Assembly: GCA_041476045.1 (NCBI GenBank)
Contig: JBGOSQ010000001.1
Coordinates: 8,846 to 72,845, forward strand
Direction of reading: 5' to 3'
Origin: Thermoplasmata archaeon
GTDB lineage: Archaea; Thermoplasmatota; Thermoplasmata; Lutacidiplasmatales; UBA184
DNA length: 64,000 nucleotides
Shown here: in pieces, positions 1-64,000 of the stretch
Position numbering within the stretch: position 1 is the stretch's first letter
How the letters are laid out: every line of letters starts with the position of its first letter
Position numbers and translations under genes: made by a program
Notes under the pieces: generated by a model
The model's input: only the letters and a program-made list of their open reading frames with translations
Told to the model about the DNA's origin: nothing
Databases searched by the model: none

Positions 1-102
1 TTGAGGTCCATCTGGAGCCGCTGCTGGCTCAGGCTGGAGAGATCCTGCTGGAGCTTCTGGAACTGCCGCAGATCGTTCTGGAGCTTCGCCGGGATCGCCA
101 CG
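1..102 (-). CDS. pfdB: prefoldin beta subunit, N-terminal part (gene runs off the window start)
   Basis: Minus-strand reading from a GTG at 102 gives VAIPAKLQNDLRQFQKLQQDLSSLSQQRLQMDL, typical of a coiled-coil prefoldin-beta N-terminus; truncated by the window edge. Confidence 0.4.
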
Positions 103-139
103 TCGGCGCGAGACCGGGCGCGCAAGATAAGCGCTTCGG

Positions 140-409
140 CTACGCGATCGCGGCATCGGCGGCGACCCGCTCCGTCGACGCCGTGAGGTCGATCCAACCG
201 AGGAAAGTATTGAGGCCGGCTCGAAGCGCGCCGGTATCCCGCGTCGTGAGACGAACGAGGAGATGCATCGGGTCCGATCGCTCGAGACGCGCCCGCGCTC
301 TCGGGACTTCGCGGGCCGCTTCGGGGCCGAGGGTCCGGAACAGTCGGTCGATCACGGCGGGGTCCGACGACGCGACGGAGATCGTGGCGGTCCACTCGGA
401 AGCGTTCAC
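140..409 (-). CDS. small (90 aa) conserved hypothetical, ferredoxin/ACT-like; translationally coupled to purB
   Basis: In-frame GTG at 409 overlaps the purB TGA stop (GTGA). The beta-alpha-beta-like pattern WTATISVASSDPAVIDRLFRTLG...MHLLVRLTTRDTGALRAGLNTFLGW was not recognised as a known family. Confidence 0.35.
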   Translation of the reverse strand: MNASEWTATISVASSDPAVIDRLFRTLGPEAAREVPRARARLERSDPMHLLVRLTTRDTGALRAGLNTFLGWIDLTASTERVAADAAIA

Positions 410-1773
410 GCGCTGAGATCGGCCGCGAGCCGAGCGAGAATGCGGTCGGTCTTCGCCGCCGCGCTCTGGACGTATTGGCCCGGGTCGAGGAGCGATCGGA
501 TCTCTTCCGGTTGCAGCCACTTGCGGATGATCGGATCGCGCGAGGCGCGGTCCGAGAGATCGACGCCCGGCCCGGCGTCTCGGGTGAGGCCGCGGAGGAG
601 CTCGTGGGCCTCGGAACGAGGGAGGCCTCGAGAGGTCAGTGCGAGCATGAGGTTCTCGGTCATCGTGGCGCCACCCGATTCGGCGAGATGGCGCGCCATC
701 GCGTCCGCATCCACCCGGAGGCCCCGGAACACGTCGGTGAGCTTCGCCAGGATATCGTCCGTCAGGACGAGCGCGTGGGGGAGGACGATCCGCTCGTTCG
801 CGCTATTGGCGAGGTCCCGCTCGTGCCACTGGACCATGTTCTCGAGAGGAGGCAGAGCGAAGGCACGGACCAGGCGGGCGAGCGACGCGACGTTCTCCGA
901 GAGCATCGGATTCCGTTTCTGCGCCATCGTAGAACTGCCCACCTGTCGCCCCTCATCGAACGCCTCCGCGACCTCCGCGATCTCCGTTCGTTGAAGGTTC
1001 CGCACCTCCGTCGCGAGCCGTTCGGACGTGCCGGCGATGAGCGCGAGGAGATTGGTGAGCTCCGCGATGCGGTCTCGGCCGACGATCTGGGTCGGGGCCT
1101 CATCGGCCGCGAGCGAGAGACGGCGCATGACGCCCGCCTCCACTTCGGCGGCACGTGCACCGAATCCGGCGCCGGTTCCGATCGCCCCCGCCATCTTGCC
1201 GACGGCGACGCGGGGTCGGAGCTCGTCGAGCCGATGGCGGTGCCGGACGACCTCGGCCGCGCCGACCGCCATCTTGTAACCGAAGCTCATCGGAACGGCG
1301 TGCTGACCGTGCGTGCGCCCGACCTCGGGCGTCGCGCGGTGCCGCTGGGCGAGCTGGATCAGGGCCGTCGCGAGCTGGACCAAGTCGGCCCGGACGACGG
1401 CGAGGGCCTCGACGAGCTCGAGGGCGAGAGCGGTATCGGTGATATCGGCGCTCGTCGCGCCGAAGTGGACCCACGCGCCGGCCTCGCCCGCCTTCTCGGC
1501 AAGAGCGCGAGTGATCGCCATCACGTCGTGCCGGGTGGAACGCTCGATCTCGTCGACGCGGGCGACCGTGACGCTCCCGGAGTGCGCGGCCGCCGTGATC
1601 GCTCGGGCGGCCTCTGGGGGGATCACCCCGAGCTCGGCCTCGCTTTCCGCGAGAGCGGCCTCGACCGCGAGGGCGCGACGCAGCCGCGCCTCGCGGGAGA
1701 AGAGCGCCCGCACCTCGGGCCGGCCGTACCGGAACTCGAGCGGACAGATCAGGCTCGGTTCGTCGTCGACCAC
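406..1773 (-). CDS. purB: adenylosuccinate lyase
   Basis: Fumarate-lyase superfamily signature GSSTMAQKRNP. N-terminal ICPLEFRYG motif and a length of 455 aa are typical of PurB. Confidence 0.9.
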   Translation of the reverse strand: MVDDEPSLICPLEFRYGRPEVRALFSREARLRRALAVEAALAESEAELGVIPPEAARAITAAAHSGSVTVARVDEIERSTRHDVMAITRALAEKAGEAGAWVHFGATSADITDTALALELVEALAVVRADLVQLATALIQLAQRHRATPEVGRTHGQHAVPMSFGYKMAVGAAEVVRHRHRLDELRPRVAVGKMAGAIGTGAGFGARAAEVEAGVMRRLSLAADEAPTQIVGRDRIAELTNLLALIAGTSERLATEVRNLQRTEIAEVAEAFDEGRQVGSSTMAQKRNPMLSENVASLARLVRAFALPPLENMVQWHERDLANSANERIVLPHALVLTDDILAKLTDVFRGLRVDADAMARHLAESGGATMTENLMLALTSRGLPRSEAHELLRGLTRDAGPGVDLSDRASRDPIIRKWLQPEEIRSLLDPGQYVQSAAAKTDRILARLAADLSA

Positions 1774-1875
1774 GGCCGGCGACCCGGTGGTGCCTATATA
1801 GACCTGACCCCGGCGGGCGCGCCAAGGACGGGAACCTTATTCCATCGACCCACACGTCCGAGCTACGGAGGTCGT

Positions 1876-2829
1876 GTGCGGATCCTCGTAGCGCTCGGGG
1901 GAAACGCTCTCCAGCGCGCGGGCGGGACCGGTACCTGGGCGGAGGCCACCGCCCAGATGCGCGCGACCGCCCCCGTGCTCGCCGAGCTGGTCCGCGACGG
2001 GCACGAGCTCCTCGTCACGCACGGGAACGGCCCCCAGGTGGGCGCCCTCCTCCGACAGAACGAGCTCGCGGAGCGCGAGGTGCCCCCGCGCCCGATGCAC
2101 GTGCTCGGCGCCGAGACCCAGGGACAGATCGGGTTCCTCATCCAGCAGGAGCTCACGGCGGCCCTCGAGCGCGCGAAGGTGCCGCGCGTCGTGGTCACGC
2201 TGATCAGCCGGATCGAGGTCTCGCCGAAAGATCCGGCGTTCAAGCGTCCGACCAAACCGGTCGGCCGGTACTATGATGAGACCGAGGCGCGCATCCTTCG
2301 GAAACGCGAGGGATGGGAGCTCGTCTTCGATGGGGCGCGCGGAGGATGGCGCCGTGTGGTCGCGTCCCCCAAGCCCGTCCGATGGGTCGAATCGGCGGCC
2401 GTGCGCCAGCTCGTTCGCGCCGGGTGGGGAGATCGGTGGGTGCCGATCATCGCCGGGGGCGGCGGGATCCCGGTCGTGGCGCGTGGGGGCGGGGTCTACG
2501 AAGGCATCGACGCCGTGATCGACAAGGACCTGACGGCAGCGCTCGTCGCGTCGGAGCTGGGCGTCGAGGTCCTGGCGATCGTGACGGACGTCTCCGGTGT
2601 GGCGACCGGATTCGGAAAATCCTGGGAGAAGTGGCTCGGGGATACCACGCCGGGGGAGCTGCGTGAGTGGCTCGCCCGCGGGGAGTTCGGCGAGGGGTCG
2701 ATGGCCCCGAAGGTCTCCGCGGGCCTCTCTTTCCTCGATCACGGCGGACGACGGTTCGTGATCACGGACATCCCCTCGCTCGGCCGTGCGCTCCGGGGCG
2801 AGGCCGGCACTCGGGTCAGTCGGGACTAA
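1876..2829 (+). CDS. arcC: carbamate kinase
   Basis: VRILVALGGNALQ...VTHGNGPQVG...GSMAPKV motifs of the carbamate kinase/amino-acid kinase family. GTG start 4 nt after a GGAGGT RBS. The upstream part of the long ORF 475..2829 is antisense to purB and is discarded. Confidence 0.85.
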   Translation: MRILVALGGNALQRAGGTGTWAEATAQMRATAPVLAELVRDGHELLVTHGNGPQVGALLRQNELAEREVPPRPMHVLGAETQGQIGFLIQQELTAALERAKVPRVVVTLISRIEVSPKDPAFKRPTKPVGRYYDETEARILRKREGWELVFDGARGGWRRVVASPKPVRWVESAAVRQLVRAGWGDRWVPIIAGGGGIPVVARGGGVYEGIDAVIDKDLTAALVASELGVEVLAIVTDVSGVATGFGKSWEKWLGDTTPGELREWLARGEFGEGSMAPKVSAGLSFLDHGGRRFVITDIPSLGRALRGEAGTRVSRD

Positions 2830-2835
2830 CGGGGC

Positions 2836-3579
2836 CTAGGTCGCGCGTCTTGACCCTCGCGTTCCATCCATGCGCCGGGCGAGTCGGTGGACCCCCGAGC
2901 CGTACTGGAGCGCCCGCTTCGGCGCGTCGACGAGGAGGGCGGGTAGTCCGAGGAGGGCAGCAGTTCGCCGCAACGCGATCTTCGGTGGCTCGTCCGCTGC
3001 GGGCGGGTCGGACTCCCGCGCGAGTTCCACGACCCTCGAATCGAGGAAGGGCGAGCGCAGTTCGAGTCCGATCGACCGTGCCATCCTCTCGGCCCGGGGC
3101 CACTCATGCGCCACGAGCATCTCCCAATCGATCCGGGCCCGCTCCCGCGCTGCCACGCTCGGGAGCCCACGAAAGTGGGCGTAGCCATAGAACAGCTCGT
3201 CCGCCCCTTGCCCGACGACCACGCGCGGTCCGTTCGCATGCGCGAGCCCGATCGCGAGGGCGAGGTTCACGCTCCGCAGCGGCTCAGCGAGACCCTCGAG
3301 CTCGACGCCAAAGCGGGCGCGGACGTCCGCGACGCTTGCCACGTCGATTGTCACCTCGGTGAGGGGGAGGCCGAGCAGCGCAGCGCCGGCGCGCGCGGCC
3401 ACCGGGTCCTTCGCGTCCTCGGTACCGATAACGAGCAGGCGGACCGGCAGGACCGGCTTCAGTAGGAACGCAACGAGTGACGAATCCAGGCCGCCCGAGT
3501 AGAGCACCGTGGCGCTGCTCGCGGAGCGAGCGCACTCGGCCACTGCGTCCCGAAGGGCGGTGCCCAGCCGCACCTTCAT
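2836..3579 (-). CDS. asparagine-synthase-like PP-loop ATP pyrophosphatase (AsnB C-terminal domain homolog, no glutaminase domain)
   Basis: Intact PP-loop SGGLDSS. ATG (MKVRL) preceded by a GGAGGGG-like RBS. The ORF start at 3642 lacks an RBS. Confidence 0.6.
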   Translation of the reverse strand: MKVRLGTALRDAVAECARSASSATVLYSGGLDSSLVAFLLKPVLPVRLLVIGTEDAKDPVAARAGAALLGLPLTEVTIDVASVADVRARFGVELEGLAEPLRSVNLALAIGLAHANGPRVVVGQGADELFYGYAHFRGLPSVAARERARIDWEMLVAHEWPRAERMARSIGLELRSPFLDSRVVELARESDPPAADEPPKIALRRTAALLGLPALLVDAPKRALQYGSGVHRLARRMDGTRGSRRAT

Positions 3580-3680
3580 CCTCTCGAAGTCGCTCCCCTC
3601 CTCTCGAGGAATCCCCGGCATGCGGTGCGGACACGGCGTCAACTATTATCCCGTTCCGCGCTCCCCGCGGCGGTTGTCCC

Positions 3681-4277
3681 ATGGTCGAACCGTCCTCGCC
3701 CACCCCGCCCGCCCCGACGCTGAAGGGCGGCCGACGGGCGGTCTACGTCGACCGCGACGGCACGGTCAACCCCGACCTGCGGTATCTCAAGGACGCGGAT
3801 CGGCTCGAGGTCTACAAGGGAGTCGCGGAAGCGGTCCGGCTCCTGCGGTTCCACGGATACCTGGTGGTCTGCATCACGAACCAATCCGGCATCGAGCGCG
3901 GATTCTACTCGGCGGAGGACGTCGAGCGGATCCACCGTCGCGTGAACGAGATCCTCGGAGTGGCGGGCACTTCGATCGATGCGTTCTACTACTGCCCGCA
4001 CGCGCCCGAGACGGGTTGCCGGTGCCGTAAGCCCGGGACCGAGCTGTTCGAGCGGGCGGAGCGGGAGCACGGGATCGCCCGCGCCGGCTCCGCGATCATC
4101 GGCGATCGGAGCCTCGACATCGAGGCGGGCGACCGGCTCGGTCTGTTGACGGCCCTCGTGCCGTCACCGGGACACGACGCCGAGGTCGTGCGCGAGCTCG
4201 CGGAACGGAAGATCCGTCCGGATATCACCGCTCCCACGATGCGCGCCGCGGCCGCGCGGATCCTCGCCATCGGGTAG
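3681..4277 (+). CDS. HAD-family phosphatase, D,D-heptose-1,7-bisphosphate phosphatase (GmhB)/HisB-N-like
   Basis: HAD motif I (YVDRDGTVN), CITNQSG and a CxH..C.C zinc site as in GmhB-like phosphatases. Confidence 0.65.
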   Translation: MVEPSSPTPPAPTLKGGRRAVYVDRDGTVNPDLRYLKDADRLEVYKGVAEAVRLLRFHGYLVVCITNQSGIERGFYSAEDVERIHRRVNEILGVAGTSIDAFYYCPHAPETGCRCRKPGTELFERAEREHGIARAGSAIIGDRSLDIEAGDRLGLLTALVPSPGHDAEVVRELAERKIRPDITAPTMRAAAARILAIG

Positions 4278-4323
4278 CGATCACCTACGGGCAAAGCTTC
4301 TAACTACGGTCTCTCCTCCGACC

Positions 4324-5097
4324 GTGGGGCCGACCGTGGTCCTTCCTATTTTTCTGGCCGCTCTAGGGGTCGGCGTCACCGTTGTGCTCGCAGCAGCGGC
4401 GACGCTGACGCGCGCCCTTACCCCCTGGGCCGGTGCCGTCGCGGCGGCGTTCGGATCGATCGTGGTGGTCGTCGGAGGCTTCCCGTTCCTGGGCCTCATG
4501 GTGCTCTTCGTGATCGCGAGCGTGCTCGCGACGCGCTACGGGTTCGAGGAGAAGCGTCGGGCGAAGGTGCACGAGGGGATCGAGGGCGAACGCGGCGTAT
4601 CGAACGTGCTCGCGCACGTGATCATCCCGACCGGGCTCGTCGTCGTCGCCGCGTCGGCTCCCGCCGCCCTTCCGACCGCGACCCTGGCCCTGCTCTACAC
4701 CGCGGCCCTCGCGTTCGGAGCGTCGGACACCTTCGCGAGCGAGTTCGGGGTCTTGGCGGGACGGGCGCGCAGCATCCTCACGTTGGAGCCGGTGCCCGCC
4801 GGGACCAACGGCGGCGTGTCCGCGATGGGCGAGGTCTGGGCTCTCGTCGGCGCGCTCACGACGGCCCTCCTTGGCCTCGCGCTGTTCCTCGGCTTTTCGA
4901 CCCGTATCCCGTCCGCCGGGGTCCTCCTCGGCGTGGCCACGATGGCAGGATTCCTGGGATGCCAGATCGACAGCATCCTCGGCGAGACCCTCGAGAACCG
5001 GGGTTGGCTCACGAAAGGAACGACGAACCTTCTCGGGATGGGCTCGAGCGTGGCGATCGCCGGCGCCGCGTTCCGATTGCTCGGAGGATCGTGGTGA
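4324..5097 (+). CDS. integral membrane protein, DUF92/TMEM19-like
   Basis: Six or more predicted TM helices. Conserved ATRYGFEEKRRAK...GERG loop typical of archaeal DUF92 proteins. Confidence 0.55.
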   Translation: MGPTVVLPIFLAALGVGVTVVLAAAATLTRALTPWAGAVAAAFGSIVVVVGGFPFLGLMVLFVIASVLATRYGFEEKRRAKVHEGIEGERGVSNVLAHVIIPTGLVVVAASAPAALPTATLALLYTAALAFGASDTFASEFGVLAGRARSILTLEPVPAGTNGGVSAMGEVWALVGALTTALLGLALFLGFSTRIPSAGVLLGVATMAGFLGCQIDSILGETLENRGWLTKGTTNLLGMGSSVAIAGAAFRLLGGSW

Positions 5098-5834
5098 CGC
5101 GCGCCCGGGGCAGCGTCGTCCTCCTCTCCGGTGGCATGGATTCGGCGACGTGCCTCGCGATCGCCACCCGGCGCGATCCCCCCGTTCACGCCCTCACCGT
5201 CCTCTACGGTCAGCGCCACGGCCGCGAGGTCCGTAGCGCGCGCGCCCTCGCCGCACGCTACGGGACCGCTTCGCACTCCGTGGTCCGGCTCCCGATCGGA
5301 TCCCTCCTCGCTTCGTCCCTGACGGATCGATCGGCGTCGCTCCCCTCGCGTCAGGGACCTCGCTCGAAGCGGATCCCCAGCACGTACGTCCCCGCCCGGA
5401 ACACGCTCCTGCTCGCCCTCGCCCTCGGCGTGGCAGAGTCACGACGGGCGCGGGCGATCTACCTCGGAGTGAACGCCATCGACTACTCCGGGTATCCGGA
5501 TTGCCGACCGGAGTTCCTTCGGGCGTTCGCCCGGTTGGCGAAGTTGGCGACCCGGGTGGGCGTGGAAGAGAACTGGTCGCCCGAGATCCGGGCTCCTCTG
5601 CTGCGACTCGGCAAGGCCGAGATCGTCCGGATGGGCGAGCGACTCGGCGTCCCGTGGGAGCTCACCTGGAGTTGCTACGCCGGCGGTCGGCGCCCCTGCG
5701 GCCGATGCGACTCGTGCCGGCTGCGCGCGAAGGGCTTCGGGGATGCCCGTGTCGAGGATCCCGCGGTCCGTCGAGCGAGCCGGCGAAAGGGCCCAGCCGC
5801 TCCGGCGCCCCGCGCGTCAGCTTCTTATCGGTAG
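5094..5834 (+). CDS. queC: 7-cyano-7-deazaguanine synthase
   Basis: PP-loop VVLLSGGMDS. C-terminal zinc cluster CYAGGRRPCGRCDSC. GTG overlaps the upstream stop (GTGA) with a GGAGGA RBS 5 nt upstream. Confidence 0.85.
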   Translation: MTRARGSVVLLSGGMDSATCLAIATRRDPPVHALTVLYGQRHGREVRSARALAARYGTASHSVVRLPIGSLLASSLTDRSASLPSRQGPRSKRIPSTYVPARNTLLLALALGVAESRRARAIYLGVNAIDYSGYPDCRPEFLRAFARLAKLATRVGVEENWSPEIRAPLLRLGKAEIVRMGERLGVPWELTWSCYAGGRRPCGRCDSCRLRAKGFGDARVEDPAVRRASRRKGPAAPAPRASASYR

Positions 5835-5861
5835 ACTCATCTCGGCGAGTGAGGGAGAGGA

Positions 5862-6284
5862 ATGAGCGTCGCAGCGGACTTCAGGAAGTTCTTGTTTTCG
5901 GGCAGCCTGATCTTGATGGCCGTCGCCTTCGTCGTCGGCTTGGCCATCGTTGGGTTGATCGGCGCCCTCGTTGCCGACATCATCAACCCGCTCATCGGTG
6001 CCGCGGTGCACGTGAATTTCAATGATCTCGGGATCCTCACCCTCAACGGCAGCCCGATTCTCGGTGGGGCGTTCCTCGGATCGCTCATCAACTTCGTCAT
6101 CCTGATGGCCGTTGTCTTCTTCCTGATCGCCTATCCGTACCAGCTCTCGCAGGACCGCAAGGCGGCCCGGACCGCCGCCGCGCCCCCGACCACCCGGGAC
6201 TGTCCCGCATGCTGCAACGCGATCTCCGTGAAGGCCACGCGCTGCGGCTTCTGCACCTCGACGGTGACACCCTCCTTGCCGTAG
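5862..6284 (+). CDS. mscL: large-conductance mechanosensitive channel MscL with C-terminal CPxC/CxxC zinc-ribbon tail
   Basis: MscL-like N-terminus and two TM helices (FRKF...GNVVDLAVGVIIG-type core). GGAGAGG RBS. C-terminus CPACCNAISVKATRCGFC. Confidence 0.7.
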   Translation: MSVAADFRKFLFSGSLILMAVAFVVGLAIVGLIGALVADIINPLIGAAVHVNFNDLGILTLNGSPILGGAFLGSLINFVILMAVVFFLIAYPYQLSQDRKAARTAAAPPTTRDCPACCNAISVKATRCGFCTSTVTPSLP

Positions 6285-6396
6285 CGACGACCGGGCAACC
6301 CCCGCCAACAGCGAGGTCCCCACCCGCGCGGGCACTATGGGCCGGCGAGGGCCGGGAACCGAGGCGCGGAGTCTGAGCCGCTCGGTTGGGGCGCGA

Positions 6397-8214
6397 TCAC
6401 ATGCGCTCGGGAGCGTCGAGTCCGAGCAGGCCCAGCGCGTTCGCGAGGGTGATCCGGCTCGCGGCGACGAGCGCGATCCGGCTCGCCCGTTCGGTTCCCG
6501 CGGTCAACACCGGGGTCGACTCGTAGAACCGGTTGAACTGCTCGGCCAGGTCGTGCGCGTACCCCGCGAGCGTGTGGACATGGGTCGTCCGCGCGACGTA
6601 AGCGACGACGCCGGGCAGGCGGGAAAGCTGCCGGACGAGCGCGCGTTCGTCCGCGGTTCCGAGGAGCGCCGGATCGAACGCGGGTCGTTCGGGAACGCCC
6701 TCGGCCTTGCGGAGAAGGCTCGAGGCACGCGCGTAGGAGTACTGGAGGAACGGACCGCTGCGGCCCTCGAAGGACAGCGCGTCCTCCCACCGGAACTGGA
6801 CGACCTTCTCGGGTGCCACGCGCAGGATGTGATACCGTACCGCCGCGGCGCCCACCGACTGCGCGATCGCGTCCACTTCGGCGTCCGGCAGACCCTCGCG
6901 GCGCGACCGAACCTCGCCCTTGGCCCGCTCGATCGCCTCGTCGAGGAGATCGTCGAGATAGACGACCTTGCCCTGGCGGGTGGACATCCGACCGCCCTCG
7001 GGGACGGTGATGTCCTGGTAGATCACGTACTCCGGGCGCCGAGACTCGCCGATCTCGGCCAGCATCGCCTCGAGCGTCCGTGCATGCAGGTGGTGGTCCT
7101 GGCCCAGGACGTCGATCGCACGGACGAACCGAGCGAACTTCGAGAGATGGTAGGCGATGTCCCGGGTGGGGTAGAGCGTGGTCCCATCCGGCCGGGTCAC
7201 GATGATCCGGGCGTTCTCCTTGGGAAGACCGTAGGAGGAGGTGTCGAGGGCCGAGGCACCGTTCGCCTCGGTCACCGCGTGAGGGGCCTTCCGCAATCGG
7301 TCGACGACACGCTCGACATCGCCGTTGCGCAGGAAGGAGGACTCCCAGACGAACTCGTCGAACCGTATCCCGATCCGTGCGAGCGAGGCCGACATCCCGC
7401 CCAGCACCGCTTCCGCGATCGTGTGGTGGTTCGGGACATCGCCACCGGTCTCGAGTCTCCGGCTGATGTCCTGGACCTCGGTCGCGGCCTCCGGGTGCGT
7501 CTTCAGGTACTTGCTCACCGCGGGGTACGGGCGACCGTAGCGAACGTCGGGCCGCAGCGCTGCCTCCGCCTCCGGCGTAGTTCCCTCGACGGTCGCGGCG
7601 ATCTCCGGCGGCCACGAGTCTCTCGGCTTGGACCAGATCCACGTCACCATCGCGGCCTGTCGGCCCACGTCGTCGACATAGTACTGGGTCGTGACGGCGG
7701 AGCCGGTCGCACGCAGGACGCGCGCGAGGGTGTCACCGATAATCCCGTTCCGTACCCGGCCGACGTGGAACGGACCCGTCGGGTTCGCGCTAGTGTGCTC
7801 GACGCAGACCGGCGTGAGCGGTCCCGTGAGAGTGCCCCACGCTCCGCCCCGAGCGAAGATCGCGCCCAGTGTGGCGGCCGTCAGGGACACCGGATCGGCG
7901 GTGAAGTTCGCAAAGCCGTTGACCGCGCTGCTGCGCACGATGCCTGGGAGGGCGGGAAGGCCCCGGACGAACTCGTCGGCGAACTCCGCCGGCGATCTCC
8001 CGAGCGCCTTCGCCGGTCGGTGAAGGGCGAGCGCGAGGTCGCCGTGCGCGCTGCCCGATCGGTCCAGCTGGGTTCGGATCGATGCGGGGTCCGCCGGAGC
8101 TTTCAGCTCGGCGAGCCGGACCGAGAGCGCGAGCACGAGCGGATCGACGATCGCATCCCAGGGATCGTCGGCGATGGTCGGAGCATCGGGACCGTGCGGC
8201 GTCGATATCGTCAC
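6397..8214 (-). CDS. argS: arginine--tRNA ligase
   Basis: Class-I aaRS with HVGRVRN (HIGH-like) and ArgRS-type catalytic and anticodon-binding regions. The in-frame GTG at 8214 is preferred over the ORF start at 8346, which would overlap the divergent gene. Confidence 0.85.
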   Translation of the reverse strand: MTISTPHGPDAPTIADDPWDAIVDPLVLALSVRLAELKAPADPASIRTQLDRSGSAHGDLALALHRPAKALGRSPAEFADEFVRGLPALPGIVRSSAVNGFANFTADPVSLTAATLGAIFARGGAWGTLTGPLTPVCVEHTSANPTGPFHVGRVRNGIIGDTLARVLRATGSAVTTQYYVDDVGRQAAMVTWIWSKPRDSWPPEIAATVEGTTPEAEAALRPDVRYGRPYPAVSKYLKTHPEAATEVQDISRRLETGGDVPNHHTIAEAVLGGMSASLARIGIRFDEFVWESSFLRNGDVERVVDRLRKAPHAVTEANGASALDTSSYGLPKENARIIVTRPDGTTLYPTRDIAYHLSKFARFVRAIDVLGQDHHLHARTLEAMLAEIGESRRPEYVIYQDITVPEGGRMSTRQGKVVYLDDLLDEAIERAKGEVRSRREGLPDAEVDAIAQSVGAAAVRYHILRVAPEKVVQFRWEDALSFEGRSGPFLQYSYARASSLLRKAEGVPERPAFDPALLGTADERALVRQLSRLPGVVAYVARTTHVHTLAGYAHDLAEQFNRFYESTPVLTAGTERASRIALVAASRITLANALGLLGLDAPERM

Positions 8215-8257
8215 CGAGAGCAATCGTAAAGCGGAACGGCCATCATAACGATTCCTC

Positions 8258-9157
8258 GTGGCCGCCCTTCTTCTCGTCCGGTACGGTGAGCTTGCGCTCA
8301 AGTCACCGCCCGTCCGGCGGGAGTTCGAACGCACGCTGCGCCACAACGTGCTGGAACTGTTCCTCGCGGCGGGCGAGACGTGCCGGCTGCGCTCGGACCA
8401 CGGCCACCTCTACGTCGAGGCCGACGACGCCGCTCGCGCGATCCGGATCATCCGCCGCGTCTTCGGCGTCACCTCGGTGAGCCGCGTCGTCGAGGTCGCG
8501 ACCGATCCCGCGGCGATCCGTGGGGCGACGATCGAGATGGCGGACCCGCTCCTCACGGACGGTCGGTCCTTCGCGGTTCGCGCCCGTCGTACCGGTCAGC
8601 ACCCGTTCACGAGCCAGGAGCTCGCGGCGTCGGTGGGCAGTGATCTGCTCGACCGGTTCGCCGACCGGCATCTCCGAGTGGATCTCGACCATCCCGAGGT
8701 CGAGCTCTTCGTCGAGGTCCGAGACGCGCGGACCTACCTGTACCTCGATCGCGAGGCCGGGCCGGGCGGACTTCCGCTCGGCGTAGCCGGCCGTGTCGCA
8801 GCCCTGGTCGACGGGCCGCGGGGGGCTCTGGGAGCCTACCTCCTGATGAAGCGGGGGTGCAAGTGCGCGGTCGTCCCGACCACGGTCGGGGCAGCACTTG
8901 TCGAGAACGTCCTACGACGGTTCGATCCGAAAGCCCGCGTGGCCGATACCGTCGTCGACCCGGCCGCGGCCGACGGACCGCTCGCGCTCCTCGCCGACGA
9001 GACGCACGCGGACGGAGTCGTCCTTCCGCTTCTTGTCGACGATTACCCGGCGGCCAAGGAGCGCTGGGGGGAACGGGTCGTCTTTTCTCCCACGGTGGGT
9101 CTCACCGACGAGGAGGTGGAGGGGCGATGGCGCGCCGTCGAACGGCTCGCGGCGTAA
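8258..9157 (+). CDS. ThiI-like THUMP-domain protein with degenerate PP-loop (truncated, probably non-catalytic)
   Basis: N-terminal ferredoxin-like plus THUMP pattern (LLVRYGELALKS...). The PP-loop position reads LVDGPRGALGAYLLMKRG instead of SGGxDS, and the protein is only 299 aa. Confidence 0.55.
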   Translation: MAALLLVRYGELALKSPPVRREFERTLRHNVLELFLAAGETCRLRSDHGHLYVEADDAARAIRIIRRVFGVTSVSRVVEVATDPAAIRGATIEMADPLLTDGRSFAVRARRTGQHPFTSQELAASVGSDLLDRFADRHLRVDLDHPEVELFVEVRDARTYLYLDREAGPGGLPLGVAGRVAALVDGPRGALGAYLLMKRGCKCAVVPTTVGAALVENVLRRFDPKARVADTVVDPAAADGPLALLADETHADGVVLPLLVDDYPAAKERWGERVVFSPTVGLTDEEVEGRWRAVERLAA

Positions 9158-9504
9158 AGACGGTCGGGCTCAGGCCGTTCGTCGTCGAGGACGTCGCAGC
9201 GGCCGGCCGCAACGCCACGGCCCCCGATCCGTCGGCCCCCTCCGTGAGCCTGGCGGGTCGAGAACTTCTTGATGAACGCGTCCGGGCTTGGAAGGAGGAG
9301 CGTGCCCGGTTCGAACGCTCTCGACGGCCGCGTGCTCCGGTCGCCACCGCACGGGATCCGACGATCGCCGACCGCGAACCGTAACCCGGACCGGGCCGTA
9401 GGGCTCCGAACGGTGGACGGTCGAGGGCCCGCACGACGCCCGCTCCCCTCGGACAAAGACTTAAGAACCGTGCCCGGGTGGGCGCGTCCACCCAGGAGGG
9501 CCCC

Positions 9505-9690
9505 GTGCCGCACTGGTCCGTTACCGGGACATTCTTAGCCCGCCGTTGGGATTGGCAGACGTTCACGAAGAGCTGCGAGGCCCCGTCGGCCGACCAGGCG
9601 CGTGAGTGGGCGCTCTCCGAGATCGGTGGGTGCCACGGGGTCAAACGGACACGGATCCGGATAGGCACCGTGACCGAGGTCCAGGCCTGA
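9505..9690 (+). CDS. rplX: ribosomal protein LX (L18Ae/eL20)
   Basis: VTGTFLARRWDWQTFTKSCEAPSADQAREWALSEIGGCHGVKRTRIRI matches the LX consensus (F.V.G.F...FTKE...HGVKRxxIxI). GTG 4 nt after GGAGGG. Conserved position upstream of pfdA and ftsY. Confidence 0.6.
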   Translation: MPHWSVTGTFLARRWDWQTFTKSCEAPSADQAREWALSEIGGCHGVKRTRIRIGTVTEVQA

Positions 9691-9692
9691 GA

Positions 9693-10166
9693 ATGGCGAC
9701 CGCCCCCGTCACGGAGCAACAGGTCCAGGACGACCTGATGCGGCTCGACGCGTACCGCAGTCAGCTCAATCAGCTCGTTCAGCAGCACCAGTACCTGGCC
9801 GCATCGCGCGGCGACCATCTGCGGGCCAAGGAGGCCCTCGAGGGCCTCGATCGCGTCGGGGACGCCTCCGAGCTCCTGATCCCGGTCGGGGGGGAGACGT
9901 ACGTCCACGGTCACCCGGCCGCGGGACGTAAGGTCCTCATCGGCGTCGGGTCCGGCGTCGTCGTGGAGCTCGAGCGGCCTAAGGTCATCGAGATCCTCGC
10001 CGAGCGCCTCACAAAGATCGACCAGGCCGCCCAAGAGCTCGAGGGCCAGATCCGCGGGCTCGACGAGCGCGTGCAGCTCCTCGCCCGACGGATCGACTCG
10101 GTCACGCAGGGAAGCGGATCGTACGAAACCTCGGGACCAGCGTCGGACGATGTGGGCATCGATTAA
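9693..10166 (+). CDS. pfdA: prefoldin alpha subunit
   Basis: Coiled-coil, beta-hairpin, coiled-coil pattern (QLNQLVQQHQYLAASRGDHLRAKEALEGL...VHGH...KIDQAAQELEGQI) in the conserved LX-pfdA-ftsY context. Confidence 0.75.
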   Translation: MATAPVTEQQVQDDLMRLDAYRSQLNQLVQQHQYLAASRGDHLRAKEALEGLDRVGDASELLIPVGGETYVHGHPAAGRKVLIGVGSGVVVELERPKVIEILAERLTKIDQAAQELEGQIRGLDERVQLLARRIDSVTQGSGSYETSGPASDDVGID

Positions 10167-11133
10167 GGCCAAGCTCGGGATCGGTCGGAAGCCCGACGCG
10201 ACCCCCGCGGCCGGTGAGTCTGCTCCCGCCGCCTCCGGAACGAACGAGGTCGCCTTCACCGACAGCTGGCTGGGCGCTAGGATTCGCGAAGGGAAGTTGG
10301 ACGAGGTCCTGGACGACCTCGAGATCGTGCTCCTGCAATCCGATGTGGCCGTTCCCGTCGTCGAAAAGATGCGGAAGAACCTCAAGCGCGACCTCGAGGG
10401 CAAGAAGCTCAAGCTCGGCACGGACGTCGAGGGCGCGATCCGGACGAGCCTCGAGGGCTCGGTCCGCCAGATCCTCTCGAAGCCCGGCCTCGATCTGGTG
10501 GTCACCGCCCGCGGTCACGAGCCGAAACCGTACATCGTCCTGTTCGTGGGCGTGAACGGTACCGGCAAGACGACCACGGTCGCGAAGATCGCCGTGCGAC
10601 TGCGCGACGCCGGGCTCGGGGTCGTCATTGCCGCCGGCGACACGTTCCGCGCCGGGGCGATCGAACAGCTCCTCGTTCACGGGGAGAGGCTGGGGATCCG
10701 GGTCGTCCGTCAGCAGGAGGGCAGCGATCCCGCGGCCGTCGCTTTCGACGCGGTCGAGCACGCGCGCGCGAAGAAGGTCGACGTGGTCCTCATCGACACC
10801 GCGGGCCGCCAGCACACGAACGAGAACCTCATCCAGGAAGCAAAGAAGATCCGTCGTGTCGTCTCCCCCAGCTTGACCCTCTTCGTCGGGGACGCGCTCT
10901 CGGGCAACGATGTCGTCGAGCAGGCACGTCTCTTCGACGAGGCCCTCGGGGTCGACGGTCTCGTCCTGACGAAGCTCGACGCGGACGCCAAGGGCGGCGC
11001 GGCGCTCAGCGCGACGTTCGTGACCGGAAAGCCGATCCTGTTTGTCGGCGTAGGACAAGGGTACGCCGACCTCAAGCCGTTCGACCCTGAGTGGATGGTC
11101 CAACGCCTATTCTCCGAGGGTACGGCCGCGTGA
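10150..11133 (+). CDS. ftsY: signal recognition particle receptor FtsY
   Basis: GTPase G1 box GVNGTGKTTT, plus DTAGR and TKLD motifs of the SRP GTPase family. Confidence 0.9.
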   Translation: MWASIKAKLGIGRKPDATPAAGESAPAASGTNEVAFTDSWLGARIREGKLDEVLDDLEIVLLQSDVAVPVVEKMRKNLKRDLEGKKLKLGTDVEGAIRTSLEGSVRQILSKPGLDLVVTARGHEPKPYIVLFVGVNGTGKTTTVAKIAVRLRDAGLGVVIAAGDTFRAGAIEQLLVHGERLGIRVVRQQEGSDPAAVAFDAVEHARAKKVDVVLIDTAGRQHTNENLIQEAKKIRRVVSPSLTLFVGDALSGNDVVEQARLFDEALGVDGLVLTKLDADAKGGAALSATFVTGKPILFVGVGQGYADLKPFDPEWMVQRLFSEGTAA

Positions 11134-11864
11134 GCGCGATCCTCGAGGTCGTCCTCGTTCGACCCAAAGAGGACGGGAACGTCGGCGCGATCGCCCGGCT
11201 CGCCAAGAACTTCGGAGTCCAACGGATCTCGATCGTCCGACCGCGGGCCCCGCTCGGCCCGGAGGCGCGACGGCGCGCGATGGCCGGTCTTCCCCTTCTC
11301 AAGAACGCACGCGTCGTCGCCACGTTCGACGAGGCGATCGCGGACGCCGACCTCGTCGTCGGCACCACCGATCTGTCGACCGGCCGATCGACCGCCTATC
11401 TCCGGCGCTCGATGAGCCCCGAGCGCTTGGGTGAGGTCGTCCGACCGATCGTCGGCCGGGTCGCGCTCGTCTTCGGCCCCGAGGACAACGGGCTCGATCG
11501 CGACCAGCTCCATCGCTGCGACGTGCTCGTTCACATCCCGGCGCGGCGCGAGTTCCCCACGCTGAACCTTTCGCACGCCGTCGGGATCGTCCTGTACGCG
11601 ACGCTGCGCGCGAACGGCCCGGCGGATCCGGAGTCGACCCCGGCGCCTGAAGTGCTCGAGCTCCGGGGCCGGGAAAAGGAGCTCCTCCTCGATCGATTGG
11701 GGGATCTGGCCGACCGGACCGGCTACCCGCGGCACAAGCGACGGGGGCTCAACCTCATGTTCCGGCGCATCTTCGGTCGTGCGACACCCACCGAATCCGA
11801 GTACCGGATGTTGCTCGGTTTCGTCAAGAGCGTCGATCGTTTGACGAGGAAGACCCATGGCTGA
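11130..11864 (+). CDS. SpoU/TrmH-family RNA 2'-O-methyltransferase (TrmJ-like)
   Basis: SPOUT knot motifs (VVLVRPKEDGNVGAIARLAKNFG; LVFGPEDNGL; NLSHAVGIVLY). GTG overlaps the ftsY stop (GTGA). Confidence 0.7.
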   Translation: MSAILEVVLVRPKEDGNVGAIARLAKNFGVQRISIVRPRAPLGPEARRRAMAGLPLLKNARVVATFDEAIADADLVVGTTDLSTGRSTAYLRRSMSPERLGEVVRPIVGRVALVFGPEDNGLDRDQLHRCDVLVHIPARREFPTLNLSHAVGIVLYATLRANGPADPESTPAPEVLELRGREKELLLDRLGDLADRTGYPRHKRRGLNLMFRRIFGRATPTESEYRMLLGFVKSVDRLTRKTHG

Positions 11865-12258
11865 ACCGACCGACTGGATCCGAGTGCGCGGAATGGGGAG
11901 AGAGCGGTTCGCCGGCTACTTGTCGGAGTACCTGACCGCCCTCGGTTACTCGGTCGAGCGCAGCGAATCGACCGATCCCGCCGAGACACGGGTCGCCGCG
12001 ACACTCCAACGGATGAACCCCGCGATCCCGGAGAGCGCGCGGGTCCTCTCGTTCCGGCTCACGCCCACCAGCGGAGGCGCCGCGGTGGTCTGGGAGGCCC
12101 CCACGAGCGTTCCCGACGCCGATCGTCCGCGGCTCGACCGCATGGTGCGCGAGTTCGTCCAACATCTCGAGCGCGCGGTACTCACGGAGAGCCACGCGAC
12201 TGCGAAAGTCGTCCCTCCGCCGTCCCCTCGCCTCCCGTGGACCGCGTCTCTTCCGTAG
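11857..12258 (+). CDS. hypothetical protein
   Basis: 133-aa ORF; ATG overlaps the upstream stop; no recognised motif. Confidence 0.35.
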   Translation: MAEPTDWIRVRGMGRERFAGYLSEYLTALGYSVERSESTDPAETRVAATLQRMNPAIPESARVLSFRLTPTSGGAAVVWEAPTSVPDADRPRLDRMVREFVQHLERAVLTESHATAKVVPPPSPRLPWTASLP

Positions 12259-12317
12259 AAAACGCTCCGGGGGGGCAGCTTTATAGTGGGGGCTCGGGTC
12301 CCCCCGCGCACCCGCCG

Positions 12318-12932
12318 ATGTCCCAGTCCGCGTACCGCTACATTGCGAAGTCGTTCCGCCTCACGCTCGGGCCGGAAGGCGCGGCCCTCCGGCACGAGCG
12401 CCTGCTCGCATGGCGACGCGAGAACACGGTCACCCGGTTGGAGCGACCGACCCGGCTCGACCGCGCCCGCGCGATCGGCTGGAAGGCGAAGCGGGGCTTC
12501 ATCCTGGTCCGCGTCCGCGTCCGCCGAGGCGGGCAGCGCCATCGGGCCATCATCGCGGGACGGAGACCCAAGAGGAAGGGTATTCTCCGGATGACCCTCT
12601 CGAAGAGCCTGCAGAGCATCGCCGAGGAGCGGGCGCAAAAGCACTACCCGAACCTCGAGGTCCTCAACTCCTACTGGGTCGGCGAGGACGGCCAGCAGAA
12701 GTTCTACGAGGTCATTCTTCTCGATCCCGCGGCGCCGGAGATCATCTCCGACCCCCAGGTCCAGTGGATCACCTCGGCCGCCCACAAGGGACGGGTCTAT
12801 CGCGGTCTCACTCGATCCGGTCGCGACGGTCGCGGCCTCCGGTGGAAGGGGAAGGGAACCGAACGCTTCCGACCCTCGCGCGCCCGGAACCGGCGCGACA
12901 CTCGCCGCACCCAGAGCAAGGTCATTCCGTAG
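12318..12932 (+). CDS. rpl15e: ribosomal protein L15e
   Basis: MSQSAYRYIAKSFR... with the basic L15e core (WKAKRGFILVRVRVRRGG). Confidence 0.85.
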   Translation: MSQSAYRYIAKSFRLTLGPEGAALRHERLLAWRRENTVTRLERPTRLDRARAIGWKAKRGFILVRVRVRRGGQRHRAIIAGRRPKRKGILRMTLSKSLQSIAEERAQKHYPNLEVLNSYWVGEDGQQKFYEVILLDPAAPEIISDPQVQWITSAAHKGRVYRGLTRSGRDGRGLRWKGKGTERFRPSRARNRRDTRRTQSKVIP

Positions 12933-13401
12933 TCGGGCGCTTGCGCGCCGACTCCGATTCGATCTCCGCGAGCCAGTGCTCCAGCGGCACGTTCAATTGT
13001 TCGGCGGTCCGACGTGCCCACCCCGCGATCCCTTCGACGTGGACGAGCTCGCCGCGGAGCACGCGCGCGAGGCGACGACGGAAATCGAGGTCCAGGTCGA
13101 CCTTTGTCGCTTCGAGGAACTCGCGGAGCCGTTGGGCGAGGCGTCCCCCCTCGGCGTCCCAGTCGGTCAGCAGGATGACGCGTTCCGCTTCCCGCGTGAG
13201 CGAGTGGGCGACGCCGCCGAGCGATCGCCCGCGATGGAGGACGACCACTCGGCCGTCGATGCCGAGTCGGGCGAGCGCCCGCCGGTCCCGTTCCCCCTCG
13301 ACGACGATAACGGTCGATGGGGAACGGCTCGCCTCGAGGAGCTCCGCCCACAGCTTGAGGAACTCCGGCCAGACCGACTGTCGTCCGCTCACGGTTCCCA
13401 T
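12922..13401 (-). CDS. Toprim-domain protein (small primase/RNase M5-like)
   Basis: Toprim motifs VIVVEGERDRRAL and LLTDWDAEGGRLAQRL. Confidence 0.55.
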   Translation of the reverse strand: MGTVSGRQSVWPEFLKLWAELLEASRSPSTVIVVEGERDRRALARLGIDGRVVVLHRGRSLGGVAHSLTREAERVILLTDWDAEGGRLAQRLREFLEATKVDLDLDFRRRLARVLRGELVHVEGIAGWARRTAEQLNVPLEHWLAEIESESARKRPTTE

Positions 13402-13504
13402 GCGCGACCGGCCGGACGGCACCGCGGGGCGGGCTCTCCAGCGCCCATCGAGCCCACAACTCCTATAGCGTTCCCCCTCCCTCGGGGCGGCACGGACCCC
13501 GACC

Positions 13505-14158
13505 GTGGCCGATCACTACACGCGCCTGCTCGAGTGGCGTCGCGAAGAGGCCGCCGCGCGCGGTTTGCATAAGCTCCCCCACGATTTCTACACCAGTACC
13601 CAGTCGTACCTCGCCGAGACCCGCGCCACCTTCGAAGCGGAGCTGCGGCAGAACCCGGCGGGCAAGAAGGGGGACGTCGCGCGCCAGACCTACCAGCGGG
13701 CGGCGCAGATCGCACGCGACGTGGTCGAGGCGCGGATGATGAAGGTCCTGACCCTCGCGTTCCAGTCGAGCGTCGGCACCGGTCGCGAGCTCTCGAACGC
13801 GCTCCCGGAAGAGCGGGTCCTCTTCGACCGGCTCGTCGACGGACTCCGCAGCCACCGCCAGGACGTCGCCCCCTTCTTGGAATCCACCGCGGCAGCGCCG
13901 GTCGCGGTCGCCGCTGGCCCGGCACCTTCGGCCCCACCGCCCACTGAGCCGACTGGGGCGAGCGCCGCCGGAGGACCCGGTCGACCGACCGTCGTGGTCC
14001 GTATCTTGCGGGACGCGCCTCCGATCGAGCTCGGCTCGGGCACCCTCGAGCTCCGGAAGGAGGACGTCCTCAATCTGCCCGCCGAGACCGCGAAGCTGCT
14101 GATCCAGGCGCAGGTCGCCGAGCGCGTGACCCCCGCCGGACCACCGCGCGTCACGTAG
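13505..14158 (+). CDS. GINS subunit Gins51-like (A plus B domains)
   Basis: N-terminal LPHDFY...SYL helical A-domain. C-terminal VVVRILRDAPPIELGSGTLELRKEDVLNLPAETAKLLIQAQVAERV resembles the GINS B-domain (LRKGDV..LP...A..LI). Confidence 0.5.
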   Translation: MADHYTRLLEWRREEAAARGLHKLPHDFYTSTQSYLAETRATFEAELRQNPAGKKGDVARQTYQRAAQIARDVVEARMMKVLTLAFQSSVGTGRELSNALPEERVLFDRLVDGLRSHRQDVAPFLESTAAAPVAVAAGPAPSAPPPTEPTGASAAGGPGRPTVVVRILRDAPPIELGSGTLELRKEDVLNLPAETAKLLIQAQVAERVTPAGPPRVT

Positions 14159-15275
14159 CGGGTAGGGTGTCGCCCGCCGACCACTCGATCACTCGGAACG
14201 ACTCGAACCCGAAGAGTAGGTTCTTCGCCGCGAGGCGCAGCCGGACCTCCGCCTCCGGGCCTCCGACGGCCGCGAGCGCGGATTCGAGCCGGCGTTCGAA
14301 CCCCCAGCGGCGGAGCGCCTCCCGCTGGGGTCCGCAGAATCGCTCCACCAGGCCGGCGGATGCGGCGGCGGAGCGAACCCGGGTGAAATCCACGAAGGTG
14401 CTCAGATCGGAGTACCCCGGTCGATCGAGCGGATCGGGAAGGGTCCGGTGTCCCCGGATCGCCTGGAGCGTACCGCGCGGACGTCCGAGGAGAAGGTCCG
14501 GCTCCTCGGCCCCGTAGTCGAGAACAATCGCCGTCCCCTGCGTGAGGTGGTCCGCCAGTTCTCGGACGAATCCTTCCGCGCTCGGGGCGAACTCGAGGAT
14601 CGCGCCGTCGGGGGCGATCTCGGGCAACGGCATTCCGACGACCGGGCGAAGATCGCTCTCGGCCGCGACGAACCGGTCTTCGTTCCACCGGACACCGAGC
14701 TCGCGCCATCTTCCAGTACCGTAACGAAGGCGGCGGGCCGGCTGGGCGTCGAGGAGCTCGTTCGCGATCACTACGCCCCGGAAGGGACCGTCGGTCGAGA
14801 GGGCTTCCGCCACGCGGACCCGGGCGCTCGCCGCCGCCTCGGCGAGGCGCTGCACGGCCTGCTCGCGCAGCGCGCTGGATCGCTCGACGAGCAGGTACTC
14901 CCAGTTCGCGTCCGCGGGGAGCCTCGCGTCGAGCGCGTCGATCATCGACCGTGCGAGCGTCCCGTCGCCCGGCCCTACCTCGACGACGCGGAACCCGAAC
15001 GGACTTCCCAACCGGACGAATTCTGCGGCGACCCGGTCCGCGAGCGTCGCCCCGAAGAGCGGGGAAACGTGGGCGGCGGTGTAGAAATCGCCGGCGGGCC
15101 CGATCCGACGATCGGGGGCGTCGTAGTAGCCGGCGCCGGGCAGGTAGAGCGCTATGGCCTGGAACTGGTCGAACGGGACGAACCCCGTCGGATCGGCGCG
15201 TCGACGGATCGCTTCGGCGACCGAGGCGAGGCGCGCCGCCTCATCGGGGACCGGTGCATTGGGGTCCGACGGCAC
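14151..15275 (-). CDS. SAM-dependent methyltransferase, MidA/NDUFAF7 (DUF185) family
   Basis: VEVGPGDGTLA Rossmann motif with MidA-type N- and C-terminal regions. Confidence 0.55.
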   Translation of the reverse strand: MPSDPNAPVPDEAARLASVAEAIRRRADPTGFVPFDQFQAIALYLPGAGYYDAPDRRIGPAGDFYTAAHVSPLFGATLADRVAAEFVRLGSPFGFRVVEVGPGDGTLARSMIDALDARLPADANWEYLLVERSSALREQAVQRLAEAAASARVRVAEALSTDGPFRGVVIANELLDAQPARRLRYGTGRWRELGVRWNEDRFVAAESDLRPVVGMPLPEIAPDGAILEFAPSAEGFVRELADHLTQGTAIVLDYGAEEPDLLLGRPRGTLQAIRGHRTLPDPLDRPGYSDLSTFVDFTRVRSAAASAGLVERFCGPQREALRRWGFERRLESALAAVGGPEAEVRLRLAAKNLLFGFESFRVIEWSAGDTLPAT

Positions 15276-15311
15276 TCGAACGGCCCCCGGTCCTGGCGAC
15301 GACGCGCACGC

Positions 15312-16088
15312 TCAGCCGATGTAGCCGAGGTCCTCGCGCGGCTGCTCGCGGGTCGCCTCGGCCGGCTTCTGCTCGGCGTCGTGGATCTTCTGGGCGATCC
15401 GGTCGATCTCCTTGGCCTTCGCCTCGAGTTCGGAGAAATCGACGGTGAGGCCGAGGACGGTCGATAGGACCTTGAGGACCGCTTCCGCACTGCGCGGGTC
15501 GACGAAGTAGCCGCTCGTCTCGCCCATCAGGCAGACCCCCTCCATCCCGAAGGTCCGGCCGAGGCCCAGGAAGAGACCCGAGGCACCGATGAGGCCGCCC
15601 CCCGGGTCGTTGCGCGAGAAGACGACACCCGCCTTCTTCATCGCCTCGACGCGCGCCGAGGTCGTAGCCGCGCCGAGCACGCGCGGGTTCTCGACGACGT
15701 GGCCCTGGGCGAATCCCGCGAGCGTGTAGACCTCCTTCACACCGAGGGCAGCGCAGAACTCGAGCACCCGGTAGGTGAGCTCGTACTGGCCTTCGGGCGA
15801 GATCCCCTGGTAGTCGCCTCCGAGGATGATCACATCGCGCTCCCCGGCCTTGGTCCCGCGGCGGTACGAGAGCTCGTTCGAGACGAGGCGGATGATCCCC
15901 TCCTCGCTCACATAGACCTGGGGCGGGAAGTGCTTCGAATAGATCGAAGCGATCGGCTTCGCCTTGAGCTGTTCGCGGAGGTAGTCCGCGGCGAGCTTGC
16001 CGACGTTCCCGACGCCGGGCAGTCCTTCGACGAGGACCGGGTCCTTGAGCTCGGGCTTTTCCGTGACGCGGAAGAGGACGTCGTCCAT
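15312..16088 (-). CDS. PAC2-family protein (proteasome assembly chaperone-like)
   Basis: LVEGLPGVGNVGKLAADYL... PAC2 N-terminal signature, with a GxGG region. Confidence 0.6.
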   Translation of the reverse strand: MDDVLFRVTEKPELKDPVLVEGLPGVGNVGKLAADYLREQLKAKPIASIYSKHFPPQVYVSEEGIIRLVSNELSYRRGTKAGERDVIILGGDYQGISPEGQYELTYRVLEFCAALGVKEVYTLAGFAQGHVVENPRVLGAATTSARVEAMKKAGVVFSRNDPGGGLIGASGLFLGLGRTFGMEGVCLMGETSGYFVDPRSAEAVLKVLSTVLGLTVDFSELEAKAKEIDRIAQKIHDAEQKPAEATREQPREDLGYIG

Positions 16089-16136
16089 TTCGAGAGAACT
16101 CCGCCCTTGGACCGGGGGAGCGTAGATAATGCTTCG

Positions 16137-16916
16137 CTAACGGGGCGGTGCGTCTGCGCCGCCGGCGGAGGTGGCGACGGCGGCGAGACCGTCGTCGGTC
16201 ACCCGGAGACGCCAGCGGCCGGTGCGGTCCGGCCGATCCCCCAGCTTCCGGACGGAGACGAGGATCGACGGCGGGTCATCGGTGGAGTCGGTCTTGAGCT
16301 CGAGGACGACGTCGGCCAGCTCCTCGAGCTGCGTGCGCGCCGCCGCACCGGCCGGATCGTCCTGGAGCACGAGGAGGGCCTGCCCACCGTACTCCTGGGC
16401 GAGACGACGGATGTGACGCGCCACGCGGGCCACCTGGGCCGGTTCGGCGAGCTCCAGGAAGAGGTCCAAAGAGTCGAGGACGAGGCGGAACGGACCGTCG
16501 ATGGTCGCGAGATCGGCGAGCAGCCGGTTCTCGAGGTTGAACGTGCGGCGCTGGACCGGCATGCTCGGAGCGCCGGCGAGATCCCGATATGTGAGCCCAC
16601 GCTCGCGGGTCCTCGAGACCTCGATGTCCCGCTTCAGGACCCGGTCGTAGTACTCGGCCGCGAGATCGACCGCGTTGAGGCCCTCGGTCTTCCACCCGAA
16701 CCCGGCGAAGGCGCGCGCGACGTCCTCGGAGCGTTCGTACGTAGTGTAGTAGAGGACCGGCGATCGGCCGATGCCCGCGTGGGCGAACTGCTTGGCCAGG
16801 AGCGACGCGCCGCCGCCCGATCGACCCTCGACGACCCCGAGCCAGCCGGCGGCGAGTGTGCCGCGGATCGCCTCGTCGAGTTCGGGAACGCCGAGGAGGG
16901 CGGGCGTCTCCGCCAT
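16137..16916 (-). CDS. KaiC/RecA-like single-domain protein with degenerate Walker A (GRSGGGAS, no Lys/Thr)
   Basis: RecA-superfamily fold pattern (GIPELDEAI..G; LVLDSLD). P-loop lysine missing. Confidence 0.55.
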   Translation of the reverse strand: MAETPALLGVPELDEAIRGTLAAGWLGVVEGRSGGGASLLAKQFAHAGIGRSPVLYYTTYERSEDVARAFAGFGWKTEGLNAVDLAAEYYDRVLKRDIEVSRTRERGLTYRDLAGAPSMPVQRRTFNLENRLLADLATIDGPFRLVLDSLDLFLELAEPAQVARVARHIRRLAQEYGGQALLVLQDDPAGAAARTQLEELADVVLELKTDSTDDPPSILVSVRKLGDRPDRTGRWRLRVTDDGLAAVATSAGGADAPPR

Positions 16917-16917
16917 C

Positions 16918-17502
16918 CTACGTTCCTCCCCGACCGACGTCGATCGTCTCGTCGACGACGAGGGCGAGCATCTGGTCGAGGTCGGAGGTCATCTCCTCGC
17001 TGACCGAGAGAACGATGGCGAGGACCTGTCGGCTCTTCAGGTTCGTCAATAGGATATGGAAGAACTCCGACAGGAGGTCGGGCGGATTGTGGATCGCGAG
17101 CGAGTTCACCGAGTCGATGACGACGATCGACCGGCTCGACGGATGCCGCCGAAGGAGGTACTCGACGCGGAGCATGATGTCCTCGAGCATCCGCGGGCTC
17201 TCGATGTACGTCGCGTTCGGGAGCGGGTCCCGATAGTTCATCATGATGTGGCTGATCGCGTCGACGAAGGACAGTCGGTCCATCTTCACGTCGAGCGCCT
17301 GGGCGAGCGACCAGACGAGCGCGGACGGGTTCGTCACGGAAACGTAGATCGTGTGGGCGTTCGTCTCGCTCCCGATGTCGCGCAGCGTCGCCGACAGGAC
17401 GGCGAAGTACTGGTCCGCGTACTCGCGCGGCTCGATCCGAACGGCGACGGCCGCGCCGTTGCCGAGCTGGCGCAATCGGTCGCTGATGTCCACGGTCGGC
17501 AT
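16918..17502 (-). CDS. KaiC/RecA-like domain protein lacking a P-loop
   Basis: Aligns with RecA-like core strands (IVVIDSVNSLA; VLAIVLSVSE) but has no Walker A; 1-nt spacing to its neighbours. Confidence 0.45.
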   Translation of the reverse strand: MPTVDISDRLRQLGNGAAVAVRIEPREYADQYFAVLSATLRDIGSETNAHTIYVSVTNPSALVWSLAQALDVKMDRLSFVDAISHIMMNYRDPLPNATYIESPRMLEDIMLRVEYLLRRHPSSRSIVVIDSVNSLAIHNPPDLLSEFFHILLTNLKSRQVLAIVLSVSEEMTSDLDQMLALVVDETIDVGRGGT

Positions 17503-18282
17503 CTACGACCCCTCCGGCCGACCGCCCTTGAGGTGCGGTGCCATGAGGAGCCCGATCGGCGTGAGGCCGATCACGTACTGGGCGCGCGAGTGCGAGGTCC
17601 CGCGCATCTTGACGATCTGGAGGACCCGGATGATGTCTCCCTGACGGCGCGTGTTGCCGAGGAGGATCACGCCGTCCACGATCGCCTCCTCGACGCCGTA
17701 CAACGAGAGCCGTCCGGGAGTCGGGCCGACCTCGCTCACGAGCAGGGTGGTGCAGTCGAGCTGGGAGAGTTCCTGGCCCAGCTTCAGCATGAAATCGCGG
17801 ATACGCTCCTCGCGCCGGATCCGGTAGCACACGGAGGTCAGCGAGTCCAGGACGACCCGTCGCGCCCCGAGCTCTTTCACGAGCCCTCGGATCGTCAGGA
17901 TAAGCAGATCCGTATCCTCGACGGTGAACTCCTCGCGGTCCAACCCCAGCCGGTCGTAGATCACGGGCACGTCGACGAACGACAACGACCCGTTCTCGAC
18001 GAGCTCGGGACGGAAGAACTCGAATGCCGAGAGGTTCTGAATCAACTTCCCCGAGGTCTCGGTCACCGACAGGAACAGGCACTTCTCGCCGCGCTCGGCC
18101 CCGCGAACCAGGAACTCGAGTGAGAGCGTCGTCTTGCCCGAGCCGACCGTCCCCGACACGAGGATCATGTTGCCGCGCGGAATCCCGCCCCCGAGAATGT
18201 CGTCGAGACCCTCGATCCCGGTCGCACACCGGCCGCGCGCCTCGGGCGTCGCCCCGGGTTCGTGTGCGCCGAGAGAAGCCAT
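17503..18282 (-). CDS. KaiC/RadA-like ATPase (intact Walker A and B)
   Basis: GIEGLDDILGGGIPRGNMILVSGTVGSGKTTL; Walker B VVLDSLT. Confidence 0.7.
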   Translation of the reverse strand: MASLGAHEPGATPEARGRCATGIEGLDDILGGGIPRGNMILVSGTVGSGKTTLSLEFLVRGAERGEKCLFLSVTETSGKLIQNLSAFEFFRPELVENGSLSFVDVPVIYDRLGLDREEFTVEDTDLLILTIRGLVKELGARRVVLDSLTSVCYRIRREERIRDFMLKLGQELSQLDCTTLLVSEVGPTPGRLSLYGVEEAIVDGVILLGNTRRQGDIIRVLQIVKMRGTSHSRAQYVIGLTPIGLLMAPHLKGGRPEGS

Positions 18283-18323
18283 TGGGCGAACAAGGGGGGG
18301 CGCTCCCTAATAGAATTACTCCG

Positions 18324-20813
18324 TCAGGGCCGGCTCGCCGCGGATCCGCGGCCCCGCCATCGCCGGGAGGCGTCGTCGAGCTCCCGCGGGTCGACGCCCG
18401 GGCCGAGCAGACGTTCGAATCCCGCCCGCCCCACCTCCCAGTAGGTCCCCTGCTCGTCGCGATCGGAACGGAGCAGGACCCCTTCCTCGCGCAAGCGCCG
18501 GCCGAGCGACCGTACCTCTTCGCCCGGCGGATCGAAGATCGCGCGGAGTTCGTCGAGGAGGATCCGGACCGCAACGCCGTTCTCCGAGTCCAGGATCTCG
18601 GACCAGATCGCGAGGATCATCGTGCGCAAGACCGGCACCAGCCCCGGTCGGAGGCCGGTTTCGGTAGTCGTGGCGCCAATGCTCGCGGGAACGGCAGCGG
18701 TCTCGATCGCCGAACGAGGGAGAAACCGGGAGGCGGCGTCGCGCACTGCCTCGAAGCGTGAGTCCCGATCGTCCGGCGCCCGTTCGACCGGCGGATCGGT
18801 CCGGACGACGAGGACGCGTTCTCCCTTCCCCAGCAACGCGATGGCGTGGCCTGGGGGTTGTGACCAGAACGCTTCGGGGCGGAGCCGCGGGAGCATCCGG
18901 CCGAGGTCTCGAGCATCCGTCGGGGACCCGCGGAACACGAGGAAGTCCGCCACGTTCGTCTGCACGGCCATCCGGACCGCCTCCGGCAGACTGTCGAGCG
19001 ACTGGGTGGCCATCCAGACGTGCAGGTTCGCCCGCCTACCGAGACGGAGCATCTCCGCGACGGAGTCGTGGGCGTACCACTGCACCTCGTCCAAGATGAG
19101 AAAGGTCTTGCTCGCATCCGGCGACGCGAGTCGCTCGCTCCAGAACAGCGCGAGGTACACCGCGAGCAGGTAGCGAGCGGCGTCCTCGCCGACGATCGCG
19201 GCGTCGCCGGTGAGAACGGTGATGCGCCCCGGGGCGAACATCTCCGCTACCCGGAACCGCGCCGTCGGATCGCCGAGCATCGAGCGGAGGACCGCTCGAT
19301 CGACGAGCTCGGCGAGCAGCCGGCGGCTTCCGTCGACCTCCTCGGGACGCTCGCGGACCCGCGCCGCCAGCTCCTCGAACGCCTCGAGGGCCTCGTCGGG
19401 GACGCCGACCGGACGACGGGACGCCGTCGTGAGAAGACGGGGGAGGTCGGCGAGCGTGGCCCCTGGGAGGAGCGCCGCGGCGCGCAGCGTCGCCCGAACG
19501 GTTTCCTCGATACGGGGGCCCCAGAACGCCGTCTCCGTGAACCGTCCGGCGCGGATCCGTCGCAGCGCCGATACGAGATCGCTCACGCACCGGTCGGCGG
19601 AGGCCGGGGTCCGACCCGAGCTGCGCAGGGCGGCCAAGAGGTCCAACGCCACCGGGCTCGAATGAGGAGAGATCCAGACGACGTTCGCGACGTGTCGGGC
19701 CGGAAGGGAGGCGAGGAAGGCCCGACCGGTGTCCCCGACCGGATCGAACAGCACGACGTTGCCGGAGCCGAGCGAGGACCGGGCGAGCCGGATCAGGACC
19801 GAGCTCTTGCCCATTCCGGTCTCTCCCAGCACGATCGCGTGACGCCCCTGACCGGGCGCGACGGGGAGCTCCGCGAGGTTCCCGGCCGAGTCGCGTCCGA
19901 ACGCGATGGGACGGCCGCCGGCCGCCGGCGAACGCGGTTCGGACACGTACCATGTGGATGGAGAGGGGAGCACACCGAGGATCTCCGGCTCGCTGAGCAG
20001 GAATATCGGAGGGGGAAGGGCGAGAAGAGGGAAGGGTCGTCGGAACCGAACGCGGCCCCGGCTTCCCCGAGCGGAGGCGAGGGCGACGACGGAGCACCAT
20101 CGGTCCGTGTCGGTAACGCGGATGCGGGGATCGGTCACATCGACGACCAGTTCCGTGGCCCACGTGGGCGCGAGGCGTGCCTCCGCATCGAGGTCGCGAG
20201 CTTCTCGCTCCGGCCCGGTGAGGTTCTGAAGACGAAAGCCCGGCGGCTGACGGCGGCCCTCGAGCTCGGGAGATTGTTCCCCTATGAGGATCGGTGTTCC
20301 TGCGGGACGCGAGCGCCATCTCGTTCGCAGGCCCGGCGGGAACGTCGGAAGGGCTGCCACGGCGGCATCGGTCCACGAACCTCGCTCTCCTCCCCCGAGC
20401 AGGAGGATCCCTCCGGTCGATACGCCGTAGCGGGGTGCTCCGACACCGAGCGCGTCCTCGACATCGACGGTCCGGGGTCGCCACTGGCCCAGCTCGAACG
20501 CCGGCGACAGAAGCCGCGAGATCCACTGACGGCTCGCGGGGTCCCCGCCCCGCAGGACCACCTCGGCTCCCGGACCGGAGGACCAGCGGAGCTCGAAGGC
20601 GACCCCCATCGCATGCCCGGCGCGCAGGGCGTTCGGCCGGGCTGCGGCCCCGTCCGTCTCGAGCTCTTTGGCGGAACCGATACGGGGCGAGAAGACCCAC
20701 TCGGTCGTGGATTGGGAGCTCACGCGGCGGGCACGGAGCCCTCGCCCGAGTTCATTGTCGACCCCGTGAGCGATGAACGCTGGCGGTAGTCGTCCGACCT
20801 TCGCCACCCTCAA
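18324..20813 (-). CDS. HerA/FtsK-like P-loop ATPase (DUF87/AAA_10 type) with large N-terminal region and C-terminal wHTH-like tail
   Basis: Walker A HAIVLGETGMGKSS; Walker B FLILDEVQ; ATQSLDSLP motif typical of HerA/VirB4/TraD-type ATPases. Exact start uncertain. Confidence 0.55.
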   Translation of the reverse strand: MRVAKVGRLPPAFIAHGVDNELGRGLRARRVSSQSTTEWVFSPRIGSAKELETDGAAARPNALRAGHAMGVAFELRWSSGPGAEVVLRGGDPASRQWISRLLSPAFELGQWRPRTVDVEDALGVGAPRYGVSTGGILLLGGGERGSWTDAAVAALPTFPPGLRTRWRSRPAGTPILIGEQSPELEGRRQPPGFRLQNLTGPEREARDLDAEARLAPTWATELVVDVTDPRIRVTDTDRWCSVVALASARGSRGRVRFRRPFPLLALPPPIFLLSEPEILGVLPSPSTWYVSEPRSPAAGGRPIAFGRDSAGNLAELPVAPGQGRHAIVLGETGMGKSSVLIRLARSSLGSGNVVLFDPVGDTGRAFLASLPARHVANVVWISPHSSPVALDLLAALRSSGRTPASADRCVSDLVSALRRIRAGRFTETAFWGPRIEETVRATLRAAALLPGATLADLPRLLTTASRRPVGVPDEALEAFEELAARVRERPEEVDGSRRLLAELVDRAVLRSMLGDPTARFRVAEMFAPGRITVLTGDAAIVGEDAARYLLAVYLALFWSERLASPDASKTFLILDEVQWYAHDSVAEMLRLGRRANLHVWMATQSLDSLPEAVRMAVQTNVADFLVFRGSPTDARDLGRMLPRLRPEAFWSQPPGHAIALLGKGERVLVVRTDPPVERAPDDRDSRFEAVRDAASRFLPRSAIETAAVPASIGATTTETGLRPGLVPVLRTMILAIWSEILDSENGVAVRILLDELRAIFDPPGEEVRSLGRRLREEGVLLRSDRDEQGTYWEVGRAGFERLLGPGVDPRELDDASRRWRGRGSAASRP

Positions 20814-20851
20814 GTAGGAAGGCTCTTCCCTTTCGCCCTGGGTGAGCTGCC

Positions 20852-21970
20852 GTGTCGTCCCTCGAGGAGCAGATCACTGCGGTCGAGGACGAGATCCGCA
20901 ATACCCAGTACAATAAGGCGACCCAGCACCACATCGGTCGGCTTCGCGCTAAGCTTGCCTACTTGCGGATCGAGCGCGAGAAGCGGGCCGCTGGCAAGGG
21001 CGGCGGTACCGGTTACGCGGTTCGAAAGTCCGGGCACGCCACCGTCGGACTGGTCGGGTATCCCTCGGTCGGAAAGTCCACGCTTCTCACCCAGCTCACC
21101 GGAGTGGCGAGCGAGGCGGGAGCGTACGACTTCACGACGCTCTCGATCATCCCGGGCATGATGCGCTGGGGCGGTGCGTCGATCCAGATCCTCGACATGC
21201 CCGGGCTCGTGCCCGGCGCCGCCAAGGGCCGGGGCCGCGGACGCGAGGTCCTTTCCGTCGTACGATCGGCGGACCTGGTGATCTTCCTGATCGATCCGGA
21301 GCACTCGGACTTCAAGGCGCTCTACAACGAGCTCGAAGGCGCCGGCGTCCGCATCAATACCCGCCCGCCGAAGATCGTCATCACGCACGCCGAACGAGGG
21401 GGCCTCACCATTTCGAGCACGGTCCGGCTCACCCACCTGGGTGGTGGCCTCGCCGTCCAGATCGCTCGCGAGTTCGGCGTCCACAACGGCTCGATCGTCT
21501 TCCGCGAGGACGCGACAGCGGAGCAACTGATCGATGCCCTCGCCGGCAACCGGGTCTACCTCAAGGCGATCCTCGGGGTGAACAAGAGCGAGCTCTTCCC
21601 CGCCGACGGTCGGACGCGCGTCCGGGCACAGGTGCGGCCGTTCACGCCGCTGTTCATCTCCGCGCGCACCCGCGAGGGACTCCCGGAGCTCATTCGGGCT
21701 ATCGGGGAGACGCTTGCGTTCATCCGGATCTACGTCAAGCCGCCAGGCCTGCCCCCCGATCGCGAGGAGCCCGTGATCTTGCGACGGGGGCAGCGCGTGG
21801 ACGATCTCCTGAAGCGTCTTCCTACCGAGTTGGACCACGCGTTCAAGTCGGCCCAGATCTGGGGACCGAGCGCGCGCTTTCCCGGTCAGACCGTCGGCCG
21901 CGACCACGTCCTCGCCGACGAGGATGTCGTGACCGTCGTCATCCAGCGCGGGGCGCGCGTCGCGGCGTAG
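20852..21970 (+). CDS. developmentally regulated GTP-binding protein (DRG, Obg family with TGS domain)
   Basis: VGLVGYPSVGKSTLL G1 box, DMPGLV; C-terminal TGS domain; GTG start after GGGTGAG. Confidence 0.8.
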   Translation: MSSLEEQITAVEDEIRNTQYNKATQHHIGRLRAKLAYLRIEREKRAAGKGGGTGYAVRKSGHATVGLVGYPSVGKSTLLTQLTGVASEAGAYDFTTLSIIPGMMRWGGASIQILDMPGLVPGAAKGRGRGREVLSVVRSADLVIFLIDPEHSDFKALYNELEGAGVRINTRPPKIVITHAERGGLTISSTVRLTHLGGGLAVQIAREFGVHNGSIVFREDATAEQLIDALAGNRVYLKAILGVNKSELFPADGRTRVRAQVRPFTPLFISARTREGLPELIRAIGETLAFIRIYVKPPGLPPDREEPVILRRGQRVDDLLKRLPTELDHAFKSAQIWGPSARFPGQTVGRDHVLADEDVVTVVIQRGARVAA

Positions 21971-22700
21971 TCGACGGCCCCGACGGCTCGGACCGGAAGA
22001 GCCGTCGGACCGGCGCCCCGGCGAGGAGGAAGTGTCGCTTGTGGAACGGCTCCAACCCGATCGGGTGATCGACCTCGAGGAATCGCGAGAGCGACGCGAC
22101 CGCCGCCTCGAGGTGCTCGCGCGGATCGCGTTCGCGACCCATGCTTGCGGTCTTGAGCGCGAGCAGGACCGTCCCGTCCGGTCGGAGGAACCGGCGGGCG
22201 TTCGCCTCGAGGATCTCCACCTGGTCCGGCTGGGATACGTCCGCGTAGATCGCGTCGACCGCCCGCACGTCGCCCGCATAATCCTCGGGGTGGCGCGCGT
22301 CCGCGAACAGGGGCAGGACGTTGGGGTAGCGCTCGGCCAGCCCGAGGAGCCGGGCGAACGGTCGCAGGCTCCGCTCGACGGCGTAGACCCGACCCCGGTC
22401 CCCGACGAGATCCGCGATGTGCGACGCCGTGGTCCCGCTCGCGGCGCCGAGGTAGAGCCATCGGTCGCCCGGTCGGGGGAGCCGCCCGTCGTACCCGCGG
22501 ACGAGCGCAGCGGCGAGCTTGCTCCGACCGGGCTCCCACCGACGGAGCGTCGTCTCGCCGTCGTCGATCCAACGTTCGCCGTACACCGGCGCGTCGCCGG
22601 TGACGACCGTCGCGGTGAAGAAGACCGCTCGACGGTCCTCGTCGCGGCGGAAGAGTCGGGGCGCGTCCGGTACCGGTCGGAATCCCTTTCCCTCCCTCAT
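21939..22700 (-). CDS. flpA: fibrillarin-like rRNA/tRNA 2'-O-methyltransferase
   Basis: Fibrillarin motifs (RSKLAAAL; VLYLGAASGTTASH; DVSQPDQ); immediately downstream of nop5. Confidence 0.85.
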   Translation of the reverse strand: MREGKGFRPVPDAPRLFRRDEDRRAVFFTATVVTGDAPVYGERWIDDGETTLRRWEPGRSKLAAALVRGYDGRLPRPGDRWLYLGAASGTTASHIADLVGDRGRVYAVERSLRPFARLLGLAERYPNVLPLFADARHPEDYAGDVRAVDAIYADVSQPDQVEILEANARRFLRPDGTVLLALKTASMGRERDPREHLEAAVASLSRFLEVDHPIGLEPFHKRHFLLAGAPVRRLFRSEPSGPSTTPRRAPRAG

Positions 22701-23614
22701 CGCCGTCGCCTCAGTCGCTCGATCCGTCGATCGCGCCGCAGGACGAGAAGGTCACCGAGATCGCGATGCGTGAGCGCGTCGGCACGCGCGGCGATCACGG
22801 CGAGAGCGGCCAAGCTCCGCGCATAGCGTCCCTGGCGGTCGCGCGGGACGTCGGCCATCCGCGACGCTCGGAAGAGGAGGCCGAACCGCGGGCCTCGACC
22901 CCCGCCGGGCCGTCGTCGCGATCCGATGATCTGCAGCCGAGAGGCCGTGACGCGCGCGAGCGCGGCCCTACTTCCCGTGGCGGCGACCAGCCGCGCCGCA
23001 ACGCGCGGGCCGACCAGCCGCCCCAAATTCGGAACGGTGCGGGTGACGAGGAGTTCGAGGCGCGCGAACAGCCGTTCGTGGTGCTCGCCGATGGTCGCGC
23101 GCTCGACGGCCCAGTCCCGCGAGTACTCCGCGAGAGGCCCGGAGGCCGCAGAGAGGAACTGCTCGGCCGCTCCCGACTCGCGGTTCACGGAACGTTCGAC
23201 CCGTTCCTCCTCGCGGGCGAGCGCGATCAGGGCCTCCTCGTCCGAGGCGAGCGCCTCCTGGACCCGCTGGCGCGCGAGGCCGATCAGGAATCGGCGCTCG
23301 ACATCGGGGGCGATCGCGGGCACGTTCGCGAGCGCGCTTCGTTCCTCCTCGAGGGTGGGAACGCGAACAGAGAGCCCCACCCGCTCCAGGGCGGCGCGCA
23401 GATCCGGGTCCACGCAGGCGATGGACCCCCCCGGCGACGTTCCCGTGCGAACGACACGGACCAGCTCGACCGGGAGCCCGTCGGCGTACTTGCGGCCCAC
23501 CCGGGTCGCCGCCCCCTCCGGAGTGTCGGCGAGAGCGAACGTGGCGACGGGGGGGCCGCCGGACTCCACGCGATAGACCGAGGGTCCCGCGCGCACCAGG
23601 ACGGCGCCGACCAC
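22697..23614 (-). CDS. nop5: box C/D snoRNP protein Nop5 (Nop56/58 homolog)
   Basis: Nop domain (RFGLLFRASRMADVPRDRQGRYARSLAALAVIAARAD); ATGA overlap with flpA. Confidence 0.8.
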   Translation of the reverse strand: MVGAVLVRAGPSVYRVESGGPPVATFALADTPEGAATRVGRKYADGLPVELVRVVRTGTSPGGSIACVDPDLRAALERVGLSVRVPTLEEERSALANVPAIAPDVERRFLIGLARQRVQEALASDEEALIALAREEERVERSVNRESGAAEQFLSAASGPLAEYSRDWAVERATIGEHHERLFARLELLVTRTVPNLGRLVGPRVAARLVAATGSRAALARVTASRLQIIGSRRRPGGGRGPRFGLLFRASRMADVPRDRQGRYARSLAALAVIAARADALTHRDLGDLLVLRRDRRIERLRRRR

Positions 23615-23617
23615 CCG

Positions 23618-25024
23618 CTAGAACTCCTCGAGCGACCTCTGGAAACGGCGGTGCTCTTCGGGCACCTCGACGGGGTACCGGCCCGAGAGGCACCCCATGC
23701 AGAGGTGCTCTTCCTTGATCCCGATCGAGGCGACGAGCCCGGCGGTCGAGAGGTAGTGGACGGAGTCCGCGCCGATCGTCTGTGCGACCTCCTCTTCCGT
23801 GCGCCCGGCGGCGACGAGCTGCTTTCTATCCTTCATGTCGATCCCGAAGTAGCAGGGGGCCACGATCGGCGGGCAGCCGATCCGGACATCGACGCGCGTC
23901 GCGCCGGCGCCGCGCACCATCACGACGATCTCCCGTAGCGTCGTGCCGCGGACGATGGAATCGTCGAGGAGCACGACGCGCCGGCCCTTGAGGAGGCCGG
24001 GAACCGGGTGGAGCTTCACGCGCACCTCTTCCTCTCGGCGCTTCTGGTCGGGGAGGATGAAGGTGCGCTCGACGAACCGGTTCTTGATCAGCCCCTCAGC
24101 GTACGGGATCCCCGAGACCTCGGAGAAGCCGAGCGCCTGGGGACGCGACGAGTCCGGGACCGGCATCACCACATCGGCCTGGACGGGGCTCTCGCGCGCG
24201 AGCTGCTGGCCGATCCGGTGGCGCACGTCGTAGATCGCCTTCCCCTCCATGACCGAGTCGGGGCGGGAGAAGTAGACGAACTCGAACATGCAATGCGCGC
24301 GCTCGCCCGTGACGGGCATCGAGGAGGTGTGCGCGAGCTGCCCCTTCTCGAGGACGACGACCTCGCCGGGGTTGACGTCGCGGAGCAGGTGGTCGCCCAT
24401 GAGCTCGATAGCGATCGACTCGCTCGCCACGGCGACGCCCGAGTCGAGGGTTCCCAGCACGAGCGGGCGAATCCCCATCGGATCGCGGAACGCGATCACG
24501 CGGCTCCCCACGACCATCACGACAGCGTAGCCGCCGATGAGCTCGGTCGACGCGCGTCGCACCGCGGCCTCGATGTCCCGCGTTCGGCCGTACTCGACCG
24601 CGATCATCTGGGCCATCGTCTCCGAGTCCGCGCTGCCGAGGAACTCGACCCCCTGCGACTGGAGGCGGCGCCGGACGCGCTCGTAGTTCACGATGTCGCC
24701 GTTGTGGGCGAGCGCTCCCTCCTCGTCGCGGAGTTTCACCAGGAGCGGCTGGGCGTTCTCGAGATCGGAGCTGCCCGTCGTCGAGTAGCGCGTGTGGCCG
24801 ATCCCGACGCTCCCGCGGAGCGAGTCCAGGATCTCGGTCGAGAAGATGTCGTGGACGAGCCCCATCCCCTTCCGATGATGGAGGACCCCATGCGAGCTCG
24901 TCGCGATGCCCGCGGACTCCTGTCCGCGGTGCTGGAGCGCCCGAAGTCCCCGATAGATGTACGGGGCCGCGCCCTTCGCGTTGACCGATACCCCCACGAC
25001 GCCGCAGAACTCGCGTGGGGGCAT
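23618..25024 (-). CDS. purF: amidophosphoribosyltransferase
   Basis: N-terminal CGVVGV nucleophile, PRTase motif (VVLLDDSIVRGTT), 468 aa. Confidence 0.9.
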   Translation of the reverse strand: MPPREFCGVVGVSVNAKGAAPYIYRGLRALQHRGQESAGIATSSHGVLHHRKGMGLVHDIFSTEILDSLRGSVGIGHTRYSTTGSSDLENAQPLLVKLRDEEGALAHNGDIVNYERVRRRLQSQGVEFLGSADSETMAQMIAVEYGRTRDIEAAVRRASTELIGGYAVVMVVGSRVIAFRDPMGIRPLVLGTLDSGVAVASESIAIELMGDHLLRDVNPGEVVVLEKGQLAHTSSMPVTGERAHCMFEFVYFSRPDSVMEGKAIYDVRHRIGQQLARESPVQADVVMPVPDSSRPQALGFSEVSGIPYAEGLIKNRFVERTFILPDQKRREEEVRVKLHPVPGLLKGRRVVLLDDSIVRGTTLREIVVMVRGAGATRVDVRIGCPPIVAPCYFGIDMKDRKQLVAAGRTEEEVAQTIGADSVHYLSTAGLVASIGIKEEHLCMGCLSGRYPVEVPEEHRRFQRSLEEF

Positions 25025-25101
25025 GACTCGGGCCGGTCGGGGCCTCCGGCCCGAGTCACCTTGTAATGGGTTTTAAGGACGCGCCTGCCGGTGGCGTCGA
25101 G

Positions 25102-25416
25102 TTAACCGAAGAGCGCCGAAAGTCCCTCGGCCGCCTCTTCCTCGGAGACGCCCTTCTCTTCCTTCTTCTCCTCTTCCTTCTTCTCGCCCTTGCCTTCCTT
25201 CTTCTCGGCCGGAGCAGCGGCCGCGGCGGGAGCCGCGAACGTCTCGGCCTTTGCGAGGACGTCCGTCAGGTTGACGCCCTCCAAGGAGGCGAGGAGCGCC
25301 TTCACGCGCGCGGTGTCCGTCTTGACCCCAGCGGCGTTCAGAACGCCCGTCAGTCCCTTCTCGTCGATCGGCTTGCCGGCGGCATTGAGCAACAGCGCCC
25401 CATACACGTATTCCAT
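25102..25416 (-). CDS. rpl12: ribosomal protein P1 (archaeal L12)
   Basis: [10 protein letters not shown]...[12 protein letters not shown]...ALFG acidic stalk-protein tail. Confidence 0.85.
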
Positions 25417-25447
25417 GGTGTTCCCTCCGTTATTCTCGGGTGGACGT

Positions 25448-26305
25448 TCAGGTCTCCAGGCTCTTCAACGCCATCGCCTCGCGCAGGGCGCGGGCGAGGA
25501 GCGGGGTGATCGTTTCCTTGGTCGCGTACCCGGCGGCCACGGCGAGCGCGAGGGCGCGTCGGTGGGCGCGCGTCACGAGCAGTGGGAGCGTCATCGGGGT
25601 CGCGTAGCCGATCTCGAGCGCGAGACCCAGGGCGCGGCGGTGGGCCGCCGCGATCTGGGCGCGGCGCGAATCCAGATCGACGGAGAGGATCGAGGGCGGG
25701 TAGAACGTGCCCCCCTCGACGACGGCGCGAAGCTCGAGGCCCACCTCGAGGGGGAGGATATCGAGGCGCGTGAGCAGGCCGGCGACCTCGCGCGAGATCG
25801 GCTGGCCCGCCTTGACGATCGTGACGTCCTTCTTGAGGACGACCTTCCCCTTCTCGATCGCCGCGGGGAACCCCGCGTGCTGGAGCTCGCCGACGATGGG
25901 GCCGGGTTTGAAGCTCGTCGTCTGCGCCGGGACGAAGATGTCCTTGGGCGCGAGCTCGCCGCCCCGGGCGGGGGTGGGCGACCGGGTCCGGTAGAGCTCC
26001 TGGAAGAGGCTGAACGGATTCCCCTCGGCGGCGAGGAGCGCGGTCTGATCGTTGAGATGTTCCAGGAGGGGCGCGAGGGAGGGCGACTCCTGGGCGGCGC
26101 CCTCGAGGGCGTGCCGGAGCGCGCTGTTGGGGACGACGAGGATCGGGTGTCCTCGGCTTCGGAGCTCGCGTCGCATCTTCTGCAACGCGCTCGCCGGAAC
26201 GCCGCGCAACCCGATGAGGGCCGTCATCGGTGCGGCGAGAACGGTCGCGCGCAACTGCCGGACGCGCTCCTTCTTCTCCTCACGGACCGACTCGCGACCG
26301 GGCAT
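25448..26305 (-). CDS. rplP0: ribosomal protein P0 (L10)
   Basis: L10/P0 N-terminal domain followed by a stalk-binding helix region; conserved position between L1 and P1. Confidence 0.85.
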
Positions 26306-26320
26306 GCTCGTTACCGTCCT

Positions 26321-26959
26321 TTACCAGAGGCGGACCGAGGGTCCCATCGAGGTCTTCACGTACACGGATTCGATGTTGAGCTTGCCGCGCTCGAGCTTGC
26401 CGACGATACGGGTCAGCACCGCGTCGACGTTCTGGGCGATCTGGTCCGGCGGCATCGAACGCATGCCGACGGCGGCGTGGAAGGTGCGGTTGCCCTTCGA
26501 CCGGACGCGGATGGATTTCTTGAGGGCGTTGATGAGGCTCGTGGGATCGCTCCCCGGCGGCACGGGGCGCGGCATCTTCCCGCGCGGACCGAGCACGACG
26601 CCGAGCCGCTTTCCGATCGTCGGCATGAGCGGGGCCTCGGCCAGGAAGAAGTCGATCTCGCTCACCAGCTTCTTCGCTGCCTTCTTGTCCTTCATGAGCT
26701 CGTCGAGGTCCGCCGTCGTGAAGACGCGGTCGGCGACGCCCTTGACGCGCTGGCAAAGCTCGGGACTTCCGAAGAGGGCGATCTTCACCGGACGACCGCG
26801 GCCGTTCGGCAGCGGCACCTCGTCCTCGAGCCGGTTCTTGGGGATGCTCAGATCGAGATCCTTGAGGTTGATCGCGAGCTCGACGCTCTCGGTGAACCCC
26901 CGGGGGGGAGCCTTCCCGACGAGCTCGTTGACCACGTCGATCGCCGTGCGTTCCGCCAT
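26321..26959 (-). CDS. rpl1: ribosomal protein L1
   Basis: L1 family motifs (VELAINLK; GKMPRPVPPGSD). MAERTAIDVV ATG chosen over the upstream ORF start. Confidence 0.85.
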   Translation of the reverse strand: MAERTAIDVVNELVGKAPPRGFTESVELAINLKDLDLSIPKNRLEDEVPLPNGRGRPVKIALFGSPELCQRVKGVADRVFTTADLDELMKDKKAAKKLVSEIDFFLAEAPLMPTIGKRLGVVLGPRGKMPRPVPPGSDPTSLINALKKSIRVRSKGNRTFHAAVGMRSMPPDQIAQNVDAVLTRIVGKLERGKLNIESVYVKTSMGPSVRLW

Positions 26960-27087
26960 CGTTGACGACCCAAGCGCGGCCGCCGAGCAGGCACCCGTAG
27001 ATAAAGCTTGAGGAACTCTGGGACGCGTTCCCACCGCCGAGCGGCGGCGAAGATTCTCGTGCGGGTTCGAGCACGAAAATCTGCCCT

Positions 27088-27100
27088 TAAGCCTATATAC
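27088..27100 (+). promoter_or_regulatory. TATA box (TTAAGCCTATATAC) about 24 nt upstream of the rpl44e ATG; leaderless-type promoter
   Basis: AT-rich TATA-like element in otherwise 70% GC DNA, correctly spaced for an archaeal promoter. Confidence 0.45.
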
Positions 27101-27122
27101 GTAACCCGGTTCGGCGGCCCGA

Positions 27123-27407
27123 ATGCACTACCCCAAGGTCGTCTCGACCTACTGTCCGAAGTGCCGGACCCACACGGCGCACGAGGTCGAGAAGAGCAAG
27201 AAGCGGCCCGCGTCGGAGCTCAAGTGGGGCCAGCGCCGGTTCCGTCGTGCGACCTCCGGATACGGCGGCTTCCCGAGGCCTAAGCCCGAGGGCCGGGCGA
27301 AGGCGGTGCGCCGGGTCTGGCTCAAGTACCGCTGCAAGAAGTGCAAGTTCACGGTCCAACCCGCCAGCTGGCGCGCGAGCCAGCTCGAGCTCGTGGAGCA
27401 CCGGTAA
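27123..27407 (+). CDS. rpl44e: ribosomal protein L44e (eL42)
   Basis: CPKCRTHTAH...CKKCKF zinc-ribbon L44e. Confidence 0.85.
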   Translation: MHYPKVVSTYCPKCRTHTAHEVEKSKKRPASELKWGQRRFRRATSGYGGFPRPKPEGRAKAVRRVWLKYRCKKCKFTVQPASWRASQLELVEHR

Positions 27408-27414
27408 CCGGACC

Positions 27415-27591
27415 ATGCGCGAAGCAGTACCCTTCTGGATCGTCAAGTGCCCGGACTGTTCCGGCGAGCAGACGATCTTCAGCCGGCCCGCCACGACCGT
27501 GAACTGTTCGGTCTGCGGGGCCACGCTCGCGACGCCGACCGGCGGCAAGGCCGCCCTCCGCGGCGAGTTCGTCCGCGCGGCGTCGGACTAG
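27415..27591 (+). CDS. rps27e: ribosomal protein S27e
   Basis: VKCPDCSGEQTIF...CSVCG C4 zinc finger of S27e; internal ATG of ORF 27247..27591. Confidence 0.8.
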   Translation: MREAVPFWIVKCPDCSGEQTIFSRPATTVNCSVCGATLATPTGGKAALRGEFVRAASD

Positions 27592-27610
27592 CGCGGAGGA
27601 TTGCGGGAAC

Positions 27611-28387
27611 GTGTCGCTCCGGGGAGAGTACCCGGACGAGGGGGACCTCGTCGTCGGGACCGTCACCTCGATCCGCAATTTCGGTGCGTTCGTCACGCTC
27701 GACCAGTTCGCCAACCGGGAAGCGTTCATTCACCTGAGCGAGGTCGCGACCGGCTGGGTCAAGTACATCCGGGACCACATCCGCGAGGGTCAGAAGATCG
27801 TCGCGCGCGTCCTGCGCGTCGACCCCGCGAAGAGCCAGATCGATCTCTCGCTCAAGCGCATCAACGACCACCAGCGCCGCGAGATGATCCAGTCGTGGAA
27901 GAACGAGCAGCGCGCGATCCGTCTCCTCGGCCTGGTCGCCCAGGCGCTCAAGATCGAGGCCGACGCGACGCACCCGATGTTCGCCGAATCTCTCGTCGAG
28001 AAGTACGGCAGCCTCTTCGGCGCGTTCGAGGCGGCGTCGGCGGACCCGAAGAAGTTCCAGAAGGAGCACGGCAAGGCGCCGTGGGTCGCTCCGTTCCTCA
28101 AGATCGCGGAGGAGAACCTGGTCCCCCCGCATGTCGGGATCACGGGAACCCTCGAGGTCTCCGACACGTCGGTCCACGGATTGGAGCACGTCCGCGACGC
28201 GCTCCGCGCCGCCGAGGCCGTCGACCCGGAATCCGTGACGGTCCAGTACGTCGGCGCTCCGCGATACCGCGTCACGGTGGCGGGGGCGCAGTACAAGCAC
28301 GTCGAGGAGCTCCTCAAGAAGGCCTCCGAGGCCGCGCTGGCCAAGATCAAAGAGGCCGGCGGCCACGGGTCCTTCGAGCGCGCATGA
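27611..28387 (+). CDS. eif2a: translation initiation factor 2 alpha subunit
   Basis: S1 domain (GDLVVGTVTSIRNFGAFVTL...AFIHLSEV) plus helical and alpha/beta domains. Confidence 0.85.
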   Translation: MSLRGEYPDEGDLVVGTVTSIRNFGAFVTLDQFANREAFIHLSEVATGWVKYIRDHIREGQKIVARVLRVDPAKSQIDLSLKRINDHQRREMIQSWKNEQRAIRLLGLVAQALKIEADATHPMFAESLVEKYGSLFGAFEAASADPKKFQKEHGKAPWVAPFLKIAEENLVPPHVGITGTLEVSDTSVHGLEHVRDALRAAEAVDPESVTVQYVGAPRYRVTVAGAQYKHVEELLKKASEAALAKIKEAGGHGSFERA

Positions 28388-28569
28388 GCGAGACGCTGCT
28401 GCACGTCTGCCGCGCCTGCGAGCGCTACACGCTCCAAATAAAGTGCCCGAACTGCCACCAACCGACCCGCTCCCCCCACCCAGCGCGCTTTTCTCCTCAG
28501 GACCGTTACGGGGAGTACCGACGACGATTGTACGCGAGCCAGCGCACGACCGCCTCCGGTAGTAGCTAG
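28384..28569 (+). CDS. nop10: H/ACA RNP protein Nop10
   Basis: CRACERYTL...CPNC zinc ribbon. ATGA overlap with eif2a. Conserved aIF2a-Nop10 pair. Confidence 0.75.
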   Translation: MSETLLHVCRACERYTLQIKCPNCHQPTRSPHPARFSPQDRYGEYRRRLYASQRTTASGSS

Positions 28570-28577
28570 GAGAACTA

Positions 28578-29108
28578 ATGGTGATGTCCGCCGTCATGCA
28601 CCGCATCAAGGTCGTCAACGACATCAGCGAGCTCGTTCCGGTCCTGCGGGCCGTCGACACTCCCGTGAAGCTCAAGCTGGTCCAGCGCCTCGCCGATAGC
28701 TGGCTCACGGCCGAGGACGTCGAGCGCGAGTTCGGGAAGGAGGGCGTCAAGGCGCTCGCCTTCTTCGAGAAGCTCAAGCTCATCGACACGCGCTGGGTGG
28801 CGCGCGAGGGCCGCCGGCAGCCGGACAAGTCCTACCACTTCTACTACTCGACGATCAACATCAACACGACGGCCCCGCTCCAGGAGGTCTCGGAGATCCT
28901 CTCGATCGCCAGCATGAGCAACAAGGAGTACGAGAAGCTCGAGGAGCGGATCTTCGGCGCCGTCGGCGATGGCGGCCGGTTCTTCTCCGATATCGCGGAA
29001 GAGCTCGGAATGAGCCCGACGCGGCTCAAGGGCCTCGTCAAGCGCTCGGACAAGCTCGAGTACCGCGGACACCGGGTCGAACGGTTCCATGCCACCCCGG
29101 CGACCTAG
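28578..29108 (+). CDS. putative wHTH (ArsR/TrmB-like) DNA-binding protein
   Basis: N-terminal HTH-like segment (LKLVQRLADSWLTAEDVEREFG...) and a second helical domain; overlaps trm56 by 20 nt. Confidence 0.35.
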   Translation: MVMSAVMHRIKVVNDISELVPVLRAVDTPVKLKLVQRLADSWLTAEDVEREFGKEGVKALAFFEKLKLIDTRWVAREGRRQPDKSYHFYYSTININTTAPLQEVSEILSIASMSNKEYEKLEERIFGAVGDGGRFFSDIAEELGMSPTRLKGLVKRSDKLEYRGHRVERFHATPAT

Positions 29109-29646
29109 GTCGACCGGACCGGCGATCTCGGTCCTGCGGCTCGGCCACCGGGCGGGGCGGGATCCCCGCCTCACCACCCACGTGGCGCTCACCGCCCGGG
29201 CCTTCGGTGCGGAGCGGCTCTACCTCCATCCGCCGGACCCGGCGCTCGCGGAGCGCGTCGCCGCGGTCGGACGTACCTGGGGGGGCGGCTTCGAAATCCT
29301 CGGCGCCCCCGACTGGCGTTCGGTCGTTCGATCGTTCGACGGGGGGGTGGTGCACCTGACGATGTACGGCGAACCGATGGCGAAGCGATTGCCCTTGCTG
29401 CGCCGGCAACATCGCCTGCTCGTGGTCGTCGGTGGGGCGAAGGTTCCGTCGGAGGCGTACGAGCGCGCGACGTGGAACGTAGCGGTGGGGCATCAGCCCC
29501 ACAGCGAGGTGGCCGCGCTCGCGGTGCTCCTGGAACGTCTCCGGGGCGTCCCCGGACCGGGGCCCTGGTCCGGCGCGCTCCGCACCGTCGTACCGCAGGC
29601 CCGGGGAAAGAGGGTCGTCGGTCCGACCGGGAGCGCGTCGCCGTGA
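29089..29646 (+). CDS. trm56: tRNA (cytidine56-2'-O)-methyltransferase aTrm56
   Basis: ISVLRLGHRAGRDPRLTTHVALTARAFGA matches the aTrm56 SPOUT signature. Confidence 0.75.
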   Translation: MPPRRPRSTGPAISVLRLGHRAGRDPRLTTHVALTARAFGAERLYLHPPDPALAERVAAVGRTWGGGFEILGAPDWRSVVRSFDGGVVHLTMYGEPMAKRLPLLRRQHRLLVVVGGAKVPSEAYERATWNVAVGHQPHSEVAALAVLLERLRGVPGPGPWSGALRTVVPQARGKRVVGPTGSASP

Positions 29647-30617
29647 CGGAGGCGTCGATCCCCGCGTCGCCGCTGCCGCTCTCGGCCCGGGCGCCAGGGA
29701 AGTGCATCATCTTCGGCGAGCATGCGGTGGTCCACGGGCGACCGGAGCTCGTCCTCGCGATCGACCTCACGACGCAGGTCGTCGTCCGCGCGGCGGAGTT
29801 CGCCCGCCTCGACGGGGACGCAGATGCGGCGCGCGCCCACCCGTACCTCCGCGAGGCGATGCGCCGTCTGTGGCCCGAAGGGGCGGAACCGCTCGAATGG
29901 ACGGCGGTCAGTCGCCTCCCGAAGGCCGCGGGCCTCGGCTCCTCGGCCGCCTTCACGGCGGCGGTCGCCACGGCGCTCCTCGCGGCACGCGGCGGCGCCG
30001 ACCGATCGATCCTCGCCGAACAGAGCTTTGCCATCGAGCGCGGCGCGCAGGGCGTCGGGAGCCCGGGGGATACGTCGGCGAGCGTCGCCGGCGGGCTCAT
30101 CGCGATCAACGGCGGCGAGGGCCCGCCCCTCTGGGAGCTTCAGGCCGACGACCAGCGATGGCTGGTCCGGCGCGTGGCGGACCCCGGGTGGGTCTGGCTC
30201 GTGGCGTACACGGGGGTGCCCCGGTCGACGGCCGATGCGGTCCGCGCGGTCGGGCGACGGTTGGCCGAGCCGGACGGTCCCAAGCTGCTCGATTCCTTCG
30301 CGGACGTCGCGACGCGGGGCATCGAGGCGGTCCGTCGTGAGGACCGCCCCGAGACGGGCCGTTGGATGAACGAGAACCAGCGTCTCCTTCGGGAGGTCGG
30401 CGTTTCGCACCCTCGGATCGAGGCGCTCCTGGAGGCGCTGGGACCGTCGGTCGAGGGCGCTAAGCTCACGGGGGCCGGTGCCGGCGGATCGATCGTCGCG
30501 CTGCCGAAACCCGGGCGCGAGATCGAGGCGCAGCGCCGTATCGAACGTGCGGGCGGCCATCCGTACGTTGTGCGCGCCGCGCCGAGCGGCGCGATCGTGA
30601 TCCCCGCGCCGCCCTGA
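29643..30617 (+). CDS. mvk: mevalonate kinase
   Basis: GHMP kinase motifs (APGKCIIFGEHAVVHG; PKAAGLGSSAA). GTG overlaps the trm56 stop (GTGA). Confidence 0.8.
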   Translation: MTEASIPASPLPLSARAPGKCIIFGEHAVVHGRPELVLAIDLTTQVVVRAAEFARLDGDADAARAHPYLREAMRRLWPEGAEPLEWTAVSRLPKAAGLGSSAAFTAAVATALLAARGGADRSILAEQSFAIERGAQGVGSPGDTSASVAGGLIAINGGEGPPLWELQADDQRWLVRRVADPGWVWLVAYTGVPRSTADAVRAVGRRLAEPDGPKLLDSFADVATRGIEAVRREDRPETGRWMNENQRLLREVGVSHPRIEALLEALGPSVEGAKLTGAGAGGSIVALPKPGREIEAQRRIERAGGHPYVVRAAPSGAIVIPAPP

Positions 30618-30622
30618 GCGGT

Positions 30623-31819
30623 CTACTTCCGCGCGACGATCCGGACGACGGAGCCCGGGTCGAGCGGGTGGTCGGCGGCGAGGGCGCGGTGCGTCCTCCC
30701 GTCGATCGCGCGGATGAAGTGCTCGCCCAGGTCGGTGTGGACCCGGTACGCCACCGCGCGCGCGGGCGTATGTAGGGGCACGATGATCGCGTCGGGGAGA
30801 ACGCGCCCGCGCGAGTCGGTCCATCGCTGCTCGTCCTCGACGGGGAAGACGACCATCTGCGCGAGTCGGTCGAAGACCATCCGTTCGAGAACGGGCTGTA
30901 CCCCCGTCGACCCCCATCGTTCGAGGAGCGTGCGGATCTCCGAGAGCGCGTGCCGCTGCGCCGCGGTGAGCCGCCCCGGGTCGGTCTCGCGGAAGGTGGC
31001 GTCGCCCGGCCGGTACGCCACGAGGTTGGCGCGCGCCGCGCGACGGAGCGTGAGCTCGGCCTCGGCCATCGTGGCCGCGACCGGTGTCGGCGCGATCCGT
31101 TCCTTGAGGTCGGCGAAGGCGTCGGGCTGGATCCGGTCGACCTTGTTCGCGGCGACGAGGCGCGGTTTCGCGGCGATGAGCAGCGCCTCCGCGAGCGCGC
31201 GCCGCTCGGCGCGCGTCCACAACGAGGGACGGGCCCGATCGACGGGTGAGTTCCGCAGGGCGGTCGCGATCGCATGCGGACCGATCGAGAGGCCGGTGAG
31301 CCGCGTTTGGAGGAACTCCTCGACCTTCGATCCCTCGAGCTCGACGCTCTTGGCATAGCGATCGAAGTCCTTCGAGAGGATCCCGTTGATCCAGTCGATG
31401 AGCTCCTCCTGGAGCCAAAGGACCTCCTCCGAGGGATCCTGGCTCCCGACCGGTGCGAGGGTCCCGTCGGCGGTGGTGCCGCCCGAGGCGTCGACGACCT
31501 GGAGGAATCCGTCGGCCGCGCGCAGGTCATCGAGGAACTTGTGTCCGAGCCCTTTCCCCTCGTGCGCGCCGGGGACAAGTCCGGGAACGTCGACCAGGTT
31601 CACCGGTACCCATCGGGTCCCGTCGACGCATTTCGCGTTGCCCGGCGTGCACGCCGTACCCTTTTCCGTGTGCGGGCAGGGCACGCGGACGGCTCCGACA
31701 CCGCGGTTGGGCTCGGTCGTCGTGAAGGGGTACGGGGCCATCGGGACGTCGAGGAGTGTCAGGGCGTTGAACAACGTCGACTTCCCGACGTTCGGTTTGC
31801 CGACGACACCGACCTCCAT
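30623..31819 (-). CDS. Obg/YchF-like GTPase
   Basis: G1 box VGVVGKPNVGKSTLFNALT and G3 DVPGLV. Confidence 0.7.
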   Translation of the reverse strand: MEVGVVGKPNVGKSTLFNALTLLDVPMAPYPFTTTEPNRGVGAVRVPCPHTEKGTACTPGNAKCVDGTRWVPVNLVDVPGLVPGAHEGKGLGHKFLDDLRAADGFLQVVDASGGTTADGTLAPVGSQDPSEEVLWLQEELIDWINGILSKDFDRYAKSVELEGSKVEEFLQTRLTGLSIGPHAIATALRNSPVDRARPSLWTRAERRALAEALLIAAKPRLVAANKVDRIQPDAFADLKERIAPTPVAATMAEAELTLRRAARANLVAYRPGDATFRETDPGRLTAAQRHALSEIRTLLERWGSTGVQPVLERMVFDRLAQMVVFPVEDEQRWTDSRGRVLPDAIIVPLHTPARAVAYRVHTDLGEHFIRAIDGRTHRALAADHPLDPGSVVRIVARK

Positions 31820-31916
31820 ATCGACCGTCCGAGAACGAGGGTCGCACAGAGAGGCGGTAGTTGAGCCTTGAGGAGCCGTCCCCTCGGGGGACGGGTGGCC
31901 TCCGCCGCCCTCTCAC

Positions 31917-32288
31917 TTGTTCCTGGGGTTCCAAATAGGGCGTTCCGCGAATCCACGGCGAAGAGCGATGGCCGACTCCGAGCCCCTGCCCCAGATCGCC
32001 CGAGCCCGGTGGCCGCCGCCTCCCCCTCCGACGCCGCGGATGCCGCCGGACGCCCGATGGTCGCAGACCTCCCCCGTCGTCGGCCGCGTTGCGACGCGCG
32101 TGCGGGGTGCGATCGACTACCTGCGTGCCCGGCCGATCCTTGTACTCCTTCTGATGTCGCCCGGTCTCCCGGAGTACCTTTCCGGGTCGAGCCCGCTCAA
32201 CGCAATCGCGCTGAACCCCGCGTGGTTCGTGCTTCAGCTCGGCCTCAATCTCGGCCTCTACGGCCCCGGCGTCCTGCTGATCCGGTAG
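31917..32288 (+). CDS. N-terminal portion of a membrane protein, separated from the next ORF by a single in-frame TAG
   Basis: Ends with TM segments. TAG at 32286..32288 is in the same frame as ORF 32295..32900. Confidence 0.3.
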   Translation: MFLGFQIGRSANPRRRAMADSEPLPQIARARWPPPPPPTPRMPPDARWSQTSPVVGRVATRVRGAIDYLRARPILVLLLMSPGLPEYLSGSSPLNAIALNPAWFVLQLGLNLGLYGPGVLLIR

Positions 32289-32294
32289 GCGTCC

Positions 32295-32900
32295 GTGCGA
32301 TGGAAAAAGGGCCTCATCTCGGTCCTCCTGCTCGGTGCCGCGTATGGGATCCTCGAGGAAGGGATCGCACTCAGCACCTTGTTCAACCCCTCCGCGAGCG
32401 TCGTCGGCGGTCTCGGGAGCTATGGGCATTTCATGGGCGTCAACACCGTCTGGGTGCCAGTCGTTCTGATGGTGCACATGGTCTTCAGCATCGGTCTGCC
32501 GATCTTCCTCCTCGGGATGGCGCTCCCCGAGACGCGGGGGAAGAGACTCCTCACGAACCGCGGCATCACCATGGCCTTCGCAGTGTTGGCCACGGACGTC
32601 CTGGTGCTCGTGCTGTTCGTCTATGCCGCGGCGCACTTCTGGATGGGTTGGCCGATCTTCGCGGGAAGCTTCGCGGCGATCGCCGGGCTCACCCTCGCGG
32701 CGTACCGGTGGCCCGCGGAATCCGTCATGCCGACGCGTCCTGCGCGTCCGGGAGGGCTATGGCCGCCCGCGATCATGGGCGTGCTGCTCTTCGTGGGCGT
32801 GATTTTCGCCCAGCGACTTGGCGAATCGTGGGGGGCTCCCCCCTTCGCCGTGATCACCGTCGTCATCGCGGTCGAGCTCGCGATCGGGCTGTATGCGTAA
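32295..32900 (+). CDS. integral membrane protein (CPBP/Abi-like EE motif?), possibly continuous with 31917..32288
   Basis: Five to six TM helices; GILEEGIALSTLF and a His-containing HMVFSIGLP segment. Confidence 0.5.
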   Translation: MRWKKGLISVLLLGAAYGILEEGIALSTLFNPSASVVGGLGSYGHFMGVNTVWVPVVLMVHMVFSIGLPIFLLGMALPETRGKRLLTNRGITMAFAVLATDVLVLVLFVYAAAHFWMGWPIFAGSFAAIAGLTLAAYRWPAESVMPTRPARPGGLWPPAIMGVLLFVGVIFAQRLGESWGAPPFAVITVVIAVELAIGLYA

Positions 32901-33130
32901 GGGTACCTTCGGGGGGCCGGGAACGAGCGTCGCCAGCTCTCCTTCGCCCTCGGACTGCTCGCCCCCATCGTCGTTTTCGGCTTCTTGGCACAGTATCAGC
33001 TCGACCTCGTCCTGTTCGCCGACGCGGCCATCGTCCTGTGGTTCGTGCGTCTGCTGCGGGCGTACGACGGCACACCGGAACGCACGAGGGATTGGCGGTC
33101 GTCGGGCGCCCACCCGGAGCGCGGCGTCGC

Positions 33131-33685
33131 CTAGGTCGAATAGTCCGGGCTCGACTCGGCGAACCCCTCGGAGCGATTGAGCGAGAGCGCCATCGCGAAG
33201 AGCAGGTCGCTCACACGGTTGGCCCACTGGAGGAGCTCGGGGGAGATCGGCTCGACCCGGTGCAAGGCCCGCATCTCCCGCTCGGCGCGCCGCGCCACGG
33301 TCCGCGCGACGTGGAGCTCGGTCGCCGCCGGACCGCCGCGCGCGAGCACGAACGTCGAGACGGGGTCGAAGGTGCCGACGAGGCGGTCGATCTCGCGCTC
33401 GGCGCGTAGGACGTGGCGGCTCTCGATGCGGTGGGCGGGCGGCGACCCGCCCAGCGGTGTCGCCAGCTCCGCCTGCGCGACGTACAGCTCGTGCTGGAGC
33501 CTCAGGATCGTCTCGCTGAGGTCCCCGCGGGATCCGGGGAGCTCGGCGGCCGCACGGCCCAGGTGGGCCCCGAGCTCGTCGAGCGTCCCGAAAGCGGCGA
33601 GGCGCGGTGAGTCCTTCGCTACGCGGGCGCCGCCCAGGAGACCGGTCTCGCCGCGGTCGCCGGCGCGGGTGTATAGCCGCGTAAT
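33131..33685 (-). CDS. ATP:cob(I)alamin adenosyltransferase, PduO type
   Basis: A minus-strand frame not listed as a full ORF reads (I/M)TRLYTRAGDRGETGLLGGARVAKDSPRLAAFGTLDELGAHLG...NRVSDLLFAMA. The conserved N-terminus begins immediately after a TGA with ATT at 33685..33683 preceded by GAGG. No ATG/GTG/TTG is present. Confidence 0.55.
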   Translation of the reverse strand: MTRLYTRAGDRGETGLLGGARVAKDSPRLAAFGTLDELGAHLGRAAAELPGSRGDLSETILRLQHELYVAQAELATPLGGSPPAHRIESRHVLRAEREIDRLVGTFDPVSTFVLARGGPAATELHVARTVARRAEREMRALHRVEPISPELLQWANRVSDLLFAMALSLNRSEGFAESSPDYST

Positions 33686-33873
33686 CTCGCCTCAGGTCGT
33701 CCCGGGAGGGCATCGAGCGGAGAGCTCAGTCCGTGGACGGGACAGAACGAGATGTGCAGCACCTCATTATGCTTGGCGTCCTGACGGCACAGTCGGCAGA
33801 TAAATCCGCTTCGCTCACTCCACGCTACGACACCGAACGTTTCCATTTCGACACCCCAATTTTCCCCGGAGAT

Positions 33874-34284
33874 CTAGCGCTCGAGGAGTCCCCGACCCTC
33901 TCGGTCCCCCCGTCGGCGCGCGCGGGTCCGCTCCGACTGGTCCCGGGCGTGCTTGCGCAACGCCGGTAGCCGGTCGGTGTGGAGCTTCGTCAGCTCCCCC
34001 AGACCCATCGTCAGGACGAGGGTGAGCGCCCCGTCCACGCTCGACGCCCAGCCGTCTTCCACGATCTCCTCGAGCTTCGCTCGCAAGGAGATCGGCACGT
34101 CGAGCGCGCTCGGACCCGGGACCGTTTCCGGCGCGCTCAGGAGAGCGCGCACCGCTTCGGATCGGCTCGGGTTGCCGTGCGCGGTCCGCCATGCATCGAG
34201 GTGTTCCAGCTCGCTCTGCGTGAGTCGCACGCCGAGGAACCGGTCCGCCCGAGAGTCCGACCGGGGGGTCCGCACAGTGTTCAA
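33874..34284 (-). CDS. ribbon-helix-helix (CopG/NikR-like N-terminus) DNA-binding protein
   Basis: RFLGVRLTQSELEHLDAWRTAHGNPSRSEAVRALL is an RHH motif; divergent from the Kelch gene across an AT-rich region. Confidence 0.5.
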   Translation of the reverse strand: MNTVRTPRSDSRADRFLGVRLTQSELEHLDAWRTAHGNPSRSEAVRALLSAPETVPGPSALDVPISLRAKLEEIVEDGWASSVDGALTLVLTMGLGELTKLHTDRLPALRKHARDQSERTRARRRGDREGRGLLER

Positions 34285-34458
34285 CAGAATACAACGATTA
34301 CTTAATCATTGTGTAATTTCGTTAAACGATTCACCTTCCCGCGACCGCCGGGTCCGTGCCACTGTGTGGGGGGCGAGAGCAGTTATCCGGTTCCGGCGAA
34401 ATATTTCCCAGTTCTAAGTGCCCCGACCTTAAAGGGCAGAACGCCCGCAGGGGGGTCC
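34285..34458. promoter_or_regulatory. AT-rich divergent control region between the RHH gene and the Kelch surface-protein gene, with direct repeat AACGATT x2
   Basis: acagaatacAACGATTacttaatcattgtgtaatttcgttaAACGATTcacc is the only strongly AT-rich stretch in about 5 kb. Confidence 0.4.
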
Positions 34459-37400
34459 GTGGTCGCCTTCCTTCTGAACCTGGGAGCCTCTCGTCTTTCG
34501 CGCCGAACCCTTGGGATCGCCTTCGTGCTCGCAGTGGTCGGCGCGATGCTCATCGGGTCGATGCCGTCCGGGACCCATCTCGCCCCGTCGGGAACTCCTG
34601 CGATGCCGATCGGGTCGGACGCAGCGGCCAGTGCGCTCGCGGCTGCGAGGACATCGCTGAGTCTCGGGAAGGGTCCGACCTCGGCCGTTACTCCCTCCGC
34701 CACGGGCGGGGGACCGGGCCCGCAGCTGACCGCGGGCGCGTTGGGAACTCCGTGGAACCTATTGTACAATTACTCTCAGCCCTCGGCACGAGCGACCCCC
34801 GCGATGGCGTACGATCCTGCCGCGCACGCGGTCATCTATTTCGGCGGCGGCTGGAACCTCGGACAGTCGGGGAACGACACCTGGACGTTCGCGGGCGGAA
34901 ATTGGACGAACATCAGCGCGACCCTCTCCGTCGCGCCCGGACCGCGGGACGGCGCCGTCATGACATACGACGCAGCGGACCAATATATCGTGCTCTTCGG
35001 CGGCTTCACGAATTCGTTCGCCGGCGCGCCGAACACCTCCTGGGCCAACGGTTCCTACGCCCTCGCCGACACCTGGTCGTTCCAGTGGGGCTATTGGACG
35101 AACATCACCTCTCTTTCCCCTGCAGCGCCGCCCGCGCGCTTCATGGGGGCGATGACCTACGACTACACCGACGGCTACGCCGTCCTCTTCGGCGGTGACG
35201 CCCTCAACGGAACCCTGTTCAATGACACCTGGACGTTCTCCGGCGGCGTTTGGAACGACATCAGCGCGTCCGTGGGAACGGCACCGGCCGGACGTAGTTT
35301 TGCCGCGATGGCCGACGATCCATCGGACGGCTACGTCGTCCTGTTCGGCGGGTGGGACTCGATAAACTGGACGATCTTCAACGACACCTGGACCTTCTCC
35401 GCCGGATCGTGGACCCTGCTGCCGGCCGCTTCCGCTCCGCTGCAGCTGCGCGGCGCTGCGATGGCGTACGACGCCGCCCGGACCGAGCTGGTCCTGTTCG
35501 GTGGGGCCACCTACGGCTATTTCGGCCCCATCGTCCCGCAGGCGGAAACGTGGACCTTTGCCGCGGGCGCATGGACCGACATCTCCTCCACGATCGCGAG
35601 CGCCCCGCCCGCACGATTCTCCGCGGGCATCACGAACATCTCGTCCTCGGGTAGCCTCCTCATGGCCGATGGATGCCTCGCCGCAGGATGCTTCAGCTAC
35701 GTCGACATCTCCGACGGCTGGCTCTACAACGCCTCGGGACCGATCGGGCGCGCGTGGATCCCCGTAGGGGAATCCGACCAACCCTCCCAACGGGCCACGC
35801 CCGCGATGGCGTACGACGCGGTCGACCACTACGTGCTCTACTTCGGCGGCGGTTGGAACGTGGGCGAGTCCGTCGGCGACACCTGGACGTTCGCCAACGG
35901 TACGTGGACCAACATCACCGCGAACCTGACATCAGCGCCCAGTCCGCGCGAAAACGCGTTGATGACGTATGATGCCGGGGATGAGTACGTCCTCCTGTTC
36001 GGCGGTTACACCGATAACGGTCACGGCGGAATTGGTTCGTACACCCTTCACGACACGTGGAAGTTCACGGCGGGAGCCTGGACGAACATCACCGCCTTCT
36101 CTTCGACGGCGCCGCCGCCCCGGTTCATGGGAGCGATGACCTACGACTACACCGACGGCTACGCCCTCCTGTTCGGCGGCGACCAGCTGGGTTACAACGC
36201 GATGGCCGACACTTGGACGTTCAGCACGGGTAACTGGACCGACATCACCACAAGCTCCGGCCCGGCCCCGCCGCCGCGCAACTTCGCATCGCTGACGGAC
36301 GACCCGGCCGACGGGTACTTGCTACTGTTCGGCGGCTGGGACTCCGACACCCACACCGTCTACGGCGACACGTGGACCTTCTCGCACGGCGCCTGGACGC
36401 AGGTCACGACGCCCGTGGCACCGGTCCCGCTGCGCGGCGCCATGGTCGCCTATGAGGCGGTGGGAGGCTACGTCCTGCTCTACGGAGGCGTCACGTACTC
36501 CTCCCCCGGCTGGCCGTTCGGCCTCGAGAGCGAGACGTGGATGTTCTCCGGCGGTAACTGGACGAACCTGACGCCATACATCACGACCGAGCCGCCGGCG
36601 CGGTTCTCGGCGGGAATAACGAACATCTCCGACACCGGATCCATCGTCATGGCGGACGGTTGTCTCGGCCAAGGCTGCATTCCGTTCGAGGACCTCGCGA
36701 ACACCTGGATCTTCAACTGGACGAGCATCAACGGGACGCTGGGCCTCGCCGTTCATCCCACCCCCCTCGACCCGACGGCCTCCTTCGCCGTCACCGCGGT
36801 CGGGGGCAACTGGGCCTACCACTACGCGTACGACGGCCTCCCCGTCGGCTGCACTTCGATCGACTCCGCGTCCCTGACGTGCGTCCCCATCGGGGCCGGG
36901 ACCTATTCGGTCGGCGTGCTGGTCAGCGACACGGCGGGCCGGACCCTCGCGCTCTCGGTGAACCTGACCGTGCTGGGAGAGGAGCTCTCGATCGCGGCCG
37001 TCGCGTCGGTCCCCGAGCTCGATCTCGGTCAGCCGGTCGTCCTGACCGCTGCCGCGACCGGCGGCGCGGGCGCTCCGTGGACCTTTGGCTACCTGGCCCT
37101 GCCGCCCGGATGCACGAGCCAGAACTCGGCGTCGTTGTCGTGCACCCCGGCGCAGAGCGGAACGTTCCACGTCATCGTCACCGTGACCGATGCGTCCGGC
37201 CGAACGGCGACGACGGTGGTCGCGGTCCTGGTCCATCCCGCCGTGGTGGTTTCGGCGCTGGTCTCTGCGTCGACGATCGATCTGAGCGAATCGATCACGA
37301 TGTCGACCGCGGCCTCGTACGGTTCCGCGGTCTACCATTACGTGTGGTCGAACCTGCCGGCCGGCTGCTCGTTGCCAAGCGGTTCCACCGTGCAATGCAC

Positions 37401-38007
37401 CCCCACGACCGTGGGCACCTGGACGATCTCCGCCGGAGCGATCGACACGCTCGGACAGTCCGCGATGGTGGACCCGATCGGTCTCACCGTCAATCCGGTG
37501 CCGACCGTCCAGGGGTTGGCGACCGTCGGCGGGCCTTCGCAGCCTCTCTCCGTAGACCTCGTGGCCGATCTCGCGGGCGGCACGGCGCCGTTCGAGGTCG
37601 CGTGGGTCTTCGGCGATGGTCTGACGGGATCGGGCCTCTCGGTGAGCCACACGTACGGTGCGGGCGGCACGTACGCCCCGCAGGTCTTCGTCAACGACTC
37701 CCGCGGGTTCTCGGCCTCCTGGTCCGTCGAGGTCACCGTCCAGGCTCCCGCGATCGTCCACACCCCGCTCCCCCACATCGGGACGAGCGGAGGCGGCGGG
37801 GGGGCCTGGTACGACGCCATCGGCGGCGAGTTCGGTCTCGGCGTCGTGTTCGGGCTCCTCGCGCTGGCGATGGTGGGCATTTGGGCTGCGCGGCGACGCC
37901 GTGCGCTCGCCGACGCGACCCGGTTCGTCGAGGATCTTCGATCACCCGCGCCGACGATAGGTTCGTCCCACCGCAGCAACGACCCGGCAGACCGGGGGCA
38001 TCCGTAG
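34459..38007 (+). CDS. large surface protein: Tat-like signal peptide, about 12 Kelch/galactose-oxidase-type repeats, 4 PKD/Ig-like domains, C-terminal TM anchor
   Basis: SRRTLGIAFVLAVVGAML signal. Repeated YD...Y.VLFGG....NDTWTF..G.WTNI..APP.R units. Four roughly 95-aa YHY.W..LP.GC...S..C.P...GT..V...V.D..G repeats. GLGVVFGLLALAMVGIWAARRRR anchor. Confidence 0.75.
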   Translation: MVAFLLNLGASRLSRRTLGIAFVLAVVGAMLIGSMPSGTHLAPSGTPAMPIGSDAAASALAAARTSLSLGKGPTSAVTPSATGGGPGPQLTAGALGTPWNLLYNYSQPSARATPAMAYDPAAHAVIYFGGGWNLGQSGNDTWTFAGGNWTNISATLSVAPGPRDGAVMTYDAADQYIVLFGGFTNSFAGAPNTSWANGSYALADTWSFQWGYWTNITSLSPAAPPARFMGAMTYDYTDGYAVLFGGDALNGTLFNDTWTFSGGVWNDISASVGTAPAGRSFAAMADDPSDGYVVLFGGWDSINWTIFNDTWTFSAGSWTLLPAASAPLQLRGAAMAYDAARTELVLFGGATYGYFGPIVPQAETWTFAAGAWTDISSTIASAPPARFSAGITNISSSGSLLMADGCLAAGCFSYVDISDGWLYNASGPIGRAWIPVGESDQPSQRATPAMAYDAVDHYVLYFGGGWNVGESVGDTWTFANGTWTNITANLTSAPSPRENALMTYDAGDEYVLLFGGYTDNGHGGIGSYTLHDTWKFTAGAWTNITAFSSTAPPPRFMGAMTYDYTDGYALLFGGDQLGYNAMADTWTFSTGNWTDITTSSGPAPPPRNFASLTDDPADGYLLLFGGWDSDTHTVYGDTWTFSHGAWTQVTTPVAPVPLRGAMVAYEAVGGYVLLYGGVTYSSPGWPFGLESETWMFSGGNWTNLTPYITTEPPARFSAGITNISDTGSIVMADGCLGQGCIPFEDLANTWIFNWTSINGTLGLAVHPTPLDPTASFAVTAVGGNWAYHYAYDGLPVGCTSIDSASLTCVPIGAGTYSVGVLVSDTAGRTLALSVNLTVLGEELSIAAVASVPELDLGQPVVLTAAATGGAGAPWTFGYLALPPGCTSQNSASLSCTPAQSGTFHVIVTVTDASGRTATTVVAVLVHPAVVVSALVSASTIDLSESITMSTAASYGSAVYHYVWSNLPAGCSLPSGSTVQCTPTTVGTWTISAGAIDTLGQSAMVDPIGLTVNPVPTVQGLATVGGPSQPLSVDLVADLAGGTAPFEVAWVFGDGLTGSGLSVSHTYGAGGTYAPQVFVNDSRGFSASWSVEVTVQAPAIVHTPLPHIGTSGGGGGAWYDAIGGEFGLGVVFGLLALAMVGIWAARRRRALADATRFVEDLRSPAPTIGSSHRSNDPADRGHP

Positions 38008-38067
38008 GCAGCCGAGTACGATAGAACCCGAGGCGCGATACGGGGTGCGGGGGGGGACGCAGCCTCG

Positions 38068-38736
38068 TTGACCTCGCTGGATTTCTGGCTGGGCCTCGGC
38101 TTGGGCCTGGGGGTGTCGGTCGCCGTCCTCGTCGGATTCCGATGGTACTTCCGTCGGGCGATTCAGCAACGGTCTGCCACCGCCTCCGCGCGCCGCTCCG
38201 TACGGGCCGCGACGTCCGCTCCGGAACCCGCGACACCGATGCCACTGTCGGTCTCGGTCGCGCCGATCCGGCCCAATGGCAGCGCCGCCGGAAACCCCGG
38301 GAACGGTGGAATCTCCGCAACAGAGGCCGAGCTCCTCCCCACGCCGGAGAGGCACCGCCCCTCGCCGAGCCCGAACGTCCTCGACGAAGGACCGGTCCGG
38401 CTCTCCCAGCGGATCCTCCTGCACCTAGCGCGCAACGGCGGGCCTTCCGCCGGCGGAACGGCCAGCGAGGCGGTCACGCAGCGCGGGATCGGTACCGCGC
38501 TCGTCGTCACGCAGGGCGCGCTCTCCAGCGTCCTGAGACGATTGGAGGACGGCGGCGCCATCGCATCGGAGAAGGCCCACGTCCGCGACCGCGAGCGTCG
38601 CGTGAAGATCTACGTCCTCACCCCGCGCGGGCGCGAAGTGGTCGCCGCGCTCCGGCAGAGTGCGGTCGCGCGGCGCGGCGTCTCCGTCGCCGCCCCCGAA
38701 GCGCCGCCGAAGCGACCACCGTCGCCCTCTCGATAG
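38068..38736 (+). CDS. membrane-anchored winged-helix (MarR/PadR-like) transcription regulator
   Basis: N-terminal TM (GLGLGLGVSVAVLVGF), Ala/Pro/Ser linker, C-terminal wHTH (RILLHLARNGG...ALSSVLRRLEDGGAIASEK...KIYVLTPRG). Confidence 0.5.
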   Translation: MTSLDFWLGLGLGLGVSVAVLVGFRWYFRRAIQQRSATASARRSVRAATSAPEPATPMPLSVSVAPIRPNGSAAGNPGNGGISATEAELLPTPERHRPSPSPNVLDEGPVRLSQRILLHLARNGGPSAGGTASEAVTQRGIGTALVVTQGALSSVLRRLEDGGAIASEKAHVRDRERRVKIYVLTPRGREVVAALRQSAVARRGVSVAAPEAPPKRPPSPSR

Positions 38737-39093
38737 CCGCGACGCCGGTCCACGGGCGAGGGAGCGACGGCGTCGCCTCCCGTTCTCCTTGGGAGGCGGA
38801 GGCTAGGTCGTGGATCGGGCAGGGGCGAGGATATCCGCGTTCGTACTCTGCCGTCGCGGAAGGGAACGCGAAAGGCGATGACTTCGTACGTGAATCGGCG
38901 ACCGTCGGCCGCCGGGAAGAAGCGACACCAGAAGCAGCGACAGCGGCGTATCGCGGCACGGCGACGGCAGGTCCCGCTCGGCGGGAACCGCAGCGGGTCG
39001 CGCGCGCATTAGCCACCTCCGACCGGAGTCGTGGGGACCGGCCCGGAGAGAGTGCTCCTGGGACTCGGTCGCCGCCCTCGATGAGCCTCCCCA

Positions 39094-39789
39094 GTGGGAC
39101 TGGAGCCGCCGGACCCGAGCGACATCGACCGGCCGCGCCGATACCTGTGCGCGAGTCGTCGAGCGCGCTCGACCGAGGCGCGGTTCGATCGCCCCGACGG
39201 CTTTACGTATCCGACGGAGGCTGTCTCTCGCACGAGCGCGACGTCCGTCGGGGGACCGGAGACGTTCTACGTCAGTCTCAGCGACAATCTCCGGGATTGG
39301 CTCATCTTCGACCGGCTCCAGACGCTGCTGACGAAGATCGGCTCGGCCGACCACCTCCTCCCCCTGCTCGATCGACCCAAGGAGGGGATCGAGCTCTCCG
39401 ACGAGGCGTTCGCGCAGATTCGCTCTGCCTCGGGGATCATCTGCCTGTATTCCCGCGAGGCGGACACGTCGTACTGGGTGCAGCTCGAGCTCTACGTCGC
39501 GAGCGCCCTCGGCAAGCCCGGCTGCCTCGTGATCTTCCCGGAGGTCCCGTTCCCATCGTGGATGACCGGTTCCGTGTTCCGCGTCGAGCTCGAGGGGTTC
39601 AAGGACAGCGGTCCGGGGCTTCCGCCCGGCACGGACGAGGGGCAGTTCTTCCACCGGAGCGTGTTCGCCGAACATTCGCTCCGGTCGATCGTGGCGTTCG
39701 TCGAGGGGGTCCGCGCCCACCGGCTCCCCGCGCTGCCCGAGATCCCGCGTCCGCGGCCCGAGCTCCTTCGGGAGCGTCGGATCACCTAG
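39094..39789 (+). CDS. TIR-like domain protein
   Basis: FYVSLSD (betaA), GIELSDEAFAQIRSASGIICLYSREADTSYWVQLELYVA matches the TIR pattern V.lS..Y..S.WC..EL including the catalytic-Glu position. Strong GC3 bias supports this strand. Start uncertain. Confidence 0.5.
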   Translation: MGLEPPDPSDIDRPRRYLCASRRARSTEARFDRPDGFTYPTEAVSRTSATSVGGPETFYVSLSDNLRDWLIFDRLQTLLTKIGSADHLLPLLDRPKEGIELSDEAFAQIRSASGIICLYSREADTSYWVQLELYVASALGKPGCLVIFPEVPFPSWMTGSVFRVELEGFKDSGPGLPPGTDEGQFFHRSVFAEHSLRSIVAFVEGVRAHRLPALPEIPRPRPELLRERRIT

Positions 39790-39846
39790 ACGAAGTGGTC
39801 GCCGGCCCCCGGAGGCGGCCCTCGGATGCGAGAGGCCGGTCCACGA

Positions 39847-42800
39847 CTATACGCCGGCCCGGAACTCGGCCGTGAGCCGATCGGAGGCCGACGGATCCAT
39901 CAGCGCCGGGTTCACTGGAAGGATGAGCCGCCCACCGCTCTCCGAGGCGAGCGCATCCAGCTCGTGGAGGAAGTCGATCGTTCGCGCGCTGCCATGGATG
40001 CGGACCAGGTACTCGACGCCCTCGATGTAGGCGGTGCGGCCCGGGCCGCCGCCGAGGAAGGTTCGGAACAGCGCCCGCAGCGTCTCCAGGTCCCCGGGGC
40101 GGACGGATCCTTCCCGTCCCACGTTCGAGAGCCATACGACGCGGACGTTGCGCGACCCCAAGGCCGCGCGCAGCCGCTCCGGGAATTCCCGACTGAGGCA
40201 GAGCCCGGCAACGCCGGCATCGGTGAGCTCGAGGAACGTAGCCCAGGGCCGGTCGGCGGTCGGCTCGGTCCAGACCTCGACGCCCGAGGGCGGGGGCGGC
40301 GGCGCGGCCGGCGCTTCGGGGGCTGGGACCGGGACCGGCGCAGCCGGCTCGGGGGGTGGCGATGGCGCCTCGGGCTCCGGTTCGGGTTCCGGAGGCGACG
40401 GGGGAGTCGGAAGCTCGATTCGGGGCGCGACCGCGAGGATCGGGTCCGGGATCGACGAGGGCAGGAGGGCCGAGGCGACCTCGATGGTGGCCACCGCAGC
40501 CACCGTGGGGAGGGAACGGGGGGGCGGTTCCGATGGGACGCGCTCGAGGATCAGCGGAGGAGCGGGTCGCGTCAGCTCCATGACGGCGACGGGGGGAGGC
40601 GGAGTAGCGGGAGAAATAGGAGGAACGGAGACCTCCGGTGGCTCACGCGGTCGCATCGGGCGGATCCGAGGGGGCGGCGTGCCTCCGAAGCCCTGCACGA
40701 TCGTCGCGGCGAGGACGGGCCCGAATCCCTCGACCTCGGCCAGCTGCTCGTAGGGGGCGTGGGCGACCGCGTCGAACGAGGTGAGCCCGCTCTCCCACGC
40801 CCGCGCGAGTTTCGCGGGCCCGATGAGCGGGCGGCCGAGCGCGTGGTCGAACGATTCCACCGCTTCGCGGATCGCGGCCTCGCGGGCGCGGAGCCCTTCG
40901 TCGAGAAAGTCGATCACGACGTCGTCGCCGATCGGGCGCCCCGTCGCCCGCCGTCGCGGTCGGCGGGGTCGGGGCGGCTTGCGCCGCGAGGAGACACCGA
41001 CGGGGACTCCCGGGATCCAGAGCGACCACCGCTCCCCCCGGCGCGTCCGACCGTGCGTGGTCTCCGCGGAGACGAACGAGGCGGCATCGGCGGCCACGAC
41101 GATCTCGACCCCTTGCAGGAACTGGCTGATGGCGGCCGCGTGGCGCGTCAGTTCCTCGCCGAGCGTGCCCGATGCGGAAAAGACGACGCGGTCGATCGCC
41201 GAGGGGGTCGCGGCGCGATTGAGGCGGCGGCGCAATAGGTGGAGGAGGCGGAAGCCGTCGGGAGTGAGCGCCGGTGGAGCCGCGTCGCCGCGCCCGGGCA
41301 TGTCCGACGGAAGCGTGACGAAGAGGTCCCCGTGCGCCCACGGGATCGGCACGACGCCCGTCGCCAGCGCCTCCGTGATCTCCACCATGCTCGGGGTGAT
41401 CGGGAGCGGATGGCCCTCGAGCACGAGCTCGAGGCTCCGGGCACGGATGCCGTCCTGGATCCGCGTCGGGCTCATTCCCTCGAGCATCCGAAGGATCCGC
41501 GGCGCCTGGAACGGGTAGGCGCGCTGGATCTCCTCGGGTACGGCGTGGATCCGGACCTGCTTGCCCTCCCAGGGCTGAGAGGGGGAAGCGACGTCGACGC
41601 GTTCGACCCCGGCGAGTCGCTGGAGGACGGCCCGGTGCGATCGGAGCTCGCCGGCCACGGTCTCATCGGTGACGGAGAGGACGATCGCGGGGAGGTGCGA
41701 ATCCGGCGCGAGACCGAGCTCGCTCCGGTACTCTCTCAGCGTGTCGACGACCGAGCGCCATCGCGCGTAGGAGAGTTCGAGCGGCGAATCGAGCAGCAGC
41801 TCCTGGCTCGGCGTGAGCGGTCGCTCGAAGATGCTCGTGCCGTCGCCGCGGAAGCCGCGATGGATCGCCTCCATCGTGAACGGGGCGATCGGCGCGTACA
41901 GTTCCGCCCACAACGGCAGGACGTGCCCGAGGACCCGGCACGCGGCCGCCTTGGGCAGGGGGAACCCGGGAAGATCGAGGCGCGAGCGGGAGAACGCGAG
42001 GTAGCCGGCGCGCAGCTCCTCCTCGAAGAACCGCACGAGTCGGTCCTGCGCCACGTCGACCGCGCCAGTCTCGTAGGCCCGGATGACGTCGATCCGCATC
42101 CGTTCGAAGAGCGACAGGAACGCGCGATCCTCTTCCGGGAGCTCGGCGACGTGGCCGCCGATCGAACGCGGGTCCGGTTCGTAGCCGTCGCGAAGGAACC
42201 GGTCGAGGATCTCGCGTGCGACCTGCCAGATCTTGCGGAGCCGCCGTTCCTCCTGATGACGGCGATCGCCGAGACCGGGGTCGTTGGCCCGCGGCGAAGT
42301 GGCGGTACGCAGGAGCGCGGCCCGCAGCGCGTCCGCCGGGGCGTCGAGCGAGGTCGTCTCGCCCTCGGCCTCGAAGGGAAGCGTCGGCATCGGGACGACG
42401 CGGACCTCGCCGGGGGCCGCGCCCGCGGCCGCGAGTGCGACGGCGTGGTGGACGAGCGCCGGAGCCCGACGTCGTTCGGGGACGTAGAGACGTACGGCAT
42501 CCGCGTCCGGGAACGGACGGTCCGTTGCCCAGATCGCGAGCGCCTCCTGCAGCGAGGGAAGGAGGCGGCGCGCCACCGTGCGCCAGTGCGCGCCGCAGGT
42601 GCATCGCTCCGGCGCGTCGGCGATTGGAGAGAGACGTCCGCAATGGACGCATTCCAACAGATGCGGCGCGTCGGCCGCCTCGGTCGTGCGCCACTCGCTC
42701 ACCGGCCACGCGACCGGGTCCTCGGTCTTCGGGAACGACTCTGCGGGGGCGAGGCGTGCCAGCCGGTCCCGGACCGCGGGCGGTGCGGTGCTCGCGTCGA

Positions 42801-43935
42801 GGCACCAGGCACGCGACGGTTGCCAGTAGAGCGCCGTGCCGCAGACGATGCAGTGGGGCACACCGCGGTGGACGCGCAGCTGCGCGAACAGGAGCCCGGA
42901 CTCGGTGAGGTCACGGAGGACGAACGCCTCGGCCACGTCGACGGGCAGGCCGGCGTACTTGTGCTGGAGGTCCCGGACGAGCTGACCCTCGGCATCGACG
43001 ACCGGCCAGCCCGGGATCCCGAGATGGAACGCCGCCGCGGCGTCGCCGGCACCGTGGGCAGGGACGAGGGCCACCGCGCCGGTGCCGGAGTCATCGACCT
43101 CGGTGGACGCGGCGATCTGCCCCGCCGGGACCGGAAGGCTCGCGAGCGTGGGGAACTCGGTCGCGAGCGGATGCTCGTAGCGGAGACCGACGAGCGTCTC
43201 TCCCTTCTGCTCCTCGAGGACCTCGATCTCGCATCCCTCGAGCCACGACTTGAGACGGCCGATGGCCGAGCTCAGGACGAGGAGCACCTCCTCCGTGCCG
43301 CGGCGTCGATAGCGGATCCGGGCGTACGTGAGGTCCGGGTGGACCAAGACCGCGCTCGTCCCCAGGAGCTTCCACGCGCTGTCGATCCAGACGAGAAGGC
43401 TCGTCCTCGGGGACTTGCCGTCCAGGAGGAAGCGCACGAGGTAGGCGTCGCCGTCCTCGGCCGAGTACACGATGCCCTCCGGGGAGCGGGGGGCGCGGCA
43501 CGCCGGGCACGACCGGAGCGGGAGCTCGCGGCTCGCGAGCAGGCCGTCGCGTGCGAGGTGGTCGACCATCTCCTGGATCTGCGGCGGGCTCGCGACCTCC
43601 GCGAGGGGCTCGAGCCGACCGTTGCCGACCCAAACCCCCGAGGCGGCCAACATCGGTCGGAGGACCTCGAGCGCCGGGTGATCGGTCCGACGTGCCAGGA
43701 GGCGGCCGCGGGTGGGATGTCCTTCCAATCCGAGGAAACGGGATTCGGCATCCGCCCGGACGGCGCGCTGGAGGAAGGAGATCGCCGAGTCGTAGGCCGC
43801 GAGCGCGGCCACCATCTGGTGGAGTCGCGGCCCCGTGCCGCGGCCTCCCGATGTCGGTAGCGACCTCGCCTTCCAGAACGCCGCCGATTCGGCCTGTACC
43901 TGGGCCGGTTCGTAACGGGCCGGAAGTGAACGCAT
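39847..43935 (-). CDS. isoleucyl/valyl-tRNA-synthetase-like pseudo-enzyme fused to HhH motif, Pro-rich linker and an unknown C-terminal alpha/beta domain (1362 aa)
   Basis: Class-Ia aaRS architecture retained: zinc knuckle CPACRAP; YLVRF...LLVWIDSAWKLLGTSAVLVHPDLTY where WTTTPWTLP sits; SGTGAVALVPAHG CP1; CIVCGTALYWQPSRAW. Catalytic HIGH, EGSDQHRGWF and KMSKS positions read PRLHQM, PERRRAPALV and GETTS. The C-terminus has GLTSFDAVAHAPYEQLAEVEGFGPVLAATIV (HhH) and PEPEPEAPSPPPEPAAPVPVPAPE. Confidence 0.6.
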   Translation of the reverse strand: MRSLPARYEPAQVQAESAAFWKARSLPTSGGRGTGPRLHQMVAALAAYDSAISFLQRAVRADAESRFLGLEGHPTRGRLLARRTDHPALEVLRPMLAASGVWVGNGRLEPLAEVASPPQIQEMVDHLARDGLLASRELPLRSCPACRAPRSPEGIVYSAEDGDAYLVRFLLDGKSPRTSLLVWIDSAWKLLGTSAVLVHPDLTYARIRYRRRGTEEVLLVLSSAIGRLKSWLEGCEIEVLEEQKGETLVGLRYEHPLATEFPTLASLPVPAGQIAASTEVDDSGTGAVALVPAHGAGDAAAAFHLGIPGWPVVDAEGQLVRDLQHKYAGLPVDVAEAFVLRDLTESGLLFAQLRVHRGVPHCIVCGTALYWQPSRAWCLDASTAPPAVRDRLARLAPAESFPKTEDPVAWPVSEWRTTEAADAPHLLECVHCGRLSPIADAPERCTCGAHWRTVARRLLPSLQEALAIWATDRPFPDADAVRLYVPERRRAPALVHHAVALAAAGAAPGEVRVVPMPTLPFEAEGETTSLDAPADALRAALLRTATSPRANDPGLGDRRHQEERRLRKIWQVAREILDRFLRDGYEPDPRSIGGHVAELPEEDRAFLSLFERMRIDVIRAYETGAVDVAQDRLVRFFEEELRAGYLAFSRSRLDLPGFPLPKAAACRVLGHVLPLWAELYAPIAPFTMEAIHRGFRGDGTSIFERPLTPSQELLLDSPLELSYARWRSVVDTLREYRSELGLAPDSHLPAIVLSVTDETVAGELRSHRAVLQRLAGVERVDVASPSQPWEGKQVRIHAVPEEIQRAYPFQAPRILRMLEGMSPTRIQDGIRARSLELVLEGHPLPITPSMVEITEALATGVVPIPWAHGDLFVTLPSDMPGRGDAAPPALTPDGFRLLHLLRRRLNRAATPSAIDRVVFSASGTLGEELTRHAAAISQFLQGVEIVVAADAASFVSAETTHGRTRRGERWSLWIPGVPVGVSSRRKPPRPRRPRRRATGRPIGDDVVIDFLDEGLRAREAAIREAVESFDHALGRPLIGPAKLARAWESGLTSFDAVAHAPYEQLAEVEGFGPVLAATIVQGFGGTPPPRIRPMRPREPPEVSVPPISPATPPPPVAVMELTRPAPPLILERVPSEPPPRSLPTVAAVATIEVASALLPSSIPDPILAVAPRIELPTPPSPPEPEPEPEAPSPPPEPAAPVPVPAPEAPAAPPPPPSGVEVWTEPTADRPWATFLELTDAGVAGLCLSREFPERLRAALGSRNVRVVWLSNVGREGSVRPGDLETLRALFRTFLGGGPGRTAYIEGVEYLVRIHGSARTIDFLHELDALASESGGRLILPVNPALMDPSASDRLTAEFRAGV

Positions 43936-44067
43936 CGAAGGCGCCGCCCGACCGAACGGGGACGACCGTCGGATTCATCCCCGACGGGATAAATCTTCCC
44001 TGCGCCCCGGCGGCGCCGGCGCCCGAGAGTCCGCCGATCCCCTTCCGGGGCCGCGACCCCGGCCGAC

Positions 44068-44823
44068 CTAGGCCGGTACGCCTCGACGACCGCGGTGGCG
44101 CAGTCGCTCGAGGTCCCACCAGAGACGGTCGATCTCCGCGATCGCCTCGGAGGGCGCGGTCTCGGTCGCGGGGGCGCGTCGGCGTCTCGGCTCGCTCTCG
44201 ACGGCTTCGTACGTTTCGGATGGCGGCATGGACTGTGAACGCTCCCGGTCCCCGTCGGTCTCGAGCCAAACGGGGGCGGCACGGAACGAACGAGGTAGGG
44301 GGGATCCGGGGGCCGGCGGCACCCTTGGCATCCGGACCGGCTGCCGAACGGGGACCGGGGTCGGGACCCGTCCGGGCTCGACGCCCCGCGAAGGTCTCGA
44401 CGGCGCCGCGTTCGAGGGCGCATCGTCCGGGAGCTCGTCGAGTACCAGGGAGAGGAAGGCCCCGACCGCAGCGATCACGCCGAGCGCGGCGAAGAGGATC
44501 CAGATCTCGATCGCACCGGCGGCGATCCGCGTCGGTGAGCTGCGGAGCGCGAGCGCGACGACCGCGCACGCGCCGGTGGCGATCAGGAGCGGCGCTGCGT
44601 CGTCCAGCCGCTCTCCGACGGTCCGCGGACCGGTCGGGACCGGTTCAAGCGGCCCGATCGGGCGTGGCGGGGTCCACTTCCGGGTCTTCGGCGTCGGCGG
44701 TGCCGTACCGGTCGCGATCGAGCGGGAGGTCGGCCGCAGACGTCGGTGGAGCTGCGGTCCCCGGGCCCCCCCGACCGAGGCGGAACTCGTTGAATCGGGC
44801 GGTCGAATCGATCTCACGGGCAT
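44068..44823 (-). CDS. Pro/Thr/Arg-rich membrane protein (2 TM) of unknown function
   Basis: ATG MPVRSIRPP just after the stop of the upstream gene; TM pair LLIATGACAVVALAL / IWILFAALGVIAAVGAFLSLVL; low-complexity flanks. Confidence 0.35.
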   Translation of the reverse strand: MPVRSIRPPDSTSSASVGGARGPQLHRRLRPTSRSIATGTAPPTPKTRKWTPPRPIGPLEPVPTGPRTVGERLDDAAPLLIATGACAVVALALRSSPTRIAAGAIEIWILFAALGVIAAVGAFLSLVLDELPDDAPSNAAPSRPSRGVEPGRVPTPVPVRQPVRMPRVPPAPGSPLPRSFRAAPVWLETDGDRERSQSMPPSETYEAVESEPRRRRAPATETAPSEAIAEIDRLWWDLERLRHRGRRGVPA

Positions 44824-45359
44824 CGCGCCGCCGTGCTGCATGCGGTGAGGGCGACTTCGACGGCGGTGACCGTGGGCGCGGTCGTCGTTCCCAGATCGAC
44901 CAGGAGGTTGAGGTGGATCGTGTGCCCGACCGCCGAGGTCGTCGTCCCCGAGGAGAAGTACCCGAACGCGACGAACCAGCCGGTGGTCGTTTGGACCGCC
45001 AGTTCCACCGCGAATCCGAAGGCCGTGCCCGTAGTACGCGGCGGCTGCGTCAGGGAAAGTTCGAGCCACTCGGCAAAGTGGTTGACGGTGAGGCGCGGCA
45101 TCCCCGCCCCGCGGTAGGAGTCGTTGCAGAGGACGAGAGTGCAGGAGGGGAGTATCCGCGTGGTGCCGGCGACCCCCGAGGCGCCGCCGGCCTGGGTCCC
45201 GGCTCGCGGATCGCCCGAGATCGCGCCGGTGACCTTGAGCAACCCGTGGGCGACGTTCACGACGGCAGGGAGGGTGTTGCCTCCGGTGCGGACGAGCACC
45301 TTGGAGGCGATGAACGGCGTCACGCTCGTCGCGGCGAGGACGGGAGCGGGCAGGAGCAA
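44814..45359 (-). CDS. small secreted protein, paralog of 45547..46176 (conserved C-terminal VDLGTxTAP...C....CP)
   Basis: Hydrophobic N-terminal signal-like segment; C-terminal 90 aa align with the neighbouring gene. TTG start reported, but the frame continues upstream as a longer h-region without a canonical start. Confidence 0.4.
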   Translation of the reverse strand: MLLPAPVLAATSVTPFIASKVLVRTGGNTLPAVVNVAHGLLKVTGAISGDPRAGTQAGGASGVAGTTRILPSCTLVLCNDSYRGAGMPRLTVNHFAEWLELSLTQPPRTTGTAFGFAVELAVQTTTGWFVAFGYFSSGTTTSAVGHTIHLNLLVDLGTTTAPTVTAVEVALTACSTAARCP

Positions 45360-45546
45360 CGCCGCGGAGAGCAGGCAGAGGATTGGAAGACCCCGCAGGG
45401 GCCGGGGCCGATGGGAGGCGTGGCGCGGCGCTTGGCGCCCGGAGGAAAGAGGTCGGGAGAAGTCCGACTCACCCCGGAAGGGGGGAAGTGGTTTCGGAGG
45501 GGCGCGAGCCCCTCCGTCGGGTGGGGGCGTCGTGGGCGCCCTGTCC

Positions 45547-46176
45547 TTACGGACAGGCCGCCGCGCTGGAGCACTGGTTGAACACGACGTTCACCGAGTT
45601 GATCACCGGCGCGGTGGCCGTACCGAGGTCGACGAACAGGAAGACCGTGATCGCCGATGTCGTGACGACGCCCGTCGTGCCCGTCGCGAGGTAGCCGATC
45701 GCGCTCACCGTGGAGGTTACGACGCCCACCGTGATCGAGATCTGGACCGCGAGATCGAACCCGACGCTGTTGCCAGCGGCGCCCGCCGGTTGCGTGACGG
45801 TCATGACGATCTGCTCGCCGAAGTTGCCCGTCGTCTCCGTCGCGGGGCTCGCGGTGATGAAGTTCGCGAGCGGGCAGGGCCCGGCCGCGCACGTCGAGAG
45901 GGCACGAGGAGTACCGTCGAGACCCGTCGCGCCGACGATCTGCGTTCCACCCGTGAGGGAACCGGTCATTCCCACCGTCAGGACCACGAGCTGCTCCGAC
46001 GTGATCGCCGCAACACCGGCGAAGCCGCCGGGCGAGGGGGTCTGGGTGACGTTCGTCGACTGCTGCGGGCTCAGGGTCGTCACGGTCGTCGCGGCCAAGG
46101 CGTAGCCGCCGATCATGGCGATCATTGCGGCCGTGGTGGCGAGATAGATCGTTCGTTGCCGACGTTTCGTTGTCAT
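45547..46176 (-). CDS. small secreted protein (Sec signal MTTKRRQRTIYLATTAAMIAMIGGYALA), Thr/Gly/Val-rich, C-terminal Cys pair
   Basis: ATG at 46176 preceded by a G-rich RBS; Sec-type signal; paralogous to 44814..45359. Confidence 0.5.
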   Translation of the reverse strand: MTTKRRQRTIYLATTAAMIAMIGGYALAATTVTTLSPQQSTNVTQTPSPGGFAGVAAITSEQLVVLTVGMTGSLTGGTQIVGATGLDGTPRALSTCAAGPCPLANFITASPATETTGNFGEQIVMTVTQPAGAAGNSVGFDLAVQISITVGVVTSTVSAIGYLATGTTGVVTTSAITVFLFVDLGTATAPVINSVNVVFNQCSSAAACP

Positions 46177-46210
46177 AGTTCCGTAGCCCCCCCGGGGAGG
46201 CGAAGGCAAC

Positions 46211-46239
46211 TACGTATCAATACGTATATATCCGTATTG
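46211..46239. promoter_or_regulatory. TATA box embedded in a perfect inverted repeat CAATACG-TATATATC-CGTATTG (plus direct repeat TACGTAT x2)
   Basis: Visible directly in the sequence at 46218..46239; the only such AT palindrome nearby, in the divergent region between the secreted-protein gene and aIF5A. Confidence 0.45.
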
Positions 46240-46277
46240 CCGAAAAAGGGTCCCGCGGGCGATCCGGGCCACCGACG

Positions 46278-46333
46278 CCGGTCGAGGGGGAAACCGTCAC
46301 CGGCCGAGGGGGAAACCGTCACCGGCCGAGGAC
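46278..46333. repeat. 22-bp tandem direct repeat CGGCCGAGGGGGAAACCGTCAC, about 2.5 copies
   Basis: cggtcgagggggaaaccgtcac / cggccgagggggaaaccgtcac / cggccgagga; intergenic, upstream of aIF5A. Confidence 0.6.
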
Positions 46334-46381
46334 AACTCTTATCAAGCCCTCGCCTTCCTCGTCCGCCCGAGGTAAGGCTTC

Positions 46382-46768
46382 ATGGCGTGGACGCAGCAGG
46401 AGGTCCGCGAACTCAAGGAAGGCCGGTACATGCTCATCGAGGAGGAGCCGTGCCGGATCATCAGCATCCAGATGTCCAAACCGGGAAAGCACGGTGAGGC
46501 AAAGGCCCGGATCGATGCGGTGGGGCTGTTCGACGGCTCGAAGCGGAGCGTCGTCTTTCCGGTGAAGCACAAGGTCCAGGTACCGATGATCGGCAAGCGC
46601 ACCGCCCAGATCCTCTCCCTCACGGACGTCGAGGTCCAGCTGATGGACCTCGAAAACTACGAAACCTTCTCGCTCCCCATCGAGGCCGAACTGAAAGGCC
46701 AGCTCACGCCCGGCTCGGAGGTCCAGTACCTCGATGCGATGGGGAAGCGCCGCATCACGCGCGCCTGA
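46382..46768 (+). CDS. eif5a: translation initiation factor 5A
   Basis: Hypusine-loop region SKPGKHGEAK plus an OB domain; GAGGT RBS. Confidence 0.9.
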   Translation: MAWTQQEVRELKEGRYMLIEEEPCRIISIQMSKPGKHGEAKARIDAVGLFDGSKRSVVFPVKHKVQVPMIGKRTAQILSLTDVEVQLMDLENYETFSLPIEAELKGQLTPGSEVQYLDAMGKRRITRA

Positions 46769-47236
46769 CGGCACCGGCTCCCCACGACCGCCGCCCGCGC
46801 TGGGCGACCCATCTATTATATCGTGGGCCCGGCATGAATTCCCGTACGGGCCTCGCCCCGGTGGGCGTCGGGCCTAGTACACGGGGAGGCGCAGGCCACG
46901 ACGGGTTCCGGTGGGCTCGGGTCCCTCCCATCATCGCGCCTCACGAAGATCCTCCAGGAAAAGGCGGAGCTCCTCAAGCGGCAGCGCCAGACCGCCGAGC
47001 AATCGTTCCACGATGCCCAGCTGCGCGCCAAGCTGCTCGCGAAGCTGGGCATCGCGGTCCCGGAGGCCGGGGAACGCGAGTCCGCGATCCTCGCCCTCAT
47101 CAAGAGGACCGACTGGGAGGGCGTCGAGACCCAGGCCAGATCGTTCCTCGAATACCTCCTCAGCTCGACCCTGTCCGGATTCGCGGACCGCCGGAAGGAG
47201 CTCACCGAGCTCGGCAGCCGGCTCGTCCAGAACGGA

Positions 47237-50200
47237 ATGCCGTTCCCCGAAACGTTCGTCGAGACCCTCTCCCTCGCGGTCGAGCCTCCCGGGGACGGGG
47301 ACTGGGGGCCCGCGCTTACCGCCCTCGCCCAGATCCTGGAGATGCTCCGGACCGCCGAGGACGCCTTCGGCGAATCGATCCGGACGCGGGCCCAGGCGCT
47401 CGCCGCCTGGTCGGGTGAATCGGAGGACCGACTCCCGGCCCTCGAGGGTCGACTGCGTACGGCCCTCGAACCGCTACGCGAGGGGGACATCCCGAAGGCG
47501 CTGGGACAGGTCAATGACGCGATCACCCACGAGCTACCGAAGGTGGGAGCGCGCCGCGAGGTCGCCCGGGCCGACGGCACGGCCCTCCTCGGTGCCGCGC
47601 GGGACCTTGGGCTTCCGAACGACGTTCTCGATCGCGCGCTGCGTCTCGACTCGCAGGCAACCCCCATCGACTGGAAGGCGACCGTCGAGGCGGTCGAGTC
47701 GGCGAACAACCAGGTCGGCGAGGCGCTTCGCTCGCGCGTCGCCGCCACGTTGGATTCGCTCCGCGCGACGTTGGAGTCGCTCCGAGAATACGGCGTCGAC
47801 CCCACGGAAGCGCTCGCCCAGATCGGGGAGCTGATGGGAGCCGTTCCCACCGCGCCGCCGAACCAGGTGCCGCGACTGCTCGAGCAGGCGCGCGGGATCA
47901 CCGAAGAGCCCGTGGTCGGGATCGTGGCGAGCCTCATCGACACCGTCCGCCCGCGCCTGGTCGAAGCCCGGCGCTTGGGGCGTGACCCGAGCGAGGTGTT
48001 CGCAACGATGAACCGAGCGCGCGAGGCGCTCCGGCTCAAGATCTACTCCGAGGCGCTCGCCGCGAGCCAGGAAGCGCTCGACCGCGTGAGCAACCTCACC
48101 GCCGACCTGGACTCGGCCCGCGAGGAGGCGGAATCGTTGGGGGAGCTCCTCCGCCGTCTCGAGGGGGCGCGATTCCCGACCGACCGGTTCGCCCAGGCGC
48201 TCCAGAAGATCCGCGACCGTCTCGCGGCCGTCGAGCTCGAGGCGGCCCAGACGCTGCTGCGCGAGACCCTCCGCACGATGGGCCAGGAAGCGGCCCAGTT
48301 CTTTTCCGCCCGGCTCGCGATCGTCGAGTCCGTCCTGCCGTTCGCGCGCGAGCGCGGGTTCCTCCCTCCCGACCTCGAGGACGATCTCGCGACCGTCCGA
48401 CGCCACCTGGACGACGGTCGTATCGCCGACGCGGGCGAACTCCTGAGCGCGCTCGAGGTCCGCCTACGGACCACGGCCCTCCCGTACGTCACGCGACGGA
48501 TCGAGGAGCTCGAGAAGGGGTTCACCGAGATCCCCGACGAGTCGCTCATCACTCCCGTCCGCCGCCTGCTCGCCGACGCCGACGTGAACCTCCACGTGAA
48601 GGAGGACCTCCCCGCATCGGCGGAGAGCCTTCGGCGCGCGGAACGCGAGTTCACCTCGGTCTTCGCCGCCCATGCTTCCGCCATGGTCGAGCTCCTCGAG
48701 GAGGAGCGCCGGACCTTGGAAGCGATGGGCGGGGCGGGCGACGAGATCCAGCGCCAGATCGACGAGGTCCAACAGATCTTCAACATGGGGGATTTCGTCA
48801 AGGCCTCGCGGGCGTCGCAGGAGATCCGGACCCGCGCCCACCAGCAGCAGCTCCTCCGCGGCGAGGATGCCATATCGCACGCCAAGCTCGCTCTCGTCGA
48901 GCTCGGCAAGATGGGCGTCGAGGCGGGGCCGCTCCGCACGACGCTCGAGCAGGCGCTAGAGGCCGCGAAGGGGCAGCGATATTCGGACGCGTACCGGATC
49001 GCTGCGGAAACCCAGGACGCCGCCTTGCGGCTCAAGGCGAAGGCCCAGTCGATCCTCGACGGTCTCGCGGCGGCGAACGAGCTGTTCCAGGAGCTCAAGT
49101 CGGGGGGCGTGACCATCGATGTCCACCGCGACAAGATCCGGCTCGCCCAGGTCGCCTACCAGGCGCTCGATTTCGACGGGGCGAAGGACACGCTCGATGT
49201 CCTGATGGCGCTGATGCGCTCCGAGCTCGCCAACGCGGAAACGCGTCGCCTCATCGCCGAGGCCCGGCTCCTCCGCGAGGACGGCCAGCGCCTCTCGATC
49301 CCGACCGACGCGCTGGCCGCCCGGATTACCGAGGCGCAGAGCGCGCTCGACGACGGCCGTTCGTCCGAGGCGCTCCAGAGCGCGCGCCGCGTCGGAACCG
49401 AGCTCGTCGAGACGCTGCGCCCCGTCCTTGCGGAGAACCTGCGGACCCTCGAGCAGGACCTCGAGGTGGCCCAGTCGGCCGGCCTCGACATCGCGCCGGT
49501 CGTCGAGGTCCTCGGGGAGGCGCGGCGCCGTCTCGGCCTTCCGGTTCCGGTGGGCGTCGCCGAGCTCGTCGAGCGCGCGAGCGCCCAGCTCGTGGAGACC
49601 CGCGGCTTCCTCGAGCACGCCGACCGCGCCCTCAAGCGCGCGGCGGAGGCGTTGAACCAGGGCGAGCTCGTGCGCGCCTCGGTCCCGAACGGACGCGATC
49701 GCCTCGCGGCGGTCGAGACGACCCTCAAGCGGCGCGACTACGCGCGCGCGATCGAGCTCGCCGGCACGCTCGAGCGCGAGATGCTCCAGGTGACCTACCA
49801 GCAGGTGTCGAAGAACCTCGCCGGATTCCAGGGCGTCCTCGTTCGGGCGCGCCAGGCCGGCGGGGACACCGCGATCGCGGAGAACCTTTTGATGCAGGCG
49901 CGCCAGGCGCTCGAGGAGGGTCGTCCCCTCGAGGCGCTCCAGCTCGCCTCCCGTAGCGAGGCCGAACTAGAGCGCGTCGAGCTCCAGCTACGGATCGCCG
50001 AAGGTTCCCTCCGCACGATGCAGGGCAAGCTCGAGTCGGCGGAGAAGGAGGGACTGCAGGCCCGCGTCGCGCGGGAGAAGCTCGCCGAGGCCGAGCAGTC
50101 GTTCCGCGATCACCTCTACCCGATCGTCCTCGAGCTCGCGATCGACGCCTCCGACTCGCTCGCGGTCTCGCGCGAGGGGTTCCGGCGGGCGCGCGAGGCG

Positions 50201-51373
50201 CTCGATTCCGCGGACCGGCAGGTCAAGTCGGCGATGGAGCTCGGCGCAGACGTCGCCGAGGCGATGCCGGTGCTCGAGGCGGCGCGCTCGGCTCAGCAGA
50301 CCGGCGACTATCCCGACGCGACGCGCAAGGGTCGGGAGGTCGCGGAGATGGCGCGGTGGGCGATCGAGCGGCTCTACTCCGGCGCCCTCAGCGATCTGCG
50401 TCACCTGACGGAAACGGCGCGCGCCGCCGGCCTTCCCGACGACGCGGCCGATCCGAGCCGCGGGGTCGAGGAGGTCGAGACCGCGCTCCAGACGCGCGAT
50501 TGGAAGCGCGCGAACGAGCTGCTCCAGTCGGCGCGCGAGTCCACGACGGCCGCGATGACCGCGCGCCTGGACGGTCGGATCGCCGAGATCGAGTCGCTCT
50601 ACGCCGCGATGGGAGCCCCGCCGGAGCCCGAGATCCCGCTGCGGGAGGCGGCGCGGGCCCGGATCGCCGAGGCGCGCACCCGGGGGGCGTTCGCGGAAGC
50701 CCTCGGGGTCCTTCGGGACGAGGAGGCGCGCATCGCCGAGCATCAGCGCACCGACCTGCAGGCGCGGGTCACCGCGCTTCGCGAGCGCCTCTGGATCGGC
50801 GAAAAGCTGGGCGTCGACACGACACCCGTCATGGAGATCTTCAGCGAAGGTCAGCTCGCGCTCCAGTCGGGGAAGCTGGTCGAGGTCCCGGCATTCGTCG
50901 ATCGGGGCGAGGAGCTCCTCCGCTCGCTCGTCGCGACCCGGGTCCCGGAGCGCCTCCGCGAGACCCAGACGGAGCTCGTCTTCGCCCAAGAGGGGCTTCA
51001 CGTCGCGCTCGACGACGTCGCCGACCGTCTCAAGGCCGTCGGCGCGCTCCTCTCGAGCGGCTCCCCTATCGAGGCCGCCCAGCTCGTCCTGACCTCGACC
51101 GAGGAGCTCAACCGACGCAAGGCGCTCCACCGCGAGCTGATGAACCTCCACTATCTCATCGACGCCGCGCTGGGACGCGCGGCGGAGCGCCACGTCGACA
51201 CCGCGGCCGCCCGCCGGCTCCTCGACGAGTCGATCCACGTGCGCGTGACCGACTACGCCCTTGCGCTCGAAAAGGCGCGCGAAGCGCTCCGGCTCCTGCA
51301 GGGACAGCTGCAGGGGACGGAGAGCGTGACGCCCGCGAACTTCTGGCCGTTCCGCAAGGCGCCCGGGGCCTGA
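47237..51373 (+). CDS. giant all-alpha repetitive protein (at least 1378 aa; frame open back to 46838 with no canonical start)
   Basis: Low-complexity, Ala/Leu/Glu/Arg-rich helical repeats (...EALQ.AR....EL...LR...L..L..DLEVAQSAGLD..PVVEVL.EARRRL...). The same frame upstream of 47237 encodes TKILQEKAELLKRQRQTAEQSFHDAQLRAKLL..., a clear coiled coil, yet contains no ATG/GTG/TTG. Confidence 0.6.
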   Translation: MPFPETFVETLSLAVEPPGDGDWGPALTALAQILEMLRTAEDAFGESIRTRAQALAAWSGESEDRLPALEGRLRTALEPLREGDIPKALGQVNDAITHELPKVGARREVARADGTALLGAARDLGLPNDVLDRALRLDSQATPIDWKATVEAVESANNQVGEALRSRVAATLDSLRATLESLREYGVDPTEALAQIGELMGAVPTAPPNQVPRLLEQARGITEEPVVGIVASLIDTVRPRLVEARRLGRDPSEVFATMNRAREALRLKIYSEALAASQEALDRVSNLTADLDSAREEAESLGELLRRLEGARFPTDRFAQALQKIRDRLAAVELEAAQTLLRETLRTMGQEAAQFFSARLAIVESVLPFARERGFLPPDLEDDLATVRRHLDDGRIADAGELLSALEVRLRTTALPYVTRRIEELEKGFTEIPDESLITPVRRLLADADVNLHVKEDLPASAESLRRAEREFTSVFAAHASAMVELLEEERRTLEAMGGAGDEIQRQIDEVQQIFNMGDFVKASRASQEIRTRAHQQQLLRGEDAISHAKLALVELGKMGVEAGPLRTTLEQALEAAKGQRYSDAYRIAAETQDAALRLKAKAQSILDGLAAANELFQELKSGGVTIDVHRDKIRLAQVAYQALDFDGAKDTLDVLMALMRSELANAETRRLIAEARLLREDGQRLSIPTDALAARITEAQSALDDGRSSEALQSARRVGTELVETLRPVLAENLRTLEQDLEVAQSAGLDIAPVVEVLGEARRRLGLPVPVGVAELVERASAQLVETRGFLEHADRALKRAAEALNQGELVRASVPNGRDRLAAVETTLKRRDYARAIELAGTLEREMLQVTYQQVSKNLAGFQGVLVRARQAGGDTAIAENLLMQARQALEEGRPLEALQLASRSEAELERVELQLRIAEGSLRTMQGKLESAEKEGLQARVAREKLAEAEQSFRDHLYPIVLELAIDASDSLAVSREGFRRAREALDSADRQVKSAMELGADVAEAMPVLEAARSAQQTGDYPDATRKGREVAEMARWAIERLYSGALSDLRHLTETARAAGLPDDAADPSRGVEEVETALQTRDWKRANELLQSARESTTAAMTARLDGRIAEIESLYAAMGAPPEPEIPLREAARARIAEARTRGAFAEALGVLRDEEARIAEHQRTDLQARVTALRERLWIGEKLGVDTTPVMEIFSEGQLALQSGKLVEVPAFVDRGEELLRSLVATRVPERLRETQTELVFAQEGLHVALDDVADRLKAVGALLSSGSPIEAAQLVLTSTEELNRRKALHRELMNLHYLIDAALGRAAERHVDTAAARRLLDESIHVRVTDYALALEKAREALRLLQGQLQGTESVTPANFWPFRKAPGA

Positions 51374-51377
51374 GCGC

Positions 51378-51833
51378 TCAGGCCGCGCTGGTACCGGTCC
51401 CGGAGCCCATCGGCGGCAGGCCCGGGACACCGCGCGGCGGACCGAGCTGGAGCCGGTCGTACTCTACGGAGTGCTTCAATCCGCGTCGCCGGAGCATCTG
51501 CGAGATCTGTTCCGTGATCTGGACGATCTCCTGGCAGCGGATCGGCTTCGAGAAGTAGAACTCGGGTCGCCGCGGATCGGTGAGGGGGAAGATGAGCCGC
51601 ATCCCGAACGGGTCGGGCCGGTTGTAGCCCGCGGGCTTCCGGTCGGCACGCAGGTCGCGCAGGTTCTCCTCGAGCAGCACGTCCGGCAGGATCGGCTCGG
51701 TCTCCTTCACGAACGGCCGGTTCGCCTCGAGCACCTTCCGATGGATCTCCGGGTAGACGCGCACGAGGTCCTTGAAGCTCCGACGCCCTTCGAGCAGGAT
51801 GTGGCCGCTGCGGGCCTTGACCGGTGGGGTCAC
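51378..51833 (-). CDS. hypothetical protein
   Basis: 151-aa ORF with a protein-like composition (YPEIHRKVLEANRPFVKETEPILPDVLLEENLRDL); no family recognised. Confidence 0.35.
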   Translation of the reverse strand: MTPPVKARSGHILLEGRRSFKDLVRVYPEIHRKVLEANRPFVKETEPILPDVLLEENLRDLRADRKPAGYNRPDPFGMRLIFPLTDPRRPEFYFSKPIRCQEIVQITEQISQMLRRRGLKHSVEYDRLQLGPPRGVPGLPPMGSGTGTSAA

Positions 51834-53263
51834 AACCGCGCGATATGGCGGACGTATATGGCCGTTGGCGGCGCCGACCGCCCGGGCCCGGGTCGCCCCA
51901 CCTCCCCCGCCTCAGGCCGGGGTCGCTCGCGGGCCATTTAGGTTATGTGAAGCGCCTCGGTGCTGGGTCTGTGACGGAAGGGGCGGAGCGCTCTTCGGAG
52001 GCTCGGACGGGCGGAATCCGCACCCGGATCGACGCGCTCGTCCGCCGGCTGCCGGCGGCGCGGTTGCTCTGGATCCTCCTCGCCGTCCTCGCGACGTACG
52101 GTGTCTGGTTCCTCGGGGCCGGGATTGGGATCGCCACCGCGATCGGTCTCCCCGCGCTCACCGTCGTCGTCGATCTTCTCTTCCAGCGCATCCGTTTCGA
52201 CCGGTTCCGGTTCCCGGACGCCGCGATCGCGACGGGGCTGTTCCTCGCGCTCCTGCTGCCGCCCGTGGTCCCGGCGATCGCCGCGGCGTCGGCCGGGATC
52301 GCGGCGATCACGCTCCGCCATGTTCTTCGACGGCGCGGGCGACCGCTGCTCAACCCGGCGGCCTCGGGCGTGTTCGTCGGCGCCGTTCTCTTCGGGCTCG
52401 CGCCGGCATGGTGGGGCGCGATCAACGAGACCCTCGTCATCGTCCTGGGCATCGTGCTGCTCCTTTGGCAGCGCCGGAGCTGGAGGCTCCCGGTGGTCTT
52501 CCTGGGCGCCTACGCTGGGCTCGCGGTGCTCCAGCGGGTCGTGTTCTCCCTGTCGACGGGGCTCGTGCTCGTCCCGCGGGTCCTCTTCCTTTCCGCCGTC
52601 GATCCCACGGTCCTCTTCTTCGGGTTCTTCATGGTCGCGGAGCCGAGGACGGCGCCCTCGGACCCCGGGACCCAGCCGATCTACGCGATCGTCGTCGCGG
52701 CGTGCGCGGCGATCCTTCCGCTCTTCCTCCCGACGATCTCCTCGCTGGTCGGACTTCTCCTCGGGAACCTGGTCACCCTCGGTCTCCGGTCCGCGACGCC
52801 GAGCGCGTCGGCATCGCGATGGGGGCGTCGGCGCGAGACCGCCTCCCGCCCGCCCGCGAAGTCCCGGCTCTCCGATGCCTCGGTCCGTTGGTCCGTCGCG
52901 CGCCGCGTGACGGCCGGCATCGCCGTCTTCCTCCTGGTGGGAAGCCTCGCCGCCGCGACGTCGAGCTCCTCCACGTCGGGGGGCAGCCTCCTGGGTTCGC
53001 ACCCGATCTCGCACGGCGGGTCCGCCGTCGACGCGGGGCAATGCCAGAACGACAACGGCACCGTCGCGGCGACGACGCTCCAGTCGCTGCACAAGACGCT
53101 CGGCCCGTCGGTCATCCTCTCGTACTCGCCCTCCACCAATCTCGTCGTCTTCTACGACCCCGTGAACGCCGTCACCGTGACCGAGACCGATCTCTACGAG
53201 GACTACGGGTTCGCCGAGTTCAACGGAGATGACTACACCTCGGCCGGCTGCGTTCCGCCGTGA
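51824..53263 (+). CDS. RnfD/NqrB-like polytopic membrane protein with C-terminal extracytoplasmic Cys-containing domain
   Basis: Eight to ten TM helices; FFMVAEPRTAP resembles the RnfD/NqrB FM.TDP.T.P motif. Start ambiguous (GTG 51824, ATG 51845 or GTG 51947). Confidence 0.45.
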   Translation: MGSQPRDMADVYGRWRRRPPGPGSPHLPRLRPGSLAGHLGYVKRLGAGSVTEGAERSSEARTGGIRTRIDALVRRLPAARLLWILLAVLATYGVWFLGAGIGIATAIGLPALTVVVDLLFQRIRFDRFRFPDAAIATGLFLALLLPPVVPAIAAASAGIAAITLRHVLRRRGRPLLNPAASGVFVGAVLFGLAPAWWGAINETLVIVLGIVLLLWQRRSWRLPVVFLGAYAGLAVLQRVVFSLSTGLVLVPRVLFLSAVDPTVLFFGFFMVAEPRTAPSDPGTQPIYAIVVAACAAILPLFLPTISSLVGLLLGNLVTLGLRSATPSASASRWGRRRETASRPPAKSRLSDASVRWSVARRVTAGIAVFLLVGSLAAATSSSSTSGGSLLGSHPISHGGSAVDAGQCQNDNGTVAATTLQSLHKTLGPSVILSYSPSTNLVVFYDPVNAVTVTETDLYEDYGFAEFNGDDYTSAGCVPP

Positions 53264-53320
53264 GAGCGTGGGCGTCGCGCACGAAAGGCTCAAAGAGGGG
53301 GTCGGCTAACCGCCCGTGGC

Positions 53321-53423
53321 GCTCCCGTAGTCTAGTGGTCAAGGATAGAGGCCTCTCGAGCCTCTGACGCGGGTTCAAATCAGCGTGGGAACCACCCCAC
53401 CTCTGAAACTCCCGCCGGGAGCA
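53321..53423 (+). tRNA. tRNA-Glu (anticodon CUC) with 30-nt intron in the T-loop (about 53381..53410)
   Basis: Acceptor GCTCCCG/CGGGAGC (7 bp), D-stem GTCT/GGAT, anticodon stem GAGGC/GCCTC with loop CTCTCGA (U33, CUC), T-stem GCGGG...CCCGC only after removing CAGCGTGGGAACCACCCCACCTCTGAAACT; discriminator A. The spliced length is 73 nt. Confidence 0.75.
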
Positions 53424-53451
53424 CCTCCCCGGACCGGGGCCGGTTGCAGAG

Positions 53452-54279
53452 ATGCCCGCGTACAGGCTGTTGATCGTGTCGGAGCCCGACCCCGTGGCAC
53501 CGCGCGTCGCCGAGCGTTGGGGGACCCCGCCGTCCACCGGTCACTTCGTGGAGGGAACCCCGATCCGTGCCCTCGGGCCGCACGTCGGGATGCTCCGACG
53601 ACCCGGACTTCACATTCATGACGATCACGTTGACCGGCTCCTCCCGGAACCCGCGCGTCCCGGCGGCCTCACGGTCGTGTTCCCATCCGTGCACCGGAGC
53701 GAGAGCGGTCGTCCCTGCTTCACCGCCCATCCGCTCGGGAACCCCGGGGGGGCGGCCGAAGCAGGCGGGCGACCCCGCCACCTGGTCCCGACCGCGCCGC
53801 GGGAGATGACCGCGACGCTGCGCGCGCTGGCCGAGGCCGGCGCGTCGATCGGTCTCGACGCGACGTTCGAGGCCACGCACCACGGCCCGATCCTCGAGGT
53901 TCCGGCGTACTTCGCCGAGATCGGTTTTGGGGATGCCGCAGGTCCCTCCGACGCGGCCCTCGACGTCCTGGCCCGGGTGCTCCTCGAAGTCGAGGAGGAC
54001 CCGCGGGACCGCGTCGCGGTCGGTGCCGGCGGCGGGCACTATGTGCCGCACTTCACCGATCTCGCCCTACGCCGGCACTGGGCGTTCGGGCACCTTCTCT
54101 CGCGGCATGCCCTCGAGGAAGGCGCGGACGGCCTCGTGACCGAGGCCCAACAGAAAACGGCCGGATCGCAAGGGGTTCTCTTCGCGCGAGCCGCCGACGC
54201 CGCGGACCCACGCTGGGCCCGTCCGGGTCCGCGGCTCCGCGATTCCGACGCCCCGCGGCGCGGACCGACGGCGCCCTAG
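53452..54279 (+). CDS. dtdA: D-aminoacyl-tRNA deacylase, archaeal type (DtdA)
   Basis: LLIVSEPDPV... N-terminus and GGGHY motif typical of archaeal DTD2-type deacylases. Confidence 0.65.
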   Translation: MPAYRLLIVSEPDPVAPRVAERWGTPPSTGHFVEGTPIRALGPHVGMLRRPGLHIHDDHVDRLLPEPARPGGLTVVFPSVHRSESGRPCFTAHPLGNPGGAAEAGGRPRHLVPTAPREMTATLRALAEAGASIGLDATFEATHHGPILEVPAYFAEIGFGDAAGPSDAALDVLARVLLEVEEDPRDRVAVGAGGGHYVPHFTDLALRRHWAFGHLLSRHALEEGADGLVTEAQQKTAGSQGVLFARAADAADPRWARPGPRLRDSDAPRRGPTAP

Positions 54280-54533
54280 GCGCTCCGGCGCTTCTCGTTC
54301 TTCTGGAACATGATGGCGCCCGATCGGTAGACCGCCTTTCCCAGCCGCAGGTTCTGGATCGATGCGACGTGCGGCGCCCTCTCGGCCATCATCATCGACT
54401 CGACGACCTGTCGGAAGAGGGCGCTCTGGTTGATCTCGGGGTGACGCGCGAGGAAGGCGTTCTCCTCGTGCGTGATGGTGATATTCTTTCGGAGCATTCC
54501 CTCGAGCGAGGTGTCGCGACGGTTGCCCGGCAT
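54276..54533 (-). CDS. small RHH/AbrB-like DNA-binding protein
   Basis: KNITITHEENAFLARHPEINQSALFRQVVESM is a beta-strand followed by helices, resembling RHH antitoxin/regulators; leaderless with a TATA box at -23. Confidence 0.4.
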   Translation of the reverse strand: MPGNRRDTSLEGMLRKNITITHEENAFLARHPEINQSALFRQVVESMMMAERAPHVASIQNLRLGKAVYRSGAIMFQKNEKRRSA

Positions 54534-54555
54534 GGCGCGGGCTAATCTCTATGCC

Positions 54556-54563
54556 ATATATAT
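54556..54563 (-). promoter_or_regulatory. TATA box (ATATATAT) 23 nt upstream of the small RHH gene start
   Basis: catatatatg motif in GC-rich surroundings. Confidence 0.45.
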
Positions 54564-54603
54564 GCGTATCTGTGCGGGTCAGACAGACGGCAGACGCGGG
54601 CGA

Positions 54604-55875
54604 CTAGGCTGGAGCGAGGGGCCCCGCGAGGACCGTCACGAGGCCGTCCGGGCCGAACGACTCCGATGCCGCCGCGCGCACGTCGGCGGCGGAGAGCGCC
54701 CTTAGCTGCGCGGGCCACTCGCGGAGGAACGTGGGCCCCAAGTGGTGGTAGGCGACGTCCACGCCGATCTCGTGCGCCCCCTGCGTTGTCTCGAACGCGA
54801 GCGGGATCTCGCCGATGACGCTGCGCCGGATCCGGTCCAGCTCGCGCGCGGGGACGACCGAGGAACGGATGCGCCGGACCTCCGCCTCGACGAGGCGGCG
54901 GGCCGGGAGGAGCCGCTCCGGTCCGGTACCCGCATGGGCGAGCCAAAACCCTCCCCAGCGCATCGCTTCTAGATCGCTCGATGCATGGTAGGCGAGGCCG
55001 CTCTGCTCCCGGACCTTTTGGAAGAGCCGGGAAAGGAGGCCTCCCCCGAGCACCTCGTTCGCGAGGTACGCGGCGGGGTACCGGGGGTCTGCCCGGTGGA
55101 GCGAGGCGGCGCCGATGCGGATCTCTACTTGACTGCGACCCGGCATCGCCATCGCGATCGGGTCCGCGGCCGGCGGCCGTAGAGGAGGGATCGATGGCGG
55201 TCGGGGCGCGCGCTCCGTTGGGAAGGCGCCGAAGGCGCGACGCACCGATCGGACCGTCTCGTCGACGGACGGTCGACCCGTCACGACGAGGAGGGCGCCG
55301 TCCGATGTCGTGTGGTCGCGATGGAAGCGAACGAGGTCCCCGCGAGGGATCCGGGCGACGCTCGCGCGCGTGCCGAGCCCGGTGGATCGGTACGGATGAC
55401 CGGAGGGGAAGCTCGCGCGGAGGAACTCCTTGTCGGCGCGGCTCCCTGGCTGCGCCTCTTCGCGAAGCTGGCGCTCGAAGGTCTGGCGACGGACCCGGGC
55501 CAGGTCCGTGGGATCGAACCGAGGTCGAAGCACGACGTCCGCGAGGAGTCCGAGCAGCGGCTCGAACGACGCCTGGGGTCCCCAGATGGTGTATTCGGTT
55601 GTTTCGGGGGCGATGCGATGCGACAGCGCGGCGCCATGTCGATCCAGGAACCGGGCGAGCCCGACGCGATCGCGGTTGCCGGCGGCGCTCGCGGCGACGA
55701 GGGACGCGAGAAGCGCGGTTCCCTCCTTTCCGGAGTGGTCGTAGGCCCAGCCGGAGGGGCCGAGGTAGGACGCGGCGAAGCTGGCCGCGCCCGCCGGGGC
55801 CGATTGTCGGGCGATCTCGAGTCCGTCGGCACGCGTCGTCGAACGGACGACCTGAGGATCCTTGTCACGCGTCAT
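54604..55875 (-). CDS. M16-family peptidase, non-catalytic subunit (no HxxEH)
   Basis: M16 C-terminal-type fold pattern; lacks a zinc-binding inverzincin motif; 11-nt overlap with the upstream active subunit. Confidence 0.6.
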   Translation of the reverse strand: MTRDKDPQVVRSTTRADGLEIARQSAPAGAASFAASYLGPSGWAYDHSGKEGTALLASLVAASAAGNRDRVGLARFLDRHGAALSHRIAPETTEYTIWGPQASFEPLLGLLADVVLRPRFDPTDLARVRRQTFERQLREEAQPGSRADKEFLRASFPSGHPYRSTGLGTRASVARIPRGDLVRFHRDHTTSDGALLVVTGRPSVDETVRSVRRAFGAFPTERAPRPPSIPPLRPPAADPIAMAMPGRSQVEIRIGAASLHRADPRYPAAYLANEVLGGGLLSRLFQKVREQSGLAYHASSDLEAMRWGGFWLAHAGTGPERLLPARRLVEAEVRRIRSSVVPARELDRIRRSVIGEIPLAFETTQGAHEIGVDVAYHHLGPTFLREWPAQLRALSAADVRAAASESFGPDGLVTVLAGPLAPA

Positions 55876-57187
55876 CGATGGCGCCTCCGCGGGGCATGTA
55901 GCGGACGACCGTCCGGCCCGTCTCCGTGAACGTCGCACGAGCGGCCGCCCGGATCTGGCGCTGTGTCGCGGTGAGGATCCGAGTGAGGAGGTGCGACTCG
56001 AACCCGGGCGGGCCGAGCATGGCGAAGTAGCCGAGCCGGAAGGCGGTGCGCGTTGCCCCCTCGTAGGAGAGAGCGGAGGCTCGTGCGATCTTGGTGCGCG
56101 CGTCGGCGAGCTCGGCCGCGGTAGGTCCCGCCCGGGCCAATCGCTCGACTTCCTCGAGGATCGCCGATTCGATCCGATCGAGCGAGACGCCCTTCGCCGC
56201 CTGGGCGTGAACGGTGAACAGCGAGGGATGGACCCGGGGCCGCCATTCCGAGGTGGCTCGAACGGCGAGGCCGGTATCGACCAGTCGCTTGTAGAGCCGG
56301 GCCGACGGGTGTTCCGATGATCGCCCCCACATCGAGCCCGTGGCGAACATGCGGGTCTCTCCTCCCAGGACGACATCGAGCAGGATCGTGGCCGGCAGCG
56401 TGGGGTCGGAGATGGCAGGGGCCCTCCATCCGATCTCCAAGAACGGAGTGGTGCCCGGACCCGAGAGCGATGACCGTCGCTCCCCGATCGGCGGCGGTTC
56501 GGCGATCCGGACGTGCGGATCGTCGCCGGTCGAGGGTAGGCGCCCGAATCGCCGTCGAATCTCGGCCCGGAGGGTGGCCGGATCGAAACCGCCGGAGACC
56601 ACGAGGACGGCGTTTCGGGTGCCGTAGAACCGGTGGTAGTAGCTCGCGAGGGCCTCGGGGGTGAGCGATCGGATGTCCTCGGGGTATCCGAGGGCATCCC
56701 AGCGGTACGGATGCCGTTGGAAAGCGACGGCGTAGAGCTCCTCGTCGACGCGGAACTCCGGCCAGTTCTCGTTGCCCTCCCGCTCCGACCGGATGATCGT
56801 CCGCTCTCGCTCGACCTCTTTCGGCGCGATGAGAGCGCGGGTCATCCGGTCGGCCTCGATCGCGAGCGGGATCGAGAGGTGCTCGCGGGGGACGGTCGAG
56901 AAATAGGCGGTGAAGTCGTTGTCGGTGAAGGCGTTCAAGGTGCCCCCGACCTCGACGATCGCGCGATCGAGCTCGCCCTTCTTGTACCGGGGCGACCCGA
57001 GGAAGAGCATGTGCTCGATCCAGTGCGAGGCGCCCGTGACCCCGGGCCACTCGTTCTTCGAGCCGACCTTGTACCAGACCCAGACGCTCGCGGTCGGGCT
57101 CGCCGCGTTCGGCGCGAGAAGCACCGAGAGCCCGTTCGGGAGCTCAACGCGCTCGATCCGGGGCATGCGCGCGGCGCGGGAGACCAT
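55865..57187 (-). CDS. M16-family zinc peptidase (pitrilysin-like), catalytic subunit
   Basis: Inverzincin motif HWIEHMLF plus a downstream Glu-containing region. Confidence 0.75.
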   Translation of the reverse strand: MVSRAARMPRIERVELPNGLSVLLAPNAASPTASVWVWYKVGSKNEWPGVTGASHWIEHMLFLGSPRYKKGELDRAIVEVGGTLNAFTDNDFTAYFSTVPREHLSIPLAIEADRMTRALIAPKEVERERTIIRSEREGNENWPEFRVDEELYAVAFQRHPYRWDALGYPEDIRSLTPEALASYYHRFYGTRNAVLVVSGGFDPATLRAEIRRRFGRLPSTGDDPHVRIAEPPPIGERRSSLSGPGTTPFLEIGWRAPAISDPTLPATILLDVVLGGETRMFATGSMWGRSSEHPSARLYKRLVDTGLAVRATSEWRPRVHPSLFTVHAQAAKGVSLDRIESAILEEVERLARAGPTAAELADARTKIARASALSYEGATRTAFRLGYFAMLGPPGFESHLLTRILTATQRQIRAAARATFTETGRTVVRYMPRGGAIDDA

Positions 57188-57317
57188 CGGGAATTCCGAG
57201 GCCCCGCCGCATATAACGAGCGACTGGCACGGGGGTGCCGAGGGACCGGAAAGCCCCGTATGGGAGCGACCCCACCGTCTCGGCCCGCCGGTCCGGTGCG
57301 CGCACGCAAGCGGACGA

Positions 57318-57325
57318 TGATATAG
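57318..57325 (+). promoter_or_regulatory. TATA box (TGATATAG) 24 nt upstream of the tyrA ATG
   Basis: AT-rich element at archaeal TATA spacing; leaderless start. Confidence 0.4.
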
Positions 57326-57348
57326 TGGACCGTCGCTCGACGGCGCCG

Positions 57349-58500
57349 ATGCCCGACGACCTCGACCGGCTTAGGGCCCGGCTCGCGCGCGTCGACGCCC
57401 AGCTCCGACAGAACGTCCGACGGCGCCTCGCCCTCGCGCGAGCGATCGGTGCCGCGAAACGGCGCTCCCAGCTGCCGATCCGCGCGCCGACCGTCGAGCG
57501 CGCGGTCGTGGGACGATGGCAAGACGGGCTCGAAGACCTCGGGATCCCGCCGGACCGTGCACTCATTCTGGCGCGATGGCTCGTCGACGAGGCGATACGG
57601 GTCCAGGAAGAGGGCGGTCCCCGGACCCCGGTGGCGCCGCAGAAGATCCTCGTCGTCGGCGGGGCGGGCGAGATGGGTCGGTGGCTCTCGCGCTTCGCAC
57701 GGACGATGGGGCACGAGGTGCGTGCGCTCGATCCCAAAGGGGCCACGCGGCTCGAAGCGCCGAGGGAGCGGAGCCTCGCCGCGGGTGCGGCGTGGGCGGA
57801 CCTGATCGTCGTCGCGACTCCCATCGACGTCGCCCCCAAGGTGTACCGGGAACTCTGGCACACGGGCACGCGCGCGGTCGTCCTGGACGTCCTCTCCGTC
57901 AAGACCCCGCTTCTGTCCTCGATCCGTCGCGGCCTTTCGCTCGGCTATCGCGTGACGAGCGTCCATCCGCTCTTCGGACCGAAGGTGCGACCGCTCTCCG
58001 GGCACAATCTCCTCGTCCTCGAATGCGGAGATCCCTCGGCGACCGAGGCCGCGGCCGCGCTCTTCCGGCCGAGCTCGCTCTCGGTCTCCGTCCTTCCCGT
58101 CGCGGAGCACGACGTCCTGATGGCGGATCTGCAGGCGCTGCCGCGTGTCGTCAATCTGCTGTTCGCTTCCGCGCTCACGCGCGCCGGACGCCGTCGCCAG
58201 GAACTGGCCAAGACCGAGACGCCCTCCTTCCGCCGACAGGCCGAGGTCACGCGGACGGTGCTCGCGGAGAACCCGGATCTATCCTTGGCTCTCCTCGTCC
58301 GGAACCCGGGATCGCGCCAGATCCTCACGCGGCTCGAGCGAGGCCTGGCGGAGCTCCGACAGACCCTCGCCTCCCCGGACCTCCGAGCCCATCGGGCCAC
58401 CCTCGCCCGCGGTCGCCGGCTCTTGGGGCCTTCTCCCCACGCGCTCGCGCCGGTCCGCGCTGCGCCCCTACGTCGCACGCGTTCGCGCCGTCGCCGCTGA
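57349..58500 (+). CDS. tyrA: bifunctional chorismate mutase / prephenate dehydrogenase
   Basis: AroQ chorismate-mutase helix (LRARLARVDAQL...RRLALARAIGAAK) followed by a Rossmann ILVVGGAGEMG and TyrA catalytic region (SVHPLFGP). Confidence 0.75.
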   Translation: MPDDLDRLRARLARVDAQLRQNVRRRLALARAIGAAKRRSQLPIRAPTVERAVVGRWQDGLEDLGIPPDRALILARWLVDEAIRVQEEGGPRTPVAPQKILVVGGAGEMGRWLSRFARTMGHEVRALDPKGATRLEAPRERSLAAGAAWADLIVVATPIDVAPKVYRELWHTGTRAVVLDVLSVKTPLLSSIRRGLSLGYRVTSVHPLFGPKVRPLSGHNLLVLECGDPSATEAAAALFRPSSLSVSVLPVAEHDVLMADLQALPRVVNLLFASALTRAGRRRQELAKTETPSFRRQAEVTRTVLAENPDLSLALLVRNPGSRQILTRLERGLAELRQTLASPDLRAHRATLARGRRLLGPSPHALAPVRAAPLRRTRSRRRR

Positions 58501-58548
58501 CGGCGCCACGGTTGCCGCTCTCGTGCGCCTTGGTCCGGCGGTAGTTTT

Positions 58549-59424
58549 ATGCCGGGGGGGCCGCCATGGCCCGGCGTGCTCCCGGCCCTCCGGCTGGTCC
58601 GTTTCGGCAATACTCTCGTCTCGTTCGCCGGCACCCTTGTCGGCGCTATGGTCGCGAGCGGTCGGGGCGTCGATCTCCCCGCAAGCTCCTGGGTCGTCTA
58701 CCTGCTGGCAGCGCTCTCCGCCGCGATGGTCACGGGGGGCGGCAACGTCCTCAACGACATACTCGACCGGGAGAGCGATCAGAGGAACCACCCCGACCGG
58801 CCCCTGGTCACCGGGGCGATCTCGGTCCGGAGCGCGCGCTGGCTCTCGGCGAGCCTTCTCGTCGGGGCCGCGATCGTCGTGCTCCCCGTACTACCGTCCG
58901 CGCCGTGGATCGCGCCGCTGCTCGGCGCCGCGGTGGCGGCGCTCCTCGCCTACGAGTTCCACTTCAAGTCGAGGGGCCTGTCCGGGAACTCCCTCGTCGC
59001 CTTCCTGACCGCGGCCGTCTTCCTCTACGGTGGGGCGGCCGCCGATCGTCCGCTGCTGCTGGTCCCGTTCGCCCTGATGGCGTTCGCCGCCACGCTCAGC
59101 CGCGAGCTCATCAAGGACATGGAGGACGCCGAAGGGGACGTGGAGCGACGGACCCTGCCGCGCGTCCGGGGCTTCCCGCTCGCCACGCGGCTCGCTCGCC
59201 TCGCGGTCGGCGTCGCCCTTGCCCTCAGCCCGGTCCCGCTCCTGTTCCTCGTTCCGCTGGCGTCTGGGGCGGGGATTATGTACCTCGCCCTAGTGCTCGC
59301 CGCCGATGCGCTGTTCGTCGTCTCGGTCGCCTCCCTTCCCGGGGAACTGCATCGCGCGCAGACCGTCAGCAAGGCGGCGATGACGCTCGCCCTCCTCGCC
59401 TTTGCGGCGACGGCGTTCCGCTGA
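58549..59424 (+). CDS. digeranylgeranylglyceryl phosphate synthase (UbiA family)
   Basis: UbiA Asp-rich motif NVLNDILDRESD; eight to nine TM helices. Confidence 0.8.
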   Translation: MPGGPPWPGVLPALRLVRFGNTLVSFAGTLVGAMVASGRGVDLPASSWVVYLLAALSAAMVTGGGNVLNDILDRESDQRNHPDRPLVTGAISVRSARWLSASLLVGAAIVVLPVLPSAPWIAPLLGAAVAALLAYEFHFKSRGLSGNSLVAFLTAAVFLYGGAAADRPLLLVPFALMAFAATLSRELIKDMEDAEGDVERRTLPRVRGFPLATRLARLAVGVALALSPVPLLFLVPLASGAGIMYLALVLAADALFVVSVASLPGELHRAQTVSKAAMTLALLAFAATAFR

Positions 59425-59434
59425 CGGGGGAACG

Positions 59435-60184
59435 ATGGGTCGGATCCTCGAGTACCTCACCGAGCGCCTGACGCGCGGACCGCTGCATTTCACTCTCATC
59501 GATCCGGACAAGTCGCGGGACGGCCGCGCTTCGGCGATCGCCCGCGGAGCCGCCGAGCTCGGCTCCGACGCGATCCTCCTCGGCGGATCGACGGGGATCT
59601 CCCCGGAGGTCATGGGGGCCTCGGCGCGCGCGATCCGGTCGGCGTCGTCGCTCCCCGTGATCATCTTCCCCGAGGGTGCCACCTCCTTGACCGGCGACGC
59701 CCAGGCGGTCCTTTTCATGAGCCTCCTCAATTCGCGGAATCTCGACCTCGTCATCCGGGCCCACGTGAGAGCCGCGCCGTTGGTGCGCTCCCTCGGACTC
59801 GAGCCGATCTCGCTCGGGTACGTGGTGGTGGCCCCCGGGATGCGCGTCGGCGAGGTGGGAGAGGTCGACGCCGTCCCGCGCGACGCCATCGGACTCGCCC
59901 AGGGCTATGCCCTCGCGGCCCAGTATCTTGGGATGCGCTTCGTCTATCTCGAAGCCGGATCGGGGGCGCCGAGCCCGGTGCCCGTCGAGATGGTGCGAGG
60001 CGTCCGCGAGGTTCTGGGGATCCCCCTCATCGTGGGGGGCGGGATCCGGTCCGGACCCGAGGCGAAGGCGCTCCTCGAGGCCGGAGCGCAGATCCTCGTC
60101 ACCGGCACGGTCACCGAGGAGGAAGGTCTCGGTGCCGGCTTCCGTGGGATCCTCTCGGAGGTGAGGCGGGGCCGTGGAGGATAG
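59435..60184 (+). CDS. geranylgeranylglyceryl phosphate synthase (PcrB family)
   Basis: PcrB/GGGPS TIM-barrel motifs (DAILLGGSTG; IPLIVGGGIRS); ATG after a GGGGG RBS. Confidence 0.8.
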   Translation: MGRILEYLTERLTRGPLHFTLIDPDKSRDGRASAIARGAAELGSDAILLGGSTGISPEVMGASARAIRSASSLPVIIFPEGATSLTGDAQAVLFMSLLNSRNLDLVIRAHVRAAPLVRSLGLEPISLGYVVVAPGMRVGEVGEVDAVPRDAIGLAQGYALAAQYLGMRFVYLEAGSGAPSPVPVEMVRGVREVLGIPLIVGGGIRSGPEAKALLEAGAQILVTGTVTEEEGLGAGFRGILSEVRRGRGG

Positions 60185-61994
60185 GCCCGTGGCCGGCCCG
60201 GAGCCCCGACGGCCGCCGTCGTACTCTCGGTTCATCTTCCGCGCGCCGACGACACCGCGCTCCCTCGGCGTCGTGGCGATCCTGACCCTGGCCTCCGCCG
60301 CTCTGGCGTGGGGGACCTCCCTGACCGCCGTTTCGTTCCTCCTCGATTGGACGCTCATCTTCCTCGGTCCGGCGATCGTGGCCGCCGGACTCACGCCACC
60401 CCTCGCGCGCGCCCTCGGCGGCCGCATCGGGCTCCAACGGAGCGTGCTGCTCGTCGCCACGACGTCCGCGGTCGGACTCCCGCTCCTGCTGGGCTGGAGG
60501 GCGCTCACCTGGCTCGCCGGGCCCACGCTGACCGTTGGAATCGTACCGTTCCTGCTCCTGCTCCAGGGGCCGACGTTCTGGTTCCGCCACATGAGCCTCT
60601 TCGGGGTCTCGCGGCCTTCCCACGTCCGGTCCGTCCTCCCGTCCCTGCTCCAGCCGATCCTCGCGATCGCCGCCGTCTTCGCGCTCTTTGGCGTCAGCTG
60701 GGTTCGCGTTGGCGCCGCAGTGATCTACCTCGTCACGGCGTTCCTGTGCTGCGCGCTCCTGCTCCGCGCCGCGGACCGTCCTCTCCGACGCGAGTTCGGG
60801 GTATCGGGGGTCTCGCTGATCCGCCCGCTCCTGGACCACATCAATCTCCGCGACCCGTCGGCGACGGAATCGCTCGAGCGGTTCTTCTCCCAGTTCGCGA
60901 AGCCGGCGAACCTCGGGGTCTCGGTCGTCGCGTTCCGCCGTGGCGGTCGCCCCTACGCATCGCTCGTCCTCCCGACGGTGCATCCGGGTCCGTTCGCCGC
61001 GCTGGGCGGCAGCGATCTACCGAGGAAGCTGGCCGAGCGGCTCGGAGAATCGGCGGGAACGGTGCTGGTCCCGCACACCCCGTGCAATCACGATCTGGAT
61101 CTCCCGAGCACGCGCGAGGTCGACCGTCTCGCGGCTGCGGCGAAGGAGGTCCTCGCGAGCCTCGCTCCGAGCGCGAACGGTCCGGCGAGCCCCCTCGTCT
61201 CCCCGCACCCCGGATCGTTCGCGCGCGCGCAGGTCCTCGGCGACATCGTCCTCGTCGTCGTGTCGCAGGCGCCGGCGCCGACCGACGATATCGACTTCGC
61301 CGTCGCCGACGCGATCGTGCGCGCGGTCTCGGCGGAGGAGAATCTCCGGGTCGTCGTCGTCGACGCGCACAACTCGTACGTCGAGGATGAGGGCGACATC
61401 ACCTACGGCACCCCGGCCGCCGAGCGGTTGACGCGGGACGCCCGCGCGGCGGTGCGGGCGGCGATCGCGGCCGCGCGGCCGGGACCGATCGAGGTCGGCG
61501 TGGCGACGCGGGGCGGCTACTCGATCGGGCGCCACGGGATCGGCCCGTCGGGCGTTCGTGCGCTCATCGTGCGCGCCGCGGGAACGACCGTCGCCTACGC
61601 GCTCGTCGACGGCAACAACCTCGTGCTCGGCCACCGCGCGCGGATCCTCGCCGCGCTGGAAGGGGTCGTCGACTCGGCCGAGGTGCTCACGACCGACAAC
61701 CACGTCGTCCACGAGGTCGACGGCAGCATCAACCCGCTCGGCGAGCGATACTCGGCCGACCAGCTCGCCGCGGACGTCCGTGCGGTGGTCGGTGAGGCGC
61801 TAAAGGACCTGGGCCCCTCGGAAGTGGCGTCGGGGAGCGTCGGAGTGCCCGACGTGCCGGTCCTCGGGCCAGATTGGACCGCTCGCCTTTTGACCTCGCT
61901 CGGAGACACCGTCTCGATGTTCGGCCACGCGTTCCTGATGACGTTCCTCCTCCTGCTGACGACCTCCGCGGTCGTCCTCGTCGTGTTGCGGTAG
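60174..61994 (+). CDS. archaeal membrane protein (DUF2070-like: N-terminal multi-TM, soluble domain, C-terminal TM)
   Basis: 606 aa; TM cluster, a large soluble middle domain and C-terminal TM helices. Confidence 0.5.
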   Translation: MEDRPVAGPEPRRPPSYSRFIFRAPTTPRSLGVVAILTLASAALAWGTSLTAVSFLLDWTLIFLGPAIVAAGLTPPLARALGGRIGLQRSVLLVATTSAVGLPLLLGWRALTWLAGPTLTVGIVPFLLLLQGPTFWFRHMSLFGVSRPSHVRSVLPSLLQPILAIAAVFALFGVSWVRVGAAVIYLVTAFLCCALLLRAADRPLRREFGVSGVSLIRPLLDHINLRDPSATESLERFFSQFAKPANLGVSVVAFRRGGRPYASLVLPTVHPGPFAALGGSDLPRKLAERLGESAGTVLVPHTPCNHDLDLPSTREVDRLAAAAKEVLASLAPSANGPASPLVSPHPGSFARAQVLGDIVLVVVSQAPAPTDDIDFAVADAIVRAVSAEENLRVVVVDAHNSYVEDEGDITYGTPAAERLTRDARAAVRAAIAAARPGPIEVGVATRGGYSIGRHGIGPSGVRALIVRAAGTTVAYALVDGNNLVLGHRARILAALEGVVDSAEVLTTDNHVVHEVDGSINPLGERYSADQLAADVRAVVGEALKDLGPSEVASGSVGVPDVPVLGPDWTARLLTSLGDTVSMFGHAFLMTFLLLLTTSAVVLVVLR

Positions 61995-62004
61995 GGAGTC
62001 GACG

Positions 62005-63636
62005 ATGGAGGCGCCGGCGGAACCATCGGGGCTCGCCGAAGCCGCTCGCCTCATCGGCGACACCGATGCGCTCGACCTTCTCGCGAACCTGGTCTCGATC
62101 GCGCCGACGAACCTGGAGGACCCGCTCCACGGCCGGTACGAGAAGCCGAACTACCCGCGCGCCGTCGAGCGGATCGTCCGAGCCGCGCGGCACTTTGGCC
62201 TCTCGACGCGCATCTTCGATCCGGTCGTTCACGGTCCCCCGAACCCGCACTTAGGCGCGGTCCCGCGCCCGAACATCATCATCGACCTCGACGTCGGCGC
62301 GGCGGAACGGACCCTCATCCTCGCCCACTACGACGTCGTGCCGGTCCCCGCCGAGCAGCTGGCCCGGTGGCGGAGCTCGCCCCACACGCTCACGCACCGG
62401 GCCAACGGGAGGCTCTACGGCCGTGGGGCGAACGACGACCTGGGGAGCGGGGTCGTGCCCGCGCTCATCGCGATGCGGCGGCTCGCCGCCGAAGGGGGAT
62501 CGCCCCGCAACGTCCGGCTCTTGGTCTGCTGCGATGAGGAGACCGGCGGCGAGGGCGGCGTCGAGTCGCTGAAGGCCCACGACGACGCGCTCGCGCTCGA
62601 GGACCCGGAGCGGTTCCTCGTCGGCGATGTCGCGCTGATCCCGGACGGTTCTCCGCACGCGACGTCCGGCTCGTCCGGCGTCGCCTTCCTCGACGGCTCC
62701 TTCGAACGACCGGTGCCGCTCTCCGAGGTACTCGACTACGGGGACGAGCTCGTTTCCCTGCACGACGTCGCCAAGCACTGGAAGTCGCGCTACGCCTCCC
62801 CCGATTGGCCGGAGCACCTCGCCCCGGAGCCGGTCCTCACGGGCCGCGCCACGGTGACGAAGCTCGACATCTCCGGCGACGGTCGCACGACGCCCGAGAT
62901 CGCCCTGCGGGCGGTGCACGCCGAGACCGATGCCGCGAATCAGATCGCCGAGTCGGTGACCCTCGTCTTCGAGGGCCCGCACGGCCAGCTCGCCCATCTC
63001 CTCGATCGCCTCCGACCGATGGTGCCGGCGCCGTACCGCGTCGAACCGGCCGGATCGACGAGCTTGGTGGTTCCGCCGGAGACCCTGGCGGTCCAGCTCA
63101 TCGGCCAGAGCGCCCACGGGGGCTATCCGCACCGCGGGCACAACCCGGTGCCCGCAACGCTCGCGCTCCTCCGACAGGCGATCGCCGCCGGCTGGCTGGA
63201 CGTCAGCACTCCCGTGACGGCGAGCTTCGCCGTCGACCTCCGGCTCATCCCTGAGATGCCCCTCGCAAGCGGCGTCGACGAGGTCCTCGCGACCGCGCGG
63301 CGCTGGATCGTGACCCACGAGGCGGCCGCCAAGTTGGAAGCGCCGCCGTCGCGGGCGCGTCGCGGGTACGCGCTGCCTCCCGACCACCCGGCGGTCCGTC
63401 GGCTCGAGCGGATCCTTCGCTCCGAGGGGGGCGAGGCCGGCACGTTCGGCGAGTACGGCGGCACCGATGCGAGCTCGCTCGCCGAGGTCCGAACGCCCTC
63501 CGGCGACCCGCTCCCCGCGATCGTCTTCGGGAGCATGGACCGCGCGGCGCACATCCACGAGGCCGAGGAGAGCATCGATCCGAAGCTGATGGCGACGATC
63601 GTTCGGACGATCTACCGGTTCGTCCGCGAGCCCTAG
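62005..63636 (+). CDS. M20-family metallopeptidase/deacylase (ArgE/DapE/CPG2-like)
   Basis: HYDVVP; GRGANDDLG (the usual Lys is replaced by Leu); CCDEETGG metal-binding motifs. Confidence 0.65.
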   Translation: MEAPAEPSGLAEAARLIGDTDALDLLANLVSIAPTNLEDPLHGRYEKPNYPRAVERIVRAARHFGLSTRIFDPVVHGPPNPHLGAVPRPNIIIDLDVGAAERTLILAHYDVVPVPAEQLARWRSSPHTLTHRANGRLYGRGANDDLGSGVVPALIAMRRLAAEGGSPRNVRLLVCCDEETGGEGGVESLKAHDDALALEDPERFLVGDVALIPDGSPHATSGSSGVAFLDGSFERPVPLSEVLDYGDELVSLHDVAKHWKSRYASPDWPEHLAPEPVLTGRATVTKLDISGDGRTTPEIALRAVHAETDAANQIAESVTLVFEGPHGQLAHLLDRLRPMVPAPYRVEPAGSTSLVVPPETLAVQLIGQSAHGGYPHRGHNPVPATLALLRQAIAAGWLDVSTPVTASFAVDLRLIPEMPLASGVDEVLATARRWIVTHEAAAKLEAPPSRARRGYALPPDHPAVRRLERILRSEGGEAGTFGEYGGTDASSLAEVRTPSGDPLPAIVFGSMDRAAHIHEAEESIDPKLMATIVRTIYRFVREP

Positions 63637-63651
63637 AGGCGGAACCCCCGG

Positions 63652-64000
63652 ATGGTGGACCCCCATCTGCTCGCGCCCGCGCAGGTGCTCTGGGTCCTCA
63701 CGACGACGTACATCGCGAACGCGTCGGCGACGCTCCCGCGGGGTCGCGGCCCCCCGATGGATCTCGGCAGCAACTGGCGCGACGGCCGACGGGTCCTCGG
63801 GGCCTCGAAGACGTGGTCGGGGTTCCTGTTCGGCACCTTCTTCGCGCTCCCGTTCGGGCTCCTCCAGGCCTACCTCTTCCTGATCGCGCCCCCCGATCTC
63901 GCGATCGTCCCGGGATTCGGACCCTCGGTCGTGGCCGCGGTCCCGGTCGTCCTCCTCTTGACGGCCGGTGCGATGACCGGCGATGCCGTGGGATCGTTCG
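63652..64000 (+). CDS. carS: CDP-archaeol synthase, N-terminal part (runs off the window end)
   Basis: PMDLGSNWRDGRRVLGASKTWSGFLFG matches the CarS motif P.D.G....DG.R..G..KT.RG. Confidence 0.6.
   Translation, partial: MVDPHLLAPAQVLWVLTTTYIANASATLPRGRGPPMDLGSNWRDGRRVLGASKTWSGFLFGTFFALPFGLLQAYLFLIAPPDLAIVPGFGPSVVAAVPVVLLLTAGAMTGDAVGSF

Follow-up and report, generated by a model that had tools for sequence, protein, structure and literature searches.

The described systems closest to the locus analyzed here each share some of its components. In ArlH-ArlI, a single-domain KaiC-like protein is combined with a motor ATPase: the ArlH hexamer sits as a ring on the hexameric ArlI ATPase, and their interaction is controlled by autophosphorylation. 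The association of active KaiC with inactivated KaiC domains ("iKaiC") is an archaeal theme already known. In archaea, iKaiC domains beside active KaiC and KaiC signaling hubs have been described (Makarova 2017, cited in PMC5847659), and likewise a KaiC/iKaiC network (Makarova, Galperin and Koonin 2017; DUF835, MEDS) that is associated with type IV pilus loci. Archaeal type IV pilus loci are associated with KaiC families. RecA-fold paralogs with partly degenerate P-loops also make up the hetero-oligomeric Elongator Elp456 and Rad51-paralog complexes. Among motor ATPases, the relevant families are the type IV coupling proteins (TrwB of R388, TraD and VirD4) and HerA, which functions with NurA or in defense systems.

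In the window (the whole stretch of 64,000 nucleotides that was analyzed), four minus-strand genes encode a large ATPase (18324-20813; an 829-aa open reading frame [ORF] from a TTG start at 20813), a single-domain KaiC-family ATPase (protein 1; 17503-18282; 259 aa), a protein with the RecA/KaiC fold that lacks a P-loop (protein 2; 16918-17502; 194 aa), and a KaiC-family domain with a degenerate P-loop (protein 3; 16137-16916; 259 aa). The close spacing described in the earlier note holds, the gaps in the ORF list being 41, 0 and 1 nt in that order, and the motifs that it named (GETGMGKS, ILDEVQ, ATQ, GSGKTT, a missing Walker A, and GRSGGGAS) were all found as written. The PAC2 homolog that it placed 48 nt downstream of the protein 3 gene was recovered as well (proteasome assembly chaperone family; 15312-16088, minus strand; Pfam PF09754, E 6e-56); this gene is a conserved downstream neighbor, probably outside the system, because it does not adjoin the trio of KaiC-like genes in sister clades. 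Given a GC3 of 0.82 to 0.92 and homologs in the same order in 63 of 65 species-level loci, the ORFs are not chance occurrences, and the homologs of all four genes are under purifying selection.

The large ATPase probably starts at GTG 20723, yielding 799 aa, given that its homologs are 793 to 800 aa long, that residues 1-33 of the 829-aa ORF are disordered in the predicted structure, and that the divergent DRG GTPase gene then lies 128 nt away, compared with only 38 nt from the TTG start. The model of the protein (pLDDT 81) can be divided into three parts. The N-terminal alpha/beta domain (residues ~34-300; 19914-20714, minus strand), delimited by conserved columns in the family alignment and by the secondary structure of the model, has no relatives detectable in the PDB or Pfam by profile search. 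The ATPase core (residues ~301-700; 18714-19913, minus strand), delimited by invariant columns, Foldseek and hhalign, contains the Walker A motif GETGMGKS (19803-19826, minus strand), the Walker B motif LILDE (19086-19100, minus strand), a TQ sensor and, in the family alignment, invariant LGRR and FRG arginines; an all-alpha domain with an invariant WGPRIEE motif (residues ~400-527; 19233-19616, minus strand) is inserted in it. The C-terminal domain (residues ~727-795; 18429-18635, minus strand; pLDDT ~90) is predicted, from its H-b-H-H-b-b topology only, to be a winged helix, and no sequence relatives were found in the PDB. The protein is soluble and basic: it lacks membrane helices and has a pI of 9.96, versus 4.9 to 5.8 for the trio proteins.

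The earlier note took this protein for a HerA/FtsK-like ATPase, and its assignment to the FtsK-HerA superfamily stands, whereas membership in HerA proper does not: the large ATPase belongs to the TrwB/TraD/VirD4 branch. TrwB is the first Foldseek match (E 1.7e-11, target-normalized TM-score 0.62), TrwB/TraD-type coupling proteins are the top sequence match in the PDB, and hhalign aligns residues 272-661 with P0037, an actinobacterial DUF8128/TrwB_AAD_bind protein, at 99.6% probability (E 8e-25). Close relatives of this nearest outgroup are encoded next to Replic_Relax genes; the outgroup shares a WGPRI motif with the large ATPase, and its alignment leaves the N-terminal domain of the latter uncovered. 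As in TrwB, TraD and VirD4, the all-alpha domain is inserted at the same place in the same P-loop domain. HerA (4d2i, E 5e-11) is among the further Foldseek matches, as is VirB4, which the model matches over its full length, and there is a weak DUF87 match, but the HerA/DUF87 Pfam score of the window protein (22.5 bits) is under the gathering threshold of 23.2, the best structural match is TrwB, and a check of the large N-terminal region for a HAS barrel predicted none. Unlike in HerA-NurA and the HerA defense systems, the locus also lacks NurA, Sir2, DUF4297 and a defense island. This placement speaks in part against the earlier note, which had named membership in a well-known family with a defined partner set as a refutation; however, the defined partners of that family, relaxase, type IV secretion genes and a membrane anchor, are absent here. 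In contrast to coupling proteins, the large ATPase has no N-terminal membrane helices and no relaxase or secretion genes nearby, is chromosomal and vertically inherited across an order, and carries an extra family-specific N-terminal domain of ~270 aa in addition to the predicted winged helix. We infer that the motor, that is, the P-loop domain with its all-alpha insertion, derives from conjugative type IV coupling proteins and has lost the anchor and the relaxase and secretion partners. Judged by its family, the large ATPase would most likely form a hexamer and work as a translocase that depends on nucleic acids.

As the earlier note proposed, motifs, Pfam matches and, for protein 2, the model fold agree that one of the KaiC-like proteins is intact and that the P-loops of the other two are degenerate, and the trio would, by its sequence motifs, consist of one catalytically intact KaiC and two pseudo-ATPases. 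Protein 1 matches Pfam KaiC (PF06745) with an E-value of 1.9e-55, and its profile matches KaiC (1.8e-74), PH0186 (2e-48) and SSO2452 (4.3e-27) in the PDB; it has the Walker A motif GTVGSGKTT (18127-18153, minus strand), catalytic Glu75 and the Walker B motif VVLDS. Protein 2 matches the same family below the Pfam cut-off (E 7.8e-5), and its AlphaFold model (pLDDT 90) has the RecA/KaiC fold, with the best TM-score (0.74) for PH0284. Its kin are DUF7504 ("iKaiC"), a domain family fused to DUF835, TPR and Ig-like domains in receptor-type proteins, a likeness to the archaeal KaiC/iKaiC network. Protein 3 also matches KaiC (PF06745, E 3.6e-16; profile against PDB KaiC, 1.8e-17), aligns with protein 1 at 93% probability in hhalign, and bears the degenerate P-loop GRSGGGAS (16803-16826, minus strand); throughout its family, the Walker A lysine is missing, and the Walker B DS and a glutamate at the catalytic position are kept. 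In our working labels, protein 1 is KaiA, protein 2 KaiB and protein 3 KaiCc; the first two are unrelated to cyanobacterial KaiA and KaiB. The three tightly packed genes are probably translationally coupled, the gaps between them always being -4 to +10 nt except for -32 nt in one locus, L047, where the value depends on the start-codon call.

The locus consists of two adjacent units fixed in the core genome of the soil Thermoplasmata lineage, an order of uncultured archaea that includes Lutacidiplasmatales/UBA184 metagenome-assembled genomes. The linkage, whose absence from other genomes the earlier note had named as a refutation, is conserved: the ATPase gene and all three KaiC genes occur together in 63 of the 65 species-level loci. 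Their description as a single operon was weakened: a four-gene operon is doubtful because the trio has a conserved promoter-like element of its own. In the window, this candidate trio promoter is an AT-rich, TATA-like element, TAATTCTATTAGGG (18305-18318, minus strand), 23-36 nt 5' of the protein 1 ATG. Conservation of this element, YTTTAGG/CTCTTAGGG, was scored in 50 of 73 unique upstream regions, where its position ranges from -26 to -33 and is mostly -27 to -29; in several of the remaining regions, it seems to be present at a greater distance, the start codon having been called too early. The element is kept even where the ATPase gene is 600 to 4,500 nt away, and in one subclade, an opposite-strand DUF1697 gene or inserts of 0.6 to 4.5 kb split the ATPase from the trio. 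The trio is also older than its pairing with the ATPase: it is widespread without the large ATPase in related Thermoplasmatota, where type IV pilin genes almost always follow it. Of 47 sister-clade loci with the trio or a pair, ~45 have genes for class-III-signal-peptide pilins next in order, and the large ATPase is absent within 8 kb.

Our preferred but tentative reading is that the trio controls the ATPase. The main rival, a possible though unlikely one, is that the two units are neighbors only, the trio being a general signaling or pilus module, the ATPase having an unrelated job, and their adjacency reflecting regional gene-order conservation. Synteny extends over the entire block between the Nop5 and fibrillarin genes at one end and those for FtsY and prefoldin at the other, including PAC2, methyltransferase and ribosomal genes, so that adjacency alone is weak evidence of coupling. 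The separate promoter-like element, the inserts in relatives and the presence of the trio without the ATPase fit this rival, as do ATPase genes without an adjacent trio (L020, L069, L006/L007) and the strongly unequal evolutionary rates of the units: proteins 1 and 2 have median identities of 75% and 73%, level with the DRG and PAC2 proteins, whereas the large ATPase evolves much faster (39%). Against it, the adjacency is kept in 63 of 65 loci, typically with a gap of just ~24 nt, and the four-gene block remains intact where SMC-ScpAB takes the place of the DRG GTPase gene upstream.

That same rearrangement bears on an improbable alternative, a machine that handles DNA in recombination, repair or chromosome segregation, in which the KaiC-like proteins would be RadA paralogs (like SSO2452 and aRadC) and the ATPase a winged-helix-guided FtsK-like translocase. 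In one subclade, the ATPase gene adjoins the SMC/Scp cluster (five species-level loci, in which it is divergent from SMC-ScpA-ScpB, plus L008), but this is probably a single event. SSO2452, RadA and RAD51-paralog structures are among the matches, although KaiC matches far better than RadA; the ATPase is basic, and its predicted winged helix at the C terminus resembles the gamma domain of FtsK, yet no nuclease, Mre11/Rad50 or NurA genes were found nearby, and the sister-clade trio is tied to pilins rather than DNA-repair genes.

The earlier note further raised defense, pointing to Sir2-HerA and DUF4297-HerA; we consider a comparable system against phages or plasmids very improbable. The ATPase core descends from a mobile-element protein, and PADLOC yielded weak HerA matches (E ~1e-4 to 1e-2) and a sole strong match, to mad8 (E 1e-19). 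However, the mad8 match may be unspecific, reflecting a broad P-loop ATPase profile, because the MADS profiles were made from HHpred/PDB alignments; PADLOC called no system at the locus and gave no matches for the trio. There is no effector gene (Sir2, nuclease or DUF4297), core housekeeping synteny takes the place of a defense island or mobile context, the near-universal cluster keeps its position throughout an order, and proteins 1 and 2 are conserved at housekeeping levels. Scarcely credible is an Elp456-like hetero-hexameric ring whose target would be tRNA or the biogenesis of ribosomes, as the neighboring translation and RNA-modification genes, the Elp4/5/6-like composition of three RecA-like paralogs with degenerate P-loops, weak Pfam matches to PAXNEB (Elp4; E 0.0012) and Iki1 (Elp5; E 0.012 and 0.00095) and the best Foldseek E-value of protein 2 (an Elp456 chain, 2e-6) might suggest, because those Pfam matches are all under the curated cut-offs, the Foldseek E-values of protein 2 for KaiC, RAD51, RadA and Elp456 lie within ~tenfold with PH0284 holding the top TM-score, no Elp protein is among the profile matches listed, the trio shows far stronger KaiC-family membership than any specific sequence kinship to Elp456 or Rad51 paralogs, and the sister-clade trio goes with pilins.

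Returning to control of the ATPase by the trio, the nearest precedent is ArlH, to which there are weak matches (NCBIfam, E 3e-10; FlaH in the PDB) with scores far under the ArlH cut-off. The ring is known for ArlH and proposed here; in contrast to ArlH-ArlI, archaellum genes are absent from Lutacidiplasmatales, the motor comes from another ATPase branch, and there are three KaiC paralogs, two of them inactive, versus one. The pairing of the ATPase with the trio is real, conserved and apparently undescribed: in keeping with the earlier note, which did not recognize the composition, the searchable literature yielded no description of the combination and, in its accessible portions, none of a fixed KaiC + iKaiC + iKaiC trio. 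Its function can be proposed by analogy. The three paralogs may co-assemble into a mixed ring of the RecA type, with one kind of subunit alone binding and hydrolyzing ATP or autophosphorylating. Docked on a hexameric motor ATPase in the manner of ArlH on ArlI, this ring might serve as a switch or adaptor that responds to nucleotide or phosphorylation. In the soil Thermoplasmata lineage, the motor under its control would then be a domesticated coupling-protein-like translocase.

Four open reading frames (ORFs) lie in a row on the minus strand of the window (G+C, ~70%): a large ATPase of 829 aa (18324-20813) and a trio of KaiC-like genes designated here, in gene order, KaiA (259 aa; 17503-18282), KaiB (194 aa; 16918-17502), and KaiCc (259 aa; 16137-16916). 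These working labels are unrelated to the cyanobacterial clock proteins KaiA and KaiB. The intergenic gaps are 41, 0, and 1 nt, as the earlier note had described (four genes spaced by 1 to 41 nt), and the PAC2 homolog that it placed 48 nt beyond KaiCc is indeed a PAC2-family gene, followed by a Methyltransf_28 gene. A DRG-type GTPase gene (20852-21970) is divergent from the ATPase gene. The GC3 of the ORFs, 0.82 to 0.92, is a coding-type composition, and every motif cited in the note was found in the four ORFs. The true start of the ATPase is probably the GTG at 20723 (799 aa), the TTG at 20813 being ~30 codons too long, because homologs are 793 to 800 aa in length and residues 1 to 33 are disordered in the structural model; the GTG start leaves 128 nt to the DRG gene.

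The arrangement is conserved across an archaeal order. A scan of GTDB species genomes identified 142 relatives of the ATPase, and 80 loci were kept, almost all titled Thermoplasmata or Thermoplasmatota metagenome-assembled genomes (MAGs), including "Ca. Lutacidiplasmatales," "Ca. Lutacidiplasma silvani," and UBA184. In essentially every locus that was long enough, tblastn recovered the order DRG (divergent), ATPase, KaiA, KaiB, KaiCc, PAC2, and methyltransferase. Conserved linkage of the four genes, on which the earlier note had staked its proposal, is borne out: all three KaiC genes are present in 63 of the 65 species-level loci that extend 3 kb or more past the downstream end of the ATPase gene. 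The median identities of the relatives' proteins to those of the window are 39% for the ATPase, 75% for KaiA, 73% for KaiB, 46% for KaiCc, 75% for PAC2, and 74% for DRG. There are exceptions. At one locus (L020), PAC2 directly follows the ATPase with no trio between them; at another (L069), response regulators are found downstream of the ATPase at the usual site of the trio; and at L006 and L007, a more distant ATPase is encoded without a trio nearby. The L069 regulators are two receiver-domain proteins with ArsR-type winged helices (13692-14750, minus strand; 15748-17028, plus strand). In a subclade of five species-level loci (L017, L022, L026, L034, and L078), a divergent SMC-ScpA-ScpB operon (~4000-9800) replaces DRG upstream and the block from the ATPase to the methyltransferase is unbroken; SMC and ScpB genes also lie just upstream of the ATPase gene at L008.

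The KaiA-KaiB and KaiB-KaiCc gaps are always between -4 and +10 nt, with the sole exception of L047 (-32 nt, a value that rests on the start codon call). The gap between the ATPase and KaiA is usually ~24 nt, and it reaches 0.6 to 4.5 kb at eight loci (L029, L030, L033, L036, L039, L040, L053, and L062). For example, the inserts of three loci from one subclade contain an opposite-strand ORF of 180 aa, located on the minus strand at 12427-12969 in L030, 12292-12834 in L036, and 12286-12828 in L040; of these copies, only that of L030 was scanned, and it proved to be a DUF1697 gene. The larger inserts of L033, L040, and L062 contain ORFs without a Pfam match. Upstream of the KaiA start codon, an AT-rich element (consensus, YTTTAGG or CTCTTAGGG; in the window, TAATTCTATTAGGG at 18305-18318 on the minus strand, upstream of the KaiA ATG) is conserved across the clade. 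It starts 26 to 33 nt (mostly 27 to 29 nt) before the KaiA ATG in 50 of the 73 unique upstream regions scored; in several of the remaining regions it seems to lie further upstream, apparently because the start codon was called too early. The element overlaps the ATPase stop codon in compact loci and is kept where the ATPase gene is kilobases distant. Its position fits a candidate archaeal TATA box serving a leaderless or short-leader transcript, and given this TATA-like spacing, the trio is probably its own transcription unit, into which there may be read-through from the ATPase gene. Thus, of the single four-gene operon proposed in the note, the tightly packed trio stands, whereas its promoter-like element and the inserts make the inclusion of the ATPase doubtful.

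The large protein could not be assigned from profile libraries directly, all its matches (AAA_16, DUF87, FtsK_SpoIIIE, TraD, EccC, and CedB) being weak and below threshold. The window protein scores 22.5 bits against DUF87 (PF01935; Pfam gathering cutoff, 23.2), for which many homologs carry a precomputed, often weak match, and 17.6 bits against the FtsK motor (PF01580; cutoff, 24). Its top PDB sequence match is TrwB (E = 0.004). A database search returned only ~33 close family members, every one from Thermoplasmata MAGs, followed by TrwB_AAD_bind proteins. An alignment of 18 sequences is conserved over the entire length, including GETGMGKS, the Walker B LDE(A/V)QW, a TQ sensor, LGRR and FRG arginines, and an invariant WGPRIEE motif. 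The AlphaFold model (mean pLDDT, 81) consists of an N-terminal alpha/beta domain (~residues 35-300), a P-loop core with a six-helix insertion (~residues 400-525), and a C-terminal segment with the winged-helix topology H-b-H-H-b-b (residues 727-795). The last is predicted, with no sequence relation to any solved structure, and relatives of the N- and C-terminal domains were not detectable in Pfam or the PDB. When the model was compared against the PDB with Foldseek, TrwB ranked first (E = 1.7e-11; TM-score, 0.62 normalized to the target), VirB4/TrwK second (full-length alignment; TM-score, ~0.44), and HerA, DndH-C, and TdpA thereafter. Furthermore, hhalign matched the ATPase to an actinobacterial DUF8128/TrwB_AAD_bind protein (99.6% probability; E = 8e-25; 29% identity), with the alignment confined to residues 272-661; this protein and a close relative adjoin Replic_Relax genes and recombinases, a mobile-element coupling-protein context. 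The weak profile matches, taken together with the TrwB structural and hhalign evidence, place the large protein in the coupling-protein branch of the FtsK-HerA superfamily.

It is, however, not HerA proper. The superfamily assignment in the earlier note holds, but the ATPase lacks the HAS barrel of HerA that the note had suggested looking for in the large N terminus, its modeled N-terminal domain being mixed alpha/beta without Pfam or PDB matches; DUF87 is subthreshold and TrwB is closest. Near the ATPase, the genes listed for the related loci include neither NurA nuclease nor Mre11/Rad50. The type IV coupling proteins (TrwB/TraD/VirD4) resemble it in possessing a nucleotide-binding domain with an inserted all-alpha domain. 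Conversely, their N-terminal transmembrane anchor is missing: the window ATPase (pI 9.96) has no hydrophobic or transmembrane helix (19-residue Kyte-Doolittle maximum, 1.41, with the peak in the C-terminal domain), and no relaxase or type IV secretion genes are found near it, the neighbors being housekeeping genes in at least 80 loci. The note had allowed that the protein might belong to a known family with defined partners, such as VirB4 or TraD; the TrwB-like branch bears this out in part, whereas the relaxase and secretion partners are absent. FtsK/SpoIIIE differ in their motor, which does not score above threshold in the window ATPase, and in their membrane N terminus, which it lacks. A candidate counterpart of their C-terminal winged-helix (gamma) DNA-recognition domain is the topology predicted at residues 727-795, which resembles no solved structure in sequence. 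An integrated conjugative element was considered and rejected, given that the locus is syntenic across an order and has no relaxase, integrase, or secretion genes.

Among the trio, KaiA is, judged from its sequence, a bona fide single-domain KaiC-family ATPase of the archaeal type (PH0186, PH0284, and SSO2452). It matches Pfam KaiC (PF06745) at E = 1.9e-55 and, in profile searches of the PDB, KaiC (1.8e-74), PH0186 (2e-48), and SSO2452 (4.3e-27); Walker A and B are intact, with G47, G49, K50, T51, T52, E75 (the catalytic Glu), D146, and S147 invariant. KaiCc retains a Pfam KaiC domain (E = 3.6e-16) and aligns with KaiA at 93% probability by hhalign, and the Walker A Lys is missing throughout its family, which marks it by sequence as an inactivated KaiC-like member. 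KaiB has no P-loop whatever. Its sequence ties to KaiC are marginal (Pfam, 22.6 bits versus a cutoff of 26.6; hhalign, E = 5e-4 to KaiCc and 0.022 to KaiA), and a profile search gave no PDB sequence match; the model (pLDDT, 90.4) nevertheless adopts a RecA/KaiC fold, with the best TM-score, 0.74, to PH0284. Foldseek does not discriminate among RecA-fold families here, Elp456, RadA, RAD51 paralogs, and KaiC all being found with similar E-values. The note's description of one intact and two P-loop-degenerate proteins is therefore accurate. The KaiB family is wide: when 1.8 billion cluster representatives were searched with its profile, 719 clusters matched at E ≤ 1e-3. Its members either stand alone (~190 aa) or form C-terminal domains, and in the latter case DUF7504-like domains are fused to DUF835, TPR/SNAP, and Ig-like or BatD receptor-type proteins. 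Inactivated KaiC domains ("iKaiC," such as DUF835 and MEDS) and KaiC signaling hubs are an established archaeal concept (Makarova 2017, as cited in PMC5847659).

Unlike the double-domain KaiC of the cyanobacterial KaiABC clock, the trio proteins are all single-domain, and no genes of the clock KaiB (thioredoxin-like) or KaiA families occur among the neighbors in the related loci. An archaellum component was also rejected: a trio protein scores 40 bits on the ArlH model NF052589, far below the cutoff of 215, and no archaellum genes (ArlI, ArlJ, or archaellins) are nearby. Lutacidiplasmatales are without archaellum genes. A DUF835 domain occurs elsewhere in the window, in a minus-strand ORF of 1,362 aa (39847-43935) with three parts: a divergent Ile/Val-tRNA-ligase-like part (TIGR00392 ileS, E = 1e-33, 116 bits versus a cutoff of 621; Pfam Anticodon_1, E = 5.5e-14), a weak helix-hairpin-helix match, and, at the C terminus, DUF835 (E = 7e-18), which is a KaiC domain in inactivated form. 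The ORF represents either an unusual fusion of a synthetase paralog with iKaiC or an overextended reading frame in GC-rich DNA. Two other large ORFs of the window, both on the plus strand, encode a 1,378-aa product without a Pfam or NCBIfam match (47237-51373) and a 1,232-aa protein with Kelch and PKD repeats that looks like a surface protein (34309-38007).

The trio is older than the ATPase. In one sister lineage (L090-L092 and L099), KaiA-, KaiB-, and KaiCc-like genes overlap by 4 nt and are followed by two Pilin_N genes; in a Methanomassiliicoccales MAG (L093), a KaiA-KaiB pair has a pilin gene downstream. A metagenome scan yielded 80 sister-clade loci, and in ~45 of the 47 that are at least 5 kb long, one to three pilin-type genes lie after the pair or trio. 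The products of these genes open with a class III signal peptide of textbook type and a hydrophobic helix (...RKDEEAVSPVIATILMVAITVVLAAVLYV), and the N terminus of these type IV pilins is nearly invariant across the sister-clade loci (L099-L178 and L090-L094; AVSPVIATILMVAITVVLAAVLYV). The coupling-protein-like ATPase is not encoded within 8 kb of the sister-clade pair or trio at any of these loci. A divergent OMPdecase/RraA fusion gene upstream, shared with the Methanomassiliicoccales locus, argues for vertical inheritance. KaiC-family genes beside archaeal type IV pilus loci have been noted previously. No pilin homologs were found in the 64-kb window or in the loci of the ATPase-bearing clade (L001-L089); a weak pilin match at 4339-4488 of the window proved to be a multipass membrane protein. 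At L093, ~3 kb separate the KaiC-like pair and the pilin gene from a type III-A CRISPR-Cas (Csm) operon (13634-20570) further downstream.

Any reading starts from what is established, namely, the architecture, the ancestry of the motor, the two inactivated paralogs, the tight packing of the trio, the order-wide linkage, and the pilin linkage elsewhere. We tentatively prefer, without giving it even odds, a reading by analogy with ArlH and ArlI. The trio would assemble into a mixed ring of RecA-like subunits, only one type of them active, and this ring would switch a hexameric motor in a manner dependent on nucleotide or phosphorylation, much as ArlH acts on ArlI. In the ATPase-bearing lineage, this motor would be a domesticated coupling-protein-like translocase whose basic surface and winged helix may bind nucleic acid. 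The chief rival, somewhat doubtful yet not far-fetched, is conserved synteny without functional coupling; it is favored by the separate promoter-like element of the trio, by the inserts, by the fact that the ATPase and the trio each occur without the other, and by their different rates of evolution. A role in DNA repair or segregation is less likely and, in our judgment, improbable; the adjacency of SMC-ScpAB may hint at a function connected with the chromosome, or it may just mark a rearrangement breakpoint. Similarly improbable is a more novel reading, in which the order would have domesticated a conjugative coupling ATPase that lost its membrane anchor and acquired a new N-terminal domain along with a winged helix that binds DNA. 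Control would rest with a KaiC heterocomplex, ancestral and linked to pili, whose one active subunit and two pseudo-ATPases are arranged in the manner of Elp456. If true, the system would represent a novel type of DNA pump gated by KaiC, with possible roles in DNA uptake or exchange or in chromosome handling.

A defense system, the context that the note had raised for HerA-type ATPases, is very unlikely. PADLOC identified no system at the locus, its HerA models matching only short stretches of the P-loop region (E ~1e-4 to 1e-2). The mad8 model does match the ATPase (E = 1e-19), but the other mad genes are absent at the locus, and as the MADS profiles in the PADLOC library derive from HHpred/PDB alignments, mad8 may be a broad P-loop ATPase profile; the trio has no defense-family matches save a marginal mad8 match to the P-loop of KaiA. 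The effector and partner genes of Sir2-HerA, DUF4297-HerA, and MADS are likewise missing. The order-wide position among housekeeping genes and the strong conservation of KaiA and KaiB also argue against a defense island. An Elp456-like role is hardly credible, homology having been rejected because the PAXNEB and Iki1 Pfam matches are weak and below cutoff, the top Foldseek E-value is not specific, and no Elp chains appear in PDB profile searches with KaiA, KaiB, or KaiCc.

The ingredients, coupling-protein-type ATPases and KaiC with inactivated KaiC modules, are of known kinds. No description of a soluble core-genome coupling-protein derivative with new terminal domains was found in the literature searched. 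The same search, with the full 2017 iKaiC paper outside it, gave no description of a fixed KaiC, iKaiC, and iKaiC trio or of its pairing with the ATPase, in keeping with the note's failure to recognize the composition. Because the organisms are uncultured, progress would rest on recombinant proteins. KaiC-like proteins have been proposed to be the main archaeal signaling hubs, with very few outputs known. How a KaiC switch is shaped by pseudo-ATPase partners could be tested on the compact model that this fixed trio, with its single active and two inactive members, provides; some lineages have it linked to pilins, and another has it paired with a DNA-motor-like ATPase. The ATPase itself would clearly exemplify the recruitment of a coupling protein from mobile elements into the core genome of an archaeon.

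Follow-up and report, generated by a model that had tools for sequence, protein, structure and literature searches.

The gene at 34459..38007 of the window (the whole 64-kb stretch of DNA analysed here; features lie on the + strand unless stated) encodes a membrane-anchored Kelch/PKD surface protein and is followed directly by a gene for a membrane-tethered winged helix-turn-helix (wHTH) protein. We favor, with somewhat better than even confidence, a model in which the two form a sensor/regulator pair, with a glycosylated surface receptor coupled to a membrane-tethered transcription factor. The recurrence of this gene pairing is suggestive of a hitherto undescribed archaeal pair for outside-to-gene signalling; to our knowledge, no member of the family of membrane-tethered wHTH/Kelch pairs has been studied so far. 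The original prediction, that of a heavily glycosylated and possibly S-layer-like protein with a Tat-like signal, flanked by two dedicated-looking regulators, is partly confirmed in its observations and partly supported in its interpretation.

The Kelch open reading frame is a real gene. It sits within a maximal open frame at 34309..38007 and its product, a type I membrane protein of 1182 aa rather than the 1180 first counted, is identical to protein P0001 on an NCBI MAG contig. We place the GTG start at 34459 because, in three orthologous loci, two promoter-like blocks precede it with their spacing conserved. These blocks, the perfect palindrome GAAATATTTC (34398-34407, centered ~56 nt 5' of the GTG) and TTAAAGGG (34429-34436, centered ~26-27 nt 5' of it), are the only ones common to the window and loci L001 and L002; their distance to the start codon is fixed, and the remaining intergenic DNA has diverged. 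A position ~26-27 nt before the start codon is that of the TATA box of a leaderless mRNA, and the 34398..34436 region may act as a promoter/operator. The AT-rich stretch near the divergent gene that had drawn attention earlier does exist (34285-34335), but it is not kept in the orthologous loci, where the conserved blocks are those just described. The divergent gene itself (33874..34284, - strand) encodes a probable ribbon-helix-helix (RHH) protein of 136 aa, with a Pfam RHH_1 match (E 0.0033) that lies below the cut-off. Proposed earlier as a dedicated regulator, it has no counterpart 5' of either orthologue (L001, L002), and is a neighbor only, outside the conserved module.

The Kelch protein consists, in order, of an N-terminal hydrophobic segment, two Kelch propellers, three Ig-like domains with Cys pairs, one canonical PKD domain and a TM helix that leads via RRRR into a cytoplasmic tail of 37 aa. 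Pfam profiles match both the repeats (Kelch_KLHDC2, 3.9e-62 over six stretches; Kelch_3 and Kelch_4, each exceeding its own gathering score) and the domains that follow (PKD_4, 4e-14, 52.8 bits against a cut-off of 27, residues 1012-1094; PKD, 4e-10, 39.9 bits against 23.5, residues 854-921). In the AF2 model (pLDDT 80.7), 12 four-stranded blades, mostly at pLDDT >90, are followed by four beta-sandwich domains and a C-terminal TM helix, and each half of the propeller region superposes on six-bladed Kelch propellers (LZTR1, TM 0.79, rmsd 3.3 Å, 331 columns; Foldseek). A Kelch motif is a repeat of ~50 aa in which a hydrophobic strand and GG precede a conserved W/Y. Repeat profile and modelled blades together identify Kelch-repeat beta-propellers, as profile scores above the curated cut-offs and the predicted beta-sandwich fold do for the PKD domain. 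Thus, the ~12 repeats read originally as two six-bladed propellers are borne out by Pfam, AF2 blades and fold matches alike. Propeller 1 (34729..35730, residues ~91-424) has 13 sequons, and its blade 6 contains a C406-x4-C411 pair; propeller 2 (35731..36726, residues ~425-756) has nine sequons, with C735-x4-C740 at the corresponding place. The blade consensus is DGYVLLFGG...DTWxFxxGxWT. The second propeller is a tandem duplicate of the first, with 57% identity between the halves over 319 aa.

The three Ig-like beta-sandwich repeats (36727..37500, residues 757-1014) are of a 'GLPxGC...C' type and are defined by Pfam PKD, He_PIG and K319L-like matches, AF2 strands and repeat alignment, with one Cys pair each (798/808, 885/895 and 970/980). 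The membrane-proximal fourth domain (37501..37743, residues 1015-1095) is a canonical PKD domain, the only one with the WxFGDG motif, and it has no Cys; four PKD/Ig repeats are therefore present as predicted, but the Cys pair ascribed to all of them is found in three. The C-terminal TM helix (37828..37887, residues ~1124-1143, EFGLGVVFGLLALAMVGIWA), rich in small-xxx-small spacings, and the poly-Arg stretch after it (RRRR) are as foreseen. The overall arrangement supports a membrane-anchored extracellular Kelch/PKD protein.

We considered whether such a protein might be an extracellular enzyme, a nutrient-capture lectin or an adhesin, with propellers that act on soil polysaccharides or glycoconjugates, by binding or oxidation, and no part in signalling. 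Galactose oxidase and sugar-binding proteins are known among Kelch propellers, Pfam names Kelch_3/4 'galactose oxidase, central domain', and Lutacidiplasmatales are predicted organoheterotrophs using carbohydrates and peptides (PMC9287336); in addition, a glucoamylase-family gene adjoins one paralogous gene pair (L014) and a gene for a sedolisin-type protease another (L001). However, no catalytic-domain match was found, and the top Foldseek matches are the protein-binding Kelch domains of LZTR1, KLHDC2 and KLHDC3. The neighboring genes share no consistent functional theme across loci, and the coupling of tail motif and wHTH partner described below would be left unexplained, making this the least probable of the readings considered here. 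An enzyme or lectin activity would be compatible with a ligand-sensing role.

The N-terminal hydrophobic segment (34510..34557, residues 18-33) follows an Arg-rich n-region, is helical in the AF2 model (residues 15-32) and has a mean Kyte-Doolittle value of 2.8. Very hydrophobic h-regions of this kind are typical of Sec/SRP signals, whereas the Tat h-region is moderately hydrophobic, and the best reading of the segment is a Sec-type signal peptide or uncleaved signal anchor. The original prediction saw instead a twin-arginine-like signal; on a Tat reading, a pre-folded propeller protein would be directed to the TatAC translocase through its twin arginines. Beta-propellers are plausible Tat cargo in general, SRRTLG is present near the N-terminus with its S-R-R two residues before the hydrophobic segment, and RR recurs in the n-region of two orthologues, P0002 and P0006, and in the re-extended P0003. 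Nevertheless, RRTLG does not fit the TatP pattern RR.[FGAVML][LITMVF], the working form of the S/T-R-R-x-F-L-K motif, having a Gly at +4 that TATFIND also disallows, and the Tat models PF10518 (Pfam) and TIGR01409 (NCBIfam) gave no match at E<=0.01. The TatP pattern, which covers 97% of its training set (PMC1182353), fits only 3 of 78 family N-termini, and one relative (P0004) has no RR. No tat genes lie within the window. RR pairs are in any case expected by composition, because the proteome is Arg-rich, Lys-poor and 70% GC; in the Kelch protein itself, Lys makes up 0.2% of residues and Arg is almost the sole basic residue. We regard Tat export as very unlikely. At the opposite end of the chain, an archaeosortase sorting signal (PGF-CTERM or PEF-CTERM), in which a signature motif, a TM and a short basic end close the protein, was considered and rejected: NCBIfam gave no match, and 37 residues with a conserved helix follow RRRR.

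The protein contains 25 N-x-S/T sequons, of which the Kelch region accounts for 23, compared with 7.3±2.4 expected from shuffling (z 7.4); none of 20,000 shuffles gave more than 18, and the reversed-motif control gave nine. The density of 2.1 per 100 aa is ~17-fold that of the other genes in the window (0.13), as expected from the earlier claim of sequons above background, and the enrichment is family-wide (median 2.16 per 100 aa, observed/expected 3.1, with 3,022 forward and 1,122 reverse motifs). At least one sequon is found in 10-11 of the 12 blades, close to the 'nearly every blade' first described, although the total falls short of dozens. The proposal that sequons are built into the repeat consensus holds in part: DTW(T)F and GxWT belong to the structural consensus of Kelch repeats, but the sequon-making Asn is present in some blades only. 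Nine sites are kept in all five orthologues, and the NDTW sites at 255 and 308 in ~29 of 42 distant members. Enriched sequons in a predicted extracytoplasmic domain mark the protein as a candidate N-glycoprotein and AglB substrate, and its ectodomain is probably densely N-glycosylated. Dense N-glycosylation is known on acidophilic archaeal surface proteins, with 31 sequons in SlaA of Sulfolobus (PMC2948927, PMC12448462); like SlaA and the surface glycoproteins of Thermoplasma, the Kelch protein is extracellular, with a sequon every ~40-50 residues.

The downstream gene (38068..38736, TTG start) encodes a 222-aa protein made up of a 4-residue outside stub, a TM helix (residues 5-24), a basic juxtamembrane helix, a disordered Pro/Ala linker of ~60 aa and a MarR/PadR-type wHTH (residues 111-205, nt 38398-38682). 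Its topology is single-pass, N-out/C-in. The TM helix is omitted from the NCBI call (P0122, 165 aa) and is conserved across the family alignment, where a [DE]FxxGLxxGL motif is followed by positive charges. AF2 predicts, at pLDDT >90, helices at 112-123, 138-145, 149-161 and 186-205 and strands at 165-172 and 178-184, corresponding to the three-helix bundle and beta-hairpin wing of the wHTH fold, and the top 30 Foldseek matches are MarR, MepR, SlyA and PadR. The Pfam PadR, MarR_2 and HTH_34 profiles match at 5e-6 to 1e-4 and NCBIfam PadR at 6e-8, with no match above a curated cut-off in either collection (PadR, 26.8 bits against 27; MarR_2, 22.8 against 27; TIGR03433, 32.7 against 101.8). By these scores, the protein appears to be a divergent MarR/PadR relative outside any curated family, and the modelled fold is one that would be expected to bind DNA. 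It falls within the transmembrane transcription regulators (TTRs), a class defined by the presence, in a single protein, of a predicted DNA-binding domain together with one or more TM regions (Demey et al. 2023; PMC10269533).

The Kelch and wHTH genes are likely co-transcribed, because the 60-nt spacer between them (38008..38067) is GC-rich and has no promoter-like element of AT-rich sequence. The TTG is preceded, at a distance of ~12 nt, by a G-run, GCGGGGGGGA, and same-strand gaps of 18-120 nt are found in every partnered locus. In 11 independent loci a wHTH-family gene directly follows a TM-anchored Kelch or PKD protein. When wHTH relatives were taken as the starting point, the upstream same-strand gene encoded such a protein in 8 of 8 distinct loci (the window, L001, L002, L004/5, L006, L007, L008 and L009), and the pairing persists even at 33% identity of the wHTH and despite differences in the size and architecture of the Kelch protein. 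All 11 of the surface proteins that precede a wHTH gene carry a cytoplasmic juxtamembrane tail motif, which in the window (ARRRRALADATRFVEDLR, 37888..37941; consensus RRxxLxx[ED][GA]xx[LIV][VA]xx[LIM], short form RRxxLxxEGxxLVxxL) prolongs the TM helix in the AF2 model (helix 1126-1161). In the opposite direction, from Kelch paralogues, the motif correctly predicted a wHTH gene next downstream in all three blind tests (P0035, P0045 and P0061), and no such gene follows any of the four motif-negative paralogues in a small control sample (P0009, P0012, L007a and, in L013, a Kelch protein of 659 aa). At least two of the pairs, those of L001 and L013, come from one MAG. The membrane-anchored wHTH that the original prediction placed directly downstream is thus a conserved and specific partner, linked far more strongly than a single sequence could reveal.

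Further evidence for a connection comes from fused relatives. In 43 of 155 wHTH-family sequences, a signal peptide, one or two PKD domains, a TM helix and the wHTH are joined in one protein, and the PKD-TM-basic segment of these fusions is colinear with the PKD4-TM-tail segment of the Kelch protein (E 1e-12). The membrane-proximal PKD domain is homologous to the PKD ectodomain of the fused proteins, aligning colinearly with P0229 and P0194 (34% identity, E 1e-12).

The Kelch protein is an ordinary member of a very large family of paralogous surface proteins (>1,847 relatives, several per MAG), annotated in Thermoplasmata MAGs as 'PKD domain-containing protein' or 'kelch motif-containing protein'; orthologues at 52-55% identity share its full-length architecture. 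What sets it apart is the combination of tail motif and wHTH partner, found in roughly one in four of the TM-anchored members that were sampled; other tails are Pro-rich, acidic or zinc-ribbon. Since ~55 of 74 TM-anchored members are without both motif and partner, the basic role of the ectodomain does not require the regulator. This would suit a structural component of an unordered exterior layer or S-layer-like envelope, with a glycan shield that is protective in acid soil and a wHTH protein that is a conventional membrane-located autoregulator or a bystander. We consider this possible, though doubtful. In its favor are the very high sequon density across so large a family of TM-anchored ectodomains, and the finding that cultured Thermoplasmatales have, in place of a crystalline S-layer, a dense heterogeneous glycoprotein layer of ~20 nm whose components are unidentified (PMC12448462). 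However, searches of Pfam and NCBIfam gave no match to S-layer families (S_layer_N/C, DUF1608, SlaA or the halobacterial S-layer glycoprotein), and the many paralogues per genome are unlike a single dominant S-layer protein, so that the S-layer-like role first envisaged is not upheld. In contrast to archaeal S-layer proteins, to which it has no sequence or fold relationship, the Kelch protein has its own TM anchor. Moreover, neither the strict co-occurrence of tail motif and wHTH partner nor the existence of PKD-TM-wHTH fusions would be expected of a passive coat.

In the sensor/regulator model that we favor, the Kelch protein would be a type I, C-terminally anchored surface glycoprotein of an acid-soil, Lutacidiplasmatales-like Thermoplasmata archaeon. 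The chain would cross the membrane by means of a Sec-type signal or anchor, and outside the cell the two six-bladed propellers would stand on a stalk built from three disulfide-stapled Ig-like domains plus one PKD domain. The ~25 sequons would be substrate for the archaeal oligosaccharyltransferase AglB, giving a densely N-glycosylated ectodomain. Beyond the TM helix, a conserved basic amphipathic juxtamembrane helix, RRRRALADATRFVEDL, would face the cytoplasm, where the single-pass, N-out/C-in product of the next, probably co-transcribed, gene would hold its wHTH on a flexible linker of ~60 residues. We suggest that the Kelch/PKD ectodomain may sense a ligand or contact, and that the signal could be relayed through contacts between the TM and juxtamembrane helices of the two proteins. 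Such a relay might alter dimerisation, DNA binding or proteolytic release of the tethered wHTH. The wHTH would in turn regulate transcription; its own operon is one possible target, via the palindrome GAAATATTTC. A simple autoregulator controlling a surface-protein operon would also account for the gene adjacency.

The proposed pair has counterparts among the TTRs with adjacent accessory membrane proteins, ToxR-ToxS, TcpP-TcpH and VtrA-VtrC (PMC10269533), which, like archaeal ArnR, hold a winged helix at the cytoplasmic membrane face by a single TM. As in these systems, the regulator gene adjoins one for another single-pass membrane protein, which has an extracytoplasmic domain (PMC10269533), and several paralogous pairs may be present per genome. 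In contrast to these systems, however, the topology here is reversed, with an N-terminal TM and a C-terminal wHTH that is of MarR/PadR rather than OmpR type, and the split-form regulator has essentially no outside domain. Its partner, encoded upstream, is a very large, predicted glycosylated Kelch/PKD ectodomain, and the conserved candidate for contact between the two proteins is the cytoplasmic tail motif rather than a periplasmic element. A second, purely architectural analogy is offered by the Bacteroides hybrid two-component sensors BT4663 and BT4673, which likewise combine tandem beta-propellers, an Ig-like (Y_Y_Y) domain, a TM and a DNA-binding output. Sensors of this type are among the Foldseek matches (~900 aligned columns at TM scores of 0.17-0.25), and some paralogues in the Kelch family carry Y_Y_Y matches. 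Their propellers, however, are seven-bladed and not Kelch, and they signal through a histidine kinase, receiver and AraC module in a single polypeptide.

The gene directly downstream of the Kelch/PKD gene (38068..38736, + strand, TTG start) encodes a winged helix-turn-helix (wHTH) protein whose N-terminus, MTSLDFWLGLGLGLGVSVAVLVGFRWYFRR, consists of a 4-residue acidic stub, a TM helix and a run of positive charges, an arrangement that implies an N-out/C-in topology. The TM helix is followed by a Pro/Ala-rich segment of ~60 residues, disordered in the model, and then by the wHTH domain, a winged helix predicted by AlphaFold2 (AF2) with pLDDT >90. Its best structural matches are MepR, SlyA, MarR and PadR, and its sequence matches to PadR and MarR_2 fall just under the curated cut-offs. 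The TM helix is conserved in the family, with a [DE]FxxGLxxGL motif. The public entry for the identical protein (P0122, NCBI, 165 aa) starts too late, at residue 58, and so loses this helix; our analysis corrects public start-codon calls of this kind, which conceal the membrane anchor of the regulator. A wHTH protein at another locus, L014 (~6130-6726), has been called as 105 aa while its frame runs upstream through a TM-like segment, and JGI's P0003, a Kelch/PKD relative at locus L002 (~5934), starts ~25 codons late and loses its signal n-region. In these MAGs, many proteins annotated as 'cytoplasmic MarR' may in fact be membrane-bound. We have good confidence that the wHTH protein is single-pass, cytoplasmically exposed and encoded together with the Kelch/PKD protein.

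In each context examined, a wHTH relative has directly upstream of it, on the same strand and 18-120 nt away, a C-terminally TM-anchored, sequon-rich surface protein. These partners are double Kelch/PKD proteins in the window (1182 aa) and at the orthologous loci L001 (1174 aa) and L002 (1165 aa), a 634-aa single-Kelch protein lacking PKD domains at L004/L005, where the wHTH protein is only 33% identical, surface proteins of 844, 683 and 813 aa at L006, L008 and L009, and a 500-aa PKD protein at L007. At least two separate pairs (L001 and L013) occur in one assembly, GCA_022749895.1. The 60-nt spacer between the Kelch stop codon and the wHTH gene in the window is GC-rich and lacks a promoter-like AT stretch, with a G-run before the TTG, so the two genes are likely to be co-transcribed. 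With its conserved TM helix, modelled winged helix and conserved pairing, the membrane-anchored wHTH protein that the original prediction placed directly downstream is well substantiated.

Every one of these paired surface proteins carries a common motif right after its TM helix, exemplified by RRRRALADATRFVEDL in the window protein, RRRRALAEGRALVDRL in P0003, RRARLRREGEELVRAM at L005, RRVRLAREGESLVSRL at L008 and RRLRRDGEELVREM in the PKD protein L007b. In the AF2 model of the window protein the TM helix runs on through it, and at the E-G position of the family consensus this protein has D1151-A1152. Among the 120 best Kelch relatives, 17 of the 74 TM-anchored members have the motif by regular expression and 2 more by eye, the others ending in Pro-rich or acidic tails. 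The motif also served as a predictor: three motif-positive proteins from other subclades (P0035, P0045 and P0061) were each followed by a divergent TM-wHTH member (3/3; profile E 9e-23, 2e-22 and 2e-18), and no TM-wHTH gene followed the motif-negative paralogues P0009 and P0012, or the incidental motif-negative neighbours L007a and a zinc-ribbon-tailed Kelch protein at L013. The latter (L013 24..2003), like P0011, P0014 and P0016, belongs to a third tail class with a zinc-ribbon-like end (CPYCGTQN...C..C), which suggests another kind of intracellular connection for Kelch-family surface proteins.

The wHTH family also contains single-chain relatives of the pair. Among 155 sequences, 71 have the 'stub' form, 41 are fragments or mis-started, and 43 are long forms of 390-475 aa, in which a signal peptide and 1-2 PKD domains (4-9 sequons) precede the TM helix, linker and wHTH domain; PKD domains were found in 10/10 long forms scanned. 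In alignments (E 1e-12), the PKD-linker-TM-basic segment of the long forms is colinear with, and over ~130 residues 34% identical to, the PKD4-linker-TM-tail of the window protein; for one long relative, P0229, the alignment takes in a tail-like RSRTALARRRLEDDL. In other words, the two adjacent genes in the window correspond, in part, to one polypeptide elsewhere. By the classical argument from gene fusion this links the surface protein functionally to the wHTH protein, and it provides independent confirmation that the N-terminus of the latter faces outward. At L007 (3645..8170), three PKD surface-protein genes lie in a row. The product of one has an extreme sequon density of 5.6 per 100 aa (31 in 558 aa), that of the second carries the tail motif and that of the third is a PKD-PKD-TM-wHTH fusion (P0137), so that a tail-motif partner can precede a fused regulator too. 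The surface-protein/membrane-tethered-wHTH module is conserved and predictable, with fused one-component relatives, and our literature search found no published description of it. An exhaustive profile search with the wHTH alignment matched 1,482 cluster representatives with E<=1e-3, of which 597 reached <=1e-10 and 119 reached <=1e-30. The size of the family is visible only by such a search, a word-indexed protein search with the wHTH protein having returned 20 relatives and scans of genome and metagenome contigs with the alignment only 1 and 2 loci.

The AF2 model of the 1182-aa Kelch/PKD product, built from an alignment of 48 relatives, is confident (mean pLDDT 80.7, with the propellers mostly >90). 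It comprises an N-terminal helix (residues 15-32), a short conserved helix (53-68), twelve four-stranded blades (~91 to ~752), four beta-sandwiches (757-1090) and one long C-terminal helix (1126-1161). Pfam matches are strong for Kelch (Kelch_KLHDC2 3.9e-62 in six stretches, plus Kelch_3/4) and are also found for PKD (PKD_4 4e-14, PKD 4e-10). Each half of the Kelch region superposes on solved six-bladed Kelch domains, that of LZTR1 with a TM-score of 0.79 and an rmsd of 3.3 Å over 331 columns, with those of KLHDC3 and ESP as further matches; the earlier description of about 12 Kelch repeats in two six-bladed propellers agrees with the model. The halves are 57% identical over 319 residues, which points to tandem duplication of a whole propeller. 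Four PKD/Ig-like repeats had also been proposed, each with a Cys pair. All four domains are present and three are paired: domains 1-3 of the stalk are 'GLPxGC...C' Ig-like repeats (Cys 798/808, 885/895 and 970/980), and domain 4, the only canonical PKD (WxFGDG), lacks cysteine. Two more pairs, of C-x4-C type, lie in the sixth blade of each propeller. The C-terminus has a hydrophobic helix (~1124-1143), then RRRR and a further 37 residues. GEF, TM and RRRR led us to consider an archaeosortase-type sorting signal, which was rejected for want of an NCBIfam match. The 53-68 helix, between the signal segment and propeller 1, bears a conserved A-x-x-S-L-x-x-G-x-G-P signature that recurs in the alignment consensus of distant paralogues. 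We conclude with good confidence that the window protein has type I membrane topology and a large ectodomain dense in sequons.

The n-region of the Kelch/PKD protein holds S-R-R-T-L-G, which had been read as a twin-arginine-like signal. RRTLG does not match the TatP filter RR.[FGAVML][LITMVF], and TATFIND is not known to allow Gly at +4 either. The TatP filter takes in 97% of known Tat signals (PMC1182353). The 16-residue segment that follows is very hydrophobic (mean Kyte-Doolittle 2.8), and Pfam and NCBIfam searches of the protein gave no match to a Tat-signal model. Family conservation is poor: of the 78 relatives whose N-terminus has a hydrophobic segment, 33 carry RR somewhere in the n-region and 3 fit the TatP pattern, and the n-region of the orthologue P0004 lacks RR. 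An RR is expected from composition, since the protein has 0.2% Lys and, at 70% GC, Arg serves as the default basic residue. On these grounds we discarded the Tat assignment and conclude that the N-terminus probably acts either as a signal peptide of Sec type or as a signal anchor that stays uncleaved; no clear AxA-type cleavage site follows the h-region. Tat export, together with readings of the protein as a lectin or an enzyme, retains only a small share of our belief. Elsewhere in the window, a 220-aa product (45547..46209, - strand) has an Arg/Lys-rich n-region (TTKRRQRT) and then a hydrophobic segment, without a family match; this further secreted or membrane protein shows that RR is common in n-regions of the proteome.

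The Kelch/PKD protein has 25 N-x-S/T sequons, 23 of them in the Kelch region, and 25 of its 41 Asn residues are so used. Shuffled ectodomains contain 7.3±2.4 (z = 7.4; maximum 18 over 20,000 shuffles), and the reversed motif, a control with equal compositional expectation, occurs 9 times. The other genes of the window, in a set that we called by GC3, together have 20 sequons over 15,891 residues, or 0.13 per 100 aa vs 2.1 in this protein. The original prediction had left open that the density might not exceed background once computed; it lies well above both backgrounds, with a count of 25 in place of the 'dozens' envisaged. At least one sequon is found in 10-11 of the 12 blades. The DTW(T)F and GxWT blade elements are structural Kelch consensus, and only some blades have the Asn that completes NDT, NWT or NIT. 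Enrichment is a trait of the whole family, non-Kelch parts included: the median density is 2.16 per 100 aa (observed/expected 3.1), 120 relatives contain 3,022 forward vs 1,122 reverse motifs, and neighbouring PKD-only proteins reach 5.6 per 100 aa. Nine sites are kept in 5/5 orthologues, and the NDTW sites at 255 and 308 in ~29/42 distant members. Dense sequons are well known in archaeal surface proteins, especially those of acidophiles. Sulfolobus SlaA has 31 sites (PMC2948927), and filaments and surface proteins of Thermoplasmatales are N-glycosylated (PMC12448462). Taken alone, the window protein, its sequon richness included, is ordinary for its family and unsurprising.

That family is very large and already annotated. 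A protein search gave at least 1,847 matches at E<=1e-5 among 8,000 candidates scored; those with a named source come from 'Thermoplasmata archaeon' MAGs and are annotated as 'PKD domain-containing' or 'kelch motif-containing'. One match (NCBI, 95.7-kb contig) has the identical sequence, five (52-55% identity) are orthologues over the full length and the remainder are paralogues (30-40%). The closest named orthologue is in MAG SubAcS15-120, a Lutacidiplasmatales (formerly TMEG) genome from acidic soils with a GC content of ~69% (PMC9287336). Paralogues share MAGs, P0002 and P0045 both coming from GCA_022749895.1 and three family members bearing L3K08 locus tags. A literature search found no published mention of the family, and the window contains no AglB or Tat genes and no second Kelch paralogue that we could find. 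The suggestion of an S-layer-like component fared poorly, as Pfam and NCBIfam revealed no similarity to S-layer families and a classical S-layer protein would hardly be expected in so many paralogues per genome. Cultured Thermoplasmatales have no S-layer and are covered instead by a ~20-nm glycoprotein layer that is unordered and of undefined composition (PMC12448462), for which Kelch/PKD-like proteins are, speculatively, reasonable candidates in this related order. The main rival to a signalling function is that the protein is simply a glycoprotein of the cell coat, with a regulator of its own encoded in the same operon. Such a layer and the family-wide sequon density are compatible with this reading, and the fusions speak for a closer functional link; we consider it rather unlikely.

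The window has ~70% GC throughout. The long Kelch frame spans 34309..38007 (+ strand), and the GTG at 34459 is its best start because two upstream blocks are kept at a fixed distance from it in the window, L001 and L002, where the upstream DNA has otherwise diverged. One, at 34398-34407, is the perfect palindrome (C)GAAATATTTC(G); its centre lies ~56 nt 5' of the GTG, and our own script found it only in these three loci, the upstream DNA of the other pairs lacking it. The other, TTAAA(A)GGG at 34429-34436, is centred ~26-27 nt 5' of the GTG, where an archaeal TATA box usually lies when the mRNA is leaderless. The AT-rich stretch at 34285-34335, previously noted as the only one nearby, is unconserved in the orthologous loci and was rejected as the Kelch promoter, the conserved blocks lying at 34398-34436. 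Nor could we uphold the divergent 136-aa gene beyond it (33874..34284, - strand) as a dedicated RHH regulator: its RHH_1 match is sub-threshold (E 0.003), and it has no counterpart upstream of the orthologues, where L001 has a 1641-aa pro-kumamolisin-domain protein and L002 another Kelch-PKD paralogue.

Downstream of the pair, a 1362-aa product (39847..43935, - strand) has sub-threshold IleRS/ValRS similarity (116 bits vs a cut-off of 621) near the editing/CP1 domain and in the anticodon-binding domain, then a long Pro-rich linker and a C-terminal DUF835 domain; it resembles a degenerate aminoacyl-tRNA-synthetase paralogue to which DUF835 has been fused, and L002 has the same IleRS-like gene (1351 aa) in the same position. 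Between it and the wHTH gene lies a 231-aa ORF (39094..39789, + strand) with coding-like GC3 (0.88), whose only match is a weak TIR_2 under the cut-off (E 0.029) and which is missing at the L002 position; it may be a TIR-like insertion. A very large ORF (46838..51373, + strand; ~1378-1511 aa) has strong coding GC3 and no Pfam/NCBIfam match.

We lean, by a little, towards the view that the Kelch/PKD and wHTH proteins are a sensor-regulator pair. The ectodomain would be N-glycosylated by AglB, and its propellers would bind a ligand or surface outside the cell. The receptor could then signal its state to the tethered wHTH protein through TM-TM contacts (small-xxx-small spacings abound in both helices), through contacts of the tail motif with the wHTH protein's basic juxtamembrane helix, or through both. 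Although held at the membrane, the wHTH domain would reach DNA by means of its ~60-residue linker; a candidate operator is the conserved palindrome, which lies ~30 nt before the TATA-like block. More tentatively, and at something short of an even chance, the pair may be one case of an undescribed archaeal two-protein transmembrane signalling family multiplied in acid-soil Thermoplasmata, in which a glycosylated receptor controls a tethered MarR-like transcription factor via the juxtamembrane helix RRxxLxxEGxxLVxxL and TM-TM contacts, and the single-chain PKD-TM-wHTH proteins are the fused, one-component version of the device. If so, the regulator family would comprise at least 597 protein clusters at 50% identity.

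Archaeal trans-membrane signal transduction is, to our knowledge, poorly known, and acidic soils harbour abundant Lutacidiplasmatales and TMEG archaea that are still uncultured. The conserved pairing would give a testable model of how surface events reach gene expression in wall-less or S-layer-less archaea, as well as candidate components of the Thermoplasmatales 'exterior protein layer', and the tail motif would serve as a sequence rule for finding sensor partners. The only characterised archaeal membrane-bound transcription regulator listed in a survey of such proteins is ArnR of Sulfolobus (PMC10269533). The nearest architectural analogues are the Bacteroides hybrid two-component sensors, with a double propeller, Ig-like domain and TM helix, which match in fold at a low TM-score. 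The closest functional precedents are ToxR-ToxS, TcpP-TcpH and VtrA-VtrC, transmembrane transcription regulators with accessory membrane proteins (PMC10269533). In contrast to these precedents, the window pair has a reversed topology, a MarR/PadR-type DNA-binding domain, a split-form regulator that lacks an ectodomain, a Kelch/PKD protein as partner and a candidate contact motif that is cytoplasmic.

What the first reader, a model, noticed from the sequence alone, without database searches (positions are those of the whole stretch)
39094..39789. Stand-alone TIR-like domain protein retaining the catalytic-glutamate position, at the end of the surface-protein / membrane-regulator cluster
The residues FYVSLSD...GIELSDEAFAQIRSASGIICLYSREADTSYWVQLELYVA follow the TIR betaA and betaC/alphaC consensus (v.lS..Y..S.WC..EL), including the Glu used by NADase-active TIRs. 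Prokaryotic TIR proteins are characteristic of anti-phage signalling systems such as Thoeris ThsB and others. The gene sits downstream of a membrane-anchored wHTH regulator and convergent with the pseudo-aaRS. No canonical partner (SIR2/SLOG/Macro effector) is visible within the window. It may therefore be an orphan TIR, or part of a non-canonical module.
Basis: partly seen in the sequence, partly recalled or inferred. Interest (0 to 1): 0.55.

Follow-up and report, generated by a model that had tools for sequence, protein, structure and literature searches.

The report
Orphan archaeal TIR-domain protein
This is a real gene for a small, very divergent TIR-domain protein in a Thermoplasmata archaeon; it keeps the residues that TIR enzymes use to cleave NAD+ but has no partner gene beside it, so it is a new, unannotated member of a well-known protein kind rather than a new kind of system.

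Summary
The + strand ORF 39094..39789 is a real gene. Its GC1/2/3 is .67/.50/.88, and dN/dS is 0.12 against an 88%-identical Thermoplasmata homologue. The opposite-strand ORF is not coding.

On its own the protein only grazes TIR models (TIR_2 E=0.029). An exhaustive HMMER search of 1.84 billion representatives found 17 relatives. Several of these pass Pfam's thresholds for TIR_2 or ThsB_TIR. The family profile hits mainly TIR proteins in the PDB, including all the best matches. An AlphaFold model (pLDDT 85) matches TIR domains and the related N-glycosidases.

Box 1, the BB loop (D-x-P-x-x-G) and the C-helix WxxxE (W128, E132) are all present. No SIR2, SLOG, Macro or PADLOC partner lies near it, here or in the related loci.

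Its closest relatives sit at the same chromosomal place, beside a pseudo-aaRS/DUF835 gene and eIF5A, among housekeeping genes. More distant relatives sit in mobile or defence contexts.

Two of eight clade members have lost the Glu, but all keep a clade-specific loop (GFKDSGPxLPPGTDE).

The first 57 codons are probably not part of the protein.

This is a new member of a known kind, of modest interest.

The parts
39094..39789 (+). Annotated ORF of the TIR-like protein (231 aa, GTG start, TAG stop)
   Evidence: Listed. GC1/2/3 is .67/.50/.88. dN/dS is 0.12 against L004. An identical 231-aa product is called on two other assemblies.
39094..39261 (+). N-terminal extension of 56-57 codons, probably not part of the conserved protein
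   Evidence: Homologues start 12 or fewer residues before betaA. GC1/2/3 here is .68/.67/.81 against .67/.45/.90 for the domain. AF2 pLDDT is 40-61 with no secondary structure. There is no other ATG, GTG or TTG in frame before betaA.
39202..39210 (+). TTTACGTAT, a TATA-box-like element inside the annotated ORF, about 90 nt before the conserved Arg-Asp codons
   Evidence: It is the only TTTACNTAT in the 64 kb window. It aligns with GGTTTACATATCC (L008), GGCTTTACCCGCC (L010), GGCTTACCTACC (L011) and GGTTTTCATCG (L009) at the same distance. In L010 the called GTG start lies 30 nt downstream of it. The window has an in-frame ACG (39232) in that column.
39262..39714 (+). TIR-like domain (residues 57-207): betaA-alphaA-betaB-BB loop-alphaB-betaC-alphaC-betaD-betaE-EE loop-alphaE
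   Evidence: AF2 models have pLDDT 85/pTM 0.83 and pLDDT 78/pTM 0.73. Foldseek top hits are TIR domains. The family profile hits TIR proteins in the PDB. 17 of 19 family members hit TIR_2.
39262..39297 (+). betaA / box 1 (TFYVSLS) followed by the conserved Arg67-Asp68
   Evidence: See the alignment. R and D are each present in 12 of 17 sequences. This segment aligns to 'vFlSFrgeD' of RUN1/RPV1.
39370..39387 (+). BB-loop / box 2 equivalent: D93-R-P95-K-E-G98 (D-x-P-x-x-G)
   Evidence: Family columns are D 12/18, P 14/19 and G 12/19. The segment lies between betaB and alphaB in the model. The equivalence to the 'RDxxPG' box 2 of TIR domains rests on established knowledge.
39475..39489 (+). C-helix WxxxE motif, W128-V-Q-L-E132 (E132 is the putative catalytic Glu)
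   Evidence: W is present in 14/20 and E in 18/20 of the family. The motif aligns with the Glu of RUN1/RPV1, BcTir and ThsB. The motif is described in PMC10641520.
39592..39639 (+). Clade-specific loop E167-GFKDSGPGLPPGTD-E182 between betaE and alphaE
   Evidence: An 18-residue run (ELEGFKDSGPGLPPGTDE, L166-E183; the interval annotated here is E167-E182) is identical in the 46%-identical P0002. G, D, G, P, L, P, T, D and E are invariant in all 8 clade members, including the two that lack the Glu. The 'TD' is partly kept in distal members.
39733..39753 (+). Conserved C-terminal proline motif L214-P-E-I-P218-R-P220 (hydrophobic-P-x-hydrophobic-P-x-P)
   Evidence: P218 is present in 16/17 and P220 in 17/18 sequences. 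The motif lies after alphaE in a region of low model confidence.

Best explanation
The gene encodes a stand-alone, highly divergent TIR-domain protein (Pfam STIR clan, nearest TIR_2 and ThsB_TIR/DUF1863). It belongs to a small, unannotated family centred on soil and sediment Thermoplasmata archaea.

Shown:
- It is a real gene under purifying selection.
- It has the five-stranded TIR fold.
- The window copy keeps box 1, the BB loop D-x-P-x-x-G and the C-helix WxxxE with the Glu that TIR NADases use.
- No known TIR partner is encoded nearby.

Inferred:
- It works as TIR enzymes do. Single TIR domains are inactive. Head-to-tail self-association through the BB loop builds a composite active site in which E132 cleaves the nicotinamide-ribose bond of NAD+. 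The result is either NAD+ depletion or an ADPR-derived product.
- Because the protein is a bare domain, the trigger for assembly must act on the domain itself. The strictly conserved betaE-alphaE loop (GFKDSGPxLPPGTDE) and the C-terminal P-x-x-P-x-P tail are the candidate sites.
- It acts as a self-contained sensor/effector, or with an unlinked receptor, and is not a Thoeris system.
For: Coding.

Homology chain:
- The window protein matches P0011 at E=1.1e-9, P0014 at 2.8e-7 and P0018 at 2.2e-4 in a search of 1.84e9 proteins.
- P0011, P0013, P0014, P0016 and P0018 pass the TIR_2 gathering score. P0010, P0011, P0013, P0014 and P0019 pass that of ThsB_TIR.
- 17 of 19 members hit TIR_2.
- The family profile against the PDB returns mainly TIR proteins, including all the best matches (BcTir 8fz9 at 0.0025, RPV1, RUN1, ThsB 9uv0, Roq1, TLR1/2). 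In these alignments the Glu columns coincide.
- Independent weak hits to this protein or its close homologue fall on the same region: PADLOC ThsB at 0.021 and NCBIfam TIR-like FxsC at 0.0066.

Fold: the AF2 model has pLDDT 85 and pTM 0.83 with betaA-E/alphaA-E topology. Foldseek PDB top hits are IL-1RAcPb TIR, TIR-STING, SPARTA TIR and SARM1 TIR. The top BFVD hit is a TIR/WD40 protein at 5e-5.

Motifs: E132 18/20, W128 14/20, S120 18/20, F202 19/20. The role of WxxxE is described in PMC10641520.

Defence or mobile context of the wider family:
- L013 lies next to an MmeI-type restriction-modification enzyme, a transposase and a Schlafen/AlbA_2 gene.
- L015 lies between integrase, HNH and resolvase genes.
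- L005 lies next to an HNH_2 gene.

Stand-alone TIRs are treated as likely NAD+-depleting effectors in 10.64898/2025.12.03.692087.
Against: - The protein alone is below every curated threshold (TIR_2 15.3 bits against a cutoff of 28).
- Within its own 8-member clade the WxxxE motif is intact in only 4 members. Only the Glu is kept in 2. Both residues are lost in 2 (P0005 has Q, P0006 has V). The clade loop stays invariant in all 8. The function conserved across the clade therefore may not be NAD+ cleavage.
- The clade sits at a fixed chromosomal position among housekeeping genes, not in a defence island.
- No effector was found.
- No activity can be measured here.
- Foldseek E-values are modest (about 1e-4 to 1e-3, TM about 0.5). 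N-deoxyribosyltransferase-like enzymes score almost as well.
Confidence: 0.5

Rival explanations
1. It is a TIR fold that no longer works as an NADase. In this Thermoplasmata clade the domain serves as a scaffold or ligand/partner-binding module. Its conserved function resides in the GFKDSGPxLPPGTDE loop and the C-terminal proline motif, possibly in a lineage-specific cellular (non-defence) role. The Glu in the window copy is an ancestral leftover.
For: - Two of eight clade members have replaced the Glu (Q, V) and four lack the Trp, yet all eight keep the loop nearly invariant.
- The gene is vertically inherited at one locus, beside the pseudo-aaRS/DUF835 gene and eIF5A. This holds across genomes whose TIR proteins are only 36-46% identical, while eIF5A is 88% identical.
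- The neighbours are housekeeping genes with no PADLOC hits.
- Purifying selection is strong, with dN/dS 0.12.
Against: - The Glu is kept in 18 of 20 family members, and in the window copy together with W128, S120 and the BB loop. This is more than drift would be expected to preserve.
- Loss of the Glu in a minority of paralogues or orthologues is also seen in bona fide enzymatic TIR families (established knowledge).
- No binding partner was identified. The adjacent genes are convergent or variable, so no operon supports a module.
Confidence: 0.3
2. It is a signal-producing TIR of a Thoeris-like system (ThsB-like). Its effector is encoded elsewhere in the genome or is one of the uncharacterised neighbours: the wHTH protein at 38068..38736, the pseudo-aaRS/DUF835 protein, or the small ORFs.
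For: There are ThsB-type profile hits (PADLOC ThsB at 0.021; ThsB_TIR in 13 of 19 members; ThsB 9uv0 in the PDB list). The neighbourhood with the DUF835 (inactivated KaiC signalling domain, PMC5847659) protein recurs in four loci.
Against: - No SIR2, SLOG, Macro or other known ThsA-type domain is present in the window or in eight related loci.
- The TIR gene is convergent with the DUF835 gene.
- The genes between them differ in every locus: none, PadR plus a 218-aa gene, an alpha/beta hydrolase, or a CitMHS transporter. The TIR gene is inverted in L011.
- The wHTH neighbour is not conserved.
- This pattern fits synteny by descent, not an operon.
Confidence: 0.12
3. It is not a TIR proper. It is a member of the structurally related nucleoside 2-deoxyribosyltransferase / DNPH1 / MilB-BcmB N-glycosidase group and acts on a nucleotide rather than on NAD+.
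For: Foldseek lists MilB, BcmB, DNPH1 and PDT with TM 0.43-0.54, interleaved with the TIR hits. Several BFVD hits are deoxyribosyltransferases. One family member hits PF05014 at E=0.0035.
Against: Sequence profiles favour TIR models by a wide margin: 17 of 19 members against 1 of 19, with the best E-value 3.6e-8 and gathering scores passed. The PDB profile search lists no NDT-like protein. TIR-specific box 1, the BB loop and WxxxE are present.
Confidence: 0.06
4. The ORF is not a real gene (a chance ORF in GC-rich DNA), or the opposite-strand ORF 38803..39720 is the gene.
For: Long spurious ORFs abound in this 70% GC window. The 5' 165 nt of the ORF do look non-coding.
Against: - Codon-position GC is .67/.50/.88 for the + ORF and .82/.55/.68 for the opposite ORF.
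- dN/dS is 0.12.
- There are 17 homologues with a coherent fold.
- The opposite ORF has no family hit.
Confidence: 0.02

Closest known systems
Pfam TIR_2 (PF13676) and ThsB_TIR / DUF1863 'MTH538 TIR-like' (PF08937), STIR clan
   Same: It shares the five-stranded alpha/beta TIR fold, box 1, the BB loop and the C-helix WxxxE with Glu. Distal members of the same family pass both models' gathering scores. JGI names one member 'MTH538 TIR-like domain (DUF1863)'.
   Different: - The window protein itself scores 15.3 bits against a cutoff of 28 and carries no precomputed Pfam domain.
- alphaD is replaced by a loop.
- A 25-residue conserved betaE-alphaE loop and a C-terminal proline motif are family- or clade-specific.
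Thoeris ThsB (TIR sensor/signal synthase of the ThsA/ThsB anti-phage systems)
   Same: It is a small, essentially single-domain prokaryotic TIR-like protein with the catalytic Glu position. ThsB profiles are among the best hits.
   Different: There is no ThsA-type effector next to it, here or in any related locus. The close clade is not in a defence island. No signal molecule is known.
BcTir of the Bacillus cereus BcTir/BcTpr two-gene anti-phage system (PDB 8fz9; bioRxiv 10.1101/2023.05.26.542521)
   Same: It is the best solved-structure match of the family profile (E=0.0025, aligned over betaA to betaD with the Glu aligned). It too is a roughly 140-aa stand-alone TIR.
   Different: BcTir is operonic with a TPR protein. 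No TPR gene is adjacent here. Only the remote hit P0021 fuses TIR to TPR.
Stand-alone or minimally decorated NADase TIRs (AbTir, BtpA/TcpB, PdTIR; archaeal TcpO reported by Essuman et al. 2018, from my own knowledge)
   Same: It shares the WxxxE C-helix motif with a catalytic Glu (PMC10641520). It also works, or is predicted to work, without an operon partner.
   Different: Those are bacterial virulence or defence proteins, often with an N-terminal coiled coil. Sequence identity to them is undetectable by pairwise search. This clade is chromosomally fixed in an archaeal lineage.
Nucleoside 2-deoxyribosyltransferase-like N-glycosidases (MilB, BcmB, DNPH1)
   Same: They have a similar fold, with a Glu at the equivalent position. 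Foldseek TM is 0.43-0.54.
   Different: There is no sequence-profile support. The TIR boxes are present.

Membership tests
TIR domain superfamily (Pfam STIR clan: TIR_2 / ThsB_TIR) | Significant match of the protein itself to a curated TIR profile | tested here: not met
   TIR_2 gives E=0.029 and 15.3 bits against a cutoff of 28. PADLOC ThsB gives 0.021. There is no NCBIfam hit for the window protein.
TIR domain superfamily (Pfam STIR clan: TIR_2 / ThsB_TIR) | Homology to proteins that do pass the curated thresholds (transitive membership) | tested here: met
   phmmer from the window gives P0011 at 1.1e-9, P0013 at 1.1e-7 and P0014 at 2.8e-7 in 1.84e9 proteins. These score 30.6-34.3 bits on TIR_2 and 21.5-33.5 bits on ThsB_TIR, above the cutoffs. 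17 of 19 members hit TIR_2.
TIR domain superfamily (Pfam STIR clan: TIR_2 / ThsB_TIR) | Flavodoxin-like fold with five parallel strands betaA-betaE and TIR-type connectivity; closest structures are TIR domains | tested here: met
TIR domain superfamily (Pfam STIR clan: TIR_2 / ThsB_TIR) | Conserved boxes: box 1 (betaA), box 2 / BB loop (D-x-x-P-G-like), C-helix WxxxE, aromatic residue in alphaE (box 3) | tested here: met
   The window has TFYVSLS, D93-R-P-K-E-G98, W128-V-Q-L-E132 and F202.
Enzymatic (NADase/cyclase) TIRs | Catalytic Glu in the C helix | tested here: met
   E132 is present and conserved in 18 of 20 members. It aligns with the Glu of RUN1, RPV1, BcTir and ThsB. It is lost in the orthologues P0005 (Q) and P0006 (V).
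Enzymatic (NADase/cyclase) TIRs | NAD+ cleavage activity dependent on that Glu and on self-association | not testable with these tools
   This needs a biochemical assay.
Thoeris defence system (ThsA + ThsB) | TIR gene adjacent to, or in an operon with, a ThsA-type effector (SIR2-SLOG, TM-Macro, or other described effectors) | tested here: not met
   Pfam and PADLOC scans of the neighbours found none. None was found in the related loci L004-L015.
Thoeris defence system (ThsA + ThsB) | Location in defence islands / sporadic, mobile distribution | tested here: not met
   The close clade is syntenic beside the DUF835 gene and eIF5A among housekeeping genes. Only distal family members lie in restriction-modification, transposase or integrase contexts.
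Thoeris defence system (ThsA + ThsB) | Production of a cADPR-isomer or His-ADPR signal on infection | not testable with these tools
   Experimental.
Nucleoside 2-deoxyribosyltransferase-like (PF05014) / DNPH1 / MilB | Profile match to the family | tested here: not met
   Only 1 of 19 members hits it, at E=0.0035. No such protein appears in the PDB profile search. The similarity is structural only.
DUF4062 / NIR TIR-like NADases (Swarozyc) | Profile match to DUF4062 | tested here: not met
   DUF4062 is not among the families hit by any of the 19 members at E<=1. The family itself is known from 10.64898/2026.05.01.722283.

The most novel reading that the evidence does not exclude
In this Thermoplasmata lineage a mobile, defence-type TIR was captured and fixed in the chromosome and has been repurposed. 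Its conserved function now depends on the invariant GFKDSGPxLPPGTDE loop and the proline tail rather than on the catalytic Glu. It acts together with its persistent neighbour, the pseudo-aminoacyl-tRNA-synthetase/HhH/inactivated-KaiC (DUF835) signalling protein. This would be a non-defence, cellular TIR function in archaea. A side possibility is that the gene is translated from a non-canonical (ACG-type) start on a short-leader mRNA, which would keep a potentially toxic enzyme at very low level.
Probability: 0.1. Interest if true: 0.65.

Novelty: new member of a known kind. Interest (0 to 1): 0.33.

Why it matters
TIR domains are the shared currency of innate immunity in animals, plants and bacteria, but archaeal TIRs are barely studied.

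This protein adds a small, unannotated archaeal TIR family that curated models miss. Only 17 representatives were found among 1.84 billion clusters, and none in 185,579 GTDB species genomes by motif scan.

The family shows two regimes. Distal members lie in mobile or defence contexts. One clade is fixed at a single chromosomal site among housekeeping genes, where the catalytic Glu is sometimes lost but a new loop is invariant. If that clade proves to have a non-NADase or non-defence role, it would be a natural example of domestication of an immune enzyme within archaea.

As it stands, it is a sound annotation improvement and a candidate for a simple NADase assay. It is not a new kind of system.

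Tried and rejected
1. Opposite-strand ORF 38803..39720 as the real gene. Rejected on codon-position GC and the absence of any family hit.
2. Direct family assignment of the protein alone. Only sub-threshold hits were found. A PDB profile search with just two sequences gave an irrelevant phycobilisome-linker match at E about 1.
3. Word-indexed homology search. It found only 2 proteins, then 7 with the alignment. The exhaustive HMMER job was needed.
4. Locus scans. These returned no relatives: genome contigs and metagenome contigs with the clade alignment, with the pseudo-aaRS protein and with the single protein. Alignments A3 and A5 were too diverse to derive patterns.
6. tblastn against the plasmid and phage collections gave no match. 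PHROGs gave only phrog_6988 (unknown function), and only for distal members.
7. Search for a partner. Pfam and PADLOC scans on 40 neighbouring or other window proteins found nothing defence-related.
8. wHTH neighbour as a conserved partner. Rejected: the PadR gene in L004 lies downstream of the TIR gene and is not homologous to the window wHTH at E<1e-3.
9. DUF4062/NIR membership. Rejected.
10. Rfam over the whole window found only one tRNA.
Full report
**The observation**

The window has about 70% G+C, so spurious ORFs occur in all six frames. The + strand ORF 39094..39789 (231 aa, GTG start) nevertheless shows the coding signature of this genome. GC at codon positions 1/2/3 is .67/.50/.88. 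The certain genes beside it show the same pattern: the Anticodon_1/DUF835 gene has .76/.54/.87 and the Kelch/PKD gene has .59/.58/.85.

An 88%-identical partial homologue lies on a Thermoplasmata MAG contig (L004, GCA_022750395.1). Against it, 39.75 synonymous and 20.25 non-synonymous differences over 115 codons give dN/dS = 0.12. The gene is real and under purifying selection. eIF5A, eIF2-alpha, fibrillarin/Nop5 and GGGP synthase in the window mark the organism as an archaeon.

**Is it a TIR?**

On its own the protein only grazes TIR models:
- Pfam TIR_2 gives E=0.029 and 15.3 bits against a cutoff of 28.
- PADLOC ThsB gives 0.021.
- The homologue P0002 hits NCBIfam 'TIR-like protein FxsC' at 0.0066.

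The PADLOC and Pfam hits cover the same betaC/alphaC stretch and the FxsC hit lies just before it, but none is significant.

The word-indexed search found only one other relative. The exhaustive HMMER search of 1.84 billion cluster representatives found 17 relatives at E<=1e-3. They form a coherent alignment. Scanned individually, 17 of 19 members hit TIR_2 and 13 hit ThsB_TIR. P0011, P0013, P0014, P0016 and P0018 pass the TIR_2 gathering score. P0010, P0011, P0013, P0014 and P0019 pass that of ThsB_TIR. The window protein is linked to these at E=1.1e-9 (P0011), 1.1e-7 (P0013) and 2.8e-7 (P0014).

A profile of the family searched against all PDB sequences returns mainly TIR proteins, including all the best matches: BcTir 8fz9 (0.0025), RPV1, RUN1, ThsB 9uv0, Roq1 and TLR1/2 (the tail of the list holds a 'putative signal transduction protein', 3hyn, and an FNR/CRP regulator). 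The family's 'S-x-W-V-x-x-E-L' aligns on 'SRWCLDEL' of RUN1/RPV1 and on 'SYWVPHEV' of BcTir.

An AlphaFold2 model of residues 50-231, built with the 20-sequence alignment, is confident (pLDDT 85, pTM 0.83). Its element order is betaA-alphaA-betaB-alphaB-betaC-alphaC-betaD-betaE-alphaE. Foldseek against the PDB puts the IL-1RAcPb TIR, TIR-STING, the SPARTA TIR and the SARM1 TIR on top. These are interleaved with the structurally related N-glycosidases MilB, BcmB and DNPH1. A generic flavodoxin-like protein (a diflavin flavoprotein) appears only at rank 45. The best viral match is a TIR/WD40 protein.

**Motifs**

Residue numbers follow the ORF. The window copy has:
- box 1 (T57-FYVSLS), followed by R67-D68;
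- a BB-loop D93-R-P-K-E-G98;
- the end of betaC at S120;
- the C-helix W128-V-Q-L-E132;
- F202 in alphaE.

Family-wide frequencies are S120 18/20, S126 17/20, W128 14/20, V129 17/20, E132 18/20, A136 18/20, P154 19/20, G168 19/20 and F202 19/20. The WxxxE motif and its catalytic Glu in NADase TIRs are described in PMC10641520. The claim that the catalytic-glutamate position is retained is therefore correct for this protein.

**What is unusual**

Four features stand out.

1. The family is tiny and unannotated. It has no precomputed Pfam domain, and sources call it 'hypothetical protein'. A scan of 185,579 GTDB species genomes for the clade motif found no relative.

2. The eight closest members share a nearly invariant loop, G-F-[KV]-D-[SNH]-G-P-x-L-x-P-x-T-D-E, between betaE and alphaE. 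It is 18 identical residues in a 46%-identical pair. Almost all members carry a C-terminal P-x-x-P-x-P motif, with P218 in 16/17 and P220 in 17/18.

3. In that close clade the catalytic motif is less constant than the loop.
   - WxxxE is intact in four members (window, P0003, P0004, P0008).
   - The Trp is replaced in P0002 and P0007.
   - Both Trp and Glu are lost in P0005 (Q) and P0006 (V).
   - All eight keep the loop.

4. The genomic context splits the family in two.
   - In the window, L004, L009 and L011, the gene lies within 0-1.5 kb of a pseudo-aaRS (Anticodon_1 only)/HhH/DUF835 gene of 1362-1537 aa, where the gene is complete, and a few genes from eIF5A (in the window, L009 and L011; the L004 contig ends before that region). 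The TIR proteins of L009 and L011 are 45% and 36% identical to the window protein, and that of L004 88%.
   - In those loci eIF5A is 88% identical and the DUF835 protein is 54% identical (L009).
   - The genes between the two differ every time: none, PadR plus a 218-aa gene, an alpha/beta hydrolase, or a CitMHS transporter. The TIR gene is convergent with, or inverted relative to, the DUF835 gene. This is synteny by descent, not an operon.
   - Distal members lie in mobile or defence settings. One sits directly upstream of an MmeI-type restriction-modification enzyme with a DDE transposase and a Schlafen/AlbA_2 gene (L013/L014). One sits between integrase, HNH and resolvase genes (L015). One sits beside an HNH_2 gene (L005).

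**Partners**

No SIR2, SLOG, Macro, TPR or other known TIR-associated effector is encoded in the window. Pfam was run on 40 proteins and PADLOC on the ten nearest uncharacterised neighbours. The remaining genes are recognisably housekeeping by direct reading of their translations. None is present in the related loci either. The upstream wHTH (PadR/MarR-like) is not a conserved neighbour. The protein is therefore an orphan TIR, and the defining system-level features of Thoeris are tested and not met.

**The start of the gene**

Homologues begin 2-12 residues before betaA. The window ORF has 57 extra N-terminal residues. They are rich in R, P, D and S. Their codon signature is weaker (.68/.67/.81). 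They are predicted to be disordered (pLDDT 40-61).

Inside this extension lies TTTACGTAT (39202..39210), the only TTTACNTAT in 64 kb. It aligns with similar T/A-rich elements at the same distance, about 90 nt before the conserved Arg-Asp codons, in L008, L009, L010 and L011. Other genes in the window have TATATA-like boxes 25-35 nt before their start codons.

In L010 the called GTG start lies 30 nt after the element. In that column the window, L008 and L009 have an in-frame ACG. L008 has a GTG seven codons later. The window and L009 have no ATG, GTG or TTG between the element and betaA. The called start in L009 cuts off betaA, although betaA is encoded in frame upstream.

Two readings remain. 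The window gene may use the distant GTG 39094, which has no TATA-like box within 70 nt upstream. Alternatively, initiation may be non-canonical. I could not resolve this. It is recorded as unexplained.

**Mechanism**

The best-supported reading is the mechanism established for TIR enzymes. A single TIR domain is inactive. BB-loop-mediated head-to-tail association creates a composite pocket in which the C-helix Glu cleaves the nicotinamide-ribose bond of NAD+. This yields ADPR or cyclic or conjugated ADPR products. That account is established knowledge; the motif is supported.

For a bare domain, the trigger must act on the domain itself. The invariant loop and the proline tail are the obvious candidates for this (inference). 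Stand-alone TIRs are treated as probable NAD+-depleting effectors in the 2025 systematic survey.

Against this stand the partial loss of Glu and Trp among the orthologues and the fixed housekeeping location. These keep alive a rival in which the clade has shifted to a non-catalytic or different function centred on the loop. I give the NADase reading 0.5, the repurposed-scaffold reading 0.3, a dispersed Thoeris-like signalling role 0.12, an NDT-like nucleotide glycosidase 0.06, and 'not a gene' 0.02.

**Novelty and verdict**

The thing itself is a new, previously unannotated member of a well-known kind (prokaryotic stand-alone TIR). It has clade-specific decorations and an unusual, vertically inherited setting in Thermoplasmata.

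A specialist would not be very surprised by an orphan archaeal TIR. Three features raise it a little above routine: the contrast between a fixed clade and mobile distal members, the loop that is conserved where the Glu is not, and the start-codon puzzle. Interest is 0.33.

Noticed in passing
window 39847-43935 (-); also L009 3649-8262, L011 2361-6572, L004 1607-3761: This is a 1362-aa protein. It has a class-I aaRS anticodon-binding domain (Anticodon_1) but no Pfam hit to a synthetase catalytic core. It also has HhH motifs, a Pro-rich linker and a C-terminal DUF835 (inactivated KaiC signalling domain, PMC5847659). It is conserved in related archaea (54% identity in L009) and always lies near eIF5A.
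   Followed up: partly
window 39202-39262; L008 ~7932-7983; L009 ~2100-2199; L010 ~7971-8001: A conserved TATA-like element lies inside the annotated 5' end of the TIR ORF. The window and L009 have no canonical start codon between it and strand betaA, only an in-frame ACG where L010 has its GTG start. This suggests either a mis-set start or non-canonical initiation.
   Followed up: partly
L013 8001-11591 / L014; L015 1484-4601; L005 1432-3416: Distal members of the same TIR family sit in mobile or defence contexts. One lies immediately upstream of an MmeI-type restriction-modification enzyme with a DDE transposase and a Schlafen/AlbA_2 gene. One lies between integrase, HNH_3 and resolvase genes. 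One lies beside an HNH_2 gene.
   Followed up: partly
window 34309-38007 (+); L009 3-2009 (-); L013 3285-6200 (-); L010 4530-7826 (+): Large Kelch/PKD (or Flg_new_2) surface-type proteins recur within about 2 kb upstream of the TIR-like gene in four loci. They are about 32% identical to each other. This could be inherited synteny, or simply reflect that such genes are abundant in these archaea.
   Followed up: no
window 38068-38736 (+): The upstream wHTH ORF has a hydrophobic N-terminal segment only if the TTG start at 38068 is used. Gene callers on the identical Logan contigs start it at the ATG at 38239 (165 aa), which removes the membrane anchor. GC3 stays elevated from about 38060, so the long form is plausible but unproven.
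   Followed up: partly
window 16137-20813 (-): Three tandem KaiC-like genes (one strong, one intermediate and one weak match) lie directly downstream of an 829-aa HerA/DUF87-like P-loop ATPase. This is a possible archaeal KaiC signalling cluster, 18 kb from the TIR gene.
   Followed up: no
window 47237-51373 (+): A 1378-aa ORF has a strong coding signature (GC3 0.91) but no Pfam or PADLOC hit.
   Followed up: no
L004 435-1564: In the 88%-identical relative, a PadR gene and a 218-aa membrane/zinc-ribbon-like gene are inserted between the TIR gene and the DUF835 gene. In the window these two genes are separated by only 57 bp.
   Followed up: partly
window 53321-53393 (+): A single tRNA is the only Rfam match above the gathering score in the window.
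   Followed up: no
window 2836-3642 (-) and 3477-4277 (+): The Asn-synthase-like and HAD-phosphatase ORFs overlap by about 166 nt as listed. The start of the HAD gene is probably further downstream than the first start codon.
   Followed up: no
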